Part shown: positions 1 through 41,666 of the stretch, piece after piece
Layout: the number at the start of each line of letters is the position of its first letter
How positions within the stretch are numbered: position 1 is the stretch's first letter
Source of the DNA: Escherichia phage vB_EcoM_ECO1230-10
Sequence record: NC_027995.1
Length of the DNA: 41,666 nt
Reading direction: 5' to 3' (one strand)
Notes under the pieces: model-generated
Told to the model about the DNA's origin: nothing
What the model saw: the letters and a program-made list of their open reading frames with translations, nothing else
Database searches by the model: none
Translations under genes and position numbers: made by a program

Positions 1-27
1 CCCGCCGTTATGGCGGGTTTTTCTTTG
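1..27 (+). terminator. intrinsic terminator-like hairpin at window start
   Basis: stem cccgcc/ggcggg with 5-nt loop followed by tttttcttt; would terminate the plus-strand operon ending with SSB if the ends are contiguous. Confidence 0.45.
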
Positions 28-74
28 GCTTTGTATAATCTAAGCACGTTTAAACGCATTGCGAGGAAATATAT

Positions 75-749
75 ATGGACCGTGAAGGTTGGTTAAATGC
101 TTTGGCGGCGAAGTTTGCGCCGCGCTTTAAAGAATTCGGCTACGAAATGCCTAAATTCCGCGTATCAGTTGGCTTTTGCAGCGGCGGTGCGCGTTCAAGT
201 ACGGCTGCACAGTGCTGGCACAGCAAGTGCAGTTCAGACAACACGTTTGAAATCTTCATCATGCCAGACCAGGTGGAACCGTACCTGGTCGCAAACCACC
301 TGTGGCACGAACTGACTCACGCCACCGTTGGTTTTGACTGTGGACATAAGGGCGCGTTTGCCACGGTGTGCAAGGCTGTTGGCCTGAATGGACCGATGAC
401 CGCCACCACGCCTGGCGAGAAATTCAAAGAGTACGTCAAACCGTTCCTGGACGAACTTGGCCCGATGCCACACGCCAAGCTGACGTTTGACCGTGGCATG
501 TCCATAAAGGTTCCACGCCTGCGCATCGGCCTGGATGAAGGTGGTGACGATGGTGAAGGGGAAGAAATCGAAGTGGCACCGGTCGGCGGCGCGTCCACAG
601 CGAAGCCTAAGCAAACCACCAGGCTGAAAAAGTGCGAATGCCAGGAATGTGGCTACACGGTTCGGGTAACGCAAAAGTGGCTGGAAGTCGGTCCGCCTCA
701 CTGCCCGGAACACGGTGAAATGAAACCGGAAGGGGATGGCGATGATTGA
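75..749 (+). CDS. HExxH (SprT-like) zinc-metallopeptidase-domain protein with C-terminal zinc ribbon
   Basis: ATG at 75 preceded by GAGGAAAT; WHELTHA motif; C-terminal CxxC...HCPEH cluster. Confidence 0.5.
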   Translation: MDREGWLNALAAKFAPRFKEFGYEMPKFRVSVGFCSGGARSSTAAQCWHSKCSSDNTFEIFIMPDQVEPYLVANHLWHELTHATVGFDCGHKGAFATVCKAVGLNGPMTATTPGEKFKEYVKPFLDELGPMPHAKLTFDRGMSIKVPRLRIGLDEGGDDGEGEEIEVAPVGGASTAKPKQTTRLKKCECQECGYTVRVTQKWLEVGPPHCPEHGEMKPEGDGDD

Positions 750-888
750 TTATCTTGGCGCGCTTATTCTGATAGCTGGCATTTACAGCTTTACGCGTGG
801 TTGCTGGTTAGGTGGCGGCTACCTGTTCGCCTGGCTGGTTCCGGCGCTGATCTATATTTGCACCGCCATCAGCATTTTTGAGCGATAA
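742..888 (+). CDS. small hydrophobic membrane protein (48 aa)
   Basis: ATG overlaps the upstream stop (ATGA); translation MIDYLGALILIAGIYSFTRGCWLGGGYLFAWLVPALIYICTAISIFER; not in ORF track (under 60 aa). Confidence 0.3.
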   Translation: MIDYLGALILIAGIYSFTRGCWLGGGYLFAWLVPALIYICTAISIFER

Positions 889-890
889 AT

Positions 891-916
891 AAAAACCCCG
901 CCGAAGCGGGGTTTTG
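891..916 (+). terminator. bidirectional intrinsic terminator
   Basis: aaaaa-ccccgc-cgaa-gcgggg-ttttgtg; perfect 6-bp GC stem flanked by A-run and T-run. Confidence 0.55.
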
Positions 917-1475
917 TGTCACGTGACGCTGTGATGCGAGATACAGATCACCTGCCTTATTGGAATCACTTGTCGGGTAAGTTCCAGTCTGTGCGAATGA
1001 CGCACTGGGATGCGCTTTCACGTTGCGAGGTAACACCCTGGGGTTGTAAGTGTTCGCAAAAGCGCATCACGGTGCGTGTTGTGGTTGCCGGTGTTGCTTG
1101 CCACTTCCGTTATTCCAACTACGGACGCTATTTACACCGGCGAACTATTAAGAACCACAACGGAAAGAACACTGAACCTATGCTTGATGGATTTCTCGCT
1201 GGGTGATCAACTCCAGCGTTCCTGACGGCCTCACCAAACAAGCGGAATCGAACCGCTCAATGCTCTTGCCTGTTGTGTGCCGGTTACATCTCCGGCGCTG
1301 CGCCTATATCAGCCGTCTGCGTAGAGCTAGATTTTTCGTCAGCGTCTGCGTTGCAGTTCTAACTACTCGTTGTCGCTCTGTTAATAACTCTACATCACGC
1401 TATAGCATTCTGCAACCATATTTCCCACTTATTCATCGCCTCTCGCATCTGCGGCAGGTAGTATAAGCGGTAGGT

Positions 1476-1504
1476 TGCAGGTTCGATTCCTGGAGTGGTC
1501 GCCA
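1476..1504 (+). other. tRNA 3'-end-like fragment (T-loop consensus, acceptor 3' strand, CCA) without a complete cloverleaf
   Basis: GGTTCGATTCC at 1480-1490 then tggagtggtcgCCA; no complementary 5' acceptor strand or anticodon arm found upstream. Confidence 0.25.
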
Positions 1505-1510
1505 CAAACA

Positions 1511-1542
1511 AAAAGCCCGCCGAAGTGGCGGGCTGTTGTTTT
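1511..1542 (-). terminator. bidirectional intrinsic terminator
   Basis: aaaa-gcccgcc-gaagt-ggcgggc-tgttgtttt immediately after stop of the 1541-1810 gene. Confidence 0.55.
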
Positions 1543-1810
1543 AGGAGTCCTGGTTAAAACTCGTCATTCTGTCAATCAGCGGCCCTATCTTCGATTCTGC
1601 TAACTGCTGGTCAAAGACATCAAAAGCCTGTTCAGCGGCCTCCACGGATGGAAAACCCATCCCCATTTCCGCTTCCGCCATATCACCAACATAAAAATAA
1701 ATGCGCACCTGCATTTCAACCCCTGGTGAACTATCGCTGTCAGGCTCGCGCAACATTACAACTATCTGGCCGTATTTCTCACTTTCAAACAGCTTTGCAA
1801 ACTTTTTCAC
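1541..1810 (-). CDS. hypothetical protein (89 aa)
   Basis: ORF track; GTG start preceded by AGGGGGAAG; last gene of minus-strand operon before terminator. Confidence 0.55.
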   Translation of the reverse strand: MKKFAKLFESEKYGQIVVMLREPDSDSSPGVEMQVRIYFYVGDMAEAEMGMGFPSVEAAEQAFDVFDQQLAESKIGPLIDRMTSFNQDS

Positions 1811-1819
1811 ACTTCCCCC

Positions 1820-2131
1820 TTACGCCGTCAGTTCGGCGGGTTTGTCTTTGGTCAGTTGGTCAGGTTCCTGGTGGTCGTCACCGTCGATTGGCATCAGACA
1901 TCTTGGCGCAAAAAGCGACCAGCCTTGATCATGTTCACATCCTTTTGGATAAACATTCCCGGTCACCAACCATGAGGCATCGGCTTTCAGAGATAAGAAA
2001 GTCTCTCCGCCTGTAGGAATGTTAAACATCTGGCCAGGGGTGACAAAACGAACCAGCGTTACACACTTCCCGGCGTGTGGGTTGTCACCAATAACCAGCG
2101 CCAGGCAACCGGCTTTCAGTTCGCCTTTCAT
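1820..2131 (-). CDS. hypothetical protein (103 aa)
   Basis: ORF track; ATG overlaps upstream stop (ATGA coupling with ParB-like gene). Confidence 0.55.
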   Translation of the reverse strand: MKGELKAGCLALVIGDNPHAGKCVTLVRFVTPGQMFNIPTGGETFLSLKADASWLVTGNVYPKGCEHDQGWSLFAPRCLMPIDGDDHQEPDQLTKDKPAELTA

Positions 2132-3003
2132 TCCGGCACCCCGCCCACGTAATCAGCCACCAGGGCCATGAATTCACGCACCACGCCAGCAGGTGCGCGC
2201 AGGGTCATGGATTCGTCATCCTCGGCATCTTCCAGACGTTCATCGCTGTGGACCAGTTCGATATGCACAGCCAGGTCAGCCAGGCGCGTCAGCTTGTCTT
2301 TGCCAAACGGTGGCTGGATGGCTTCCGGCTTGGCCTTCTGCGCTTTCGGTGCCTTCGGCTCGGTGAATTTCTTCGTTACTTTATCCTTGCCAGCGGCTTT
2401 GGCTTCTTCCAGCGCCTGTGCGGCCACGGCTTCTGCTTCGGTTCCGTGCTGGCGTGTCAGTTCGGTGGCGGTCACGTAGGACATCTGGCCGCCGCGCACC
2501 ATGTCTTTGATGGGGTCCGGGCACTCAGCCAGGGCCAGCATGTTGGCCACGTCTGACGGGCTGCGCTTCACCTTCCTGGCTATCTCGTCATTGGTCCAGC
2601 CCTGCGCTTTCAGGCGCGCATAGGCTTTGGCGCGTTCCAGCGGTTCCAGTGGCTTGCCCTGGCTGCTGGTGACCATCAGCGCGATTTTGTCAGCCTCACT
2701 GGTGCCGGTGATGTCGTTCACTTCCAGACGCAGTTCCATGCCGGTTTCTGCGGCCATCTTGGCACCGGCAAAGCGGTGGTGGCCGTCAATCACCTTGATG
2801 CCATGCTGCGTCACTTCCACGGTCAGCGGAGGCACATATTCACCTGCCAGGTACGCATCGCGGAATTCTTCAACGTGCGCCTGGTCCACGTCGCGGATGT
2901 TGTAGCCATCTTCCACATACAGTTCAGCCAGCGGTACCCAAAACACCTTGCGCGGCTTTGCTTCTGTTTGTTTTGATTTATAAAGTTGTCCGATAGTAGC
3001 CAT
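2128..3003 (-). CDS. ParB-like nuclease domain protein
   Basis: IDGHHRFAGAKMA ParB/Srx-type motif in N-terminal half, followed by HTH-like segment and Lys/Ala-rich linker. Confidence 0.7.
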   Translation of the reverse strand: MATIGQLYKSKQTEAKPRKVFWVPLAELYVEDGYNIRDVDQAHVEEFRDAYLAGEYVPPLTVEVTQHGIKVIDGHHRFAGAKMAAETGMELRLEVNDITGTSEADKIALMVTSSQGKPLEPLERAKAYARLKAQGWTNDEIARKVKRSPSDVANMLALAECPDPIKDMVRGGQMSYVTATELTRQHGTEAEAVAAQALEEAKAAGKDKVTKKFTEPKAPKAQKAKPEAIQPPFGKDKLTRLADLAVHIELVHSDERLEDAEDDESMTLRAPAGVVREFMALVADYVGGVPE

Positions 3004-3083
3004 TTACATAAACCCCAACACAAATGAAGTGATTAAAAATGAAGCCCATACAATAATGATGGGCAGATCACGTTTTTTAACAA

Positions 3084-3791
3084 TCATTGTTTACGATAAC
3101 CTTTGCCAGAAAGCCAAATTGCAATTTCTGTGGCAACACCAATGTCAAGGCTGGTTTTTGTAGTGGCCGCAAAGTTAGCCAGTTCGTAAAGTATTTCATC
3201 ACGCGCTTCACATTCATTCATGTCGGACTCTAACTGATCATCGTTCAATATCGCAGTATCGCGAGGCACAACAATTCCAGCGGTTTGGGATTCGTTAGGC
3301 TGTACGATGCGGTAAGCAATGATGTCACCGTTACTGCCAGTATGTGACCATGAAAAATCTCCTGCTCTGTCATTATTGAAATGAAGCGGACTAGGTTTCA
3401 GGTATTTGACTTCAACAATTGCGTCACTATCCACCGGGCATTCACCGCCAGCCCATTCAATCCAGCCGTCAGCGTCGGCAGCACTGGCGGTTTTGCCTGC
3501 CCCTGCGTCAGACGTGTAGTGTCCAGTTGAAACCTGGTACGGTCGCAGTTCTTTACTGGCTGCCAGCGCGGCTTCGTACTGTTCGCGGGTGATTTTTACG
3601 CCAGCCTCGCCACATTTTCTGTGATCAATAGCCAGTTCATTAAGGAAGATTCCTGTTCTTACATTTCCTCGACCGTAAAACATAAGTTCACGGTCGTAAT
3701 CTTGCCCGATGCGGGTTACTTTTTTTGGCCACCCGCCATTTTCAGGAAGATACGCAACCAGCAAAGCAAGTAAAGTTTTTGATGTGTTCAT
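3084..3791 (-). CDS. hypothetical protein (235 aa), accessory gene downstream of tail gene D
   Basis: ORF track; no recognisable motif; relatively AT-rich compared with tail genes. Confidence 0.6.
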   Translation of the reverse strand: MNTSKTLLALLVAYLPENGGWPKKVTRIGQDYDRELMFYGRGNVRTGIFLNELAIDHRKCGEAGVKITREQYEAALAASKELRPYQVSTGHYTSDAGAGKTASAADADGWIEWAGGECPVDSDAIVEVKYLKPSPLHFNNDRAGDFSWSHTGSNGDIIAYRIVQPNESQTAGIVVPRDTAILNDDQLESDMNECEARDEILYELANFAATTKTSLDIGVATEIAIWLSGKGYRKQ

Positions 3792-3885
3792 GTGGGCATT
3801 ACCTCGTTATTAATCCGGGCAGGTTATCCGCCCGGATAAGGTAATGATATGCGATGATGTAGAGTGATTGCAACAATGTTTGTTG

Positions 3886-5040
3886 TTATTTTTCTTCAAT
3901 GACGTGACCAGGTCCGTCATCGCCTTCGTTAATGTCCTTTTCTTCGATCACGTGTCCTGGACCATCATCGTCAGGCGGGTCGCTTTCTTGCGGCTTCCTG
4001 CGCTCGATGATTTGCACCTTAGGTTCTTCTTCGCTGTTCGGCTTCGTTGCTTCCACGTCGCACGAATAACCATTATCATCCAGCCTGTGATCTGCGCGGG
4101 TAATCAGCCATTCCCCATCAATGCCATCTCGGAACCCAACAAGCACCAGTTTGCATTCAGCGGCAATGGTCGGGTCACCAGGCAGCGTTACGGCAACAGT
4201 CACCTGGTTGCGCTGACGCTTAGACAGTTCGGCTTTGGCTGCGTCCAGTGCCATTGCCTGCGTTGGGTAGTATTTGCCAATGCGTTTTACCGGCTCACCT
4301 TCGCCAACCTTCACTTCGTTGCGCGCGGCCTTCTTCGTCACCTGGTAGTAAGCCACCACCGTGCCTGCGTTTTCGCGCTTCTGGCTGGTTAGCCGGAATG
4401 CGGTGCAATCCTGCGCCGTCAGCGTTATGGTTGGCAGTTCTTCGCCGCTGGCCGTCTTACCTTCTCCGCGCTTCGTGACCGTGATTTTGCCGCCTGATGG
4501 CTTCACTACGCCGTCATATTTCTTGGCCAGTCGCAGTAACAGGTTCAGGTCAGATTCATCGGCCTGGTCGGTGTGGGGCAGGGTGATTTTGGCCATGCTA
4601 TCTGACACGGCTGATTCCATGCCGTGTTCTTCGGCAATCTTCTTCACCATGTCGCCAAACTTCGTGCCTTTGGTCCAGCTACGTGATTTTTGCGTTTGCA
4701 GGTCGGTTTTGCCTCCCTTTGACTTGTCATAGGTGGCGGCGCGCGCCCTGATTGTCATGGCGCCTGGCCAGCCAGCCAGTTCCACTTCGTCACAGATGAA
4801 CAAGCCCATGCGCTGTGTCCAGTTATCATAACCCAGGAACAGTTCCAGTTCTGCGCCTGTTTCCGGCATCTGGATTGGGTTGGCCGGTTCATCATCGGCA
4901 AGGCTTATTTCCAGCGTGTCAGATTCCAGCCCCACACCATCGGACAGGCTAAGACTTATCAGGCGTTCATTGATTTTTGCGGTGATGTCATCGCCGTTGG
5001 CCAGCACGCGAAACGCTGGCGCAATTCCAGTCAATCCCAT
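3886..5040 (-). CDS. tail protein D (P2 gpD / late control D family)
   Basis: size and sequence style of P2 gpD; terminal position in tail operon after U and X; C-terminal DDGPGHVIEEK x2. Confidence 0.85.
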   Translation of the reverse strand: MGLTGIAPAFRVLANGDDITAKINERLISLSLSDGVGLESDTLEISLADDEPANPIQMPETGAELELFLGYDNWTQRMGLFICDEVELAGWPGAMTIRARAATYDKSKGGKTDLQTQKSRSWTKGTKFGDMVKKIAEEHGMESAVSDSMAKITLPHTDQADESDLNLLLRLAKKYDGVVKPSGGKITVTKRGEGKTASGEELPTITLTAQDCTAFRLTSQKRENAGTVVAYYQVTKKAARNEVKVGEGEPVKRIGKYYPTQAMALDAAKAELSKRQRNQVTVAVTLPGDPTIAAECKLVLVGFRDGIDGEWLITRADHRLDDNGYSCDVEATKPNSEEEPKVQIIERRKPQESDPPDDDGPGHVIEEKDINEGDDGPGHVIEEK

Positions 5041-5240
5041 AATTTGATGCCCTGCGTGGTTGCTGGTGTCGTGATTTCCGGCAGGTTGATGACCAGGCCA
5101 GCAGGCAGCACAGGTCCACGGTCTGCCAGCCCTTTGTTGGCGTTCAGCAGTGCTTCCACGGTGCCAGCGTCCTGGTTTCCGTAGTATTTCCAGGCGATGT
5201 AATCAGCCGTGTCACCATCTTTGGTAATGTAAGTTTGCAT
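5031..5240 (-). CDS. tail protein X (P2 gpX-like, LysM-like)
   Basis: 69 aa; GDT..D.I...YYG......ALL.AN.GLA..G.VLP.G pattern as in P2 gpX. Confidence 0.8.
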   Translation of the reverse strand: MQTYITKDGDTADYIAWKYYGNQDAGTVEALLNANKGLADRGPVLPAGLVINLPEITTPATTQGIKLWD

Positions 5241-5650
5241 CAGTTGAACCGCCGAAGTTGCAAATTGAATTCCTGTTTGCGTGGCGCACCGAACGCCGCG
5301 AACAATGATTGTTTTTCGTCAATGGCTTCAATCAGCCACTTGCCCCACAGCTTACCCAGGCCGTCCACCAGCAACAGCGGCTGACCACGTCCAGCCATGC
5401 TGCGCATTTGCTCTACCTGCTGAAAACCGCCACGGTATTCAGGGTAAATGATGCCAGCCAGGGTGATGGTTTCCTCTCCAATACCCACGAATTGCGATGA
5501 TGGTCGCTGGCCAAAACGGTGCTGCGATGGCCACTTATATTCGCTGTGGCGGTTCAGTTCCTGATATGCAGCAGTGAGGATGCAGAACTGGAAGCCGCCC
5601 AACATCATCATGATGTTGGTCTGCCCGGTTAAAATCGTGAAACTGGTCAT
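5240..5650 (-). CDS. tail protein U (P2 gpU-like)
   Basis: YQEL...S...P....G.RP..QF.G.GEETITL.G..YPE..GG and WLIEAIDEKQ motifs typical of gpU. Confidence 0.8.
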   Translation of the reverse strand: MTSFTILTGQTNIMMMLGGFQFCILTAAYQELNRHSEYKWPSQHRFGQRPSSQFVGIGEETITLAGIIYPEYRGGFQQVEQMRSMAGRGQPLLLVDGLGKLWGKWLIEAIDEKQSLFAAFGAPRKQEFNLQLRRFN

Positions 5651-7992
5651 GGTGCCGTCACTCCGTCATTCATCATGCTGCGCTGGCGCACCTGGCGTCG
5701 GCGCTCCTGTTCGTCGGCAATACGTTTGGCCAGGTCGGCGTTGTTCTCACCAGGGCGCTGCGTCACCTGAATGGTGGTTGTGCTGCTGTCGGTGTACGTA
5801 CTGCCGCCACGGTTTGCCAGGGCAGGCGCTGGCAATGCGTTACCTGGCGTCATCGGTGATGCCAGTGTGTTACCTTCTGGTACGTCATCACCACCAAACG
5901 GATTGCGGAAAAAGTCTTTTGTTGACTCCCACGCGCTGCCAGCCATGTCAGAAACGCTGTTTTTGAAATCAATGGCTTTTTGCGTCAGTGCGCCAATGTT
6001 GTCAGAAACCCAAATGATCTTATCAATCAGGAACTGAATTGGCCCCAACACAAAATCAATGCCTGCGGCAAGCGCCTTGCCGAACTTCTGGCCAGCGTCA
6101 CCGGCCTTTTTCAGTTCTTCGCTGCTGTAGCTCACCGGTTCGGCCAGTTTTGTGAACCAATCCCACACCTTGCCAGCAACGTCAGCAACCCACTGGAACG
6201 CGGTTTTGACTGGCCCTAACTTATCCCACAGCGCCTGGAATTTCTCCGTCACTGGTTGCAACCCTTGCTGGATTCCCTGCAAAGTGCCGGTCATGAACGC
6301 TTTGACGCCAGCCCAATTGCGGTAAATCCACAGGCCGCCAAGCGCCAGTCCGGTAATCAGGGCACCAATGCCGGTGGAAATGAACGCCGCACCTATGGCG
6401 CGCACACCAGCGACAACGGCAGGGATTCCACGCGTTGCCATGCCCAACAGTCCACCGTTGGCCACGGTAGCTGCGGCACCAACCGCACGCGAGGAAACTG
6501 CGGTCAAGGCCATCTGTGCGCGGGCACCAGCCAGGGCGCCTACAATACGAAGCGCACCACCACGCAGGTACGTGAACGCGAAGCCAGCAGCAAACGTGGC
6601 AATGCGCATGGTAATCAGTGCGCCAGCCGTGGCTACAATGGCTTTGGTGACAACCGGGTGCGCTTGCGCCAGTTCTGTAACCTTGCCAATCCACGGACTA
6701 ATGGTTTTCAGGACGCTGTTGAATGCTGGAAGCAGCACGCTGCCAATAGTGATACCAAGTGCGGTGATCTGGTTTCGGAATATTACCAGTTCGTTTGCCG
6801 TTGTTGCGGCCCGTGCCTGGTATTCTTTTTCCATCGAACCGGCATATTTCATTTTGTTCGCTACAGCGTCAAAATTCTTTTCCAGTTCCTTGATGTTCGT
6901 CAGCAATGGCGCAATTGAACCAACAACCTCTTTGCCAAAAAGCTGCGTCAGAACCGCTGACTGTTCGTGTTTCCGCAGTTTTGCAACCTGCTTGAGAATG
7001 ACAAGCATGGTTTTTTTGGAGTCCAGTTGCATGGATTTTGCAACTGCTGTTGAGGAATAGCCAAGCCGTGCGAATGCTTCGCGCTGCGATTTTGTCGCAG
7101 CTTTACCCGCCGTCAGTGACAGCATCAGGTTTTTGATACCAGTGGCGGCAATCTCGTTTTGCACACCCATGCCGCGCAGTGTCGCACCAAGTGCGGCAAT
7201 CTCACCGGAAGCAGTACCGGCAACCTCGCCAAGTGGCCCGATGCGCTGCACGATCTCCATGATGTCTTTGGCTGATGCGGCAGTGTTATTGCCCAGGTAG
7301 TTGATTTTGTCAGCCAGGACGACAACCTGTTGCTGGTTCATCTTGAACGCAGAGCGCATCTCTGCCATCGCCTGGCCTGCCTGGTCAGCGGTGATGTCGA
7401 ACGCCACGCCCATCTTGATGGCTGATTCCGCAAACGTCATCAGTTCTTTGGCTGCAATGCCAGACTGACCACCCGCGGCAACGATCTTGCCAATGTCGTT
7501 GGCTGTCATCGGCAGAACTTTTGACATGTTGATAATGTCCTGCCCCATCTTTTTGAATCCGTCAGGTGTGTCGAAATCAACAACCTTTTTCACGTCAGCC
7601 ATCGTGGATTCAAAATCAATAGCGGCTTTGACCGGTGCGGCGATAGTGGCACCCAGGGCAATGGTGCCCATGATCCCATCTTTGTATTGTTCACGCTTCG
7701 CCAGGTTGCGTTCGCGGGCATCCTCCACGCGTTTCAGGCGTTCGGTGGCGGTGCGCAGTTTGTCAACCGCAGCAACGTTGGCGGCATATTTGGCGCGCAG
7801 TGAATCAACGTTTTTGCCCTGGCGGCCAAACGTCTGGATGGCGTTGGTTAGTGTGCGTTGTTCGCGTTCCAGCTTGGCCATTGCTGCGCCAACCTGTTCC
7901 ACAGATGATTTGACGGTGCCGAATGCGCCTTTAAGGCTGCTTGAAACTGCCCCGCCTATCGTGATCGTTGCATTGAGCTTCTTATTTGCCAT
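5647..7992 (-). CDS. tail tape measure protein
   Basis: 781 aa, Ala/Gly-rich with coiled-coil N-terminus; sits between E/E' chaperone and U. Confidence 0.85.
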   Translation of the reverse strand: MANKKLNATITIGGAVSSSLKGAFGTVKSSVEQVGAAMAKLEREQRTLTNAIQTFGRQGKNVDSLRAKYAANVAAVDKLRTATERLKRVEDARERNLAKREQYKDGIMGTIALGATIAAPVKAAIDFESTMADVKKVVDFDTPDGFKKMGQDIINMSKVLPMTANDIGKIVAAGGQSGIAAKELMTFAESAIKMGVAFDITADQAGQAMAEMRSAFKMNQQQVVVLADKINYLGNNTAASAKDIMEIVQRIGPLGEVAGTASGEIAALGATLRGMGVQNEIAATGIKNLMLSLTAGKAATKSQREAFARLGYSSTAVAKSMQLDSKKTMLVILKQVAKLRKHEQSAVLTQLFGKEVVGSIAPLLTNIKELEKNFDAVANKMKYAGSMEKEYQARAATTANELVIFRNQITALGITIGSVLLPAFNSVLKTISPWIGKVTELAQAHPVVTKAIVATAGALITMRIATFAAGFAFTYLRGGALRIVGALAGARAQMALTAVSSRAVGAAATVANGGLLGMATRGIPAVVAGVRAIGAAFISTGIGALITGLALGGLWIYRNWAGVKAFMTGTLQGIQQGLQPVTEKFQALWDKLGPVKTAFQWVADVAGKVWDWFTKLAEPVSYSSEELKKAGDAGQKFGKALAAGIDFVLGPIQFLIDKIIWVSDNIGALTQKAIDFKNSVSDMAGSAWESTKDFFRNPFGGDDVPEGNTLASPMTPGNALPAPALANRGGSTYTDSSTTTIQVTQRPGENNADLAKRIADEQERRRQVRQRSMMNDGVTAP

Positions 7993-7998
7993 TTATTT

Positions 7999-8408
7999 TT
8001 AAGCCTTCGGCAATCCTTCCAACCACCACACAAAGCGGGAAACCCGCAACCTTTGAATTTCCGATAACTGCCAGCCCGTATGACTTGCGAGCGCCAAAGC
8101 GCCCGCGCGTATGTATTCCGGGCTTAATCTAAAAAACTGATGTAGGCAGCCTGTAGGCGCTTATAGTCTTTCAGCGGCAGGCGGCGGATGTCATCAGGTG
8201 CCTGTTCACACAGGTTGGCAAACGTCTGGATTTCGCGCGCAGCATCGCTGCCGCCCATGTCGCTTGCAATCTCCTGGTCAGCCACGGTGGGTTCGCGCAT
8301 ACGCAGCACGGAAACGTCAACGCCCGCGATTTTCAGCGGTCGTGACAGGGTGATGTCACAGTGGCCGGTTTCGTTGTTGAATTTCAGGTAATCAGGTAAT
8401 TTCGCCAT
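7999..8408 (-). CDS. tail assembly chaperone E+E' (-1 frameshift product, about 136 aa)
   Basis: -1 frame is open from slippery site to TAA at 7999-8001, 8 nt before tape-measure ATG; extension RLSPEYIRAGALALASHTGWQLSEIQRLRVSRFVWWLEGLPKA. Confidence 0.55.
8124..8408 (-). CDS. tail assembly chaperone E (P2 gpE-like)
   Basis: 94-aa ORF directly upstream of tape measure; ends ...ISFLD with slippery site in last codons. Confidence 0.7.
   Translation of the reverse strand: MAKLPDYLKFNNETGHCDITLSRPLKIAGVDVSVLRMREPTVADQEIASDMGGSDAAREIQTFANLCEQAPDDIRRLPLKDYKRLQAAYISFLD
8130..8136 (-). promoter_or_regulatory. -1 programmed ribosomal frameshift slippery heptamer T_TTT_TTA
   Basis: plus-strand taaaaaa; in gene E frame reads AGT TTT TTA GAT TAA. 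Confidence 0.55.
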
Positions 8409-8468
8409 TTCTTATCGCCTTAAACAATGATTGTTGAAAATGGCCAGCCAAATGACTGGCCGTAAAAA

Positions 8469-8975
8469 TTACATCGCCAGCGCAGAACGGATGGCTGCCA
8501 GGGTGTCTACACCGTTGATGATGCGCACCATGTTTTCCACGTCGATTTCGTGGATGGTCTTTCCGTTATGCTGCTGTTTGAAATAGTTCAGGCTGACAGT
8601 GACGTTAAGGGAACTCAGTTCCCCAGGCGTCCAGGTGCCTGGCTCCATGCTGGTGATTTTGCCGCGCATGTTCATGACAACGGCTTTAACGCTGCCGTCA
8701 TAGGATTCCAGCGCACCGCGAAACGTCAGCGGAACGCTTGCACCTTCTGACAGGCCAAACAGCGCCAGCACGTCAGAATCATAAGCACGCAGCGCAAAGC
8801 TGGCTTCCAGCTTTTCCATGCCCAACGTCACATCAATGGGCGCGTCCATGCCGCCTGCGCGGAATTCTTCGGTTTGCAGGGTTAAGGTGGGCGGCGTGAC
8901 GCTCTCCACCTGGCCCGCGTAACCACGGCCATCAACAAATAAGTTGATGTTTTTCAAAACGTCACGTGCGGCCAT
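8469..8975 (-). CDS. major tail tube protein (P2 FII-like)
   Basis: 168 aa; NLFVDG...TEEFRAGG pattern; follows sheath gene with TAATG overlap. Confidence 0.8.
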   Translation of the reverse strand: MAARDVLKNINLFVDGRGYAGQVESVTPPTLTLQTEEFRAGGMDAPIDVTLGMEKLEASFALRAYDSDVLALFGLSEGASVPLTFRGALESYDGSVKAVVMNMRGKITSMEPGTWTPGELSSLNVTVSLNYFKQQHNGKTIHEIDVENMVRIINGVDTLAAIRSALAM

Positions 8976-10399
8976 TATTCGAATACCTCACTAATATAAT
9001 CGTTGGTCAATTGGCTGCGGAAGATAATGTGTTCAGCCGGATAAACAGGCGTGAAATCAAAATCAAAGTATACCTTACCATCCGCGATCTGGTCAGCAGT
9101 ATTTAAGTCAGGGTCAGCCCAACACGTGCCGCCAAGAATTGCGCCCAGGCTCACCAGGTTGCGCAGGTACGCGTTCACGCCTTCAATCACGTCATTGACG
9201 TATTGTTTGGTGATGCCACGGTCTACGGCCCACAGGTGTGCACGCAGCAGACTGTCATTGATGATGTCAGCCGTGCGAACCACGCACAGGAACGCCCATT
9301 TCTGATCGCTGGAACAGGTGCGGTTGCCCCACAGGCGGAAACCGTCCTGGCGAATGATGGTGGTGACTTCGTTTTCATTCAGCAGGTTTGCACGGCTGGA
9401 TGTGTCACCCAGGGTGAAATCAATGGTTCGGGCCGTGCCCTGGATGCCATAGATTTCCTGGTTTGATGGTGACCACCAGAAACCGCGCTCGTTGTCGATG
9501 CGGGCAATCAGACCAGCCACGCGCGGCGATGCCCAATCAGTAATCGTGGTTCCATCTTCGTCAAGCACCAGCACTTTTGGGTCAACCACATAAACGCGCT
9601 TGCTGCCAAAGTCTTTGCGGTAGGCGATAGCGTCAGCGTCGTTGGTGTTTGGACCATCGGCAATGATGACGGCACGCAGGCGGTTGGCGATGCCAAGCAG
9701 TTCAGAAACCACGGCGTTTGCCGCCACTCCAACGGATGCGGTTGCAGTTGCGCCGGTGCCGTTTCCGCCAGTGATGGCTACGGTTGGCGCTGTGGTGTAA
9801 CCCATACCGGAATTGGTGACGGTGATTTTGGTGATTACTCCACCAACCACAGTGGCTTGCGCTGTTGCGCCAGTGCCACCGCCACCTGTCAGGGAGATCG
9901 TAGGCGTTTCGGTGTAGCCGCTGCCGCCGTTGCCGATACTGATAGCCGTGACGCCATCCTGAACGCGGGTATGCGTGAAGCCAGGCACGCACAGAATGCG
10001 AGGCGAGTAGCCCACAACGGATTCAGCGCCAAGCAGTGCGTGAACGCCTTCATATTTGCCGGTTGATGCGTTAACGCCACCCATGATGTTGGCCAGTGTT
10101 GCTGCTTCGTCTTCGCCTTCTTCAACACGCACAACGATGACCACAGCGCCGATCTGGTCAAGGATGGCATCCAGTGCTTTTGGCAGTGTGCCTTCACCGG
10201 TGCCAAGCATGTCCAGTTTTGCCGCTTCGCGCTGGCTGCCAGCAATCAGGGTAGGGGTGTTAATCGGGAATGCGTCAGGGTCGGCATTCGGCGCTGTGCC
10301 TACAATGCCAATGACGCTGGATTTAACGGTTTGAATGACGCGTGAACCGGAATCAATTTCCAGCACCTCCACGCCATGTAAGAAATCAGTACCTGCCAT
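8975..10399 (-). CDS. tail sheath protein (P2 FI-like), start corrected to internal ATG
   Basis: [18 protein letters not shown] sheath N-terminus; ATG at 10399 preceded by AGGAAA; track ORF starts further upstream at a non-ATG codon. Confidence 0.85.
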
Positions 10400-10470
10400 T
10401 ATTCGGTTTCCTATTAACTGTGCACACAGTGAAAATTCGCAGTGTGATGGTCGCAGGAACCGTGCGTGGC

Positions 10471-10488
10471 TTCTTCTTGGGGTTTGTC
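10471..10488 (-). promoter_or_regulatory. late-junction motif copy 1 (GACAAACCCCAAGAAGAA), upstream of sheath
   Basis: exact 18-mer; 72 nt from sheath ATG; just downstream of Tfa terminator. Confidence 0.45.
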
Positions 10489-10490
10489 CG

Positions 10491-10514
10491 TAAAAAAGCC
10501 CGCGTGATGCGGGC
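10491..10514 (-). terminator. intrinsic terminator after tail-fibre assembly gene
   Basis: minus sense gcccgc-atcac-gcgggc followed by TTTTTTA. Confidence 0.6.
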
Positions 10515-10693
10515 AAAGGCGACAAATCAGTAACCGATGGCGAACCAGTCAACGGTTAGTGTTGTTGTTCCTGGTGCTGTCCCTTCATTCTGCACCCCGC
10601 CAAGAATGCTTGAAAATGTGGTTAGCGTACGCCCGCTGATGTTAGCATATTCAAGAACAATGTTTTTGTTAGTTATGCCTCTAAAGACTTCGC

Positions 10694-10999
10694 TCATACA
10701 TTGTTCGCCTCATTCGTTGCGCCAATCAGCGCGGCCACATCCGGGTTTGCGTTCAGGAACGAACGCAGTTTGTCTACCGGGTCAGTTTGCTTGTTGTCGT
10801 TGGCCACCTGTACGGTGACCAGTTGCCATTCCGCGCCGTTCCAGCGCGGCCATTGGCCATCGATGAAATCAGGTGGTGCCACCGTGACACAGCGCGCAGG
10901 AATCAGGAACACGCCAGGTTCCAGCGGCGATTCATCGGCATCAGTCTGGCCAACATACATGCCAGCCAGGTCATATTGATAAACTGGTTTAGTGTTCAT
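10694..10999 (-). CDS. tail fibre assembly chaperone (Tfa-like, short)
   Basis: APPDFIDGQWPRWNGAEWQLV resembles conserved N-terminal Tfa region; immediately downstream of fibre gene. Confidence 0.6.
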   Translation of the reverse strand: MNTKPVYQYDLAGMYVGQTDADESPLEPGVFLIPARCVTVAPPDFIDGQWPRWNGAEWQLVTVQVANDNKQTDPVDKLRSFLNANPDVAALIGATNEANNV

Positions 11000-11008
11000 A
11001 ATGCCGCC

Positions 11009-12364
11009 TTAAAATTTGATGCAAGCCAACATGGCAACGTTGCGCGGGCGCGCTTCGCTTCCGCCGCTTGATTTTGTCACCAGGTCTGCTTGCTGCGCGC
11101 CACCTGCGCCGGTATCTGCGCCAACCGCATAAACCCCGCCAGTGGCGTCAATTTGCGTTGCTCTCCACGCCTGCAAATTATGGGTATGTTCCTTGTTCTG
11201 GTCGCCCTGCCAGCTACCGAGAGCGCGTCCAGTGTCTATGTCTCTCGCGTCATCCCAGGCGCGAATAAACTCTCCTCGCAGGTCTGGAACGTTGAATGTA
11301 GTAGCACCGTCACCCTCCCCAAACGTTGTGCCGATGGCAGAAAACAGGTCTGCGTAAGCTGTTCGACTGACCGCTGCTCCGTTGGCTTTCAGCCATCCAG
11401 TTGGTGCACTGTTGCGAGCAAACATCGCCACCATTCCTGCTGGTGCCTGCTGGCGTGCCAGGTTGTAGGTTTCGGCCTTGCTGTACACATCCAGATTGTT
11501 GCGCGACGTTACTTTGTCTGCAACATCAGCCAGGTTTTTGCTGCGTTCCAGTGGTGCAGGCGCACTTCCTGCTGGCTCGTTGTTCACGCACTCTATTTTT
11601 GTTCCTTCCGGGTATGATTTGCCAAGAATGACTCGATTTGCCAACGTTTCATCTGGCTGCCAGTCATCAACGTCAGGTCCACGCGTAAGGCGAACACCTT
11701 CGATGTACACCGCAAGGCCGTATGTAATGGTTTTCGTCAGGTCAACGTTGGTCTGACCGGCTGCCAGTATTTGCTTTTCTGCTACCGTATCAACAACAAC
11801 GTTTGCCTGCGTCGGGTCAATCCAGTGCACATCGCCGTCAGAGTTTGAAACCTTAGCCAGCACCTGCCCGGTTGTGCCACCAGGGATAAGCGTTCCAGCA
11901 GTCACGTTGTTGCTGATCCACTGCTGAGTGACAACCACAACGTTTGGGTCAATCTGCAGCGCGATGGTGTTTGCGTTCGAAACCATGAAATCAAGACGCA
12001 CCACCGTGTCAGCGTATGCGCCTTCGGTGTCCTGTGGTTTATAGGTGGCAGGCAGGTTGCCAACCACGAACAGTGAACCGTCAGAATCAAACACGCCAAC
12101 TTCGCGCAGAGTAAAGCCGCCAACGCTTGCCGGAATAACCAATTCAGCTGTGAACCGCAGCGGGTCGTCAGGTGCCTGGTAAACGCGGTTAATTACCGCG
12201 CGGTATCTCTCGCGCACAAGTTGGATTTGATTTCCAGACGGGGTTACCGCGTTACCGCCACCGTCACCAACCGCCATGTGGGTAAGGTTTATTGCTTTGC
12301 CTGTAGATTCAGCCCTGGCAAGCTCTTGTAAACCGTAGTTCGTGTGAATGGTCATAAAAGACAT
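11009..12364 (-). CDS. tail fibre protein (P2 gpH-like N-terminus)
   Basis: MAVGDGGG...AELVIPASVGGF...YKP motifs as in P2 H; ATG at 12364 chosen over the track's TTG at 12400. Confidence 0.8.
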   Translation of the reverse strand: MSFMTIHTNYGLQELARAESTGKAINLTHMAVGDGGGNAVTPSGNQIQLVRERYRAVINRVYQAPDDPLRFTAELVIPASVGGFTLREVGVFDSDGSLFVVGNLPATYKPQDTEGAYADTVVRLDFMVSNANTIALQIDPNVVVVTQQWISNNVTAGTLIPGGTTGQVLAKVSNSDGDVHWIDPTQANVVVDTVAEKQILAAGQTNVDLTKTITYGLAVYIEGVRLTRGPDVDDWQPDETLANRVILGKSYPEGTKIECVNNEPAGSAPAPLERSKNLADVADKVTSRNNLDVYSKAETYNLARQQAPAGMVAMFARNSAPTGWLKANGAAVSRTAYADLFSAIGTTFGEGDGATTFNVPDLRGEFIRAWDDARDIDTGRALGSWQGDQNKEHTHNLQAWRATQIDATGGVYAVGADTGAGGAQQADLVTKSSGGSEARPRNVAMLACIKF

Positions 12365-12398
12365 ATCGTAATCTCTTGTCGGGGTAATAAATTTATAC

Positions 12399-12420
12399 AA
12401 CCCCGCGTTTGCGGGGTTTG
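12399..12420 (-). terminator. terminator-like hairpin between tailspike and fibre genes
   Basis: minus sense ccccgc-aaac-gcgggg followed by TTGTATAAATTTATT. Confidence 0.4.
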
Positions 12421-12423
12421 TAA

Positions 12424-14901
12424 TTAATAATAAACAGGTATTTCACCGGCAGAATAGTTACCTGCTGCACCTTCGCGGCTACACAGTGCGAACCTCTTGT
12501 CAACAATATCTCTTGAATCTGTAGAAACTATATCATAACAAATATTGTTCGCAGAACGATGAACAAAAGCATTGACGATCGGTTTTGTTGGTGATGAACC
12601 TTTTGCGCGTGTTCCGTCGATAAGGCAATAAGTGAACGAAATAAAACCAGCAACAGGATTATTCCCTGTGTCCCAATCTATGAAAGACTGGTCAAAATAA
12701 ACGCCGCCCTGCATGTAGGTTGTTCCGCCAGAGTACCCTACAAAACGTCGCATGATTCCTTTCTCTACGCGGATGTAACTCCTGTTCATGCCTGATGTAA
12801 TGTTCATGAAAGTCATGTCCATGTTACTTTCAAGGCCATACAGACAGGTTGCATACTCCGCCTGATACCCGACATAAGCAGTAACTTTGCAACCAGTTGA
12901 TTTTGCTGGCGTCAGTTTCACTAATGTCATAGGCCTGGTGGTGGCGTCATGATAGGACAGCGCCCATTCAAACCGTGCAGTTTTGCCGTTGAATGTGCTT
13001 CCGGTGAAGTCAATGACATCCGGCATAACAAAATCACGCAGTGGTGAATTCTGTGTTTTGAAATTATTTTTAAACGAAACAATATTAAGCGTAACGGAAT
13101 CTGGCCAGTAAATATTCGTTGCAATAATAACGTTCTTCGGCAGGTTCAATGCTCGTGGCTGTAGTGGGTTACCAGAAGAAATTACGTTGTCACAACGGCA
13201 GGTGAACAGGTCAACAATTCCAGTTTTATCAGGCGCGACGCGAACAGAACCACCGCGAACAATAAAATCGCCCTTATGTTCGCCATAATCCGAACGAATA
13301 CCAAAAGGCCCGGTATGTGAGTTTATAATTTGTGTTGCTTCATCAAACGCACCAGTACCAAATGATAAGCCGTTTGGGATTCGGCAGTTATCAATCAGTA
13401 TCTTTGAAGAACCATAATGAAGGTTGAAACTGTCCATTGTGCAGTCTCTGACCACAGTGTCACGGCAATAGTTGCCATCCACTGACCGCCAGCCTTTTCC
13501 AACTATGGAACTATTGAAGGTATGTTTGAGCGTGTATTCCATCAGTACCGAATAGCGAGAATTTGTGTCTGATTGCGTGATACCAGAAGAAGAAATGGTC
13601 CAGACAACGCCATATGTAGAACTGCTGCCAAGAATATTTGAATCCATTGCGGTCATGCCCATTTCGTTGGCGTATACAACTTCTACGTCAACCAATGAAC
13701 GTTGGATGTCGAAAGTAAACCGGTTAAATTGGCCGGTGATGCGCGGAAGGACGATTTTGTTACGCTTGTTTGGCAGTTTGTATAAGGTGCAGGTAACAGC
13801 ATCGTTATACGTATTTTTCAGCGTATAGGCTAACTCTCCGGCTTTCGCCATGAAATTGACTTCGCCTTTATAGCGCGGGGTGCTCACACCGTTTAGCAGT
13901 CGATACAAATCAACCTCTGTTGGGCTGATGATCTTAACTAGTGAATTCTCCCAACCTTCTAAAACGTCAGATGTCGGCAAAACAGACGTTAACTCAACAA
14001 GTGGGTAGTTTGTCAGGGTTATGGTTTTTTTATACTCTGAAATGTCCCGCTCATCTGCATAGATCACCTTTCCGCCAGAAAGATTGAATGTCAGGTTGCT
14101 GAAATCAAAGTTTCCGTATGCGGTAACATCTGTGTCAATGTTAAAAGTAAGTGCGACGCTTGAATACAGCGTTACGTTTCTCCCGCGATACGCGGAAAAA
14201 ATAGAGTTAAGCATCGCTGAATCTTTCGTGCCGCTTACTTTAGATATATCAACCAGTGACAGGCGTTCTTCCAGGCCTCCAACGATAGAAACACCGCTAT
14301 TTGAACCTAACTGGCTGCGCAGTGTTTGCGATTTCAAGTCGTTCCATGCACCTGTTGAAATTCCGCCAGTACCTTCCGGTGTCGATTCCTCCGGTACGCT
14401 CTTTGGAAGATTTCCACCCCATGAGTAGCAAGCACCACCAGCAATATGCCAGACAGCATCGTTAACTGACTGCGCTGTAGCACCTTCTTCAAAGCTGCCA
14501 TCCACAAGGTTAAAACCGGCATCAGCCAGCGTTCTGCGCCATTGCTCGCGTGCGTTAGCGTTTATGTTTGCTACATTAATTTCAATGCTTTGCGCTGCTG
14601 ATTCAGCACGTTCCGCAGCGCCATTTGCGTCAGATAGTTGCTGACCGATGTCAACGCACTGGAACGTCACGCGCGTGCCGGTATCTGTCCCAACACTAAC
14701 CTGCATGTCGTAAATGCCATCTGGTGCGCGGAACTGGATTTTTCCATCTGCGTCAGCCGTGAACGGGTTAGCTAGCGCATTGCCGCCCACCGTTTTAAGG
14801 CCGCTTGCCATCGTGGTTGTTTCTGTCAGGTAAATTGTGACAGTAGCGCCTGGAATAAGCGAACCGTTTCGATCCTGCGCGAAGTATGTTTTTAATTCCA
14901 C
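12424..14901 (-). CDS. second tail fibre / tailspike protein with putative beta-helix (depolymerase-like) C-terminal region
   Basis: 825 aa; GTG start coupled to gpI stop; Asn/Ser/Thr/Gly-rich repetitive body; body visibly more AT-rich than flanking tail genes. Confidence 0.6.
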   Translation of the reverse strand: MELKTYFAQDRNGSLIPGATVTIYLTETTTMASGLKTVGGNALANPFTADADGKIQFRAPDGIYDMQVSVGTDTGTRVTFQCVDIGQQLSDANGAAERAESAAQSIEINVANINANAREQWRRTLADAGFNLVDGSFEEGATAQSVNDAVWHIAGGACYSWGGNLPKSVPEESTPEGTGGISTGAWNDLKSQTLRSQLGSNSGVSIVGGLEERLSLVDISKVSGTKDSAMLNSIFSAYRGRNVTLYSSVALTFNIDTDVTAYGNFDFSNLTFNLSGGKVIYADERDISEYKKTITLTNYPLVELTSVLPTSDVLEGWENSLVKIISPTEVDLYRLLNGVSTPRYKGEVNFMAKAGELAYTLKNTYNDAVTCTLYKLPNKRNKIVLPRITGQFNRFTFDIQRSLVDVEVVYANEMGMTAMDSNILGSSSTYGVVWTISSSGITQSDTNSRYSVLMEYTLKHTFNSSIVGKGWRSVDGNYCRDTVVRDCTMDSFNLHYGSSKILIDNCRIPNGLSFGTGAFDEATQIINSHTGPFGIRSDYGEHKGDFIVRGGSVRVAPDKTGIVDLFTCRCDNVISSGNPLQPRALNLPKNVIIATNIYWPDSVTLNIVSFKNNFKTQNSPLRDFVMPDVIDFTGSTFNGKTARFEWALSYHDATTRPMTLVKLTPAKSTGCKVTAYVGYQAEYATCLYGLESNMDMTFMNITSGMNRSYIRVEKGIMRRFVGYSGGTTYMQGGVYFDQSFIDWDTGNNPVAGFISFTYCLIDGTRAKGSSPTKPIVNAFVHRSANNICYDIVSTDSRDIVDKRFALCSREGAAGNYSAGEIPVYY

Positions 14902-15495
14902 TTAATCACCTATTGAAATATTAGCCTGCGGCATAACGTAATCATTCAAAGCCCCAACGCTCCGAACGTAGTTTGTGATACTAATTTCACTGCCAACACC
15001 CGCAATAATTCCGGTTCTGACTACTGCGGTTGATTTTACGGTCAGGCTGGTTTTAACCATGTGTGAACGCAAATTCTTGTTTGTGTCAATAATCTGCTTA
15101 ATTCTGTTCAGGTCTGCTTGCGTGGCCGATGTCTGGTCAATCGTTATGTAAACCTCAAAAGTATATGGCGCGCCGGTGGTTGCCATTCGGAACCACTCAA
15201 CAATGCGAATATCAAGGCCAAGCGCCGCAAGTTGGCGTTTCACTGCACCAATAGTTCCCTTAATGCGCTGTGATACTATGGATTGCTTGATGGTGTCGCG
15301 CTTCTGCTGTTCGGTCCAGTTGGTGTCCCAATCATCAACGCTGAACGCCCACGCCAGCCAGGGGAGGACGCTAACCGGGCAGGTGTCAGGGTTCCAGACT
15401 TCACGAACCACAACTGGCACGTCACTAATCCTGGCCACCGTCCCAGCCAGTGCGCGTTCCTGCGCTGTTGCGTTCGATGGCAGCAAATCAGACAT
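14902..15495 (-). CDS. baseplate/tail protein I (P2 gpI-like)
   Basis: EVWNPDTCPVSVLPWLAWAFSVDDWD matches gpI signature; ATG at 15495 (MSDLLP) preferred over the track's GTG at 15504. Confidence 0.8.
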   Translation of the reverse strand: MSDLLPSNATAQERALAGTVARISDVPVVVREVWNPDTCPVSVLPWLAWAFSVDDWDTNWTEQQKRDTIKQSIVSQRIKGTIGAVKRQLAALGLDIRIVEWFRMATTGAPYTFEVYITIDQTSATQADLNRIKQIIDTNKNLRSHMVKTSLTVKSTAVVRTGIIAGVGSEISITNYVRSVGALNDYVMPQANISIGD

Positions 15496-16390
15496 CTGTT
15501 TCACCTGCTGCGTTCACGGCAATGCTGGTGCAGTAGCTCGCCTGGCCGTCTCCAATCACCAGCGATTCAGTCGGTGAAATCAGGTTCACATTTTGAACGC
15601 CTGGCTGATGCAACGCGTGATACAAGCCAGACAAAGTGACATCGTACCCGATGCGGCGCTGCGTTTCGGCGTATGCGGTCACCGCATCAATGGCGGATTG
15701 CAGAACAACCGTTGCGTCAGGCCCAGGGTACAGGGTTAGTTCTGCTTCAATGTTGTAAGGCACAATGATTGCCGACTGCACTTGCACCTGGTCAGTCATT
15801 GGGCGCACGGTTTCTGCGTTCAGCGTGGTGTTAACATTTTCAAGCAGACTTTCTGGTGCGGTTCCATCGCCAGTGCGTGATAAAACGTAAACCACCACAA
15901 CCCCTGGCGTTGGGCTGACAGGCTGCACGTCCTTCACGTCAGGGTCAGCGCCAAGCGCGTGGAACACGTAACTGCCTTCGGAACCTGCTGTGGTGTATGC
16001 TTCCGGTGATAACTGGATGCGCGCGCGGAAATCATCGTCAGATTCCATGACGGCGGCCACTGGCGGCACTGCGTCAGGGTCAGCCGGTGTGATGGTCTGC
16101 CGTTCCACGTTGACGTTTGCGCCAAGCTGGTCCAGGTCGGAACCGGTGGCGTAGGCCAGCATGATGGCTTTGGCGGCCTCATTGACGCGATGACGCATCA
16201 GCAGTTCACGATAGGCGCAAACCTCCAGAACCTTATAAGCCGGATCAGATTCCACCAGTGCGGTGAATGTGGGGTCACGCTCCTGTAAGTCGGCAATCAT
16301 GGCCGCCAGGATAGTTTCGAAGTCCAGCGATTCAACAACGTTTGGCGCTGGTAATTGAGATAAGTTTACAACTGTGAAGGCACCCGCCAT
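15488..16390 (-). CDS. baseplate assembly protein J
   Basis: NLSQLPAPNVVESLDFETILA N-terminus and overall gpJ-like sequence; TAAATG junction with W. Confidence 0.85.
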   Translation of the reverse strand: MAGAFTVVNLSQLPAPNVVESLDFETILAAMIADLQERDPTFTALVESDPAYKVLEVCAYRELLMRHRVNEAAKAIMLAYATGSDLDQLGANVNVERQTITPADPDAVPPVAAVMESDDDFRARIQLSPEAYTTAGSEGSYVFHALGADPDVKDVQPVSPTPGVVVVYVLSRTGDGTAPESLLENVNTTLNAETVRPMTDQVQVQSAIIVPYNIEAELTLYPGPDATVVLQSAIDAVTAYAETQRRIGYDVTLSGLYHALHQPGVQNVNLISPTESLVIGDGQASYCTSIAVNAAGETDV

Positions 16391-16729
16391 TTATGTCACC
16401 ACTATGCCATCAATCGTTATTTGTTTGCCGTCTGGCAGGTATTCGCCGGTAATGGAAAATTCCACGCGCCCTGGCACCGCTGCGGTGGCTGTCACCTGCT
16501 GCACGCTGATGCGTGGTTCCCAGGCTTCCAGCGCTTCCGCCGTCGCTGCGTACAGGTCCAGCAGCGTGCTGCGGTTCATTGGTGCATCAACCAGGTACGG
16601 CAACCGGCTGCCGTAGTCGCGGCGCATCACTCTCGTGCCAATTGGCGTCGTGAGTATGTCACGTATGGATTGGCGCAGATGGTCCAGGCCATCCAGCGGC
16701 GCGCCTGTTGCCGCGTTTGTTCCTTTCAT
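16391..16729 (-). CDS. baseplate protein W (gp25-like)
   Basis: LRQSIRDILTTPIGTRVMRRDYGS matches GPW/gp25 signature. Confidence 0.85.
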   Translation of the reverse strand: MKGTNAATGAPLDGLDHLRQSIRDILTTPIGTRVMRRDYGSRLPYLVDAPMNRSTLLDLYAATAEALEAWEPRISVQQVTATAAVPGRVEFSITGEYLPDGKQITIDGIVVT

Positions 16730-16762
16730 GCGGGCAATGATGCCCGCATGGCCAGTGTTTTA

Positions 16763-16779
16763 TCTTCTTGGGGTTTGTC
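16763..16779 (-). promoter_or_regulatory. late-junction motif copy 2 (17 of 18), between V and W
   Basis: starts 4 nt after V stop; 34 nt from W ATG; followed by hairpin catgcgggc/gcccgcatg that contains the W start codon. Confidence 0.4.
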
Positions 16780-16782
16780 AGG

Positions 16783-17436
16783 TCAGACAGGTGCGCCGGT
16801 GTTGCTTCCGCCAGACTGCACGCCGCTGTGGCTGTGGTCACTGCCAACGTTTTTGCCGTTGTGGGTCAGGCTTGGCCCCTCGATGGAAACCGCGCCTTTC
16901 ATGGTCGCGCTGCCGCCCTCCTGGCCCATCGTCAGGCTTTTGGCCACGGTCAGGTTTCCGGTGCAAAACGTGTCAGGCGTGTCCATGGTGACGCTGGTGG
17001 ATGCCGTCACCGTGGCCGTTTCGGTGTTAACGTTAGCCTGTTTGCAGTTGATGATGACGTTACCCGCGCCAGCTACGGTGATGGTCAGCGTGTTACTGGC
17101 GCTGTTGTAGTCAACAGTTGTGCCATCAGGGTAAACGGTTGTTTCCTGGTCGGCGCTGGCTGCTGGCGCTGCGTGGTCATCCTGGAAGATTGAAGGTCCG
17201 ATGACGGCCTGGCCTAAATCGCCATAAGGCGCAAACAACACCACCTGTTCACCGATGACAGGCGGTGACCAGTCGCGTCGCTTGCCAGCGCGGTTAGTTC
17301 CCCAGGGCAGCCAGTCAGTGGTGCAGCCAGCTACAGAAACCTTTGCCCGCGCGTTGGCCAGATCCAGTTGCTTAATGGTTCCGATGCGAACAACGTTGTT
17401 TAGCTGGCGGTTCAGTTCGCTAACTTCTGCGCTCAT
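16783..17436 (-). CDS. baseplate central spike protein V
   Basis: gpV-like N-terminal OB region; C-terminal Thr/Val-rich spike segment with DHSHSGVQSGG tip. Confidence 0.8.
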   Translation of the reverse strand: MSAEVSELNRQLNNVVRIGTIKQLDLANARAKVSVAGCTTDWLPWGTNRAGKRRDWSPPVIGEQVVLFAPYGDLGQAVIGPSIFQDDHAAPAASADQETTVYPDGTTVDYNSASNTLTITVAGAGNVIINCKQANVNTETATVTASTSVTMDTPDTFCTGNLTVAKSLTMGQEGGSATMKGAVSIEGPSLTHNGKNVGSDHSHSGVQSGGSNTGAPV

Positions 17437-18002
17437 GGTGCCACCTGTTCGTAATCTTCTTCGTTCCCGGTGCCGATTTCAGGACTCCAGGAGAAAAACA
17501 CCTGTGATGGTGTAATACCCTCATCGTTCCAGACACTTTCACCCAAGTGGATGACTTGCTGCCACTCCACGCGCCACACCTCGAATTTGTCCAGTTCCGG
17601 GGTGAAGTCGTCAGGGAAGCCGCCAACCACGTTGGCTGGCCCTGTGGGCAGTTTCTTGGCCGGGTTAGCCTGGTTGGTCCAGCGGCGCTTGCGCAGCCAG
17701 GCCATGAAGGCAGCGGCCAGCGTCCTGATGGCCAGGGCGGCACGCGGCGTGCGGATGCTGTTGATGATAAAATGCGCCTCAAACGTGGCCACTACAGCCA
17801 GTTGTTCGGTGCCGGGGTCAATGTCGTTGTCTGCCTCCATTTCGCTGATTGTCAGCAGGCAGGCAGGGATTGGCAGCGTTTTGCGCGCTTCCGGGTCATC
17901 CTGGTAAAACTCCACGGTGACCAGTTGCGGGAATGCGGCTTTGATGTCGGCCACAATGGCGCTGTGCAGCACTTCTAAATCAATGTGAGTATCGGCGTTC
18001 AT
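17433..18002 (-). CDS. putative tail completion protein (P2 R-like position)
   Basis: position between S-like gene and V; ATG at 18002 overlaps upstream TAA; the track's GTG start at 18011 is less likely. Confidence 0.4.
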   Translation of the reverse strand: MNADTHIDLEVLHSAIVADIKAAFPQLVTVEFYQDDPEARKTLPIPACLLTISEMEADNDIDPGTEQLAVVATFEAHFIINSIRTPRAALAIRTLAAAFMAWLRKRRWTNQANPAKKLPTGPANVVGGFPDDFTPELDKFEVWRVEWQQVIHLGESVWNDEGITPSQVFFSWSPEIGTGNEEDYEQVAP

Positions 18003-18556
18003 TATGCCCACCTATCAGATGTTTCAATGTATTTTACGCGTGCCCTTAAATCGCGTTCGAAATGCTTCCAGAATATTTCTTCAACCTGCGTGAATATTTC
18101 ATCTTCAATGAAGATTTCTGCTTTGTCCTTAATGGGCATCAACTGTTCAGTGATTGGCAAGCGTGCTTTGCCAGCGCGTTTAAACACTGTGCGTTTGCCT
18201 TTCACCGTGCTGCGGCCCACAAATGCGCCGTCAAACTTCTGATCACGGAACGTGGCCCCGTCACTGGTCTGCTTGGCTCGGCCCTTAAAGCTACTCACCG
18301 GCAAATCATTTAAGCCGTACCACAACACAACGCCCTGTTGGCGCGTGCGCAGCCTGATTGATTTCAGGCGCTTGCGCATAGCCGCCATCGTGCGCAGTTG
18401 CAGTTCATCTTTCAGGCCACGGCCAGACATTTTTCGCAGGGTGGCCGCCGTGCGGTTACATGCGCGGCTTAATGCGGCTTTGAACTGCTTTTCACTGGCT
18501 TCCAGTTCAGTAGCCACGCCGCGCAGTTGTTGCCAATCCAGGTCAAAATGCAGCAT
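18002..18556 (-). CDS. putative virion morphogenesis / tail completion protein (P2 S / Mu G-like)
   Basis: 184 aa basic protein at the head-tail junction of the late operon. Confidence 0.45.
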   Translation of the reverse strand: MLHFDLDWQQLRGVATELEASEKQFKAALSRACNRTAATLRKMSGRGLKDELQLRTMAAMRKRLKSIRLRTRQQGVVLWYGLNDLPVSSFKGRAKQTSDGATFRDQKFDGAFVGRSTVKGKRTVFKRAGKARLPITEQLMPIKDKAEIFIEDEIFTQVEEIFWKHFERDLRARVKYIETSDRWA

Positions 18557-18875
18557 CTTGGCGCGTCATCCTCACCACGGCGGTGCCTGTTCCATCCTGT
18601 TCAGGGGATGCCAGCACGTCGAACGTTTCACCGGCCACAATGATTGTGTCACCACGCAGAATGCCAGCCAGGTCAGATTCCTTTGCCGTGATGCGCGGGC
18701 TGCTGGTGTCCGCTTCATACTCGCCAATTTGCGCGTTGAAGTACGGGTCATCAAAAATGGCGTTAATTGTTCTGGTCCAACCTTTTTGCGAATGAATAAC
18801 GGCGGGAAATGCAAACCCGCCGTTGGTGTCAAGGTCAAAAAAGTCGTCCAGGTTTTCCCATGACGGCGCGGGCAT
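18543..18875 (-). CDS. putative head completion / head-tail connector protein
   Basis: 110 aa; position downstream of capsid genes; overlapping starts and stops with neighbours. Confidence 0.35.
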   Translation of the reverse strand: MPAPSWENLDDFFDLDTNGGFAFPAVIHSQKGWTRTINAIFDDPYFNAQIGEYEADTSSPRITAKESDLAGILRGDTIIVAGETFDVLASPEQDGTGTAVVRMTRQDAAF

Positions 18876-19231
18876 TACTGTGATTCCCGCTTATTGCCAA
18901 CCAGCACAACGCTGCGGATTGCCGAACCGGTATCTGCTGAAACATCTTTCACGCGAACGAATTTTTTGAAACGGTCAGCGTTAAACAGGATGGTGTCAGC
19001 CTTCGCTGCGGTGCCGATCTGCGCAAACGTGGTGTTTGGAACCGCAGTCCAGTTGTCTGTGCCATTGTCGCTGTGTTCAAGGCTTACAGTGGTGGTTCCA
19101 GCAGTGCCAATGCCATTCATGTGCAGAAGGCACAGGCCGTGATAATCACCAACGTTGACGGCTGAACCGTTGCCGTTAGCTGTAATGGTCGCTGGTGCTG
19201 CCAGCACAGTTACAGAAGTGCCGTGTTGCAT
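18875..19231 (-). CDS. hypothetical head-associated protein (118 aa)
   Basis: Thr/Ala/Gly-rich; position after capsid gene; TAATG coupling. Confidence 0.35.
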   Translation of the reverse strand: MQHGTSVTVLAAPATITANGNGSAVNVGDYHGLCLLHMNGIGTAGTTTVSLEHSDNGTDNWTAVPNTTFAQIGTAAKADTILFNADRFKKFVRVKDVSADTGSAIRSVVLVGNKRESQ

Positions 19232-19533
19232 TATTCGTCACCCTCTTTGGTTTCGCCTGCGGCTTCGATGGATTCAATCAACTGCGCTTTGGTCATCTTT
19301 TCAGCGCCTTCGATTTCCATATGTTCTGCAATAGCGATAAGCTGATCTTTGTTCATTTTCGTGATTTCAACATCTTCATCACGCGCCGGTTGTTCGTCGT
19401 GCATCACGGCTTTGCCACGTGACAACAGGTTTTTGGCCTCAAGCTCTGAAACCTCAACCAGTGAACCCGCTTTCATGACTTCACCGCTGATAGCAATGGC
19501 GGAAGTCAATTTCAGTACGTAAGTACCAGACAT
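19231..19533 (-). CDS. hypothetical protein with C-terminal Rho-N/HeH-like helix motif
   Basis: strong AGGAGA RBS; C-terminal MNKDQLIAIAEHMEIEGAEKMTKAQLIESIEA. Confidence 0.45.
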   Translation of the reverse strand: MSGTYVLKLTSAIAISGEVMKAGSLVEVSELEAKNLLSRGKAVMHDEQPARDEDVEITKMNKDQLIAIAEHMEIEGAEKMTKAQLIESIEAAGETKEGDE

Positions 19534-19561
19534 AAAACTGTCTCCTGTCGGAAAAGACTAT

Positions 19562-19577
19562 GGCCGCCGAAGCGGCC
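19562..19577 (-). terminator. hairpin (possible partial terminator) after capsid gene
   Basis: ggccgc-cgaa-gcggcc directly after the capsid stop; weak T-tract. Confidence 0.35.
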
Positions 19578-19584
19578 ATGATCG

Positions 19585-21633
19585 TTATTCTACTTTGCGG
19601 CCAAGCGCGAAGGATTCAACGCGGCGCACAGCAAAATCCACGTCCTGGAATACCACGATGCGCAGGCCACCGGATTTGCTCAGGCTGTACGGGTCAACCG
19701 TCATGTCCAGGCCGCCCCACATACCAACAACCAGGTCAGCGAAGTTGCCAAAGAACACGTCACCATCCTGCACCTGGTTGGTTACTTCGGCGCGGTAGCC
19801 GTTCAGGGTGTTGCCCGGTTCCCAAATCACACCAGCATCAGCAACGGAAGAACCGCTGGCAAACTTAGGCGTGGTTTTCGCTGCGCCACGGCCACGCGCG
19901 TTCAGCACATACGCCATGTTGTTAACGTCAGCGTTGTCAGCCGCAATTTCGGTTTCCATCTGCACCAGTTCCGCATAAGTCGGATTGTCTGCTGCGAAGT
20001 CTACCGCGTTAATGCCGGTGTAGTTCGCCAGGCCCAGCGGCTGGTTGCTGGTGCCGGTGCCGTAGTAACCAGCGTAATCAATCGCCTGCGCGATAGCTGC
20101 CACCAGATCACCACGCACGATGGCTTCCGCATCCGGGGTGGATTGCATCAGCAGGCGGCGGGTAATGTCGGTGTAAGCCGCAACGGTTTTAGGTGACAAG
20201 CCAAGCTGGCCGATGGTCGGCGTGGTTTCGGTTGCGTCATCACCTTCACCAATCCAGTAGGCAGTAGCGCCGCCAGTCTGTTTCGGAATTTCAACGTTGC
20301 CAACCAGGCCGCCCATAGTGCGCGCCAGGCGCATGATGGTGGTACGCGGGCGCAGCAGGTCGATGAACGAACTGGCCATAAAGTCAGTACCCACCAGGTT
20401 GGAACCGGTTTGAGCGCCTGTCGGGGTGTTCGGTGCGCCGCCAGCGTTGAATGCACGCAGAACATCGTCAGGGATCAGAATGCCTTTTGCACTGCGGCCA
20501 TACTGCTGTTGCGCTGCGTGGCTGCATTCGATTTCAAACGCTGCGGCACGTTGTGCGGCTGCATCGTTCGGGTTAGCCAGCGCGCGAACCACGTTGAAAA
20601 TGCTATAGCGGCGGATGTCTTTGTCAGACATACCAATAACGCTTGACGGCATTTCTGACAGCGGTTTGCCGCCTGAACGGGTGTCATCAGCCGGTTGTGC
20701 CGGGTCTTTCGTCTTGTTAAGGTGGTCCAGCAAGGAACGCTGGAAATCTTCGGCGGTGGTGCCTTCGCCAATGGCTTTCAAAGCCAGGTCACGTGCGTTG
20801 TACTTCTCACCCATTTCGGTGATTGAGCGAACGCGCGCCTTTTCGGCTTCACGGCCACGCTGTTCAGCGCTGCGCACATCATCGCCAGCACGTTCCAGCA
20901 TTTCCAGAACCTGCGTGATTTTGCCTTTCTCGTCTACCATCGCGCGCACCAGATTACCGGCAGCGTCGCGCAGAGTTTTTTCTAACATTCGTGAATCCTC
21001 AAATGATTTTTTTGGTGCTGGAACCTCTACGGTGCCCGCAGTATCGGATTTGCTGCCGCGTTGTTCTTCTTGGGGTTTGTCAAACGCACGCCCAATGCCA
21101 ACGCTGGTGTCAGCGGGAACGCTCACAATTGAAATTTCGAACGGTTCCCATTCAGTGATGCGGTAGACATCCTGCCACTCGTCACGCGTTTCCTGTAGCT
21201 TGGCCGCTAACACGCGGTAGCCAACGGAAACATGCTTGCGAATGCCGTCAACGATGTCCTGGAAAATCTCGTCAGCGCGCGCACTTCTGCCAAAGCGCAC
21301 CACAGCCCGCCCCCGGCGGTCAGCGTCAATGCTGACGGATTCAACAACGCCCACCTGGTCAGTCCAATCGTGGTCAACCAGCAGCGCCCCACCGTCACGC
21401 AGACGGTCTAGGCGCACGCTTTCCGGCGAATGGTCCAGAATTTCGATACCGTACCAGCGTTCAACCTCGATTTCAGAGGAAAAAGCCAGTTCTACGGTGC
21501 GTTTTTCGGTGTCAAACTTGCGCACTTCCATAGTGCGCACTAGCCCACCTTTGTTGAAGTCAGGCAGCGTTTTGCTGTCTGATTTGCGGGTAAATTCGGC
21601 CCCAATGATGCTATTCAGCAGGTTTTTCTGCAT
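19585..21633 (-). CDS. prohead protease - scaffold(delta) - HK97-fold major capsid protein fusion ORF
   Basis: N-terminal about 190 aa protease-like (LLVDHDW), coiled-coil linker, C-terminal HK97-like capsid body; single 682-codon frame. Confidence 0.8.
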   Translation of the reverse strand: MQKNLLNSIIGAEFTRKSDSKTLPDFNKGGLVRTMEVRKFDTEKRTVELAFSSEIEVERWYGIEILDHSPESVRLDRLRDGGALLVDHDWTDQVGVVESVSIDADRRGRAVVRFGRSARADEIFQDIVDGIRKHVSVGYRVLAAKLQETRDEWQDVYRITEWEPFEISIVSVPADTSVGIGRAFDKPQEEQRGSKSDTAGTVEVPAPKKSFEDSRMLEKTLRDAAGNLVRAMVDEKGKITQVLEMLERAGDDVRSAEQRGREAEKARVRSITEMGEKYNARDLALKAIGEGTTAEDFQRSLLDHLNKTKDPAQPADDTRSGGKPLSEMPSSVIGMSDKDIRRYSIFNVVRALANPNDAAAQRAAAFEIECSHAAQQQYGRSAKGILIPDDVLRAFNAGGAPNTPTGAQTGSNLVGTDFMASSFIDLLRPRTTIMRLARTMGGLVGNVEIPKQTGGATAYWIGEGDDATETTPTIGQLGLSPKTVAAYTDITRRLLMQSTPDAEAIVRGDLVAAIAQAIDYAGYYGTGTSNQPLGLANYTGINAVDFAADNPTYAELVQMETEIAADNADVNNMAYVLNARGRGAAKTTPKFASGSSVADAGVIWEPGNTLNGYRAEVTNQVQDGDVFFGNFADLVVGMWGGLDMTVDPYSLSKSGGLRIVVFQDVDFAVRRVESFALGRKVE
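21064..21081 (-). promoter_or_regulatory. late-junction motif copy 3, inside protease-capsid ORF linker
   Basis: exact 18-mer encoding DKPQEE; 76 nt upstream of internal GAGGA-N7-ATG at 20988. Confidence 0.45.
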
Positions 21634-23167
21634 TTTGCTGCCCCATTAACAGTTGTTTGTCCATGCCCATGCTTTGCATGACCAGTTTTTCCGCCATTTC
21701 GCGGCTGATACCGTGCTGCGTGTACGCCTCAATCATGCGCGCCACGTCGCTGGCGGTTTCCTTCCAAACGGTGTCAGGGTCGCTGCCACCTTCACGGATG
21801 ATGCGGCCAGGTGATTGCAGCATGTTGTTTTTGGACCGTTCAGCAGCTGCCACGTCAGATGACGGGTCAATCCAGGCCCAACGGCGTGGCTGCCATTCAA
21901 TGTTGCTGTAGCGGTCGATGCGTTCCGGTTTCAGGCTTCGTCCTTTAACGGTGATGCGGCCAGCAAGCAGGGCACGCGGCAACCATGCTTCAAAAACTGG
22001 TTGATGCAGGTTTTCAATCAACCATTCCTGCAATTCTTTCCAGTTTTCTCGGCTGTCTAGCGTTCCCTGGCGGATAGAGCTGAAATTGACGCCTTCCAGG
22101 TCGCTGGCAAGGTCATTATATGGAACACCCATACCCGATGCCATGCCGCGCAGCATTTGTTTGGTGAACACGGCAAATTCGCCGTTTGGGTATTGTGGCG
22201 ACCAGTCTTTGACGCGTGCGCCCTGTGGCAGAATCTGGAATTCACCCGGTTCACTGTCAATGATCAGTTCATCATCATCTTCAAACTCAGGACCAGCGGA
22301 ATTTTCATCCCATTCGATGAATCCCATTTTGTTGGCACCGGCGCGCGCGTTGACCAGCGCGGCTTCTTCCATGCCACCCAGGTGGCGCATACGAAACAGG
22401 CTGGTGGCCATCCACGGAAGGCCGCGTTTCTGCCCCACCATGTCATCCAGGAAGCCGTGAAGGATTTCATCAGCGGGAATTCGCACGAAATCACGCCCGG
22501 ACCAACGGTAGTTATCATTGGATTCATCAACCGTGCTGAAATAGTACGCAACAGGCCGCCCGTAGCGATTAAACTCGATGCCCTGGCGGATGAAATTTCC
22601 GTTATTCAGACGATCTTCAACCATGTCAACAGGGCAGCGTTGCGGGTCCAGCAGTTGCAGCGCGAAGCCCCACGGCCCTGCATCGGCACCGAACACCAGG
22701 CGCACGAAGAATTCACCATCTTTAGCCGTGCTGTTGACGCAGGCAGCCTGGATGGCGCGCCAGGATAACTTCCCTGTCACGTCGCAGTTTGACTTGTGCC
22801 CCCACTTATCGAAGGCCGTTTCAATGGCTTCGTTGGCCAGGGTGTCCAGTTTCCCGGTGTTGTCAGTGCTTTTGGCCTGCAACAGAACGCCTTTTGGACC
22901 AACAATATTGTTGCGGCACAGGCGCAGGAACTTTTTGGCATAATCATTGTTGGCGGCCTGCTCGCGGGAACGCGCCACCAGGATGCGTTGATTTTTGTTT
23001 ATTACCTCGTCAGCCGTCAGCGGCTGTGTACCCCACGCGGTTCCAAAACGGTCAATACTGGCACCGGTAAACATACGGGACGCCAGGCGGTTAAGCGATA
23101 AACGCCGCGTGCGCGGCTGTTGTGCCTGTTCTGCAGGCTTATTTCTGGTAAATGGCCACAGTTTCAT
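21611..23167 (-). CDS. portal protein (lambda gpB family)
   Basis: 518 aa; position between terminase and protease; lambda-B-like central region. Confidence 0.85.
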   Translation of the reverse strand: MKLWPFTRNKPAEQAQQPRTRRLSLNRLASRMFTGASIDRFGTAWGTQPLTADEVINKNQRILVARSREQAANNDYAKKFLRLCRNNIVGPKGVLLQAKSTDNTGKLDTLANEAIETAFDKWGHKSNCDVTGKLSWRAIQAACVNSTAKDGEFFVRLVFGADAGPWGFALQLLDPQRCPVDMVEDRLNNGNFIRQGIEFNRYGRPVAYYFSTVDESNDNYRWSGRDFVRIPADEILHGFLDDMVGQKRGLPWMATSLFRMRHLGGMEEAALVNARAGANKMGFIEWDENSAGPEFEDDDELIIDSEPGEFQILPQGARVKDWSPQYPNGEFAVFTKQMLRGMASGMGVPYNDLASDLEGVNFSSIRQGTLDSRENWKELQEWLIENLHQPVFEAWLPRALLAGRITVKGRSLKPERIDRYSNIEWQPRRWAWIDPSSDVAAAERSKNNMLQSPGRIIREGGSDPDTVWKETASDVARMIEAYTQHGISREMAEKLVMQSMGMDKQLLMGQQNAEKPAE

Positions 23168-23706
23168 CAGCGAAGGCTCACCCGAACTTTACGCCCGAAT
23201 GGGTTTTTGCCGCACTGCGCCTGTTTTTCGCGTGCTACTTCCAGGCGGTACAAGTCGCGCAGTTTCAACAAATCCGCAATCGGGGTGCGATATAACTCGC
23301 GGTTATTGATGCGGTAGCGTTCCTGGTCCATCGTTGCGCGTCGTTCAATGACCGCTTCAATGGCTTCCAGTGTGCGTTGCGCGTGAGTTTTCCCGTTAAA
23401 TCCATCACTGGCGCTGGCCAGGTCTGGCAGGATGGTGATCTGGCCGTTTCCGGCCTCCATAACGTCATCGCCTTTGGTTGCGCGCAGCGAATACCAGTAA
23501 TCGCCTGCTGGCCACGTTGCAGTGACGCCAGCGGCAGCGCGGATGACGTGATCGTTACCATCAGCGACGGCGTTGATGTTAATTGACTGCGGGCCGCGTA
23601 GCAGTAGCTGAACGGCCCATTCAGTTGCAGGATAGCCGGGAAGCGTCAGACGCGTCTCAAATGTCAATCCAGCAGTAATTTTCTGCGGTACTTGGCAGTT
23701 TTTCAC
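23167..23706 (-). CDS. head-tail joining protein W-like with N-terminal extension
   Basis: GTG start with GGTGA SD; C-terminal ERYRINNRELYRTPIADLLKLRDLYRLEV resembles lambda gpW; lies between terminase and portal. Confidence 0.45.
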   Translation of the reverse strand: MKNCQVPQKITAGLTFETRLTLPGYPATEWAVQLLLRGPQSININAVADGNDHVIRAAAGVTATWPAGDYWYSLRATKGDDVMEAGNGQITILPDLASASDGFNGKTHAQRTLEAIEAVIERRATMDQERYRINNRELYRTPIADLLKLRDLYRLEVAREKQAQCGKNPFGRKVRVSLR

Positions 23707-23712
23707 TTTTTA

Positions 23713-25761
23713 TCACCAGCGGCTAACCCATCCACCGCCACGGCGTTTTGCTGCCCTGGCGGAACGTTTAATGGTCTTAGTCTCTGTGACTTGCTGTTTT
23801 TCTTCTTCTTGGGGTTTGTCATTTGCCGGTTGCGGTGTTTCTACCGGTTTCATGACTGGTTTGACGCTCGGCAGCCGCTTGCGGCGTTCCGGTGGCGCGT
23901 TGTCGTTTGCTACCCCAAACTTTTCAGCCAGGCGGCGGAATGACGGCTGCATGATTTTCAGCGCGGCCAGCGCATAGTTGCGGCAGTCCAGTGCTTCGTT
24001 GCGCGCCCGGTCGGGTTTCTTCCATTCTCGGATTGGCTGGCCCTTCACGTAACGCATGGTCAGCTTTTCAGCGGTGATTTGCTTGAACCATTCTTCATCG
24101 CGGTCAGCAGGGAAGTGGCAATAACCCGGCCCCGGTGCCGTCTTGTTTAAACGCCTTGCGGTTATCAGCTTGGCTTCATCGGTTCCAACCAGGAACAAAT
24201 CCACTTTGCGGGTATCCTTCCCGGATTGCTTGCGCTGCGGCTTCTCCACGATAGGGCGGCCCCATCCACCAACGCCTTTGATGGCAAACAGGCGGCGGCC
24301 TGTGCGGCCTCTTGCGTAGTCGTATGCGGCCTGCGTGTAACCGCTGGTGCCCCCGGTATCGAGGCAGGCGGCCATGATCGGCATGATGGCCCCGGTTTCG
24401 TGCTGGTAGGTTTCCGCCAGCAGGTCATCCAGCGCATCCCAGGGGTCTGGCGTCAGCGGGTCGCCCCACAGGACGTGGTAACCCAATGACCAGGATTCTT
24501 CACCCACGCCCCAGGCCACAACCTCACATTCCAGGCGGTCAACCTGCATGTCTATGCCTGCGGTGATATACAGACCACCAGCAGGCACCTGCGCGGCGTA
24601 TTCCTCGCGGCGCGCCATCAGTGAATCCGGGTCAACCTTGTCGCCTTCTTCTTCCCATGTGCGCGCCAGGCTGACGTTGGTGAAGGTTTGCAGGTCGTCC
24701 GTTTTCAGCTTGTCCAGGTAGTCACGCACGATGGCCGGTACTTTACGGAATGTGCTGTATAGTTCGTTCAGGTGGTAGCTGGCGTGACCTTCAAACGGCC
24801 TGGATGCCTTCCATCCTGCGCCCTTTTCTTCGGCCTGGCGGATAGCCGCTATCCGTTCGCCGTCATTCCACTGCGCGCCGCATGATGGGCAATACAGGTG
24901 CGCTGTTTCCGGCTTCTGTTCGTCGATGGCCGCCAGCGTTTCCGCGTCAGTTTCGCGCTGGCCATCCCATTTGACGTTTTCCCATTCAAGCGTAACGTGA
25001 TCGTCACAGTGCGGGCAGCAAACATAGAAGTGTCGCTGGTCGCCCATTTCATACGCTTTTTCGATGTACGATTCCCCCTTAAGGGTAGGGGTGCTGATTT
25101 CCAGCAAAAACCGTTGGTCACCGAAGGTGGCAGAACGCTGCCACAGCAGGCCAACCGGGTGACCTTCGCTGGTTCGTTCATATCCGTCTACCTCGTCACA
25201 TACGATCAGCGGCGCTGAACGACCGCGCATGGTCTTTGGCGAACCGGACCATGCGAACATCAGGAACCCGCCAGGGTATGATTTCATTTTCTGGTTGTTC
25301 ACCCCGTCGCGGCCACGCGGTTTGGCAATGGCGTTGTTTACCGGCGCGCATTCTTCCGCCAGCGGGTTGAATTTTGTTTCCAGCCAGGTGCGCAAGTCAT
25401 CCTGGCTTGGCTGCATCATCATCTGGCTGCGCGGTTCAGCGGCTACGCTGTACGCCTGCACGCACAGTGCCAGCATGGTTTTGCCCACCTGTGCGCCCCA
25501 CATCAGCGTTACGCGGTAGCAATCCGGGTCAACCAGCATGTCCATTGGTTCGCGCTGGTATGGCGCGTTATCCAGGCGCAGCGGCCCTGGCACGGCGTTG
25601 CCAGACGGAATGCGGATGTTTGCCTGCGCCCACTCTGACGGCTTCATGTCTGGCGGCGGCAACAATTGTTGTTGTGCGCGCCTGATGGCCTGGTCGATGC
25701 CTTCAATGTTGGCAAACGGGTTATTCTTCGCTGTCACCGTCGCCCCCTTCGTCATAGCCAT
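23713..25761 (-). CDS. terminase large subunit (lambda gpA family)
   Basis: 682 aa; N-terminal PSEWAQANIRIP...MWGAQVGKT region aligns with lambda A; nuclease and ATPase motifs present. Confidence 0.9.
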   Translation of the reverse strand: MAMTKGATVTAKNNPFANIEGIDQAIRRAQQQLLPPPDMKPSEWAQANIRIPSGNAVPGPLRLDNAPYQREPMDMLVDPDCYRVTLMWGAQVGKTMLALCVQAYSVAAEPRSQMMMQPSQDDLRTWLETKFNPLAEECAPVNNAIAKPRGRDGVNNQKMKSYPGGFLMFAWSGSPKTMRGRSAPLIVCDEVDGYERTSEGHPVGLLWQRSATFGDQRFLLEISTPTLKGESYIEKAYEMGDQRHFYVCCPHCDDHVTLEWENVKWDGQRETDAETLAAIDEQKPETAHLYCPSCGAQWNDGERIAAIRQAEEKGAGWKASRPFEGHASYHLNELYSTFRKVPAIVRDYLDKLKTDDLQTFTNVSLARTWEEEGDKVDPDSLMARREEYAAQVPAGGLYITAGIDMQVDRLECEVVAWGVGEESWSLGYHVLWGDPLTPDPWDALDDLLAETYQHETGAIMPIMAACLDTGGTSGYTQAAYDYARGRTGRRLFAIKGVGGWGRPIVEKPQRKQSGKDTRKVDLFLVGTDEAKLITARRLNKTAPGPGYCHFPADRDEEWFKQITAEKLTMRYVKGQPIREWKKPDRARNEALDCRNYALAALKIMQPSFRRLAEKFGVANDNAPPERRKRLPSVKPVMKPVETPQPANDKPQEEEKQQVTETKTIKRSARAAKRRGGGWVSRW
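23803..23820 (-). promoter_or_regulatory. late-junction motif copy 4, in terminase C-terminal codons
   Basis: exact 18-mer encoding DKPQEE; 97 nt upstream of the next gene's GTG start. Confidence 0.45.
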
Positions 25762-26245
25762 CCAGCAGGGAAGCTGTCACCAGTGATTTCAGCACTTCGT
25801 CAATCTCTGACATCATCACCGATTTGAACCGGCGTTCATCGGTTTCACCGATAAGCATTGAAACGGTGCGCTGTGGCAGGTTGCGCATCCCGGCGCGCAC
25901 TTCCGCGAAGGCGCGGGCAACGGCGCGTTCAACCTGGTCGAGTGGTGCCACTTCGCCTTTGGCTTTGGCCAGTTCCAGTTCTGCTTTTTCGGTTTCGGCT
26001 GCCAGCTTGCGGCGCTTCAATTCCGTTTCATCTGCCAGCATGTCACCGGTGGCCGCTTTCACATCGCGTTCACGCAACCAGGCCGCCACCTGCGCGGTGT
26101 CGTACTCCCATTCTTTACCGCGCCCGCCAAGTGTTACATAGGGCGCGCCATCTTTTCGCCACTGGTCAACTGTTGGCGGTGCTACCCCGAAAACTTCCGC
26201 CAGGCCGCTGCGGTTAACTGTTCGGCCTTTTATTGCTTTTGCCAA
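25721..26245 (-). CDS. terminase small subunit (lambda Nu1-like)
   Basis: TTG start with AAGGCG SD; VNRSGLAEVFGVAPPTVDQWRKDGAPYV...GGRGKEWEYD matches Nu1 wing-helix. Confidence 0.7.
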   Translation of the reverse strand: MAKAIKGRTVNRSGLAEVFGVAPPTVDQWRKDGAPYVTLGGRGKEWEYDTAQVAAWLRERDVKAATGDMLADETELKRRKLAAETEKAELELAKAKGEVAPLDQVERAVARAFAEVRAGMRNLPQRTVSMLIGETDERRFKSVMMSEIDEVLKSLVTASLLDGYDEGGDGDSEE

Positions 26246-26409
26246 TTGATGTCGCCTTATCTAATGCTAAAAACGATTTTGATTATCCACGCACAACGCG
26301 AATTATGCGGGACCAATGCCCCCGCAGGCTGTACCCCCCTCGGAAGTACCTTGACTTTTTCGATTCCGGTCTATGTCAAGCATTTTTTGCGTAGTGCGTG
26401 AAAATATTT
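26246..26409. other. candidate cos / packaging-initiation region
   Basis: 164-bp noncoding gap immediately upstream of Nu1-like gene (lambda cos position); contains G/C-rich block cccccgcaggctgtacccccc and inverted cttgac/gtcaag. Confidence 0.35.
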
Positions 26410-26907
26410 TCATTGTCGTGATGTCGCTCTCACCGCGTCGTAAGCCCGTTCGCACGCCAGCCCAGCGGCTCTTGCCCTGTCAGCCTCTGCTGCATAGATG
26501 CCCGCTGCTGTGTCAATTTCTCTGAACAACTCGGCAAGCAGGCTGCTGGTGCTGGCCCTTGTCTTGCTGCTGATGGTAGCGCCGGGATTGCCGCTATCTG
26601 CCTGTAGTCTGGTGATGGCGTCTGCGATACCGTCTTGCAAGCGCTTAGACTCAGCAGCAGCAATGGCAGCATTACGCTGCGCTGTAGCAATGTCCTGCTG
26701 TGCTTGTTCCTGGATTGCATCAATAGCCCCCTGGCGCTCTAACTCGATGCGCCTTTGTTGTTCGGTGAATGCCTGCCTGCTCTGTGCGTCAGCAGTATCG
26801 CGGGCAGACCATTTGGCCTGCCATGTGTGGTTGCTGTACTGATAGCCAGACAGGAAAACCCCGGCCACAACGGCCAGGGCAATGACTGTTTCAGTTGCGG
26901 GCTTCAT
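26410..26907 (-). CDS. i-spanin (Rz / LysB-like)
   Basis: start MKPATETVIALAVVAGVF (N-terminal TM) overlapping lysozyme stop (ATGA); coiled-coil periplasmic region. Confidence 0.65.
   Translation of the reverse strand: MKPATETVIALAVVAGVFLSGYQYSNHTWQAKWSARDTADAQSRQAFTEQQRRIELERQGAIDAIQEQAQQDIATAQRNAAIAAAESKRLQDGIADAITRLQADSGNPGATISSKTRASTSSLLAELFREIDTAAGIYAAEADRARAAGLACERAYDAVRATSRQ
26430..26672 (-). CDS. o-spanin (Rz1 / LysC-like) embedded in alternate frame
   Basis: MLPLLLLSLSAC lipobox signal then Pro-rich segment; wholly nested inside i-spanin gene. Confidence 0.55.
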   Translation of the reverse strand: MLPLLLLSLSACKTVSQTPSPDYRQIAAIPALPSAARQGPAPAACLPSCSEKLTQQRASMQQRLTGQEPLGWRANGLTTR

Positions 26908-27392
26908 GCCGCCACCGTGCCACCGGCGTTGCGATACGCTGCCAGCAGGTTTGCAATCTTCTGTTCGTGCTGCCCATAACCAGCACCAGGCAGTGACGCC
27001 CAAATGTTGCGAACCTGGCGCACGGCCTGTTCAAACTGGCCTGCCTGAATAAGTGGCAAGGCTCGGCGTTCACGGATTTGCTGAATTGCAATCAAATCCT
27101 GTGATAACGGGCTGAAATCTTTCAGTCCCAATTGCTTTTTGTAGGCGTCGTAATAGCGGCTCAAAAGCTGATAACGTCCAGCCGCCGTGGATTTGATGCC
27201 CAGCTTAGGTAGTTCTACCAGCTTGCGCGGATGGTCTGCATAACCGGTGAACAGGCCACCGCCAACCAGCACGTCATAGCCGTGGTCATTGGTGCGCTGT
27301 CTGCCGTTGTCCGTTCCTTCGCTATAGGCGATCATATCCAGGAACGCGCAAACGTTCTTACCACCTGCCTGTTGTGGAGTAATAACAGCCAT
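26904..27392 (-). CDS. endolysin, P2 gpK-like lysozyme
   Basis: AFLDMIAYSEGTDNG...GYDVLVGGG...STAAGRYQLL...IWASLPGAGYGQ closely follows P2 K. Confidence 0.85.
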   Translation of the reverse strand: MAVITPQQAGGKNVCAFLDMIAYSEGTDNGRQRTNDHGYDVLVGGGLFTGYADHPRKLVELPKLGIKSTAAGRYQLLSRYYDAYKKQLGLKDFSPLSQDLIAIQQIRERRALPLIQAGQFEQAVRQVRNIWASLPGAGYGQHEQKIANLLAAYRNAGGTVAA

Positions 27393-27394
27393 TA

Positions 27395-27670
27395 TTAATA
27401 CCTCTCATGTGCGGTTTTGAAACGCTTAAGCCATGATAAAAAAACGTGACGAGCGCCAACCAGTGCAATGCTGACGTTCATGGTGACAAATGGCCGTTGT
27501 GAGTAATGGCCAGTGATGGTGTGAATGATGATTGCCAGTGCTGATATTGCCACCAGCGAAAAAAACAGTTTTCCAACAATGCCGTCTTTTACTCCGCTGT
27601 ACACCACGCACCATGATGCCCAGATGAAGATGAAACAGACGGCGATAAAGTTAATGGCAAAAGTTGTCAT
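27395..27670 (-). CDS. holin/antiholin-like membrane protein (91 aa)
   Basis: two to three predicted TM helices; between holin and lysozyme; ATGA coupling. Confidence 0.5.
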   Translation of the reverse strand: MTTFAINFIAVCFIFIWASWCVVYSGVKDGIVGKLFFSLVAISALAIIIHTITGHYSQRPFVTMNVSIALVGARHVFLSWLKRFKTAHERY

Positions 27671-27990
27671 GCGTTACCACCGAATTTGCTTTTGATAGCC
27701 TCAATTAAGGTCGCAATGTCGGCGTTCTGAATCTTCCTGATAACAGCCACCACCATCGAACCGCCAAATGATCCCAGCAGGAAACCAATAGCCGAAGTGT
27801 ATTGCTGTGGGATGCTGTAAAACCATGACGTCCAACCAGTCAGGAAGTAAGAGCAAGCCAGCCCGCTACAAACAAACCACAGACGGCCTTTGATGCTCTT
27901 ATCATCGTGAAAAGGAACAGCAATCAACGCACCCATTAAACCAGCGATTGCCCATCCAATGTTATCCAGAAACTTCTCAAAAATATTCAT
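27667..27990 (-). CDS. holin (3-TM class)
   Basis: 107 aa, three hydrophobic helices and charged C-terminus; first gene of lysis cassette. Confidence 0.65.
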   Translation of the reverse strand: MNIFEKFLDNIGWAIAGLMGALIAVPFHDDKSIKGRLWFVCSGLACSYFLTGWTSWFYSIPQQYTSAIGFLLGSFGGSMVVAVIRKIQNADIATLIEAIKSKFGGNA

Positions 27991-27995
27991 GCCAG

Positions 27996-28430
27996 TTATT
28001 GCCCCGTAGTCATTAGTAGTCGGTGCTGATGGTTGTCATTTGCAGGTGATGTGTCTTTATGGGGTTTGTCAGTGCAATGGCGCTTAACGGTGCGTTCTGA
28101 AACGTCCAACAGTTCCGCGATGGTTTTCGCGTCCACTCCTTCGCTGTGCATCCGCTTAATGCTGCGGTGAATGAAATGGCGGTAAATGTATTCACAATTA
28201 GCCGGGTGAAGCATTTCACCACCGAAGTGCTGCACCATCTTGCTGGCATCGTGCCACCCCAGGATTTTCACCAGTGGGTCATTGGGTCGGATCCGCTTTG
28301 GTACATACAGGATGACTTTGTGGTATTGCTGCGATGGCACCCACAGTTTTGGTAGTTGTCCGATAAGAAAAAGCGCACGTTCACGGCCAATAACGTCAGC
28401 TATTTCCTGCACAGTGCGCGGTAATTCCAT
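27996..28430 (-). CDS. Mor/C-family transcriptional activator (candidate late activator)
   Basis: FGGEML...(about 20 aa)...VDAKTIAELLDVSERTVKRH matches Mor/C layout; located immediately upstream of lysis genes as Mu C is. Confidence 0.55.
   Translation of the reverse strand: MELPRTVQEIADVIGRERALFLIGQLPKLWVPSQQYHKVILYVPKRIRPNDPLVKILGWHDASKMVQHFGGEMLHPANCEYIYRHFIHRSIKRMHSEGVDAKTIAELLDVSERTVKRHCTDKPHKDTSPANDNHQHRLLMTTGQ
28054..28070 (-). promoter_or_regulatory. late-junction motif copy 5 (variant GACAAACCCCATAAAGA), upstream of holin
   Basis: 13 of 17 match, same strand and frame (TDKPHKD) inside activator gene 3' end; 64 nt from holin ATG. Confidence 0.35.
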
Positions 28431-28500
28431 GTAACCCCCAATAATTATAAATAAAAGTCAATATGGGGATTGTAGCACACAGAATATACGAAAGTAACAA

Positions 28501-28768
28501 GGGACTAACTTGGGACTATCTCAGCAAAAGATAGTCCCACTGTTATGCTATTGATTAACTTAAAGAAAACGCCATTTTCTGGCTGATTTGGGACAAGTGG
28601 GACCAAATTTCCCTATATATACTATTACTCCCCATATATTTATAAATAATGTTTTATAAAAAGATAGTCCCTTATAGTCCCAAATGGTGTTTTCGTTATT
28701 AATATCAATAACTTAACGTGGGACCAGCTCAAAAAAAGATAGTCCCATTTGGGACCATAGATAGTCCC
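28501..28768. repeat. iteron-like cluster of 9-bp motif GATAGTCCC with AT-rich tract
   Basis: GATAGTCCC at 28530, 28663, 28738, 28760; TATAGTCCC 28673; inverted GGGACTATC 28512 and GGGACTAAC 28501; GGGAC(C/A)A x4; AT-rich tract 28611-28662. Confidence 0.7.
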
Positions 28769-28829
28769 AAATCGCATTTGTGTGACAATTACTTACCAGA
28801 AAAAGAGGTTAATATTGCTAAATCAACCA

Positions 28830-28854
28830 AAGAAAAAACCGCCCGAAGGCGGTT
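28830..28854 (-). terminator. intrinsic terminator after AP2-like gene
   Basis: minus sense aaccgcc-ttcg-ggcggtt followed by TTTTTTC. Confidence 0.6.
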
Positions 28855-28859
28855 AGTGT

Positions 28860-29177
28860 TCAAGCGCGGCTTGGTCCGGTTGGTATGTCGTCATATCCTC
28901 TGCGCTTCCACAGGCGATACAGTCGCCATGCTATGTGTGCGCGTGGCATTGTTTTGAAGGTTCCCAGTGTTCGCTTTTTCTTACCATCAATGCACGTCAC
29001 CTGCCAACCCCACGCCAGCCGCTGACAGCCAGGAACGCGCGCCATGTGCAGGTTGCGGTTGCTGATTGCTGTGACTGCCGGTTTTGGTTTTGCCACCACT
29101 GGTGCTGGTTTTTGCTTCCGCTTATGTTTCGCCTGCGTGACAAAAGCGTGCCACAGAATATCGGTTGCCAGGCTCAT
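28860..29177 (-). CDS. small basic protein with AP2-like DNA-binding motif
   Basis: GWQVTCIDGKKKRTLGTFKTMPRAHIAWRLYRL resembles AP2 core; Lys/Pro-rich N-terminus. Confidence 0.3.
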   Translation of the reverse strand: MSLATDILWHAFVTQAKHKRKQKPAPVVAKPKPAVTAISNRNLHMARVPGCQRLAWGWQVTCIDGKKKRTLGTFKTMPRAHIAWRLYRLWKRRGYDDIPTGPSRA

Positions 29178-29998
29178 AGCTTGCCGCTTCCCGCTCTGGT
29201 GGCCAGTGCGTTGATGGCGTCAGCCAGTTCCTGCGCATCTTCACGGTCACCGCATACGCACCATTCATTCTGCGCAAATTTCAGAGTGGGGTATTCATTC
29301 CCGGTGTAGTGCTTCACCGCAGCCACTGGTTCACGCTGTGCGCTGGTGGCCAACGCTTCAAACTGCTGCGCGGTGTTATCTGTGGCTGGTTCGTCAGTGA
29401 TGTAAGCTGGCGGGTTACCAAGCGGCGGTTTCCACATCTGGCCGCCGTGGTACGTGTATCCTTTTAATTCCAACGTCGCTACTGCGGCTTTGTGTTCTGG
29501 CGCTGCCTTTTGCGCTGACAGCCAGTTATGCAAGCGCGTGATTTCGCTCTCCAGGCGCTGGCCAAGTTCTGTTTTAGTGCAATGCTCTGCCCACTCGTTG
29601 TTTTCCAGCAGGACAACCACGTTGCGCACGTCATCATTAACGCTATTCACCTGTACTGGCGGTGCGGTATACAGCGGAACAACAACCGGGTCTAGCGATG
29701 GGTCTGCAACCCATTTAATCGAACCATCACCATGCGTGACGTATCGCCCGCCTTTTCCGTATGACTGCGCTTCTTCCATCGTTGCAAACGTGGTGTTCAC
29801 ATTCACGTAGTCATACAGCTTGCCTTCCATGTTTCTGAATATCAGAGAATAGACAACCGGTTTAGCCTCCAGCGATGCCGCCAGCATACGCAAACACGCC
29901 AGTTCAAATTCGCCGCGCAATGACAGTTCACCGTGACTGTTGACAATTTCCAGTTCCGCTATGCGCTCTCGCACGGTGTCAATCGTTACCTGTTTCAT
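29174..29998 (-). CDS. hypothetical protein (274 aa)
   Basis: ORF track; no recognisable motif; ATGA coupling with downstream gene. Confidence 0.6.
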   Translation of the reverse strand: MKQVTIDTVRERIAELEIVNSHGELSLRGEFELACLRMLAASLEAKPVVYSLIFRNMEGKLYDYVNVNTTFATMEEAQSYGKGGRYVTHGDGSIKWVADPSLDPVVVPLYTAPPVQVNSVNDDVRNVVVLLENNEWAEHCTKTELGQRLESEITRLHNWLSAQKAAPEHKAAVATLELKGYTYHGGQMWKPPLGNPPAYITDEPATDNTAQQFEALATSAQREPVAAVKHYTGNEYPTLKFAQNEWCVCGDREDAQELADAINALATRAGSGKL

Positions 29999-30068
29999 AA
30001 AACCCCCAATTCAATCAGTGCATTTGCCACCAGCAGTGCGACGATGGCGTAAATGAAAATGATGTTGT

Positions 30069-30407
30069 TCAATCGCAACCCCCACTGGATGAACTGCTGC
30101 TGTCACAACTGCCGCCGTCATATCCGCCGCTGTCGTGTCCGCTGCTGCGGTGGTGGCTGTCACCGCTGCTATGATAAATCTGGCTGTTCGGGCTTAACGG
30201 GTTCAGTGGGTTCAGCGGGTCGCTGGAATCGTTGCGGCGGCTGATGGTGGCACTACTGTGCCGGTGGCCAGTTGCCTTGCCGGTTGGACGTGAAGACAAT
30301 GCGCGCACGATGTCATCATGGTTGCGCAGGCTGGTGGTGATGGTCACCTTATTCTGTACGGTTTTCGGTTTGCGCCCAAACAGGCGTGCCAGTAAGCGTT
30401 TAAACAT
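30069..30407 (-). CDS. low-complexity protein (basic N-terminus; Ser/Gly/Asp/His-rich C-terminus with PLNPLNPLSP repeat)
   Basis: ORF track; underlying 9-bp tandem repeat gggttcag(t/c); coding status uncertain. Confidence 0.4.
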   Translation of the reverse strand: MFKRLLARLFGRKPKTVQNKVTITTSLRNHDDIVRALSSRPTGKATGHRHSSATISRRNDSSDPLNPLNPLSPNSQIYHSSGDSHHRSSGHDSGGYDGGSCDSSSSSSGGCD

Positions 30408-30453
30408 ACTCCTTTCCCCATGATGTGATGGCCCCGTTGCCGGGGCGTGTTGG

Positions 30454-30708
30454 TTAGTATGCCGCGTCCTGGTACGCGATTGAGTAGTTGGACTCAGTAA
30501 GGCCGATTGAACGCGCCTGCGTGGTGTCGCGAATCATAATCAGCGAACCATCCTTGAAGTTAATCTCGCGGTGGTGAAAGGAGATTGACTCGATTTCCGG
30601 AAGGTTTTCATTCGCGATGATTTCCAGTGCTGCCATTGCGTTCACGTTCATGTTGCTTTTGGTGTTAGCGATAATCTGTGCAAGTTTCATTTCGTTTTCC
30701 TCATTCAT
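30454..30708 (-). CDS. hypothetical protein (84 aa; start may be ATG at 30690)
   Basis: ORF track; GAGGAA SD is optimally placed for the second ATG (MKLAQ...). Confidence 0.5.
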   Translation of the reverse strand: MNEENEMKLAQIIANTKSNMNVNAMAALEIIANENLPEIESISFHHREINFKDGSLIMIRDTTQARSIGLTESNYSIAYQDAAY

Positions 30709-30736
30709 CTGCGGCCCCGCGCCGCTTCATGTAAGT

Positions 30737-30790
30737 AATACTATATTTACTTAGGTAAATGTTCTAATCGTTTGTACCTATCAATAAAAA
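30737..30790 (-). promoter_or_regulatory. conserved intergenic element copy B (downstream of primase)
   Basis: about 80% identical over about 55 bp to 36676-36731; core CTATA...GGTAAAT...AATCG.TTGTACCTAT.AATAAA. Confidence 0.4.
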
Positions 30791-30811
30791 CAAAACCCGC
30801 CGAAGCGGGTT
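30783..30811 (-). terminator. intrinsic terminator after primase gene
   Basis: minus sense acccgc-ttcg-gcgggt followed by TTTTGTTTTTA. Confidence 0.65.
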
Positions 30812-30816
30812 ATCAA

Positions 30817-33120
30817 TCAAAATGGCCGGTCATCATCGTCATTGAATCGCCGGTGGTCAGGATTTGGCACCTTCGGCGGCAGGCTGAACAGGCGGTTGCT
30901 GCCAGACTTCCTGGCTGGCTTGCCAGTGAGTTTTCGAAGCACGCCAGCGCAATGGGTTGTCTGTGCCTTGTTCGGCTTATCGTAGCCTATTTCTTGCAGC
31001 ACCTGGGTTGCTGTACGGTCGGTGTAGGCTGCTGGTCTGTCGCAACCCCACTCGTAACGCATCAGTATCATTTCCTCTACCGGGTCAATCGCTTCGTGTT
31101 CCTTGTTCACTTGTTCCAGCATGGCTTCTTCTTCTGCGTTCATCCACCAGCGTTCGCCTTCGCGGTACAACTGCGCCACTTCTGCCCAAACTTGCTGCAT
31201 ATCAATATCGTGTTCGTAGTTGATGCGTGTTACCGGAATGGTCCACCAGCGAACGTTCCCTGTGTCATCCGCCAGGAAGTGTTTCGGGTTCACTGACGCA
31301 AAAAACACGGTTCTGCGCTGGTAGGTCGATTCAAGCCGGTCGTAAGGTCTGCGGATTTCGTCACGGTCCTGGCTGATGAATGATTTCAGGCGCGCAATGT
31401 CGGATTTGCGAAAAGTTGCATCCAGTTCGCCAAGCTCCACCATCCAGCGGCCAATTGCGCTGCTCACGCTGTCTTTGTTTGCCGGGTCGATTGTTGCCCC
31501 TACCTTAATTAATTCACGCAGTGTAGGCGGAACCAGCGAACGAAACCATGCTGTTTTCCCCAGCGACTGTTCACCCTGTAGCACCAGAACTCCTTTTGAG
31601 TAGAACCCGGTTGGCTGCATTGCTGCGGCAACGGCGGAAATCAACCAGCGGCGAACCATCATCAACACCAGACTGCGGTCAAAACCTTCCGCCGTTTCCA
31701 GTGTGTCACACAGGTCATAAATTCTGCTTACTCCATCCCACGGTTTTGCGGTGATAAATTCAGATGCAGGGTTGTAACGGTTGCTCATGGCAATCAGCTT
31801 TACATATTCAGCACAGGAACCAGACGGCATACCGTTGCGGGCACACAGGCTGACAATTTCAGTCAATGCACTGTTCGCTGATGCGTCGTTTCCGTAATCC
31901 TTTCCGGGGATCGTAACCACCACATCTTTGCTGATTTCGTTGTAACGCGATTTGATGCCGTACTGGTCAAGCAGCCATTCCAGGTTTTCCCACGTGTTAA
32001 GCGGTTTTTGCTGGTGGCTCATGTGCGGGAACATGAACGGGTTTACGCTGGCATCCAGAGGCAGAAAGTTATCATTCACCGGTTCCGGTATCACCGCGTT
32101 AATCTGGTCGCTTACAGCGTTTAAACCTTCCAGCACGTGCAGGTCATTAAAGTCGGTAGGCTTATCGCTAAGGCGCGTAAATTTAGGAACCGCCAGCAGG
32201 CCACCTGTTGTGATTGATGCCTGGCGCGCGTAGTGAACTCCATCATTTTGCTTGCCATCTTCGTGCCACTGGTCATTATCGGCTGCCACAACAATTGTTG
32301 CGCGTCCGAACTGCTGGCGCATCAGCTTGGCTACGGTCGGAACGTTTCCAGCATCGAAAGCGACCACCACGCAGTAACCGGTAGCCATGTGAATTGATGC
32401 GCCGGTGGAATACCCTTCACAGATAACAATAACCGGGTTTGCGCCAGTTGGTTTGTTGCCAATGACGTGGAAGCACCCACGTTTCTGGCCGCCCGGCAGG
32501 TAATCACGGTCACGCCCTAGCTGTGGGTTTTCGTTCTGGAATATGGCTTGCAGGCTGGTGATCTGCCCGTCAATGTTTCTGATTGGCACCAGCAGCGCGC
32601 CATCCTGGTTACGAAAACGACCGATGCGCAGCCCGAATGATTTAACCAGTTTGCGTTTCAGGTATGGGTGTTCATCGCCTTCCAGTTCGGTAGCTGATTC
32701 CCATATGTTGCGCGCCTGCTCTGCTGCCTGCGCCATACGTTCGGCGCGCAGTTGTTGTTCTTTGCGCTCTTCTTCTTCGCGGCGTTGTTTGCGCGCCTGA
32801 ATTTCTTCTGCAGAAATCGGCGTGCGTTCGTTGTCGTTCAGCGAAAAGCCAAATAACTGCGCCTCACCAATCAGGGTGCCAATGCCAATGCCGCCGTGAC
32901 GCTTCACTGATTTCCAGGTGTCGCGTGCGTCTTTGCTGTTGTACTTGTCAGACTGGCGTGACCAGTCATTCCAGACGGTGAAACCGCCGTCGCCTAGTTC
33001 CGATTTGACCGCCATCGCCATGCGCACCCATGTTTCACGGTCGCAACCGGCGTCAATGTAGGAAAGTGCTTCTGCAATTTCCTGTTCGGTCAAATCCTTA
33101 TAGTTTTGTTGTGCACTCAT
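30817..33120 (-). CDS. DNA primase / replicative NTPase (PriCT + TOPRIM + P-loop, P4-alpha/D5-like)
   Basis: TOPRIM VIVICEGYSTGASI and VVAADND; Walker A GEQSLGKT; 767 aa; C-terminus ends DDDDRPF. Confidence 0.85.
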   Translation of the reverse strand: MSAQQNYKDLTEQEIAEALSYIDAGCDRETWVRMAMAVKSELGDGGFTVWNDWSRQSDKYNSKDARDTWKSVKRHGGIGIGTLIGEAQLFGFSLNDNERTPISAEEIQARKQRREEEERKEQQLRAERMAQAAEQARNIWESATELEGDEHPYLKRKLVKSFGLRIGRFRNQDGALLVPIRNIDGQITSLQAIFQNENPQLGRDRDYLPGGQKRGCFHVIGNKPTGANPVIVICEGYSTGASIHMATGYCVVVAFDAGNVPTVAKLMRQQFGRATIVVAADNDQWHEDGKQNDGVHYARQASITTGGLLAVPKFTRLSDKPTDFNDLHVLEGLNAVSDQINAVIPEPVNDNFLPLDASVNPFMFPHMSHQQKPLNTWENLEWLLDQYGIKSRYNEISKDVVVTIPGKDYGNDASANSALTEIVSLCARNGMPSGSCAEYVKLIAMSNRYNPASEFITAKPWDGVSRIYDLCDTLETAEGFDRSLVLMMVRRWLISAVAAAMQPTGFYSKGVLVLQGEQSLGKTAWFRSLVPPTLRELIKVGATIDPANKDSVSSAIGRWMVELGELDATFRKSDIARLKSFISQDRDEIRRPYDRLESTYQRRTVFFASVNPKHFLADDTGNVRWWTIPVTRINYEHDIDMQQVWAEVAQLYREGERWWMNAEEEAMLEQVNKEHEAIDPVEEMILMRYEWGCDRPAAYTDRTATQVLQEIGYDKPNKAQTTHCAGVLRKLTGKPARKSGSNRLFSLPPKVPNPDHRRFNDDDDRPF

Positions 33121-33132
33121 AGAACCCCGATT

Positions 33133-33363
33133 TTATGGCCTGTTAGCGCGCCATATGGCCAGTGCGCGTTGTTCTAGTTCTTCGCGGGCTGTTGCTCCGC
33201 GCCGTTTTTCTATCGCTGCCAGCAGGGTGCGCCGTGCTTCAATGGTTGGCTGATTCAGAACGTATTTGGCTTCGCATTCCAGCAACCATTCCCGGCTATC
33301 GCTCAACACTTCGCGCCCATCGTGCAGCGTCACTGTGGTGGGCTGCCAGGTACAGGCGTTCAC
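33133..33363 (-). CDS. hypothetical protein (76 aa)
   Basis: ORF track; coupled to upstream gene. Confidence 0.5.
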   Translation of the reverse strand: MNACTWQPTTVTLHDGREVLSDSREWLLECEAKYVLNQPTIEARRTLLAAIEKRRGATAREELEQRALAIWRANRP

Positions 33364-34058
33364 GCGACAGCCTCACCGCTTGACGGTTCATTGTCGTTAG
33401 CGTGGCGCAGGTGAGTCGCGTTGGCGTTGAAAACAGCAATGGCGAAGCCCAATGGCGTTGCGCTGCGGATGTTTGCACGCTCTGGACCAGGTGGGCATTT
33501 ATGGATTCTGTCATCTGGCGCGCCTAACGTTTCATCGCGGAACGCTTCCGGCATAACGAAACCGCCACCAGTCCAAAGGCATGTTTTCTTTGTGTAATTG
33601 TCGTTTGCGCAATATCCAGTAAAGTCAGCCGGGTTGAAAGCGTAGTCGGGTTTACGCCACAGGCTGCTAATCTGGCTTACCGGGTTTTCAACGGCCCACG
33701 GCACACCGGCCATCTCGCCAATAATCTGGCACTGCCACACAACGTGCATTGCTTTGAACTGGAAAGCCGGGTCAGCCTCACGTTTCGTGCTAAACCAGCG
33801 AGCACCGCTTACCGCCAAATCAGTGCATGGAGGGAACCCCATAACAAAAACAACGTGACCAGTGGACACGGTGCGGCGCAAAATATCCCACGTAGCTGGA
33901 TGGTCGATAATATGGCCAACGCGGGTGATTGCGCCATCAACGTGAACGCCTTCCGGGTGCTGCGGGTCAACCAGAACGGCTTCATAACCTGCGTCAACCC
34001 ACGGCTTTGCCATTACGCCAGTGATGTCACACAGGCAGATAATAATTCCTTTACTCAT
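33360..34058 (-). CDS. small C5-cytosine-methyltransferase-like protein (minimal, 232 aa)
   Basis: GFPPC (motif IV-like Pro-Cys) and AVENP (motif VI-like ENV) about 44 aa apart; no clear FxGxGG motif I; too short for a canonical Dcm. Confidence 0.4.
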   Translation of the reverse strand: MSKGIIICLCDITGVMAKPWVDAGYEAVLVDPQHPEGVHVDGAITRVGHIIDHPATWDILRRTVSTGHVVFVMGFPPCTDLAVSGARWFSTKREADPAFQFKAMHVVWQCQIIGEMAGVPWAVENPVSQISSLWRKPDYAFNPADFTGYCANDNYTKKTCLWTGGGFVMPEAFRDETLGAPDDRIHKCPPGPERANIRSATPLGFAIAVFNANATHLRHANDNEPSSGEAVA

Positions 34059-34243
34059 AATTTGTTACCCCCGGACAATTTATACTCAAGCAATTCAAGC
34101 TGGTGGGTCGGAATGACTTTCCCGCCCTTACAGCGCCAGATAAGCACCGTTTGTTCAGTGCGGCCAAGTAAACGGCCAACATCGCGGCAGGTTAAGCCAT
34201 GTTTAGCCATAATGTCGTGAAGTCGTTCGGTCCTTTCGTCCAT
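34055..34243 (-). CDS. small HTH DNA-binding protein (Cro/XRE-like)
   Basis: start MDERTERL with GAGG SD; HGLTCRDVGRLLGRTEQTVLIW helix-turn-helix. Confidence 0.5.
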   Translation of the reverse strand: MDERTERLHDIMAKHGLTCRDVGRLLGRTEQTVLIWRCKGGKVIPTHQLELLEYKLSGGNKL

Positions 34244-34285
34244 AGTAATAGCCTCGTAATAACAATGCGCCCATAGTACAGGGCG

Positions 34286-34305
34286 CATTTCCTAAAGTAA
34301 ATATC
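34286..34305 (-). promoter_or_regulatory. conserved intergenic element partial copy C (CATTTCCT..GTAAATATC)
   Basis: same orientation as copies A and B; adjacent to palindrome aatgcgccc/gggcgcatt (34264-34289). Confidence 0.3.
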
Positions 34306-34323
34306 TTTTGAAATAATCTTACG

Positions 34324-34548
34324 TCATCTTGATGATTTCGGCATCACGAAACGGAAACCGGCCTGGTGCTTCATGGCCATTGCGCCTGCCAGGCGTATCA
34401 GTTCAGCGAAAGGGTCTTTGCCGATAGTTGACGTGGTGCGGTACTGTTGCGCCGCGTAGTCAGCCGCGTGCTGCGCTGTGCCAGGTGATGCGCCTTGCTT
34501 CACCAGTTCGGCCATGACTTGTTTTTTGATGAAGTCTACCGGGTTCAT
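34324..34548 (-). CDS. hypothetical small protein (74 aa)
   Basis: ORF track; ATGA coupling with upstream gene. Confidence 0.45.
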   Translation of the reverse strand: MNPVDFIKKQVMAELVKQGASPGTAQHAADYAAQQYRTTSTIGKDPFAELIRLAGAMAMKHQAGFRFVMPKSSR

Positions 34549-34781
34549 GCTGCCGCCCTCCGGTTGCGCTCCTTTCGTGCCTTGCGTCGCATAGCTGCAA
34601 TGCCGGTGAAGCGTGAACGGCGTGGCCCTGGCTTCGGGTAATCCAGTACCACTTGCATTGACCGCACCTTTGGACGCCAGCCAGCACGCACCAACGCCAT
34701 TTGAAAACCCAGGCTGATTTCCCTGGCTGATAACTTCCAGGCGTCAACCAGCCGCTGCATTGCCACTTTGAAAATATTCAT
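34545..34781 (-). CDS. hypothetical small basic protein (78 aa)
   Basis: ORF track; Arg/Lys-rich C-terminus; ATGA coupling. Confidence 0.45.
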   Translation of the reverse strand: MNIFKVAMQRLVDAWKLSAREISLGFQMALVRAGWRPKVRSMQVVLDYPKPGPRRSRFTGIAAMRRKARKERNRRAAA

Positions 34782-34939
34782 TCAACACCCCACGTTTGTT
34801 TCAGGTTTTCCACTTCAAGCGCCGTTAACATGCCGTAACGGTTCAGATTCCACATTGCCGTTTTTGCCGCCAGGAACGTGATGTGGTTCCTGGTCACCAG
34901 TGCTTCTGCAAACAGTCTGCGAATGCTTTCGATTGTCAT
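34778..34939 (-). CDS. hypothetical small protein (53 aa), alternative to the track's 68-aa ORF
   Basis: MTIESIRRLFAEALVTRNHITFLAAKTAMWNLNRYGMLTALEVENLKQTWGVE; globular-looking; stop overlaps next ATG (ATGA); under 60 aa so absent from track. Confidence 0.35.
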   Translation of the reverse strand: MTIESIRRLFAEALVTRNHITFLAAKTAMWNLNRYGMLTALEVENLKQTWGVE

Positions 34940-35017
34940 CATGGTTTAGCCACTCCATCATTGATCGTCCGGTATCTACGCTGTAGCGCAGTGCGTCGGA
35001 TGCTATCTGTTTTATGC

Positions 35018-35431
35018 TCATTTGCCGAACACCAGTTTTTCAGCGTCAGCCACTGACCGCACAACACCGGCGCGGCCACCATCAGCATTCACCACACTAA
35101 TGAACGTTTTTTGCAGCGGTGACGGCTTGCCATTTTCGTCCTTAACTTCTGGACCAATGAAAATCGCCACCTTTTGGCCAACCATGTCAGCGGTTATTTC
35201 TTCAACCACATAACCAAACAGGTCGGTGAATCCTGGTGGCAACCCGGTGTCAAACGGCCTTGCGTTCCGCAGCAGGACATCACGCGGCCCCATAACAACC
35301 GGCATCTTGCGCGGCACCTTCACCACGTCATTACTGGCCCACGCTTTTCCTACGTTGGCGCGAAACAGTTTGCATCGCCCAGCCAGTGCGTTGCGGATTT
35401 CGTTCTGTATCGCGTGCTCTTTGTTAGCCAT
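35018..35431 (-). CDS. VRR-NUC domain nuclease
   Basis: start MANKEH with GGTGGGGG SD; LFRANVGKAW then PGFTDL...IFIGPEVK (PD-(D/E)xK). Confidence 0.6.
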   Translation of the reverse strand: MANKEHAIQNEIRNALAGRCKLFRANVGKAWASNDVVKVPRKMPVVMGPRDVLLRNARPFDTGLPPGFTDLFGYVVEEITADMVGQKVAIFIGPEVKDENGKPSPLQKTFISVVNADGGRAGVVRSVADAEKLVFGK

Positions 35432-35531
35432 AGATAACCCCCACCAGGACAGCACAGGCAGCCAGCACCACCAGCAGCAAGAACAATTCATCTTTCAGCA
35501 TCGCCAGGATGCCACGCAGAAACAGTTTCAT
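35424..35531 (-). CDS. 35-aa hydrophobic membrane peptide
   Basis: MKLFLRGILAMLKDELFLLLVVLAACAVLVGVIYG; ATGA-coupled on both sides; not in ORF track. Confidence 0.35.
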   Translation of the reverse strand: MKLFLRGILAMLKDELFLLLVVLAACAVLVGVIYG

Positions 35532-35920
35532 TTGACGGCCCCTGGATATTCACCAGAATTGCAGCGCATCCACACACGCAGGCCAATTTGTTCAGGTCGA
35601 AGGCTTGCCGATTGTGGCCAGAACACCTGGCGCGCCACCCAAATGATGCGGTTCTGGTTGTTGTTGGCCAGCAGGGTGACCACGCCCTGTTCGCCTGCGC
35701 CTTTGTCGCGCAGTTCAGCGATTTTGACGGCGATTTTTTGCAGTTCCAGGCAGTAGTAAACCTGGTCAACGTCCTGCAATTCCGGCTGTGGTGCCGGTTC
35801 CTGTTCTTCCGTCACCTGGCAGTTGTCCTTTGCCGGGTCCATGCCTGGCAGGCATTCGCGCGCCTGTGCTGCTGCGCTGGTGGCCGCCAGGAGGAAAGCG
35901 GCGATGATAAGTTTTTTCAT
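35528..35920 (-). CDS. secreted/periplasmic protein with Sec signal peptide
   Basis: ATG at 35920 with AGGTGA SD; MKKLIIAAFLLAATSAAAQA signal; several Cys. Confidence 0.6.
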   Translation of the reverse strand: MKKLIIAAFLLAATSAAAQARECLPGMDPAKDNCQVTEEQEPAPQPELQDVDQVYYCLELQKIAVKIAELRDKGAGEQGVVTLLANNNQNRIIWVARQVFWPQSASLRPEQIGLRVWMRCNSGEYPGAVK

Positions 35921-35962
35921 GGTGTCACCTGTGAGAACTGCCCGGCGCACCGGGCATGGTTG

Positions 35963-36631
35963 TTATTTGCCGGTCGGAATCCCACACAGCGCGTTCAGGT
36001 CAGCGACTGACAGCGCAATGCCAGTGCATGGCTGTTTAGCAATCGGCGTAGTTTCTGGAATCAGTTCTTTTGCATCTGGCCATGCTTCCAGGAGTTTTTC
36101 CACAGTTGTGAACCCTGAAATTGTCGCTTTCAGTGTTGATTTAAGCGTGTTGTATTCTTCACGCAGTTGCGCAGCTTCCTGGTCGATAGCGTCCAGTTCT
36201 TCGCGCCATTTCGGATCGCATACGATGAAATCTTTTTCGCAGGTATGCGGTGAATATTTTTTCTCGTCGTATTCAGCCACCGATTCCTTGAATAGCGGTT
36301 CATATCGTGCATCGGTGTTAACGCCGTTGCGATAAACGTAACGAGACTGGCCGGATAAATTAACGTCTAAACGGTATTGGCTACCATCAAATTCTACTCG
36401 CACATAGCTAGCGCCTTCGTGCTTAACCTCTTTTGCAAGTTTCTCAACCTGCTCCTTGATTTCTGCCAGTCGTTCATCAGTCAGACCGTATTCACCCAGG
36501 ATAAATAGGCGCAGACGTTCAGCAAAATCAGCGCGTTTCTGAACGATAGCCAAATCACGGCCTGCAAAGTCTTTGGTTTTGATTGCGTTGGCAATGATGC
36601 CATCACGGATTGCAGCGGTTAAACGTGCCAT
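35963..36631 (-). CDS. hypothetical protein (222 aa)
   Basis: start MARLTAAI with AAGAGGAAA SD; the track's longer ORF starts at the ATG inside element A. Confidence 0.6.
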   Translation of the reverse strand: MARLTAAIRDGIIANAIKTKDFAGRDLAIVQKRADFAERLRLFILGEYGLTDERLAEIKEQVEKLAKEVKHEGASYVRVEFDGSQYRLDVNLSGQSRYVYRNGVNTDARYEPLFKESVAEYDEKKYSPHTCEKDFIVCDPKWREELDAIDQEAAQLREEYNTLKSTLKATISGFTTVEKLLEAWPDAKELIPETTPIAKQPCTGIALSVADLNALCGIPTGK

Positions 36632-36675
36632 TTTGGTGTTTCCTCTTTTGTTGTTGAGCACCTGTGTGCCGGTGA

Positions 36676-36731
36676 AATAACTATACATTTCCTTTGGTAA
36701 ATATCGCCAATCGGTTGTACCTATTAATAAA
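36676..36731 (-). promoter_or_regulatory. conserved intergenic element copy A (downstream of helicase)
   Basis: homologous to 30737-30790; contains AGGAAATG. Confidence 0.4.
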
Positions 36732-36735
36732 CACG

Positions 36736-38154
36736 CTATTTACGTTTAAATCTTCTTCCGCCCATCTTCGCTATGGCCCAACCTGATGGGTTCGGCAGCC
36801 CTCGTTTCATCGCCAGGGCGGTCAGTGCGCCAATGTCTTTGCACGCATCTTCTTCGCGCCTCATCTTGGCGCGCAGACTTTCTTTGGCGCGTTCGTCCAT
36901 TTCGCGCAGTTCACCTTCCGCCACTTCAATTTCTTTGGCTTCGGCCTGTAGTTCCTTCTGGCAGTGCGGGCACTTCGGCGGCAGCGGTCTTCGGATGGCG
37001 TTGAAACAGCCTTTGCAGATGACTGGCGGCGGTGGTCCACCAGCGCTGCTGGATTTGCTGCCGCTATCATCGCCAGCCAGTGACCATTCCCGTTCATCAT
37101 CGGGGAAGCCATGACGCAGCGCATTGCCAGCGTGGTCCAGGATGATGGCGGTTTTTCCTTTGGACGGTCGCAACACGCGCCCATCTTTCTGTAACACCAG
37201 CGACAATGATTGTGTGGGCTGCGCGTCAATCAGGCAGTCAATCGTCACGTCAGTCTGCGCGATGGCTGACAGGTCGAAACCTTCACCGAACAGGGACACG
37301 TTGAAAATCACATCCAGGTTATCGTTGGCGTAGTCCTGAATGATGCGCTTGCGTTCCGCCTTATCGGTGCCGCCGTCCAGGTGTGCGGCTCGGATGCCTG
37401 AATCAATGAATGCCTGCGTTAAATGGCGGCTGTGTGCGATGTTTACCGCAAAGCCAACCGTTTTCATGCCTTTGGCGTATTTCAGCCAGTGGCTGATGAT
37501 GTTGCCGGTTAGTTTCGGTTTATCCATCTTCTCGGCGGTTTCGCCTTTTGAGAAATCGCCCATCTGCTTGCGTACACCCTTCATGTCAGGGATGTCCGGG
37601 CAGAACATGCGATAATCAGACAGGTGGCCGTTATCCATCAGCCAGCGCACAGATGGCCCCAACACGATGTCATCAAAGTGGTCATCCAGGCCGGTGCCGT
37701 CCAGGCGCTTTGGCGTGGCTGACAGGCCGATGACATACGCGCCATTCTCAAACAGCCAGGCGTTGACGCGTGCCCAACCAGCCGCGCCACAGTGGTGCGC
37801 TTCGTCCATGATTGCCAGTTTAGGGGCGGGCAGGGTGTGCAGGCGGTTTTTCAGGGTGTCGATGCTGCACACCTGCACCCCGGCGCGCAGGTTCATGGGA
37901 TAGCCTGCGGCAATAAAGCCGTGATCAATGCCGAACTTGCGAAACGTCAGGCTGGTTTGCAGCACCAGTTCTGCGCGGTGGCAAATAAACCACACCTGCT
38001 GCCCTTTTGACGATGCTTCCCCAGCCATGAATGACGCCAGCGCAGTTTTCCCCGCGCCTGTTGGTGCCTGCAATAACACGCGCCGGTTGCGCCGCATACA
38101 AAGGCGCGCCCTATTGATAATGTCGGATTGATAGTCCCTAAGTATTACGCCCAT
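36736..38154 (-). CDS. DEAH-box superfamily-2 helicase with C-terminal zinc ribbon
   Basis: Walker A APTGAGKT; MDEAHH box; CKGC...CPHC; first gene of minus-strand early operon. Confidence 0.85.
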   Translation of the reverse strand: MGVILRDYQSDIINRARLCMRRNRRVLLQAPTGAGKTALASFMAGEASSKGQQVWFICHRAELVLQTSLTFRKFGIDHGFIAAGYPMNLRAGVQVCSIDTLKNRLHTLPAPKLAIMDEAHHCGAAGWARVNAWLFENGAYVIGLSATPKRLDGTGLDDHFDDIVLGPSVRWLMDNGHLSDYRMFCPDIPDMKGVRKQMGDFSKGETAEKMDKPKLTGNIISHWLKYAKGMKTVGFAVNIAHSRHLTQAFIDSGIRAAHLDGGTDKAERKRIIQDYANDNLDVIFNVSLFGEGFDLSAIAQTDVTIDCLIDAQPTQSLSLVLQKDGRVLRPSKGKTAIILDHAGNALRHGFPDDEREWSLAGDDSGSKSSSAGGPPPPVICKGCFNAIRRPLPPKCPHCQKELQAEAKEIEVAEGELREMDERAKESLRAKMRREEDACKDIGALTALAMKRGLPNPSGWAIAKMGGRRFKRK

Positions 38155-38348
38155 AATTATTATTCATCGCTTATCATTCAAAGTATTCGCAATTGTATGT
38201 TACTGCGTTGCTTCTGTGCAACCGCAAGTATTCGTTATTGATGTTCAGCAAAACGTGATCTGCAAAAAAAAAGCATGGCAGATGTACAGCTAAGGTTTGT
38301 TGATTAGGCCTCATGACGCCAATTAAAACCCTGTTATCGACAAAGAAG

Positions 38349-38378
38349 TTGACAGTATAACAGCACGTAAGTCATAAT
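38349..38378 (+). promoter_or_regulatory. sigma70-like promoter for plus-strand early operon
   Basis: TTGACA (38349-38354), 18-nt spacer, CATAAT (38373-38378); about 45 nt upstream of exonuclease ATG with GAGGGG SD. Confidence 0.45.
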
Positions 38379-38428
38379 TCACCGCAGTTAATCGGAAGTC
38401 ATGTTAAATAATCGTTGCGAGGGGCAAT

Positions 38429-39568
38429 ATGAAACCAGGAGTTTACGAAGGCATTTCAAACGCTGAATACCACGGCGGCCCAGGCATCAGTAAGTCTGGC
38501 CTGGATTTGGTGCACCGCAGCCCGATGCACTACAACGCTGTTGTGACTGCTGCTAATGACCGCACGCCAACACCAGCGCAGGAAATCGGCACGGCTGTGC
38601 ATATGGCAATTCTTGAACCGGAAGAATTCGCAAAAACCTATTGCATGGCGCTGCGCCGTTCTGATGTGCCTGATGCCATTGATGACCGCGAAGTGCTGGT
38701 GGAAATGGTCAACAAGCTGAATGAAGCCCGCCTGGCAAAACTGTCAACCAGCGGTAATAAAGACGCGCTTATTGACCGTATTGTTGAATTTACCACTGGA
38801 TGGGGGACACGCGAAGAACTGGAAGCGATGAAAGTCGCAGAACTCAAAGCCTTCATTGAACGAGTCAACGAAAAACGCACTGGTTTGCTTTCCACCAGCG
38901 GCAGCCGTCATGAACTGGCCAACCTGCTGCGCGAAAACGGCGTGGAAGTCACACTGTGGTCAGATGTGCTGGAAGAATGGCAGCGCAATAACAGCGAACG
39001 CAAAGTGCTGTCACCGGAAGCGTTTGAACAAATTTTTGCCATGCGTGACTCGGTAATGAATCACCCGGCAGCTTTCGCTATCCTGCACCACGTCAAAGAC
39101 ATCATTGGTGACCTGAAAACAACAGAAGATGCCAGCCCGGAAGGGTTCGCAAAGTCAATCGCAAACTGGCGCTATGACGTGCAACACGCATACTACATTG
39201 ACGGCACGCGTCTGGCGCTTGAGCAGGGCAAGTGCAATCCGCCGCAGGAAGGAAAAGCAGAGTTATCAGTTTACTGGACGGATCCGGTGACCGGCGTTCT
39301 GTGCCGCTGCCGCCCTGATTTCTGGCGTGGTTATCCTAAACACTTTGCGTTTATCGCCGTTGAGAAAAAACCGCCTTACGCAGTTGGTGTTTATGTACTG
39401 GATAGCGAAGGCGTAGAAATTGGCCGCGCACAGTACCAGCATGATTTGCGCGTGTACGCTGAATGCGTGCGTTCAGGTGAATGGCCTGGCTACGGCGATA
39501 AAGTCCAGACCATCAGCCTGCCAGGCTGGCACGCGAACAAAAACGCCCACCTGGTTGGTGCGGCTTAA
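38429..39568 (+). CDS. PD-(D/E)XK recombination exonuclease (RecE/Cas4-like fold) with SAP-like inserts
   Basis: N-terminal GISNAEYH...H.AILEP pattern; two LSTSG...L SAP-like helices; first gene of Sak4/SSB module. Confidence 0.6.
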   Translation: MKPGVYEGISNAEYHGGPGISKSGLDLVHRSPMHYNAVVTAANDRTPTPAQEIGTAVHMAILEPEEFAKTYCMALRRSDVPDAIDDREVLVEMVNKLNEARLAKLSTSGNKDALIDRIVEFTTGWGTREELEAMKVAELKAFIERVNEKRTGLLSTSGSRHELANLLRENGVEVTLWSDVLEEWQRNNSERKVLSPEAFEQIFAMRDSVMNHPAAFAILHHVKDIIGDLKTTEDASPEGFAKSIANWRYDVQHAYYIDGTRLALEQGKCNPPQEGKAELSVYWTDPVTGVLCRCRPDFWRGYPKHFAFIAVEKKPPYAVGVYVLDSEGVEIGRAQYQHDLRVYAECVRSGEWPGYGDKVQTISLPGWHANKNAHLVGAA

Positions 39569-39595
39569 TTTCCATAACCTAAGAGAATAAAAACA

Positions 39596-40585
39596 ATGGC
39601 AGTAATTAATATTCGTAAGGCAGAACGTGAAGGCGCGCGCCTGGTCATCGGCCTGGCAGGTATCAGCGGCAGTGGCAAAACCCTGTCAGCACTTATGCTG
39701 GCATACGGCCTGGCCAACGGTGACGGCACAAAGGTTGGCTTTCTCGATACTGAAAACCGCCGTGGCTCACTGTATGCCAGTGATGACACTTATGAAAAAA
39801 TCAAGGAATCACTTGGACTGAAAGAACGCCCTGACGCGTTTTGGATTGGCGATTTAGAACCTCCTTTCAGTCCGCAGCGCTACATTGACGCCATCCGCGA
39901 ATTTGAAAAGGCAGGCGTTGAAGTTCTGGTGATCGACTCCATCAGCCACGAATGGGAAGGAACAGGCGGCTGCGAAGAAATCGCCACCCTGGCCAACCCG
40001 TTGAAGCCACAATGGAACCGCGCGAAGGCGGAACACAAACGATTCATGAACGCGTTGCTGCAATCCAACATGCACATCATCTGCTGCATCCGCGCACGTG
40101 AAAAAGTGAAACTGGTGAAGGTCAACGGTAAAACGGAATATGAACCGCAAGGCATCATGCCGGTGACGGAAAAGAACGTGATGTTTGAAATGACCGCCAG
40201 CCTGATGATGTGGGATTCTGGCAGCGCGCAGCAGGTCATGAAGTGCCCGGAAGAATTGCGCGGCATCTTAGGACGTGAAACGGGCTACATTAGCGCGCAG
40301 GACGGTTTGGCGCTGCGTCAGTGGGTTCATGGTGGCAACAAGTTAGATCCGAAGGTGGAAGCCTACCGCAACAAGCTGCGCGGCGTTACAGAACAGGGTG
40401 AGCAGTACACGCAAGAATGTTGGGACAAAACCCCGCCAAATATCCGCAAGGCGTTGGGCGATGACTTCAAACAATCATTGTTGGAAGCGGCCCGCGCATA
40501 TGACGAACAGCGCACCAACGCCAACGGCGATGCGCAGGACGTTGATGATTTAAACAGCCAGGTGATGGGCACCGGCGCACAGTAG
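39596..40585 (+). CDS. Sak4-like RecA-fold ATPase (single-strand annealing/recombination)
   Basis: Walker A GISGSGKT; VLVIDSISHEW (Walker B-like); adjacent to exonuclease and SSB. Confidence 0.65.
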   Translation: MAVINIRKAEREGARLVIGLAGISGSGKTLSALMLAYGLANGDGTKVGFLDTENRRGSLYASDDTYEKIKESLGLKERPDAFWIGDLEPPFSPQRYIDAIREFEKAGVEVLVIDSISHEWEGTGGCEEIATLANPLKPQWNRAKAEHKRFMNALLQSNMHIICCIRAREKVKLVKVNGKTEYEPQGIMPVTEKNVMFEMTASLMMWDSGSAQQVMKCPEELRGILGRETGYISAQDGLALRQWVHGGNKLDPKVEAYRNKLRGVTEQGEQYTQECWDKTPPNIRKALGDDFKQSLLEAARAYDEQRTNANGDAQDVDDLNSQVMGTGAQ

Positions 40586-40598
40586 GAAAGGGTAGAAC

Positions 40599-40826
40599 AT
40601 GGCACAACCGGCACAGAAACAAAGCACGTATCTGACGCCACAGGAACTGGTGCAGCGCTGGAATGGCGCTGTTACCACCGGCACCCTGGCGAACTGGCGT
40701 AACAAAGGCAAAGGGCCAGCCTATACAAAATTTGGCTCACGCGTTCGCTACTCCATCACCAGCGTGGAAGCGTATGAAGCAAAACACATGATTGGGGCAA
40801 ATGACAATGACACGACCACCAGCTAA
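40599..40826 (+). CDS. AlpA/Xis-like HTH DNA-binding protein
   Basis: YLTPQELVQRWNGAVTTGTLANWRNKGKGPAYTKFGSRVRY matches excisionase/AlpA-type HTH. Confidence 0.55.
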   Translation: MAQPAQKQSTYLTPQELVQRWNGAVTTGTLANWRNKGKGPAYTKFGSRVRYSITSVEAYEAKHMIGANDNDTTTS

Positions 40827-41148
40827 CGGATATGAATCACTGCGCGATGTACTTGACCGGGCATTTGCGCAGGCTGCCAGTGGCAAAGGCCACGAACGTC
40901 ACGCGGTAAACAAGCCGTTTGACCAGCAGCCCATGCAAAAACTGATTGACCTTTACGGGCCAGGGTTCGCACTCGGCCAGGCAGCGAAGAAAGCGCAGGA
41001 ATCACAGCGCCTTCCAGCGGGCCGTGATGTAGCGGAACTGTTAGGCGCAATCAACTACCTGGCTGGCGCGGTCATCGCGCTGGAACGTCACCGCCAGCCG
41101 GTAGCTGGTAACGACAACGAACACGCCGCACACTTAAAACGCAAATAG
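40792..41148 (+). CDS. hypothetical protein (118 aa; true start possibly a few codons downstream)
   Basis: ORF track; overlaps preceding gene by 35 nt. Confidence 0.5.
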
Positions 41149-41156
41149 GGGCAATT

Positions 41157-41642
41157 ATGGCCGGTTCACTGAACAAAGTAGAAATCATTGGCAACTTAGG
41201 CAACGATCCAGAAATCCGTTACATGCCAAGCGGCGGCGCGGTTGCTAATCTAAGCATCGCCACAACTGAAAGCTGGAAGGATAAAACCACCGGCGAGAAG
41301 AAAGAACAAACGGAATGGCACCGCGTTGTCATCTTCGGTAAGCTGGCAGAAATTGCTAGCGAATACCTGCGCAAAGGTAGCAAGGTGTTCATTGAAGGCA
41401 GCCTGCGAACGCGTAAATGGCAGGACCAGGCTGGCGTTGATCGCTACACCACTGAAATCAACGTGGGCATGAATGGACGGTTGTTGATGCTGTCAGCGGC
41501 CAACGATAACCAGGCCGGTGGGCAAAGCCAGGGCAGCCAGCAAGGCGGATGGGGTAATCCGCAGCAGCCAACCCACAGCGGCAAACAGAAACCACCAGCG
41601 AACGAACCCCCGATGGACTTCGATGATGACATCCCGTTTTAA
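41157..41642 (+). CDS. ssb: single-stranded DNA-binding protein
   Basis: OB-fold N-terminus ([33 protein letters not shown]), Gly/Gln-rich linker, acidic tail DFDDDIPF. Confidence 0.9.
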
Positions 41643-41666
41643 TTCCAAATAATTCTAAGTAATTAG

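What the first reader, a model, noticed from the sequence alone, without database searches (positions are those of the whole stretch)
30737..36731. Conserved 55-bp intergenic element present twice (plus a partial third copy) in the early region
Copies at 36676-36731 (just after the helicase stop) and 30737-30790 (just after the primase terminator) are about 80% identical, with core CTATA..GGTAAAT..AATCG.TTGTACCTAT.AATAAA. A 20-bp partial copy CATTTCCT..GTAAATATC lies at 34286-34305 upstream of the HTH gene. All are in the same orientation, each immediately 5' of the next minus-strand gene, and copies A and C contain AGGAAATG. This looks like a reused promoter/operator cassette for early or middle transcription units.
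Basis: seen in the sequence. Interest (0 to 1): 0.55.

Follow-up and report, generated by a model that had tools for sequence, protein, structure and literature searches.

The report
Repeated phage promoter with regulator-binding site
The repeat is real: a phage promoter cassette used twice, carrying a 16-bp palindromic binding site that occurs a third time in front of a small Cro-like regulator gene, which is an ordinary kind of phage gene switch not yet described for this phage group.

Summary
Observation confirmed. Copies A (36675-36731) and B (30733-30788) align at 44/57 positions (77%), far above chance: score 29.5 against 13.5±1.2 for shuffles.

The window is a Jilinvirus-like myophage. 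Read on the gene (minus) strand, each copy has three parts:
- an AT-rich upstream block, TTrATAGGTAcAAmCGATTrG, ending in a -35-like TTGGCG or TTAGAA;
- a 16-bp palindrome, ATTTAC-N4-GkAAAT;
- a -10 hexamer, TATAGT or TAGTAT.

The "partial third copy" C is a complete copy of the palindrome alone, lying over the -35 of the promoter of a 62-aa HTH gene. At ≤1 mismatch the palindrome occurs 3 times (0.06 expected). In two complete relative genomes it occurs nowhere outside the orthologous places.

Phage Arya has TTTAA-N4-TTAAA at all three places, and Mica and FoX1 have TTCAC-N4-GTGAA. Only the 62-aa XRE/Cro-like protein changes with the site; the late activator and the HTH_17 protein do not.

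Best reading: three sigma-70 promoters forming a small regulon controlled by this regulator, most likely repression plus autoregulation. Activation from within the unusually long 18-19-bp spacers is not excluded. No transcript or binding data exist.

This is a new member of a known kind, of moderate interest.

The parts
36705..36731 (-). Copy A, upstream block: TTTATTAATAGGTACAACCGATTGGCG. AT-rich (UP-like) block ending in the -35-like hexamer TTGGCG (36705-36710).
   Evidence: Conserved after the helicase stop in all relatives; 4/6 match to TTGACA; 19 bp to the -10.
36687..36702 (-). Operator O-A: 16-bp palindrome ATTTACCAAAGGAAAT (minus strand), filling the promoter spacer.
36680..36685 (-). 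Copy A, -10 hexamer TATAGT. Predicted transcription start about 36673. A 5' leader hairpin lies at 36658-36669. The real start codon of the Nmad5-domain gene is at 36634.
   Evidence: Inferred, with no transcript data.
30794..30811 (-). Intrinsic terminator after primase: AACCCGCTTCGGCGGGTT followed by TTTGTTTTT, directly upstream of copy B.
   Evidence: (-11.8 kcal/mol, z -3.5).
30762..30790 (-). Copy B, upstream block: TTTTTATTGATAGGTACAAACGATTAGAA. Ends in the -35-like hexamer TTAGAA (30762-30767, 3/6).
30745..30760 (-). Operator O-B: perfect palindrome ATTTACCTAAGTAAAT.
30738..30745 (-). Copy B, -10 region: overlapping hexamers TATAGT (16-bp spacer) and TAGTAT (18-bp spacer). Predicted start about 30730. 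Leader hairpin at 30711-30725. Next gene 30454-30708 (or start at 30690).
   Evidence: Inferred.
34287..34302 (-). Operator O-C: ATTTACTTTAGGAAAT. Its left half-site supplies the -35-like hexamer TTTACT (34296-34301) of the HTH gene's promoter.
34273..34278 (-). Copy C, -10 hexamer TACTAT, 17 bp after TTTACT. Predicted start about 34266.
   Evidence: Inferred.
34264..34289 (-). GC-rich inverted repeat (9-bp stem) whose 8-nt loop holds the -10 of promoter C. On read-through RNA it would be a terminator-like hairpin.
   Evidence: -17.1 kcal/mol, z -4.2. The stem differs but stays complementary in MQ-4, Arya, FoX1 and Persinger.
34055..34243 (-). Gene for the 62-aa XRE/Cro-like HTH protein (phrog_14341), the proposed operator-binding regulator.

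Best explanation
A, B and C are three host-RNA-polymerase (sigma-70) promoters inside the leftward early/replication gene cluster of a Jilinvirus-type phage. Each carries one 16-bp dyad operator for the phage's own 62-aa Cro-like (XRE-fold) HTH protein, encoded directly downstream of C.

A and B are paralogous full cassettes made of:
- an AT-rich upstream block, acting as an UP-like element and ending in a -35-like TTGGnn or TTAGnn;
- the operator, which fills an 18-19-bp spacer;
- a TAnnnT -10 hexamer;
- an ATTTCA-type start region.

They restart transcription after the helicase gene and after the primase terminator, ahead of the two most variable gene blocks.

At C the operator's left half-site, TTTACT, itself serves as the -35. 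The bound dimer would therefore block its own promoter (autoregulation). At A and B a dimer sitting between -35 and -10 would most likely exclude or stall RNA polymerase. The protein would then turn down all three units once it has accumulated.

Shown here: the repeat, the dyad, its conservation, and its change together with the protein. Inferred: promoter activity, the start sites, binding by this protein, and the sign of regulation.
For: - **The repeat is far above chance**.
- **Same places in relatives.** The cassette is found after helicase and after primase in ep3, ECOO78, Bas97, PT1, Alux-21, KA2-1, Arya, MQ-4 and three metagenomic relatives.
- **No stray copies.** In the complete genomes of ECOO78 and KA2-1 the palindrome at ≤1 mismatch occurs nowhere outside these orthologous places. 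ECOO78's site after helicase needs more than one mismatch.
- **Constrained spacing.** In the 26 copies the two linkers vary (3-5 and 2-4 nt) but always sum to 6-7. The spacing from block end to -10 is therefore 18-19 bp in every copy, as expected if both are read together by RNA polymerase.
- **Concerted operator change.** Arya has TTTAA-N4-TTAAA at all three sites. Mica (4 sites) and FoX1 have TTCAC-N4-GTGAA. MQ-4, PPpW-3 (two of three sites, the third degenerate), Persinger, Mano (right half-site merged with the -10) and a Microvirga prophage keep TTTAC/GTAAA.
- **Three-phage test.** The operator type groups the window with KA2-1 against Arya. The 62-aa HTH does the same: 95% identical to KA2-1, 54-55% to Arya, with recognition helix EQTVLIW against VSTVRVW. 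The late activator instead groups KA2-1 with Arya (78%, against 57% to the window). HTH_17 is 90-97% identical in all three.
- **Site C is always present.** It lies immediately upstream of the HTH gene in every phage that has the gene.
- **Fold.** The predicted structure (pLDDT 90) is a four-helix lambda-repressor-like HTH. Matches include HipB, CapH, C.EcoT38IS, P22 c2 and Cro, Aca10 and ClgR, with probability ≥0.95 for the matches named here.
- **Not an RNA structure.** The palindrome as an RNA hairpin is worth only about -2 kcal/mol, no better than shuffles.
- **Start-site hint.** In relatives a conserved structured RNA candidate begins 4 nt after the predicted start of A/B-type promoters.
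Against: - There are no transcript, footprint or binding data for any of these phages.
- The simple sigma-70 scan does not call A, B or C. A has a 19-bp spacer, B's -35 is 3/6, and C scores 8/12.
- The upstream block is more strictly conserved than a generic UP element needs to be, so it may bind another factor.
- Consistently over-long spacers with a centred dyad are the hallmark of activator-dependent (MerR-type) promoters, not of simple repression.
- In temperate relatives, unregulated internal promoters would be awkward in a lysogen, which fits activation better.
- Recognition-helix residues do not map one-to-one onto operator classes. PQT occurs with both TTTAC and TTCAC.
- Foldseek E-values are weak (0.06-0.5), and Pfam gives only a sub-threshold HTH_23 hit.
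Confidence: 0.6

Rival explanations
1. Same promoters and same operator, but the 62-aa protein is an activator at A and B. The 18-19-bp spacers make the promoters intrinsically weak. A dimer bound to the centred dyad would remodel the spacer, as MerR-type regulators or Mu C at Pmom do, and switch on 'middle' units, while still repressing its own promoter C. This would give an early, then middle, then late cascade.
For: - All 26 A/B-type copies have 18-19-bp spacing between the -35-like and -10 hexamers, never 17, with the dyad roughly centred.
- B sits right behind a strong terminator, so the downstream unit depends on B alone.
- B-type -35 hexamers are poor: TTAGAA, TTATGT.
- Temperate relatives with a CI-like repressor have no TTTAC palindrome in the CI-controlled region. 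Internal promoters must therefore be kept silent in some other way.
Against: - The protein is a plain four-helix XRE-type HTH of 62 aa, with no MerR-type winged helix or coiled coil.
- The dyad slides by up to 2 bp relative to the -10 between copies (linker 2 is 2-4 nt). A torsional mechanism should not tolerate this.
- Small XRE proteins of this fold (Cro, Aca, HipB, HigA) are mostly repressors.
- The late-activator gene has its own 430-bp upstream region behind a second terminator, so B is not needed to explain late timing.
Confidence: 0.22
2. The conserved upstream block of A and B (TTGATAGGTAtAAACGATTrG) is not an UP/-35 element but the binding site of a second phage protein, for example the Mor/C-like late activator. 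A and B would then be activator-dependent promoters that the palindrome-binding protein only modulates.
For: - The block is conserved almost base for base in 26 copies. It is recognisable as GATAG-N3-AAAAYCAATTGG even in Pseudomonas and Burkholderia phages whose operators differ.
- It spans roughly -58 to -32, where Mor and C bind at Mu promoters (established knowledge of Mu Pm and Pmom).
- A relative's late activator is annotated as HHpred-similar to Mu Mor.
Against: - The block occurs only twice in the window, and not upstream of the lysis or structural genes that a late activator must switch on.
- The late activator is only 57% identical between the window and KA2-1 or Arya, yet the block is nearly identical.
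- The block is not a dyad.
- The late activator gave no match to the Pfam Mor family (PF08765) at E≤0.01 and no PDB sequence match to Mor.
- The fixed spacing to the -10, with a TTG at the right place, is explained more simply by sigma-70 contacts.
Confidence: 0.1
3. The 55-bp repeat matters mainly as a portable recombination or module-boundary sequence, like the promoter-stem-loop repeats that flank mobile cassettes in T4-type phages. Any promoter activity would be secondary.
For: - The genes just downstream of A and of B are the most variable parts of the region among relatives: Nmad5, small ORFs, a methyltransferase or an RNA-like cassette.
- The same ~155-nt RNA-like cassette follows the A-type copy in KA2-1 and MQ-4 but the B-type copy in Bas97, PT1, Alux-21 and Arya.
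- A leader shared by A-type copies reappears after B in L095 and L096.
Against: - Homology for recombination does not need a dyad, a -10 hexamer or a fixed 18-19-bp spacing, all of which are conserved.
- It does not explain the third, palindrome-only site, nor the concerted operator switches.
- This is best seen as a side effect of reusing a promoter, not an alternative to it.
Confidence: 0.05

Closest known systems
Cro-type regulators and their operators in lambdoid phages (lambda, 434, P22), including the 'immunity-specificity' co-variation of repressor and operators
   Same: A small XRE-fold HTH protein. Dyad operators of 14-17 bp present in several copies and overlapping promoter elements. 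The operator sequence and the recognition helix change together between related phages: Arya against the window, and the Mica/FoX1 class.
   Different: The sites are not in the divergent CI/early control region. They sit at three internal promoters spread over 6 kb. There is one operator per promoter rather than tandem triplets. The gene lies in the middle of the operon, not first. CI-less phages keep the system.
Phage P22 Pant with the Arc operator (operator between -35 and -10)
   Same: The operator occupies the spacer between the -35 and -10 of a sigma-70 promoter. The predicted effect is to block or slow open-complex formation.
   Different: Arc is a ribbon-helix-helix tetramer on a 21-bp site. 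Here the protein is a predicted helix-turn-helix and the dyad is 16 bp.
Controller (C) proteins of restriction-modification systems and Aca proteins of anti-CRISPR operons
   Same: XRE-type HTH proteins of 60-80 aa that bind a dyad over the -35 of their own promoter and autoregulate. C.EcoT38IS and Aca10 are among the structural matches.
   Different: Those act on a single operon. Here two further, distant promoters carry the site, with a different geometry.
MerR-family promoters (merT, zntA, soxS, bmr), and Mu Pmom activated by C
   Same: An over-long 18-19-bp spacer with a dyad roughly centred in it at A/B-type copies.
   Different: There is no MerR-family protein that tracks the site. The HTH_17 protein stays 90-97% identical while the operator changes. 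The dyad position slides by up to 2 bp.
PeSL (promoter-early stem-loop) repeats flanking mobile gene cassettes in T4-type phages
   Same: A reused promoter sequence precedes hypervariable gene cassettes, and the same cassette is found behind either copy in different phages.
   Different: There is no stem-loop in the shared part. Recombination at these sites is inferred only from cassette positions.

Membership tests
Sigma-70 promoter | A -10 hexamer with A at position 2 and T at position 6, at the right distance from a start site and a gene. | tested here: met
   TATAGT (A), TATAGT or TAGTAT (B), TACTAT (C). A TAnnnT hexamer follows the palindrome by 2-4 nt in all 26 A/B-type copies.
Sigma-70 promoter | A -35 hexamer resembling TTGACA, 16-18 bp upstream of the -10. 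| tested here: inconclusive
   A: TTGGCG (4/6) at 19 bp. B: TTAGAA (3/6) at 16 or 18 bp. C: TTTACT (4/6) at 17 bp. None passes the 9/12 rule of the consensus scan. Spacing is conserved at 18-19 bp.
Sigma-70 promoter | Primary transcripts start a few bases downstream of the -10. | not testable with these tools
   No transcript data found. Indirect hint: a conserved structured RNA candidate begins 4 nt after the predicted start in relatives.
Operator of a dimeric HTH regulator | Dyad symmetry, several copies above chance, located at promoters. | tested here: met
   ATTTAC-N4-GkAAAT occurs 3 times against 0.06 expected. In relatives it sits at the orthologous places and nowhere else.
Operator of a dimeric HTH regulator | Site and regulator change together. 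| tested here: met
   Both half-sites changed at all three Arya sites, and a TTCAC class occurs in Mica and FoX1. Only the 62-aa HTH follows the operator grouping. No simple residue-to-base code emerges.
Operator of a dimeric HTH regulator | Specific binding by the protein. | not testable with these tools
   Needs EMSA or footprinting.
Cro/C1 (XRE, lambda-repressor-like) HTH proteins | Lambda-repressor-like helical HTH fold. | tested here: met
   AlphaFold model with pLDDT 90 and four helices. Foldseek matches to HipB, CapH, P22 c2 and Cro, C.EcoT38IS, Aca10 and ClgR with TM 0.57-0.78 and probability ≥0.95 for most of them (P22 Cro 0.84), but E-values only 0.06-0.5.
Cro/C1 (XRE, lambda-repressor-like) HTH proteins | Sequence match to the family models (Pfam HTH_3 and relatives). 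| tested here: not met
   Only HTH_23 at 19.4 bits, below its 24.6-bit cut-off. PHROG 14341 'transcriptional repressor' matches at E 8e-17. The best PDB profile hit is an XRE protein at E 0.12.
MerR-type activated promoter | A 19-20-bp spacer with a centred dyad. | tested here: inconclusive
   Spacers are 18-19 bp and the dyad lies inside them, but it slides by up to 2 bp between copies.
MerR-type activated promoter | A cognate MerR-family regulator. | tested here: not met
   The only MerR-clan-like protein (HTH_17, 40599-40826) is 90% identical in Arya, where the operator differs. The protein that tracks the site has an XRE fold.
Mor/C-dependent (Mu-type middle or late) promoter | An activator dyad at about -33 to -51, and the same site at the other activator-dependent promoters. 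| tested here: not met
   The upstream block is not a dyad, and it occurs only at A and B, not before late genes. The late activator does not track either element.
Intrinsic terminator (upstream of B) | A GC-rich hairpin followed by a T-run. | tested here: met
   AACCCGCTTCGGCGGGTT followed by TTTGTTTTT. Folding energy -11.8 kcal/mol, z -3.5.

The most novel reading that the evidence does not exclude
The 62-aa XRE-fold protein is a middle-gene activator that works from inside deliberately over-long (18-19-bp) promoter spacers. That mechanism is so far tied to MerR-family proteins and Mu C. It would give this widespread, little-studied group of small myophages (Jilinvirus, Aryavirus and relatives in Serratia, Pseudomonas, Burkholderia and Xanthomonas) a Mu-like early, middle, late cascade. 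The reused promoter would double as a recombination site that moves cassettes, including a new ~155-nt structured RNA, between the two positions.
Probability: 0.2. Interest if true: 0.6.

Novelty: new member of a known kind. Interest (0 to 1): 0.35.

Why it matters
Nothing is known about gene control in Jilinvirus-type phages, which are used as therapy candidates and have an unclear lifestyle.

This analysis gives a concrete, testable wiring diagram:
- three internal promoters;
- one dyad operator, with at least three specificity classes across relatives;
- one small regulator.

It also corrects two over-long gene calls. It marks the two promoters as the entry points of the variable cassette regions, which is useful for engineering these phages or for building orthogonal regulator-operator pairs.

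It would become more than routine only if the regulator proved to activate transcription from within the long spacers.

Tried and rejected
- **Chance or AT-rich low complexity.** Rejected by shuffles.
- **More full copies in the window.** None found by blastn-short, nhmmer or pattern search. The only 2-mismatch palindrome hit (38377-38392, at the start of the rightward early promoter) is within chance expectation. It does not follow the operator class in relatives.
- **RNA or DNA hairpin function of the palindrome.** Rejected: about -2 kcal/mol, no better than shuffles.
- **Known RNA family.** No Rfam match in the window or in the RNA-like cassette of relatives.
- **Operator of the CI-like repressor.** Rejected. 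CI-less phages keep the sites, and phages with CI have different repeats (TAACCGT/ACGGTTA) in the early region.
- **Host transcription factor site.** Rejected, because the site differs between phages of related enterobacterial hosts (Arya against the others).
- **Late activator or HTH_17 protein as the palindrome binder.** Rejected by the three-phage comparison.
- **Searches that added little.**
  - The HTH alignment was too variable for a locus scan.
  - The primase-based scan of bacterial genomes gave 80 loci, but only three carried the HTH gene.
  - The Arya-HTH scan of viral contigs found only remote homologues without an intergenic region.
  - Iterated nhmmer did not reach the Pseudomonas and Burkholderia copies, which I read by eye.
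  - PDB sequence searches gave nothing significant.
- **Literature.** No description of promoters or regulation in this phage group.

Full report
**What the window is**

A megablast of 30400-37000 finds Jilinvirus-type myophages: ET-SD-TH, vB_EcoM-ep3, HeidiAbel/Bas97, PT1, Alux-21 and ECOO78 (86-92% identity), KA2-1 (82%) and Arya (78%). The 62-aa HTH protein of the window is identical to that of phage vB_EcoM_ECO1230-10.

Relatives' annotations and family searches give this layout. The genes between about 28 and 38 kb run on the minus strand:
- helicase, 36736-38154;
- an Nmad5-domain gene, 35963-36634;
- a Holliday-junction resolvase and small ORFs;
- the small HTH gene, 34055-34243;
- a methyltransferase;
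- a DUF7696 gene;
- primase, 30817-33120;
- four ORFs of unknown function;
- the 'late transcriptional activator', 27996-28430.

A divergent rightward operon starts at 38429.

**Checking the observation**

The two long copies are real. A local alignment of copy A against the rest of the window, both strands, selects copy B: 30733-30788 against 36675-36731, with one 1-nt gap. The score of 29.5 implies 44 identical of 57 columns (77%). Three hundred dinucleotide shuffles gave 13.5±1.2, maximum 18.5. blastn-short finds the same unique partner.

The 'partial third copy' is a complete copy of a 16-bp palindrome contained in A and B, ATTTAC-N4-GkAAAT:
- 30745-30760 (B), 0 mismatches;
- 34287-34302 (C), 1 mismatch;
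- 36687-36702 (A), 1 mismatch.

That is three hits at ≤1 mismatch against 0.06 expected, and no shuffle reached three. The upstream block ATAGGTAYAAMCGATT occurs only in A and B.

**Anatomy, read on the gene strand**

| Copy | Sequence (5'→3', minus strand) | Notes |
|---|---|---|
| A | TTTATTAATAGGTACAACCGA-**TTGGCG**-at-[ATTTACCAAAGGAAAT]-g-**TATAGT**-TATTTCA | Followed by a small leader hairpin and the Shine-Dalgarno/ATG of the Nmad5 gene at 36634 |
| B | Terminator hairpin + T-run, then TTGATAGGTACAAACGA-**TTAGAA**-c-[ATTTACCTAAGTAAAT]-a**TAGTAT** | Followed by a leader hairpin and the next gene. The -10 shown is TAGTAT; the alternative TATAGT overlaps the palindrome's last T |
| C | gat-[A**TTTACT**TTAGGAAAT]-gcgccctg-**TACTAT**-gggcgc | The left half-site doubles as a -35-like hexamer, 17 bp from TACTAT. 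A 9-bp GC-rich inverted repeat encloses the -10 |

Brackets mark the palindrome; bold marks the -35-like and -10 hexamers.

The inverted repeat at C folds at -17.1 kcal/mol (z -4.2). The ATGs at 36688 and 34288, which start the longest ORFs, lie inside the elements. Homology begins at the downstream ATGs, so the elements are non-coding.

**Relatives**

A profile built from A and B finds exactly two copies per phage, directly after the helicase stop and directly after the primase terminator. This holds in ep3, ECOO78, Bas97, PT1, Alux-21, KA2-1, Arya and MQ-4, and in three metagenomic relatives found through the HTH protein.

At ≤1 mismatch the palindrome occurs only at the three orthologous places. 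The complete genomes of ECOO78 and KA2-1 have no extra hits.

I parsed 26 A/B-type copies from 15 phages. The linker before the palindrome is 3-5 nt and the linker after it is 2-4 nt, but the two always sum to 6 or 7. A TTGGnn or TTAGnn hexamer and a TAnnnT hexamer are therefore 18-19 bp apart in every copy (three copies also offer a hexamer at 16 bp). Compensating indels of this kind are what a promoter read by RNA polymerase predicts. They also show that the operator can slide a little inside the spacer.

**The palindrome is a protein site, and which protein**

As an RNA hairpin the palindrome is worth only -2.1 to -2.4 kcal/mol, no better than shuffles.

Three operator classes appear across relatives:

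| Operator class | Phages |
|---|---|
| TTTAC-N4-GTAAA | The window and close Jilinvirus relatives; MQ-4; PPpW-3 (two of three sites, the third degenerate); Persinger; Mano (right half-site merged with the -10); a Microvirga prophage |
| TTTAA-N4-TTAAA | Arya, at all three sites, so all six half-sites changed |
| TTCAC-N4-GTGAA | Burkholderia phage Mica (four sites); Xanthomonas phage FoX1 |

In every phage one site lies just upstream of the small HTH gene.

A three-phage comparison identifies the partner. By operator, the window and KA2-1 group together against Arya.
- The 62-aa HTH protein does the same. It is 95% identical between the window and KA2-1 and 54-55% identical to Arya. The recognition helix is RTEQTVLIWR in the window and RTVSTVRVWR in Arya.
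- The late activator groups KA2-1 with Arya (78%) against the window (57%).
- The HTH_17 protein is 90-97% identical in all three.
- Eleven database homologues of 74-92% identity keep the helix-turn-helix segment invariant. The three of their contigs that I read keep the TTTAC operator.

The correlation is not a clean residue-to-base code. The residues PQT occur with both TTTAC and TTCAC.

The AlphaFold model (pLDDT 90, four helices) matches lambda-repressor-like HTH domains: HipB, CapH, C.EcoT38IS, P22 c2 and Cro, Aca10 and ClgR. Foldseek probability is ≥0.95 for most of these (0.84 for P22 Cro), but E-values are weak, 0.06-0.5. Pfam gives only a sub-threshold HTH_23 hit. PHROG 14341 is labelled 'transcriptional repressor'.

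**Most likely mechanism**

A, B and C are sigma-70 promoters under one phage regulator.

At C the operator covers the -35, so the protein should repress its own synthesis. At A and B the operator fills the spacer, the classic position for steric repression, as with Arc at P22 Pant.

I therefore favour a Cro-like turn-down of three early/replication units with autoregulation, at overall confidence 0.6. Of that, I put the promoter-plus-operator-for-this-protein part at about 0.75 and the repressive sign at about 0.55-0.6.

**Rival readings**

The main rival (0.22) is activation. Points in its favour:
- the spacers are always 18-19 bp, never 17;
- B-type -35 hexamers are poor;
- B follows a strong terminator;
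- temperate relatives would need these internal promoters silent in a lysogen, and their CI-controlled region lacks this palindrome.

Against activation are the plain XRE fold and the sliding of the dyad.

The upstream block is conserved more strictly than a generic UP element. It is recognisable as GATAG-N3-AAAAYCAATTGG even in Pseudomonas and Burkholderia phages. A second bound factor is therefore possible (0.1). The late activator is a poor candidate: the block is absent from late genes and the activator does not track it.

**What argues against the promoter reading**

The consensus scan does not call any of the three. No transcript or binding data exist for this phage group.

**Comparison with known systems**

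In function this is the familiar phage pattern of a small HTH regulator with dyad operators that co-vary with it, as in the immunity regions of lambdoid phages. The autoregulatory geometry matches that of controller and Aca proteins.

It differs in three ways:
- it acts at three dispersed internal promoters rather than at the CI/Cro switch;
- there is one operator per promoter;
- it persists in CI-less phages.

It is not a MerR system, because no tracking MerR-type protein exists. It does not meet the tests for a Mor/C-dependent promoter.

I file it as a new member of a known kind.

**Side observations**

The two cassettes precede the most variable gene blocks. The same ORF-less ~155-nt element follows the A-type copy in KA2-1 and MQ-4, but the B-type copy in Bas97, PT1, Alux-21 and Arya. 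It has a consensus fold with 10 covarying pairs and no Rfam match. This suggests that the shared promoter also serves as a recombination site. The RNA candidate is not present in the window.

Noticed in passing
window 28430-28860: A 430-bp AT-rich gap lies between a terminator (28837-28854, minus strand) and the late-activator gene. It holds about 10 copies of GGGACTAT(CT)/GTCCCA in both orientations, including a perfect 11-bp inverted repeat TGGGACTATCT-N7-AGATAGTCCCA (28506-28539) and a near-copy at 28714-28747. An extremely AT-rich stretch lies around 28620-28670. It looks like an iteron array: a possible replication origin, or a regulator-binding array controlling the late activator.
   Followed up: partly
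window 10464-10489, 16755-16780, 21057-21082, 23796-23821, 28046-28071: There are five copies of TGACAAACCCCAAGAAGA (minus strand) in the late region. One lies about 50 nt before the end of the late-activator gene, just upstream of the lysis genes. One follows a terminator. Others seem to lie inside coding sequence. This may be a late-promoter or activator site, or a repeated peptide motif.
   Followed up: partly
L001 4094-4266(-), L004 37390-37560, L005 33561-33732, L006 2813-2985(-), L007 2823-2995(-), L009 4632-4803 (not in the window): A conserved ORF-less element of about 155 nt starts 4 nt after the predicted start of A- or B-type promoters in relatives, ahead of unrelated genes. Its consensus fold has 42 pairs, 10 of them with compensatory changes, although there are only two sequence variants. 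No Rfam match. It is a candidate new phage structured RNA or leader.
   Followed up: partly
window 34264-34289 and orthologous sites in MQ-4, Arya, FoX1, Persinger, Mano: At the HTH gene's promoter, the -10 hexamer always sits in the 8-nt loop of a GC-rich inverted repeat. The stem sequence differs between phages but stays complementary. It could be a terminator or attenuator for read-through transcripts, a second operator, or a structure-dependent promoter.
   Followed up: partly
window 38154-38429: The divergent early control region has a near-consensus rightward promoter, TTGACA-18-CATAAT (38349-38378). This region is shared with CI-less relatives (ep3, ECOO78, KA2-1, Alux-21). CI-encoding relatives (Bas97, PT1, Arya, MQ-4) instead have a different segment with TAACCGT/ACGGTTA repeats. 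The lysogeny module seems to have been replaced as a block.
   Followed up: partly
window 35963-36634 (-): The first gene behind copy A encodes an Nmad5 (nucleotide-modification-associated domain 5, PF18757) protein, E 6e-38. It is present in only some relatives (ep3, L095). This hints at a variable DNA-modification function in this cassette position.
   Followed up: no
window 36688 and 34288: The longest-ORF start codons of the Nmad5 gene (241 aa) and of the HTH gene (77 aa, as annotated in ep3 and Bas97) lie inside the promoter/operator elements. The likely true products are 223 aa and 62 aa.
   Followed up: yes

Follow-up and report, generated by a model that had tools for sequence, protein, structure and literature searches.

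The bacterial SSB C-terminal tip (SSB-Ct, DFDDDIPF) is a hub peptide that recruits chi, DnaG, PriA, RecQ, ExoI, RecO, RecG and other proteins. In the RecO and ExoI complexes only the hydrophobic end of the tip is ordered, and a single mutation of P176 or F177 is as damaging as the loss of all three Asp residues (PMC3152348; PMC10143822). In phage T7, the helicase-primase gp4 ends in SNDTDF and its cognate SSB, gp2.5, in ADEDGDF. The acidic gp4 tails bind basic patches on the polymerase, which they tether to the helicase, and their deletion reduces processivity from 17 kb to ~5 kb (PMC12593628; PMC8472574). The polymerase concerned is the phage's own gp5/thioredoxin, and binding is mainly electrostatic.

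The P4 replicon relies on host Pol III, and its alpha protein unites primase, helicase and origin binder in a single polypeptide. The Rep proteins of SaPI elements are hexameric helicases with 3'-5' polarity, a mobile C-terminal winged-helix domain that binds the origin (iterons) and a primase that is either fused or adjacent (PMC9371898). How an SF3-type helicase is coupled to the host Pol III holoenzyme in polymerase-less phages and satellites is not understood, the elements concerned being relatives of P4, SaPI/PICI elements and the Jilinvirus-like group of Escherichia phage vB_EcoM_ECO1230-10. Here we describe an SSB-tip-like C-terminus on the primase-helicase of this phage and follow it through the protein family. 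We found no description of a motif of this kind on VapE or primase-helicase proteins in full-text searches, largely outside subscription journals, for SSB-like tails of primases and helicases or for vB_EcoM_ECO1230-10, and an earlier mention is possible.

Architecture of the primase-helicase and its C-terminus

The window analysed, 41,666 nucleotides (NC_027995.1), is the complete genome of vB_EcoM_ECO1230-10. An ORF on the minus strand (30817..33120) encodes a product of 767 amino acids that matches the deposited 'DNA primase' of the phage at 100%. This 'primase' is a PriCT-2/Toprim/VapE-like (SF3) helicase/winged-helix protein. The PriCT-2 domain occupies residues 16-86 (32863..33075, minus strand; Pfam PF08707, E=8.5e-21) and is followed by the Toprim, or primase catalytic, domain at residues 231-332 (32125..32430, minus strand; PF13362, E=9e-10), for which the Foldseek matches are DnaG RNA-polymerase domains. 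Residues 460-676 form a VapE-like P-loop helicase domain of SF3 type (31093..31743, minus strand; PF05272, E=2.3e-51), a domain with 37,432 matching proteins at E<=1e-3. A winged-helix-like domain at approximately residues 700-747 (30880..31023, minus strand) was delineated from AlphaFold2 secondary structure, with helices at 704-710 and 718-732 and strands at 737-739 and 742-747. The protein matches SaPI1 Rep1 (PDB 7PDS) both by sequence profile (E=2.9e-31) and by Foldseek (E=3e-19), and its assignment as a hexameric helicase is by homology to that hexameric protein. With a VapE-like P-loop, a C-terminal winged helix and an N-terminally fused primase domain it has the features of a PriRep-like protein.

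The C-terminal peptide of the primase-helicase, HRRFNDDDDRPF, ends in FNDDDDRPF (PNPDHRRFNDDDDRPF). The initial annotation had reported that the primase finishes in an SSB-tip-like DDDDRPF and that the phage's own SSB carries such a tip as well, and translation bears out both statements. The reverse complement of 30817..30840 reads GAC GAT GAT GAC CGG CCA TTT TGA, giving D D D D R P F and a stop; the acidic tip (residues 761-767) thus lies at 30820..30840 and the TGA at 30817..30819, both on the minus strand. As in the SSB tip, the terminal Phe767 directly precedes the stop and is left with a free alpha-carboxylate. The phage SSB gene (41157..41642, plus strand; 161 amino acids; PF00436, E=1e-38) served as a comparator with a canonical tip, DFDDDIPF at 41616..41639 (plus strand), which is identical to the E. 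coli SSB-Ct octapeptide quoted in PMC10143822. The primase-helicase C-terminus is genuine because an intrinsic-terminator-like hairpin, AACCCGCTTCGGCGGGTT, followed by a T-run, TTGTTTTTAT, lies 5 nt past the stop (30811..30794, minus strand); together with the identity to the deposited protein, this rules out a mis-called end.

The tip hangs on a linker that is predicted to be disordered. In the AlphaFold2 monomer, which has a mean pLDDT of 83.7, confidence drops to 58 and 46 within the last 20 residues (748-767), the rest of the protein being confidently folded. The linker proper, PPKVPNPDHRRFN (residues 748-760; 30841..30879, minus strand), connects the winged-helix domain to the tip with a mean pLDDT of ~58, and values are below 50 at residues 762-767. 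Both the length and the sequence of this linker differ among homologues. The predicted disorder is that of an SSB-Ct-type motif.

Among all ORFs of at least 60 amino acids in the six frames of the genome, SSB and the primase-helicase are the only two that end in -PF, and the same pair makes up the PF-ending ORFs of this size in phages ep3, FoX2 and Mano. The chance of at least three acidic residues out of five followed by a C-terminal PF is ~3.7e-5 per protein, or ~2e-3 for a proteome of ~55 proteins. No DNA polymerase was found among the ORFs of the complete genome, and ORFs longer than ~380 amino acids other than the primase-helicase encode structural or packaging proteins or an SNF2-like helicase. 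A module of SSB, AAA_24, DUF3799 exonuclease, SNF2-like helicase, VRR-NUC and primase-helicase genes is syntenic across the phage relatives.

Conservation of the tail among homologues

The initial annotation had named absence of the tail from homologous primases as the observation that would count against it. The opposite was found, with Pro at -2 (counting from the C-terminal residue) kept in at least 90% of 60 aligned homologues sharing 51-90% identity. With the homologues clustered by UPGMA on pairwise identity, almost every member of the helicase subfamily at ~47% identity or more has a P-F or P-Y/I/L end. Among homologues P0041-P0120 the endings are PF in 43, PY in 11, PI in 8 and PL in 8. 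When the family was reduced to 149 representatives with no more than 50% identity to each other, 14 ended in PF against 0.28 expected (p=7e-20), and the PF-enders averaged 2.0 acidic residues at -9..-3 vs 0.81 in the others. The tail residues are also kept across synonymous codon variation (CCA/CCG, TTT/TTC, CGG/AGG/AGA) in phages of Escherichia, Achromobacter and Acinetobacter and one metagenomic relative. The enrichment and this codon pattern rule out a chance origin.

The likeness to the SSB tip that the initial annotation had proposed is real, the consensus of 54 distinct PF tails being D-D-D-(R/A)-P-F, but it is not exact. Asp occupies -6, -5 and -4 in 26, 27 and 19 of these 54 tails, respectively, and position -3 is Arg in 21 and Ala in 11, with Ile or Leu in none. 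SSBs from the same genomes carry Ile or Thr there, so the tail is a systematic variant rather than a copy of the SSB tip. Moreover, the acidic run is missing in the Pseudomonas-phage clade, whose tails have GPPI, GAPF and AAPY endings, and the Xanthomonas phage FoX2 tail (SGGPF) likewise lacks it. Within the Pseudomonas-phage clade, the primase-helicase of phage Persinger ends in HRHIGPPI, yet the SSB of this phage retains FDDDTPF. The primase and SSB tails of a given genome showed no co-variation: the primase tail differs from phage to phage, but SSB retains D(I/T)PF.

Helicase-only proteins (P0180, P0200 and P0222) carry the tail too, as do fusions of the helicase to a DnaG zinc ribbon/DUF6371 (P0144 and P0146). 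From these sequence comparisons we assign the tail to the helicase/winged-helix module rather than the primase domain; the helicase-only relatives and those with other N-termini rule out a primase-domain feature. The P0222 and P0146 genes sit in small islands with an integrase and an AlpA- or HTH_17-type regulator, in which no SSB or polymerase was detected.

Comparison with described systems

The primase-helicase tail resembles SSB-Ct in its position at the extreme C-terminus on a predicted disordered linker, and in its terminal Pro-Phe preceded by three to four Asp residues (here DDDD at -7..-4). The family consensus DDD(R/A)PF and the SSB sequence DDDIPF agree at five of six positions and differ only at -3. 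In both, constraint is stronger on the PF than on the acidic run, as judged for SSB from client structures and mutagenesis (PMC3152348), and the conservation pattern of the tail fits what is known of residue importance in the SSB tip. The two differ in that the tail is borne by an SF3 helicase-primase and not by an OB-fold tetramer, and in that its end is not IPF: SSB-Ct has Ile, Leu or Pro at -3, whereas Arg765 is found here and Arg or Ala in the family. The tail also has its second aromatic residue at -9 rather than -7, some clades do without the acidic run, and Y, I or L can take the place of the terminal Phe.

T7 gp4 offers a parallel, being likewise a helicase-primase (hexameric by homology in our case) with a flexible, Phe-ended acidic tail that resembles the tail of the cognate SSB; the pairs are NDTDF/EDGDF in T7 and DDDRPF/DDDIPF in vB_EcoM_ECO1230-10. 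However, gp4 is an SF4 helicase of 5'-3' polarity whose fold is unrelated to the VapE/SF3 module, DF takes the place of PF at the ends of the T7 tails, and the gp4 partner is a phage polymerase, which vB_EcoM_ECO1230-10 does not have. Among solved structures, the self-loading SF3 helicases SaPI Rep1 and PriRep5 (PDB 7PDS and 7OLA) are nearest to the helicase half. Identity between SaPI Rep and the primase-helicase is only ~20%, the hosts of SaPIs are Gram-positive, and no SSB-like C-terminal tail is described in the SaPI Rep paper, which mentions SSB 0 times (PMC9371898). P4 alpha shares the single-polypeptide arrangement as a distant relative only, and since it ends in GDWLPKCDDPTTA, without a PF tip, a tail common to both proteins is ruled out.

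Proposed role of the tail and alternatives

The tail thus forms a short linear motif at the C-terminus, [D/E]2-4-(R/A)-P-F-COOH, which is conserved, is predicted to be disordered and is carried on a flexible linker of 10-25 residues beyond the winged helix of an SF3 (VapE-type) primase-helicase-initiator assigned as hexameric. Its recognition chemistry is that of the bacterial SSB tip: the terminal Phe bears a free carboxylate, Pro precedes it and an acidic run lies upstream. We propose that the motif docks on a replication partner, into a pocket of the SSB-tip type, hydrophobic and rimmed by basic residues. Each hexamer would present six of these tethers. A host protein is the most probable partner, given that the phage has no DNA polymerase and that tiny, satellite-like islands encode helicase-only relatives with the same tail. 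We take the chi subunit of the Pol III clamp loader as the leading candidate; a contact with chi would physically link a foreign 3'-5' helicase to Pol III, as tau normally does for DnaB. Taken as a whole, an SSB-tip-type docking peptide for a replication partner, probably of the host and with chi foremost, is a reading that we hold tentatively, at slightly under an even chance. We infer the docking role, the host origin of the partner and its identity from the comparisons above, and the choice of chi in particular is a guess by analogy with known SSB biology.

Two features of the tail, its systematic Arg at -3 and the missing acidic run in Pseudomonas phages, argue for a selective partner rather than exact mimicry of SSB. 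Since Ile or Leu never occurs at -3 in the 54 PF tails, the pocket may not be a generic SSB-tip site. Also counting against the docking proposal are the subfamily members with no such ending and the lack of a comparable tail on P4 alpha, the classical primase-helicase served by host Pol III. A more specific version, which we consider unlikely, is that the VapE/SF3 self-loading helicase subfamily in phages, prophages and satellites of Proteobacteria has a selective built-in SSB tip that would connect the helicase to the host SSB interactome, bind chi-psi and replace the DnaB-tau contact, with Arg at -3 tuning it towards that client and away from ExoI, RecJ and RecQ. If true, this version would account for the capture of the host replicase by mobile elements that have 3'-5' helicases but no polymerase. 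A conserved SSB-tip-type peptide displayed six-fold provides a concrete and cheaply testable hypothesis for the coupling. Should docking hold, SSB-tip mimicry would be a general strategy of mobile elements, and the natural R/A variants at -3 could inform the design of SSB-tip-mimetic antibacterials; should it fail, the tail remains a clean family-wide C-terminal motif with a partner worth finding.

The tail could instead act on its own protein, folding onto the winged-helix DNA-binding surface, the central channel or a neighbouring subunit of the hexamer. Like the tails of E. coli SSB and T7 gp2.5, for which such action on their own OB folds has been proposed, it would be a DNA mimic or latch, here controlling when the protein passes from binding the origin to translocating. 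Its location directly after the winged-helix domain and its co-occurrence with the helicase/winged-helix module whatever the N-terminus are both consistent with such autoregulation; the C-terminal domain of SaPI Rep is highly mobile and needed for full ATPase and helicase activity (PMC9371898), and for T7 gp2.5 the tail is reported to control both DNA binding and dimerisation of the protein itself (PMC10359462). However, it is P-F-COOH and not the charges that is strictly kept, and because clades without acidic residues retain the P-hydrophobic end, a specific pocket fits better than electrostatic DNA mimicry. AlphaFold2 also predicts no docking of the tail in cis, leaving it free on the monomer with pLDDT <50, and overall we regard autoregulation as rather improbable. 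Binding to a phage-encoded partner, whether the OB fold of SSB, the Sak4-like AAA_24 ATPase, the PDDEXK exonuclease or the SNF2-like helicase, has a lower probability still in our estimation. It would build a phage-specific replisome or recombination-dependent replication complex, in keeping with the synteny of the replication/recombination module from SSB to the primase-helicase and with the canonical tip on each phage SSB, which presumably has phage as well as host clients. Set against this, the tailed helicase-only and DnaG-zinc-ribbon relatives sit in small integrase-bearing islands without any of the module genes, which makes a common partner more likely to be host-encoded.

Host DNA-repair hubs are commonly targeted by phage proteins, and a tail with the same chemistry as the SSB tip might serve as a decoy, competing with host SSB for clients such as ExoI, RecQ, RecJ and PriA and thereby blunting nucleases or replication restart at phage forks. 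We think this very unlikely, since stoichiometric competition with the abundant tetrameric SSB is implausible for a low-copy replicative helicase and the phage already makes an SSB with a perfect host-type tip. C-terminal peptides can also be degrons, and clamp-binding motifs are often C-terminal. The beta-clamp consensus is QL[SD]LF or QLxLxL, which FNDDDDRPF, having neither Q nor L, does not resemble, and the tail shows no likeness to the ssrA-like or MuA-like motifs of known ClpX degrons; a beta-clamp-binding motif and a known ClpX degron were both rejected on these grounds. A neutral look-alike of the SSB tip is excluded by the enrichment of PF ends and the retention of residues over synonymous codon change, and this last group of readings, in which the tail has another function or none, is likewise very unlikely.

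Subfamily members without the tail

A PF-type ending is lacking altogether in subfamily members P0107, P0123, P0128 and P0129, and the close relative P0024 ends in RQF. When tail-less members were checked for a different architecture, such as a fused polymerase, nine of ten had an ordinary VapE-type one, with or without PriCT-2/Toprim; P0210 is the only one with an NrS-1-polymerase-like domain.

Identity and C-terminus of the annotated primase

The protein annotated 'DNA primase' in vB_EcoM_ECO1230-10 (30817..33120 (-), 767 aa, 100% identical to the deposited protein) contains Pfam PriCT-2 (residues 16-86), Toprim (residues 231-332) and VapE-like P-loop (residues 460-676) domains, followed in an AlphaFold2 model by a winged-helix-like domain at about residues 700-747. 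The model, for which 60 homologues served as input, is confident overall (mean pLDDT 83.7), with pLDDT falling to 58 and then 46 over residues 748-767. SaPI1 Rep1 (7PDS, 'similar to D. nodosus vapE') was the sole solved structure found by sequence profile as well as the best Foldseek match, ranking ahead of the NrS-1 helicase region, SaPI5 PriRep5, and the poxvirus and ASFV primase-helicases. SaPI Rep helicases belong to SF3, form hexamers, load themselves and have 3'-5' polarity; origin iterons are bound by their C-terminal winged-helix domain, which is mobile (PMC9371898). Based on its domain content and likeness to SaPI Rep, the 'DNA primase' is therefore a primase-helicase-initiator, closed by a DDDDRPF tail attached to its origin-binding C-terminal domain. 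The intervening linker residues 748-760 (30841..30879 (-)) include proline-rich PxxP-like elements (LPPKVPNP), of which 'MPP/LPP' is kept in most homologues, recalling the PxxP motifs debated for the disordered linker of SSB.

Translation of 30817..30840 (-) (GAC GAT GAT GAC CGG CCA TTT TGA) yields DDDDRPF and a stop, as the initial annotation had reported. An intrinsic-terminator-like hairpin and T-run (30811..30794 (-)) lies 5 nt downstream of the stop, so DDDDRPF is the true end of both the protein and its transcription unit. The same annotation rightly stated that the phage's own SSB (41157..41642 (+); PF00436, E=1e-38) carries such a tip, its last eight residues being identical to the octapeptide that PMC10143822 gives for E. 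coli SSB-Ct. A six-frame scan of ORFs >=60 aa found -PF endings in the window on these two proteins only.

Conservation of the tail

An ending of at least three acidic residues of five followed by PF-COOH has a probability, from amino-acid composition, of ~3.7e-5 per protein or ~2e-3 per phage proteome. Conservation in homologues is the stronger argument against chance. The initial annotation had made its reading depend on such conservation, and in a 60-sequence alignment the proline at -2 (counting the last residue as -1) is conserved in at least 90% of homologues, while the 5-25 residues between winged helix and tip are free to vary in length and sequence. ECO1230-10 is related to the myoviruses ep3 (genus Jilinvirus, subfamily Iiscvirinae), ECOO78, Bas97, PT1, Arya and KA2-1. 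Among the 120 closest cluster representatives, tails read (D/E)DDDRPF in the ECO1230-10 clade, DD(D/N)(S/E/K/Q)PF in the ep3/Arya clade, and once more DDDARPF, EEDRPF, DDDVRPF or EDDMRPF in a clade at 50-55% identity. In a 60-68% identity clade from Pseudomonas phages, e.g. Persinger and PPpW-3, the endings are G(A/P)P(F/Y/I/L) and not acidic. Two homologues break the motif, one 99% identical (P0024, DDDDRQF, Pro to Gln) and one 72% identical (P0057, ...KVFPYGN); either these are artefacts of sequencing or they speak against a strict requirement for the tip.

HMMER, run exhaustively against 1.84 billion representatives, recovered 149 further homologues; 14 of them have a PF ending (0.28 expected, p=7e-20) and 31 an F ending (5.6 expected), with 2.0 acidic residues at -9 to -3 in the PF-enders versus 0.81 in the others. 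Clustering on the helicase half shows that nearly all members of the subfamily at ~47% identity to the query or above end in P-F or P-hydrophobic; outside this subfamily such endings are sporadic. The consensus over 54 distinct PF tails is D-D-D-(R/A)-P-F, making the ECO1230-10 tail essentially the family consensus. Tail residues are kept despite synonymous codon change (CCA/CCG, TTT/TTC, CGG/AGG/AGA) across phages of Escherichia, Achromobacter (Mano, ...EDYDRPF) and Acinetobacter (Alexa, ...NDYDRPF) and a metagenomic phage (...DDDARPF). As in the window, PF endings on ORFs >=60 aa are limited to SSB and primase-helicase in ep3, FoX2 and Mano; the metagenomic locus L002 has one extra PF-ending ORF, antisense to a called gene. 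In one 764-aa homologue (P0076) the tail is tandemly duplicated (...PPELHRFGAPLHRFGAPF), a sequence which suggests that the tip region evolves by short duplications.

The tail goes with the helicase/winged-helix module rather than with the Toprim primase. VapE-only proteins of ~460 aa carry it (P0180, ...YEDDRPF; P0222, ...DDDGRPF; P0200, ...HEERPF), as do proteins whose N-terminus is a DnaG-type zinc ribbon or DUF6371 (P0146, ...DDEYPI; P0144, ...ADDDRPL). The P0222 island adjoins guaA and encodes an integrase, AlpA and VapE, and the P0146 island an integrase, HTH_17 regulators and the primase-VapE protein; no SSB or polymerase was seen in either. Phage relatives share a syntenic module of SSB, Sak4-like AAA_24 ATPase, DUF3799/PDDEXK exonuclease, SNF2-like helicase, VRR-NUC and primase-helicase. 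No DNA polymerase was found in ECO1230-10, whose ORFs above ~380 aa are all structural/packaging or the SNF2-like helicase, and none is listed in the ep3 annotation.

Comparison with the SSB tip

Five of the six consensus positions (DDD-x-PF), the placement at the very C-terminus and the predicted disordered linker bear out the resemblance to the SSB tip proposed initially; position -3 does not, being chiefly Arg or Ala and never Ile or Leu in the 54 PF tails. Constraint on PF exceeds that on the acidic residues, a pattern that matches SSB biochemistry: SSB-Ct is ordered only at its hydrophobic end in RecO and ExoI complexes, and a single P176 or F177 mutation is as costly as loss of all three Asp (PMC3152348), with both the IPF element and the Asp residues contributing to affinity (PMC10143822). 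SSB tails of the same genomes read DDDIPF (ECO1230-10, ep3, L002, Mano), DDQIPF (FoX2) and DDDTPF (Persinger), and no co-variation with the primase-helicase tails was seen; in Persinger the SSB keeps FDDDTPF while the primase-helicase ends HRHIGPPI. Given the systematic difference at -3 and the absent co-variation, the tail would not copy the SSB tip but represent a parallel and selective variation on its chemistry. The annotated Persinger SSB (21720..22256) has a Cys-rich N-terminal extension (MKCACAHVGATDFKPCGRCE...) overlapping the preceding DksA-like zinc-finger gene, and its start codon is probably mis-called.

Proposed function and alternatives

We infer, at a little below an even chance, that the tail is a tethered docking peptide for a replication partner. 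Pro-Phe-COOH would insert into a basic-rimmed hydrophobic pocket, the acidic run would steer docking, and a hexamer would display six copies. The partner might instead be phage-encoded (e.g. the SSB OB fold, Sak4-like ATPase, exonuclease or SNF2 helicase), which is improbable given that the tail also occurs in satellites without those genes. Since the same tail is found in polymerase-less phages and in minimal satellite-like islands without SSB, the common partner would most economically be a host protein. In the replisome, the proteins known to recognise the SSB tip are chi and DnaG (PMC3632105, PMC6783573), and the leading candidate, still a doubtful one, is the clamp-loader subunit chi of Pol III. 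The DnaB-tau contact is unusable by a 3'-5' SF3 helicase, so a link between tail and chi would provide the coupling of helicase to polymerase that is otherwise missing.

Autoregulation, with the tail as a latch or DNA mimic that engages the adjacent winged helix or a neighbouring subunit, is plausible from the position of the tail, but we consider it unlikely, as the constrained element is PF rather than charge and AF2 does not predict docking of the tail on the monomer. That the tail is a decoy for host proteins reading the SSB tip is very improbable, the stoichiometry being unfavourable and the phage already having a perfect SSB tip of its own. Fainter still is the prospect that the tail serves as a degron, binds the clamp or has no function: it resembles neither a degron nor a clamp-binding motif, and a neutral, functionless tail is excluded by the PF enrichment.

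The closest functional precedent is T7, in which the gp4 helicase-primase ends ...SNDTDF and the SSB gp2.5 ...ADEDGDF. Lee et al. 2006 (J Biol Chem) reportedly found the C-terminal Phe of gp4 to be critical. Acidic gp4 tails bind basic patches of the polymerase, and deleting them leaves a processivity of about 5 kb instead of 17 kb (PMC12593628, PMC8472574); the title of Hamdan et al. 2005, cited in PMC10359462, describes one polymerase loop binding the helicase-primase, the DNA-binding protein and also the processivity factor. ECO1230-10 would have a host-polymerase version of this arrangement on an unrelated helicase fold. It is already known that acidic, aromatic-terminated C-terminal tails mediate replisome contacts and that a helicase, as in T7, can share the tail of its SSB. 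What appears new is a PF tip of the host-SSB kind, family-wide on SF3/VapE helicases of polymerase-less elements, with a conserved Arg/Ala at -3. Neither an SSB-like tail on VapE/primase-helicase proteins nor the feature in ECO1230-10 and relatives was found described in a full-text literature search, most subscription-journal papers lying outside it and an earlier mention being possible.

Neighbouring genes

The 329-aa protein at 39596..40585 (+), with AAA_24 (Sak4/RadB-like ATPase) as its sole match, adjoins the DUF3799/PDDEXK exonuclease, and its orthologue is annotated 'replicative DNA helicase' or 'DNA helicase' in RefSeq relatives. That label appears to be mistaken; it is the VapE domain of the 'primase' that would be the true replicative helicase. 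The SSB gene stops 24 nt short of the right end of the linear record, and the primase lies at the other side of the replication module; because the window is the whole 41,666-bp genome, a circularly permuted or concatemeric form may join the module to the left end. Between the SNF2-like helicase and VRR-NUC nuclease of this module lies a 241-aa protein (35963..36688 (-)) with an Nmad5 domain (nucleotide-modification-associated domain 5, E=8e-38), which hints at modification of DNA in this group of phages. Downstream of the primase terminator, a 112-aa ORF (30069..30407 (-)) has a low-complexity, Ser/Gly/Asp/His-rich C-terminal half (...SSGDSHHRSSGHDSGGYDGGSCDSSSSSSGGCD) with no apparent function.

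Follow-up and report, generated by a model that had tools for sequence, protein, structure and literature searches.

The 232-aa protein encoded on the minus strand of Escherichia phage vB_EcoM_ECO1230-10 (NC_027995.1), in the 41,666-nt stretch of DNA analyzed here (hereafter the window), appears to be an active orphan SAM-dependent DNA cytosine-5 methyltransferase (C5-MTase) of a compact phage-specific family (~210-250 aa, PHROG 757). We assign this reading a probability of about three in four. By analogy with known enzymes, we infer the activity, sequence specificity and biological role of the protein. The initial annotation, which had proposed a divergent DNA-modification enzyme, is correct and largely already known: a known, already annotated and partly characterized family gains a member. 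Four lines of evidence support the proposal, namely the predicted fold, the invariant catalytic residues, the assignment to PHROG 757 and the homology to a Dcm type that forms 5mC.

Genomic organization of the MTase gene

The span 33133-34058, to which the initial annotation refers, corresponds to two minus-strand open reading frames of 232 and 76 aa in the ORF list (Table 1). On this strand, the genes are arranged in the order of HTH, MTase, DUF7696 and primase. The MTase gene is transcribed before the primase gene and thus lies upstream of it, and not downstream as first described. The start codon of the MTase gene overlaps the stop codon of the HTH gene in the tetranucleotide ATGA, and its stop codon overlaps the start codon of the DUF7696 gene in GTGA. 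Together with the Shine-Dalgarno-like element, the two overlaps indicate that the MTase gene is embedded in an operon.

Table 1. Coordinates of the MTase gene, its neighbors and its sequence elements in the window
Feature	Position	Strand	Remarks
Compact C5-MTase-like gene, 232 aa, PHROG 757 family	33360..34058	-	ATG ORF
DUF7696 gene, 76 aa	33133..33363	-	GTG start; phage backbone; adjoins the MTase gene
HTH gene, 77 aa ("transcriptional repressor", phrog_14341)	34055..34288	-	Backbone; 5' of the MTase gene
Primase gene	30817..33120	-	phrog_2249
Shine-Dalgarno-like GGGGG	34068..34072	-	9 nt 5' of the MTase ATG, within the 3' end of the HTH gene
Accessory cassette, 723 bp	33363..34085	-	28 bp instead in HeidiAbel/Bas97 (blastn)
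Degenerate motif I LCDITG, residues 9-14	34017..34034	-	Presumed SAM-binding loop; β1-αA loop of the model
Motif IV GFPPC, residues 74-78	33825..33839	-	Predicted nucleophile C78, found in 82/82 and 50/50 sequences
Motif VI AVENP, residues 122-126	33681..33695	-	ENV glutamate E124; E124 and P126 invariant, N125 in 76/82
Motif VIII-like YTKKTCLW, residues 155-162	33573..33596	-	K157 and W162 invariant
Short linker at the TRD position, residues ~165-197	33468..33566	-	Lowest-confidence part of the model, pLDDT 65-80

The 76-aa neighbor, originally taken for a small unknown gene, belongs to the Pfam family DUF7696 (PF24751), with a score of 61.6 bits against the Pfam cut-off of 27 and an E-value of 7.4e-17, and it also matches phrog_11642 with an E-value of 3.3e-42. 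This gene occurs in MTase-less relatives as well. Its product was considered as a partner or specificity subunit of the MTase and is ruled out, as Bas97 and ep3 have the DUF7696 gene but no MTase gene, and as MTase homologs elsewhere lack this neighbor. No restriction endonuclease gene adjoins the MTase gene, the neighbors of which are the HTH, DUF7696 and primase genes, and no second methyltransferase was found among the 24 ORFs of the window scanned against PHROGs.

Conserved motifs of the MTase

Conservation was assessed in 82 cluster representatives sharing 32-54% identity with the 232-aa protein, among which seven residues are invariant: D31, C78, E124, P126, K157, W162 and G204. The predicted nucleophile C78, encoded by the codon TGC (33825-33827) in the raw sequence, lies in motif IV, which reads F-P-P-C-T-D-L-A-x-S-G in the family, and is aligned by hhalign with C81 of M.HhaI and with the SPC segment of DNMT3A. 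The glutamate E124, encoded by GAA (33687-33689), lies in motif VI (E-N-P in the family) and is aligned with E119 of M.HhaI. The two residues are separated by 46 residues, the same distance as in human DNMT3A, compared to 38 residues in M.HhaI. The first reading of GFPPC and AVENP as motifs at a C5-MTase-like spacing is thus borne out by this distance, by the invariance of C78 and E124 in the 82 relatives and by the C5-MTase fold match of the model.

The N-terminal motif I had been reported as lacking in any obvious form. This holds for the canonical FxGxG, which is absent; however, a degenerate LCDITG is found at the right place, in the loop between β1 and αA. It is aligned by hhalign with the SLFDG segment of DNMT3A, and only the last glycine of FxGxG is kept. 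The family version of this motif is L-[F/C/Y]-D-x-[T/S]-G-x-M-x-x-P-W, in which G14 is present in 65 of the 82 members, and the T1-like branch has the canonical LFDGSG. Judging from its position in the model, the LCDITG loop is presumed to bind SAM, though neither the aromatic residue nor the first glycine of FxGxG is retained. Motif II is represented by the invariant aspartate D31, which closes strand β2.

In the C-terminal half, the motif VIII-like segment of the family, Y-T-K-K-T-C-L-W, takes the place of QxRxR. By analogy, the lysines probably replace the arginines of QxRxR, in support of which stands the K175A/K176A mutant of the phage K42 enzyme described below. It is followed by a motif IX/X-like segment, R-S-x-T-P-x-G-F-A-x-A-V. 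Only ~20-30 residues modeled at low confidence separate the two segments, and the sequence of this linker is subfamily-specific. Some homologs, P0121 among them, carry an insertion of ~33 aa exactly at the linker. From the order of the motifs, we infer that the linker occupies the putative position of the target-recognition domain (TRD). The estimate that the protein is about 100 aa shorter than typical enzymes agrees well with the difference of 95 aa from M.HhaI, and the absent part is the TRD.

Predicted structure and comparison with known C5-MTases

The structure of the protein predicted by AlphaFold2, with a pLDDT of 88.6, adopts a class I Rossmann MTase fold with a C5-MTase-specific core, in which a strand (residues 5-9) followed by a helix (residues 18-22) is found around motif I. 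The best fold matches of the model are DNA C5-MTases, with DNMT3A/B in the first place.

The identity of the protein to the catalytic domains of DNMT3A and DNMT3B is only 10-14%. Moreover, the DNMT3 domains are longer by ~50 aa and possess a real TRD loop and oligomerization interfaces. Alignment against DNMT3A by hhalign, across motifs I-IV, gave a probability of 48% and an E-value of 1.8e-4, which is suggestive at the sequence level and falls short of proof of kinship. We regard the DNMT3 likeness as a resemblance and not as a demonstrated close kinship. By hhalign against M.HhaI, the probability is ~4% for either the single sequence or a 30-sequence profile, with the PC and ENV motifs in the correct register; the M.HhaI profile in this comparison is shallow, as the homologs gathered are all at least 71% identical to M.HhaI. 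The reference sequences are identical to the PDB chains (5yx2_A for DNMT3A, and likewise for M.HhaI).

Compared to the classical C5-MTases of PF00145, such as M.HhaI, M.HaeIII and E. coli Dcm, which are longer by ~100 aa and contain a TRD, the 232-aa protein differs in motif VIII, with Y-T-K-K-T-C-L-W instead of QxRxR. Another difference is that no restriction enzyme is paired with it.

A large family of compact phage MTases

Against PHROGs, the protein matches phrog_757 ("DNA methyltransferase") with an E-value of 3.5e-81, residues 1-226 being aligned with positions 12-231 of the 247-position profile. Searches of the single sequence against Pfam, NCBIfam and the PDB sequences gave no significant match, and none at E ≤ 1 in Pfam; two family profiles likewise gave nothing significant in the three databases. 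Matches to ornithine decarboxylase and KtrA (E ~0.1-1) were dismissed as noise. The only Pfam family matched by more than two members is PF00145, to which seven of the 82 relatives show a weak match (best E = 0.0039); the 232-aa protein itself is below the PF00145 gathering threshold.

In a collection clustered at 90% identity, the PHROG 757-type family comprises 5,998 clusters at E ≤ 1e-3, none of which has a Pfam domain. At 50% identity, it comprises 1,727 clusters, with lengths mostly of 205-260 aa. The members are present in 1,544 of 50,697 phage records, the carriers including T1-like Drexlerviridae, Webervirus, rV5-like, RB49-like, phAPEC8-like and Kagunavirus phages. Their labels vary among "DNA methyltransferase", "DNA cytosine methyltransferase", "site-specific DNA methylase" and "hypothetical protein". 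The protein of phage KA2-1, sharing 96.6% identity with the protein studied here, is already annotated as "DNA methyltransferase". The architecture of the 232-aa protein matches the compact type, which consists of a single domain of ~210-250 aa, lacks a TRD and is encoded by orphan genes in the early regions of phages and prophages. To our knowledge, it is the smallest C5-MTase architecture. The family is thus very large, is missed by Pfam and NCBIfam, and is inconsistently named.

Homology to the 5mC-forming Dcm of phage K42

One member of the family is supported by biochemical data. In the KarlJaspers-like Drexlerviridae phage K42, all escapers from retron Ec86 had a disrupted 711-bp "dcm" gene (Wang et al., bioRxiv 10.1101/2023.08.16.553469; published version, Cell Rep 2024;43:114857). 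Expression of K42 Dcm was toxic solely in the presence of the retron, whereas a C82A/E128A/K175A/K176A mutant was inert, and LC-MS detected high levels of 5mC on the Ec86 msDNA with the wild-type enzyme only (bioRxiv 10.1101/2023.08.16.553469). An AlphaFold2 model superposed on DNMT3A had served to assign the catalytic residues (bioRxiv 10.1101/2023.08.16.553469). In the literature, we found no experimental work on PHROG 757 or Dcm-like phage enzymes beyond that of Wang et al.

The link to K42 was made via phages tonijn and FritzSarasin, which share its gene length and residue numbering, and not via the K42 or Bas06 sequences themselves. The tonijn protein gp41 is encoded by a gene of 711 bp and consists of 236 aa, with C82, E128, K175 and K176 at exactly the positions reported for K42 Dcm. 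The gene of the BASEL phage FritzSarasin is 99.7% identical to that of tonijn and is annotated as "Dcm-like C5 cytosine methyltransferase". BLASTP aligned the 232-aa protein with tonijn gp41 over the full length, with an identity of 38% and an E-value of 3e-46, and C78, E124, K157 and K158 lie opposite C82, E128, K175 and K176 of the tonijn/K42-type Dcm. As judged from the sequences, this end-to-end alignment, in which the four mutated residues are matched, places the protein as a divergent member of a family that has one biochemically supported member.

Both proteins belong to the same PHROG family, have a compact single domain and are encoded by an orphan gene in a phage early region. They have in common the FPPC, ENP, KK-T-C-L-W and RS-x-TP-x-GFA motifs. 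Nevertheless, K42-type Dcm represents a different subfamily, with LFDGSG in motif I compared to LCDITG, and with a 14-aa insertion before motif VIII that is lacking in the 232-aa protein; the linkers at the TRD position also differ. An identity of only 38% to the characterized type weakens the reading of the protein as an active C5-MTase, as do the degenerate motif I, the scores below all Pfam and NCBIfam thresholds and the profile probability of ~4% against M.HhaI.

Distribution and selection of the MTase gene

The source phage is of the Jilinvirus type (Iiscvirinae), with ET-SD-TH as the nearest relative at 92% identity; further relatives are HeidiAbel/Bas97, ep3, PT1, Alux-21, ECOO78, KA2-1 and Arya. 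Among these relatives, the MTase gene is shared only by ET-SD-TH and KA2-1, and is not found in ep3, HeidiAbel/Bas97, PT1 and the other Jilinvirus relatives compared. By blastn, homology to Bas97 in this region is confined to 32501-33362 and 34086-34700, flanks that are 90-96% identical. Both Bas97 and ep3 have the HTH gene immediately beside the DUF7696 gene, which in turn adjoins the primase gene. The MTase gene is a gene-sized accessory cassette.

Compared to its KA2-1 ortholog, the gene has 62 synonymous and 9 non-synonymous differences, with a dN/dS of 0.03, and is under strong purifying selection.

Bacterial homologs are found in prophage early regions, such as those of Cronobacter lambdoid prophages, in which the gene lies between NinB and NinE/NinF. 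An Agrobacterium homolog lies beside HTH_39 and IstB-like genes, and a Pseudomonas homolog lies near an integrase gene. The prophage contexts examined have no conserved neighbor and no restriction enzyme or nuclease partner. Some homologs are parts of larger proteins: in P0121 the fusion partner is a D12-class Dam-type N6-adenine DNA MTase, and in P0175 it is an HNH nuclease. In addition, P0236 is interrupted by an intein (Hint and LAGLIDADG) in the arrangement GFPP-[CFTGDT...IVHN]-CTNLSVSG, directly before the catalytic cysteine, which is the +1 splice residue. Inteins typically sit in active-site motifs. The fusions, the intein and the low dN/dS lend additional weight to the reading as an active DNA enzyme.

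Biological role and sequence specificity

The main benefit of the gene is most likely that it shields phage DNA against certain restriction enzymes, and an anti-restriction role is plausible. Among the BASEL Drexlerviridae, there is no simple link between such MTase genes and RM resistance, and RM systems remain highly effective against most of the phages that carry them (PMC8594841). The MTase-less Jilinvirus relative HeidiAbel is reported to be very sensitive to RM systems (PMC11990801). In the genome of the source phage, CCWGG occurs at 220 sites, as expected under a third-order Markov model, and is neither avoided nor enriched.

An active C5-MTase might instead have a main role other than anti-restriction, in the timing of replication or packaging, in gene regulation or in host manipulation. 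The missing correlation with RM resistance in BASEL Drexlerviridae is in keeping with such a role, as are the location of the gene in a replication operon, after a regulator gene and before the primase gene, and the missing avoidance of CCWGG. However, the gene is dispensable in the genus (absent from ep3, Bas97, PT1 and others), which fits an arms-race accessory better, and its patchy, horizontally mobile spread over unrelated phage families is typical of counter-defense genes. We consider such a role unlikely, and retain protection against restriction as the most likely benefit.

Carrying the gene is likely to be costly, owing to activation of retron Ec86/Eco1 and to 5mC-dependent restriction. 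Nucleases such as McrBC, which depend on 5mC, attack DNA that bears it. Costs of carriage would fit the patchy distribution of the gene.

The CCWGG specificity proposed for K42 Dcm was based on analogy with the host Dcm and on mutagenesis of a site in the msDNA, and the assays used the dcm+ strain MG1655, in which the host Dcm itself does not activate the retron (bioRxiv 10.1101/2023.08.16.553469). As the family lacks a TRD, its members might target cytosines in a motif that is very short or relaxed, or recognize a DNA structure, such as ssDNA, hairpins or replication intermediates, and not a Dcm-like site, which we consider a possible but doubtful proposal. If true, it would explain why K42 Dcm triggers Ec86 in a dcm+ host, the toxicity of over-expression and the action on the hairpin msDNA. 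A precedent for relaxed specificity is M.EcoGII (PMC5778455), likewise an orphan phage-borne DNA MTase. It differs in that it is a non-specific prophage N6-adenine MTase, with other chemistry and of another family. A relaxed-specificity enzyme of the compact family would be its cytosine counterpart.

Proposed mechanism and alternative activities

In the proposed mechanism, the compact enzyme keeps the C5-MTase core, comprising the LCDITG loop, D31, C78, E124, K157/K158 and the motif IX/X-like helices, essentially without a TRD. By analogy with classical C5-MTase chemistry, C78 would attack C6 of a flipped-out cytosine, E124 would protonate N3, and the methyl group would be transferred from SAM to C5. 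The putative substrate is cytosine in phage DNA and, incidentally, in host DNA. Given the location of the gene in an early/replication operon and its translational coupling, the target of the enzyme would be phage DNA undergoing replication.

If the enzyme used an altered cofactor such as carboxymethyl-SAM, or left a different adduct on C5, it would yield a cytosine modification other than 5mC. This is quite unlikely, as the fold score against 8yf3 is no better than those of ordinary C5-MTases, the product of the characterized relative K42 Dcm is 5mC, and no CmoA-like or other cofactor-synthesis gene adjoins the MTase gene in any context examined.

Alternatively, the substrate might be RNA, as with Dnmt2 acting on tRNA, or free nucleotides, in which case the absence of the TRD would reflect this substrate. 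The RNA MTases FtsJ/Spb1, and also Dnmt2, are indeed among the fold matches of the model. However, the RNA MTases are aligned over ~130 residues, compared to ~180 residues for the C5 DNA MTases. Furthermore, one homolog methylates DNA, another carries a fused Dam-type DNA MTase, and in the contexts examined the gene is always located in DNA replication or recombination modules. We therefore see only a slight chance for this alternative, and the initial suggestion of a nucleotide-modifying enzyme has no support.

A catalytically dead C5-MTase remnant, either functionless or acting as a DNA- or SAM-binding decoy, would fit the degenerate motif I and the truncation relative to classical enzymes, but this revival of the inactive fold once considered is extremely improbable in view of the cysteine and glutamate invariant in 82 diverse members, the dN/dS of 0.03, the intein at the catalytic cysteine of P0236, the ~6,000 homologs of the same compact length and the activity of the compact K42-type enzyme.

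Reading the protein as a compact phage orphan C5-MTase corrects the annotation of the locus, which is neither a hypothetical protein nor a pair with DUF7696. Carriage of the gene probably alters how readily restriction, 5mC-dependent nucleases and retron Eco1 affect the phage, which bears on the choice of phages for therapy and on the interpretation of host range. The MTase-positive and MTase-negative Jilinvirus relatives provide a natural comparison at hand.

An intein at the catalytic cysteine

Among homologs of the methyltransferase encoded in the window, P0236 (548 aa), a member of the PHROG 757 family, harbors an intein with Hint and LAGLIDADG homing-endonuclease domains. The intein is inserted immediately before the catalytic cysteine, in the arrangement GFPP-[CFTGDT...IVHN]-CTNLSVSG, and its site matches residue C78, the predicted nucleophile of the window enzyme. 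The +1 splice nucleophile of P0236 is the catalytic cysteine of the methyltransferase itself.

Insertion at the TRD position and domain fusions

A part of the family (P0092, P0097 and P0106 in the family alignment, and also P0121) carries an insertion of ~33 residues, for example AEAIRLVKTRYGRMVPKKDAVLEM-GDPFIAEWY. It sits exactly where classical C5-methyltransferases have their target-recognition domain, and may represent a rudimentary specificity element. The compact C5-methyltransferase domain is also found naturally fused to other enzymatic modules: to a D12-class (Dam-type) N6-adenine DNA methyltransferase in P0121 (563 aa), a putative bifunctional C5/N6 enzyme, and to an HNH nuclease domain in P0175 (348 aa).

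Genomic context in the window

The boundary of the cassette that holds the methyltransferase gene falls within the upstream gene encoding an HTH "repressor", and the ribosome-binding site of the methyltransferase travels with the cassette. The final ~9 codons of the HTH gene are unlike between methyltransferase-carrying and methyltransferase-less relatives. Genes for ParB-like, RecE-like and single-strand-binding (SSB) proteins are also encoded in the window. Jilinvirus has been described in the literature as possibly facultatively temperate.

Coordinates of the features discussed in the window
Feature	Position	Strand	Remark
ParB-like protein gene	2128-3003	-	
Methyltransferase residue C78	33825-33827	-	matches the P0236 intein site
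3' end of HTH "repressor" gene (34055..34288)	34058-34085	-	final ~9 codons; cassette boundary is inside this gene
RecE-like exonuclease VIII gene	38429-39568	+	
phrog_1366 protein gene	39596-40585	+	family unknown; beside RecE-like exonuclease VIII
SSB gene	41157-41642	+	

Under-represented sites

Counted over the whole window (1-41666), several restriction-type sites are strongly rarer than the maximal-order Markov expectation, namely GATC (53 observed versus 152 expected), AGCT (69 versus 126), CTGAAG (0 versus 23), GGCGCC (2 versus 26), CGGCCG (0 versus 16.5) and GCCGGC (0 versus 15). Across the same 1-41666 range CCWGG is not avoided, with 220 sites.

Homologs in unexpected phage records

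The phage-record search also returned weak homologs (27-31% identity; E-values of 8e-9 and 7e-6) in MG945386.1 and MT838132.1. These records are about 6 kb long and carry the label Microviridae sp. or Bacteriophage sp.; one would not expect small ssDNA phages to carry a gene of this family. In the same search, homologs appeared in 36 records labelled "Campylobacter phage", for example A140 (MG065674.1, 140,874 bp) and E6 (MG065643.1, 49,946 bp), with a similarity to the query about that of the homologs from the rV5-like and T1-like coliphages appearing alongside. The genome sizes of these records are likewise typical of rV5-like and T1-like phages, so their host labels may be wrong.

Follow-up and report, generated by a model that had tools for sequence, protein, structure and literature searches.

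Aca proteins follow the same logic as other autoregulated HTH repressors, with a palindromic operator over their own -10, and generic HTH Pfam domains are common to the Aca families. The nin region of phage lambda is a run of small ORFs, mostly without obvious function, amid the replication and recombination genes of the early operon. In acr-aca operons, Aca binds an inverted repeat that forms part of the core promoter ahead of the first acr gene, no more than ~150 bp from the start of this gene, and the structures of Aca1 and Aca2 have been solved (7FA3 and 7B5J) (PMC9410906).

The locus described here belongs to Escherichia phage vB_EcoM_ECO1230-10 (NC_027995.1), of which a stretch of 41,666 nucleotides was analyzed (hereafter, the window). 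A preliminary description of this DNA had noted three small, translationally coupled genes of 53, 78, and 74 aa followed by a small HTH gene, and had likened this layout to that of Acr/Aca or toxin-antitoxin (TA) operons. The layout, the ATGA junctions and the lengths of 78 and 74 aa hold, but the first gene encodes 54 aa. We refer to the three genes as g54, g78, and g74 (the trio). The span given at the time (34324-35017) includes these small genes but leaves both the HTH gene and the palindrome outside. From the comparison with related phages, we consider it probable that two transcription units of the Jilinvirus-type replication module meet at this locus, and that the HTH protein represses its own primase operon via the palindrome.

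Organization of the locus

The genes are organized on the minus strand and follow each other, in the direction of transcription, as helicase, Nmad5-domain protein, 140-aa ORF, VRR-NUC nuclease, a 75-nt spacer, g54, g78, g74, an 80-nt spacer, HTH, methyltransferase, DUF7696, and primase. The features are:

36736-38154, minus strand: helicase gene
35963-36688, minus strand: Nmad5-domain protein gene
35018-35431, minus strand: VRR-NUC nuclease gene, the last recognizable gene ahead of the small-gene block
34943-35017, minus strand: 75-nt spacer between the VRR-NUC gene and g54
34778-34942, minus strand: g54, a conserved ORFan of 54 aa (phrog_19635)
34545-34781, minus strand: g78, a very basic ORFan of 78 aa (phrog_21931)
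34324-34548, minus strand: g74, an ORFan of 74 aa, predicted three-helix bundle (phrog_4439)
34296-34301, minus strand: -35-like hexamer TTTACT of the proposed promoter of the HTH/primase operon
34264-34289: palindrome AATGCGCCC-N8-GGGCGCATT, proposed operator of the HTH protein, with arms at 34264-34272 and 34281-34289
34273-34278, minus strand: -10-like hexamer TACTAT, within the 8-nt palindrome center
34055-34243, minus strand: HTH gene of 62 aa, proposed to open the primase operon and to encode an autorepressor
33360-34058, minus strand: DNA methyltransferase gene, an optional insert (phrog_757)
33133-33363, minus strand: DUF7696 gene (Pfam DUF7696, E 7e-17)
30817-33120, minus strand: primase gene, with PriCT_2, Toprim, and VapE-like domains in the copies of relatives

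Overlaps of 4 nt (ATGA) are present at the g54/g78, g78/g74, HTH/methyltransferase, and methyltransferase/DUF7696 junctions, and the HTH-led operon has ATGA or short junctions throughout. The VRR-NUC gene matches Pfam VRR_NUC slightly under the gathering score (E 7.8e-5), as well as phrog_93 and phrog_5702 (endonuclease / Holliday junction resolvase). Its product is annotated in relatives as a protein of 136-137 aa starting with MANKEH.

Reading frames and gene starts

Two overlapping frames compete for the first small gene. The preliminary description had preferred the frame of g54 to a 68-aa ORF (34815-35021), and the PHROG match together with purifying selection settles the question in the same sense. 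Specifically, g54 matches phrog_19635 from end to end (E 3e-40), whereas no PHROG match was found for the 68-aa ORF, and the stretch common to both ORFs has a pN/pS of 0.34 in the g54 frame vs 1.37 in the 68-aa frame. Distant homologues of g54 start with MW and only the first ATG is conserved; g54 therefore starts at this first ATG, giving a protein of 54 aa. A GGAG is located 10 nt upstream of the start codon.

The 75-nt spacer preceding g54 is at the same time codons 1-25 of the 68-aa ORF, the ATG of which overlaps the VRR-NUC stop codon (ATGA). In the frame of this ORF, no stop codon occurs in 16 distinct relatives, while the remaining frames contain 57 and 8, and the indels among relatives measure 12 and 18 nt. 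The spacer's pN/pS is 0.57 in the 68-aa frame vs 0.63 in another frame, with 0.17 for a true-coding control. The spacer is missing from MQ-4-like phages, and the consensus scan made no minus-strand promoter call in the 75 nt upstream of g54. It possibly represents a short upstream ORF. A frameshift that would join the N-terminus of the 68-aa ORF to g54 was considered and rejected, the junction having no conserved slippery sequence. A 95-aa ORF at 34460-34747 was taken as spurious.

For the HTH gene, a GAGG lies 8 nt upstream of the ATG of the 62-aa version. Some GenBank records contain a 77-aa version, which we discarded: its ATG falls inside a palindrome arm and it misfits the conserved N-terminus M[DN]E[RK]T. 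Pooled pN/pS values amount to 0.48 (g54), 0.49 (g78), 0.28 (g74), and 0.44 (HTH). The genes g54, g78, and g74 are real, lineage-restricted ORFans under purifying selection. For Jilinvirus-type phages, the gene starts are fixed such that the first small gene encodes 54 aa and the HTH gene 62 aa instead of 77 aa.

Relatives and synteny

The region has 83-91% DNA identity to the Jilinvirus-type enterobacterial myophages ep3, ECOO78, HeidiAbel/Bas97, PT1, Alux-21, KA2-1, and ET-SD-TH, and 77% to Enterobacter phage Arya. Serratia phage MQ-4 and some metagenomic contigs are farther relatives with an equal layout; a scan of the JGI metagenomes returned only three loci. In ep3, ECOO78, Arya, HeidiAbel, and KA2-1, the four small genes are annotated as three hypothetical proteins and a ‘transcriptional repressor’.

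All enterobacterial-clade loci that span the region consist of VRR-NUC, g54, g78, zero to three extra ORFs, g74, the spacer, HTH, an optional methyltransferase, DUF7696, and primase. The methyltransferase gene is found in the window, KA2-1, ET-SD-TH, and locus L033, and is missing from ep3, Bas97, PT1, Arya, and MQ-4. The genes g54, g78, g74, and HTH occur in the same order in every complete enterobacterial-clade locus examined, unlike the accessory, patchy distribution expected of acr genes. In MQ-4 and two further loci (L010 and L012), g54 starts 1-2 nt past the VRR-NUC stop codon, indicating that the trio lacks a separate promoter and is part of the upstream operon.

The g78/g74 junction is a hotspot for inserted accessory genes. 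We found five different contents at this site: most phages have an empty junction, ECOO78 encodes a 99-aa ORF and L036 a 48-aa ORF, while larger inserts comprise 72-aa and 79-aa ORFs in L010, and 81-aa, 125-aa (HTH), and 79-aa ORFs in both MQ-4 and L012. None of the inserted ORFs has a known function.

A scan of IMG/VR with the HTH profile revealed a distant clade, in which the HTH protein is 44-61% identical. These phages are missing g54, g78, and g74, their interval between VRR-NUC and HTH is occupied by unrelated genes, and primase directly follows HTH. The HTH gene is thus always located just upstream of the primase operon, the distant clade included. We should note that an interval filled with unrelated genes in distant relatives is how host-specific takeover or anti-defense genes behave. 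As for prophage copies, the GTDB representative genomes yielded none of g74, and complete E. coli genomes none of the cassette.

The HTH protein

The last of the four small genes had been described as a small HTH gene, and this assignment is confirmed at the family level. The protein itself matches Pfam HTH_23 under the gathering score (E 6e-4). In its family, HTH_23 is matched by 12 of 14 members (best E 7e-6), HTH_31 by six, and HTH_26 by four. In addition, the first 60 positions match phrog_14341, a ‘transcriptional repressor’ (E 8e-17). No significant sequence match to solved regulators was obtained among the PDB sequences, and no Aca chain was retrieved from them at E ≤ 10 with either the protein or its family profile. 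The very weak PDB matches of the profile include the XRE-type antitoxin MbcA (E ~1), and a single weak PADLOC match (PDC-M64C, E 0.0019) was recorded.

The palindrome and the predicted promoter

The palindrome upstream of the HTH gene has the perfect 9-bp arms reported previously, but the loop between them measures 8 nt, not 9 nt. The window contains 12 perfect inverted repeats (~8 distinct) with arms of 9 bp or more and a loop of 3-12 nt, vs a mean of 2.2 in Markov shuffles; consequently, conservation outweighs the chance argument for this palindrome. Its half-site has no other exact copy in the window, consistent with a regulator dedicated to its own promoter.

Throughout the enterobacterial clade, a -10-like hexamer occurs as TACTAT, TATTAT, TATGAT, TATCAT, or TATAGT, with T1, A2, and T6 unchanged and the middle positions varying. 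These three are the key positions of the sigma-70 -10 element. A -35-like hexamer (TTTACT, TTTACA, or TTTAAA) is located 17-18 nt upstream of it. The window's own pair, TTTACT and TACTAT, agrees with the consensus at 8 of 12 positions (weak by this measure) and was not reported by the consensus scan. In the distant clade, the -35 is TTCACA and the -10 is TACAAT or TAAAAT. At least six of its loci (L022, L023, and L025-L028) have a promoter of the TTCACA-N17/18-TACAAT type ahead of HTH, and several of them have GC-rich inverted repeats, often imperfect, on either side of the -10.

The arms occur in the variants AATGCGCCC, AATGCGCCT, AATGCGCCG, and AATGGTCCT (CCC, CCT, CCG, and GGTCCT types, respectively, the last being that of Arya), and perfect complementarity is kept in each of them. 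Recognition helices and arms pair one-to-one, as TEQTV[LM]IW with CCC, SEQTVIIW with CCT, SDQTVRIW with CCG, and TVSTVRVW with GGTCCT, a link made up of only four classes that are phylogenetically non-independent. The HTH protein of L010, although only 58% identical to that of the window, shares its recognition helix with the latter, and the arms of the two loci are identical as well. The dyad thus overlaps the predicted core promoter of the HTH gene, is conserved and covaries with the protein, four arm variants going with four helix variants. The earlier proposal of a link between the HTH protein and the palindrome is supported by this comparison, since the arms sit on a conserved promoter and their variants track the recognition helix. 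From these patterns, we infer both promoter activity and binding of the HTH protein.

The palindrome could instead be an RNA element only, i.e., an intrinsic terminator or a stabilizing 3' hairpin that ends the early operon, with the promoter-like hexamers being incidental; we regard this as unlikely, although it is the likeliest of the alternatives. As RNA, the palindrome is predicted to form a stable hairpin with a 9-bp GC-rich stem and a weak U-rich tail, and the spacer in front of HTH folds at -19.8 kcal/mol (z -2.6). A T-rich tail is present in all enterobacterial-clade variants, with GTTTTTTA in L010 being a textbook terminator tail. The compensated arm changes together with this tail allow a terminator role, alone or in addition. 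However, the window's tail has only four T in eight positions (five to six in relatives) and the palindrome was not called by the terminator scan. Its loop of 8-9 nt is longer than the 4-6 nt loop of a clear terminator-like hairpin of the window, such as the one with a T-run at 892-915. A hairpin alone also leaves unexplained why T1, A2, and T6 of the loop are fixed while other positions vary, and why the -35-like hexamer is held at 17-18 nt. Moreover, the distant-clade loci keep the promoter and the inverted repeat but are missing the T tail. No Rfam match was found over 33000-36000. We should add that an RNA hairpin or a terminator would account for compensated changes in the arms just as well.

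A probable junction of two transcription units

In the regulatory reading that we favor, the first unit would comprise helicase, Nmad5, VRR-NUC, g54, g78, and g74, with the trio as the coupled tail of an early leftward operon. The second unit would comprise HTH, the optional methyltransferase, DUF7696, and primase, and would be read from its own sigma-70-type promoter. The palindrome would embrace the -10 of this promoter, serving as operator for an HTH dimer that represses its own operon. On read-through transcripts, the RNA hairpin with its U-rich tail may additionally weaken transcription from the upstream operon.

Most likely, the HTH protein controls the primase operon as an autoregulator and does not serve the upstream genes as an Aca, because distant phages keep the promoter, HTH, and primase without the trio. 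For the same reason, the conserved unit is the promoter, inverted repeat, HTH, and primase rather than small genes plus HTH.

The small proteins g54, g78, and g74

No member of the trio has a match in Pfam, NCBIfam, or PADLOC, and nothing meaningful was found among the PDB sequences, where the profile matches (haemoglobin and de novo repeat proteins, E 0.005-2) are due to chance. Neither anti-defense nor toxin nor replication homology was thus detected in these four collections. Comparison by structure and family, proposed in the preliminary description as the way to place these proteins, did not assign the trio to anti-defense, replication, or regulation in Pfam, NCBIfam, PADLOC, the PDB, or the fold search with g74. 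Homologues were searched with a word index over 5.8 billion proteins and with an exhaustive profile search over 1.84 billion representatives, and in neither set were any found outside the same phage lineage. The homologue clusters number 31 for g54, 77 for g78, and 20 for g74, all without a Pfam domain and on contigs of ~45 kb or less, a size typical of phage genomes. In the exhaustive profile search, g78 had only six matches at E ≤ 0.001, including one or more spurious repetitive sequences. There is nothing positive that ties the trio to replication or recombination.

The g78 protein matches phrog_21931 over its full length (E 2e-49) and is composed of two dissimilar halves. In the alignment, the N-terminal half is variable and mosaic, with at least five unrelated sequence types, while the C-terminal motif VRSMQVVLDYPKPGPRRSRFTGIAAMRRxARxxRNRR is nearly invariant and terminates in an arginine-rich helix. 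This helix may resemble the arginine-rich motifs of lambdoid N proteins, a likeness that we set aside as a basis for any claim. The AF2 model, which is of low confidence (mean pLDDT 67.5, pTM 0.27), contains helices at residues 2-32 and 57-77 separated by an unstructured part (33-56). The C-terminal half has a pS of 0.37 and a pN/pS of 0.31; since synonymous sites vary, the constraint on the motif acts on the protein and not on an overlapping DNA or RNA element. The arginine-rich helix at the C-terminus, together with a motif that is invariant despite being disordered, suggests that g78 docks on nucleic acid or on a conserved partner.

The g74 protein, a full-length match to phrog_4439, is predicted to form a three-helix bundle (pLDDT 85) with a conserved extended tail, FRFVxPK. 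Fold searches with it retrieved only generic bundles and unnamed phage proteins.

Our best guess is that the trio encodes clade-specific early accessory or adaptor proteins, with a status like that of the nin-region genes of lambda, and not Acr proteins. A more far-reaching and rather doubtful idea is that the g54-g74 block forms an early host-takeover or anti-defense locus, in which the invariant docking motif and the exchanged N-terminal helix of g78 would target a variable host factor, and in which the g78/g74 junction would be a swap hotspot for counter-defense genes. If true, this poorly studied group of myophages would offer several new inhibitor families without known relatives. The mosaicism of the N-terminal half of g78 and the variable g78/g74 junction also fit an arms-race locus.

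Improbable, in our view, is the narrower reading in which g54, g78, and g74 inhibit host defense (CRISPR-Cas or other) with the HTH protein as their Aca-like repressor, as had first been suggested by the layout. The trio does consist of small early ORFans without homologues beyond the lineage, followed by a small HTH gene. Their interval holds other genes in distant relatives, variable genes pile up at the g78/g74 junction, and the N-terminal half of g78 is mosaic. A conserved promoter with an inverted repeat is, however, seen only at 34264-34301, between g74 and HTH, and hence downstream of the candidate genes and not upstream of them as in acr-aca operons (PMC9410906). The trio adjoins VRR-NUC in MQ-4-like phages without a promoter of its own, is core to the clade in a fixed order, and is missing where the HTH gene stays with its conserved partner, primase; in addition, the HTH profile retrieved no Aca chain. 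Phage HeidiAbel, which carries the same cassette with proteins 91-97% identical to those of the window, is reported to be very sensitive to restriction-modification systems and to have no dedicated protection (PMC11990801). This sensitivity argues against an anti-restriction role and is silent on CRISPR-Cas.

Even less probable is that the palindrome and its AT-rich flank form a replication origin or a loading site for primase/helicase. The palindrome is indeed located immediately upstream of the primase operon in the replication module, in a local GC dip (to 0.455), but neither iterons nor repeated half-sites were found, the GC skew does not shift at this position, and the conservation pattern is that of -35 and -10 hexamers at a fixed spacing. 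Finally, a TA-like module with the HTH protein as antitoxin/autorepressor and one of the small proteins as toxin, the other suggestion drawn from the layout, can practically be dismissed: a small HTH gene with a palindrome at its predicted own promoter and the very weak profile match to MbcA speak for it, but the recognizable toxin beside the antitoxin in one autoregulated bicistron that marks type II systems is not seen, the trio having no toxin or defense-family match in Pfam, NCBIfam, or PADLOC (which leaves this reading unsupported) and the HTH protein only its weak PADLOC match, the candidate toxins are separated from HTH by the operator, HTH is instead coupled to methyltransferase, DUF7696, and primase, and the cassette was found neither in the GTDB representative genomes nor in complete E. 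coli genomes.

Significance

The locus is most likely an ordinary regulatory junction with three conserved ORFans. It illustrates that small genes followed by an HTH gene are insufficient to call an acr-aca operon; the position of the promoter and operator and the long-term neighbor of the HTH gene decide. For Jilinvirus-type phages, a likely internal promoter and operator of the primase operon has been identified. Functions in host interaction are best sought at the g78/g74 hotspot and in the unusual g78 protein, and HeidiAbel (Bas97) from the BASEL collection, with the same cassette, provides a usable experimental system.

Comparison with known systems

The closest entries for the small proteins are PHROG 19635, 21931, and 4439, which match g54, g78, and g74 over their full length and are families without functional information. 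In genomic position, and in this respect only, the trio resembles the nin region of lambda: both contain short, tightly packed, translationally coupled early ORFs beside replication genes and a Holliday-junction nuclease.

The locus shares with acr-aca operons several small genes followed by a small HTH gene, and an inverted repeat in a core promoter (PMC9410906). It differs from them in that the promoter and inverted repeat come after the small genes, that the trio goes with VRR-NUC and is core to the clade, and that HTH is linked to primase across clades.

Compared to autoregulated repressors of the Cro/XRE type, the operon encodes a primase instead of lysis-lysogeny or acr genes, and the Pfam matches of the HTH protein remain under the gathering score. 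It is otherwise similar to them, with an HTH protein of ~60 aa and a single dyad within a predicted core promoter of the sigma-70 type directly upstream of its own gene, and, as in those repressors, the half-sites and the recognition helix vary together.

Small genes inserted between g78 and g74

The junction between g78 and g74, two of the three small minus-strand genes downstream of the VRR-NUC nuclease gene, is an insertion hotspot (window 34545-34548). Relatives carry zero, one, two or three extra small genes at exactly this junction: a 99-aa ORF (ECOO78), a 48-aa ORF (locus L036), a 72-aa and a 79-aa ORF (L010), or an 81-aa, a 125-aa (HTH) and a 79-aa ORF (MQ-4 and L012). One inserted ORF (phrog_1081) contains the zinc-ribbon-like motif YFTGKPCxNGH. 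Insert coordinates in related loci are:

L008, 3467-3766: g78/g74 junction insert
L036, 3222-3368: g78/g74 junction insert
L010, 5234-5688: g78/g74 junction insert
L009, 4472-5311: g78/g74 junction insert

Methyltransferase insert and variation of the HTH gene

Another insert lies beyond the gene of the 62-aa HTH protein, a putative autorepressor:

33360-34058, minus strand: DNA methyltransferase of 232 aa (phrog_757), between the HTH gene and DUF7696

This protein has no Pfam match. The insert is shared by the window, KA2-1, ET-SD-TH and L033, and is missing from ep3, Bas97, PT1, Arya and MQ-4. The C-terminus of the HTH protein changes together with it (LEYKLSGGNKL with the insert versus LELKLNAQAAQ without), and the recombination joint is therefore placed within the HTH gene. 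The putative HTH-controlled promoter would then also drive the methyltransferase as a self-methylating anti-restriction gene. In some distant relatives (IMG/VR contigs L017-L020 and L024, at about 2300-2692), the HTH is duplicated in tandem or takes the form of a fused protein of about 130 aa with two GRSExTVRxW modules, and the primase gene follows directly downstream.

The stretch between VRR-NUC and g54

The 75 nt separating VRR-NUC from g54, the remaining gene of the trio, appear ‘intergenic’ but are open in one frame:

34943-35021, minus strand: open reading stretch, same frame as the 68-aa ORF that overlaps g54

This frame contains no stop in 16 of 16 distinct relatives, while the other two contain 57 and 8 stops in the same set. 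The VRR-NUC stop overlaps the start codon of the 68-aa ORF (as ATGA or GTGA), and the indels measure 12 and 18 nt. Translation would give a peptide of about 25 aa (MSIKxIAxDALRYSxETGxSMME). MQ-4-like phages lack the stretch. The contrast between frames is weak (pN/pS of 0.57 in the 68-aa ORF frame versus 0.63 in another), so the stretch could be either a short ORF for translational coupling or only a spacer under constraint.

Other inverted repeats

Among the window's other perfect inverted repeats are:

28511-28539: TGGGACTATCT-N7-AGATAGTCCCA
28747-28772: ATTTGGGAC-N8-GTCCCAAAT
34870-34893: CCAGGAAC-N8-GTTCCTGG, within the g54 coding sequence

The first two have the core TGGGAC in common, lie in a 430-bp stretch (28431-28859) containing no ORF of at least 90 aa, and may be operators for a different regulator. 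The third, kept in most Jilinvirus relatives and broken in KA2-1, may be a mere by-product of the conserved peptide TRNHITFLA.

Early-region neighbors

The early region contains a gene located between those of the helicase and VRR-NUC:

35963-36688, minus strand: 241-aa early gene with an Nmad5 domain (Pfam, E-value 8e-38)

Nmad5 is nucleotide modification associated domain 5; some relatives carry other ORFs in place of this gene. The helicase and exonuclease VIII genes are only 274 bp apart (38155-38428), with a low GC content (0.39) and divergent promoter-like sites. Arya, MQ-4, L010 and L012 encode a cI-like repressor (HTH and Peptidase_S24) at this position, as does HeidiAbel according to PMC11990801. 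This repressor is absent from 38155-38428 in the window and also from ep3, and its absence in the window fits the loss of the lysogeny module described in PMC11990801.
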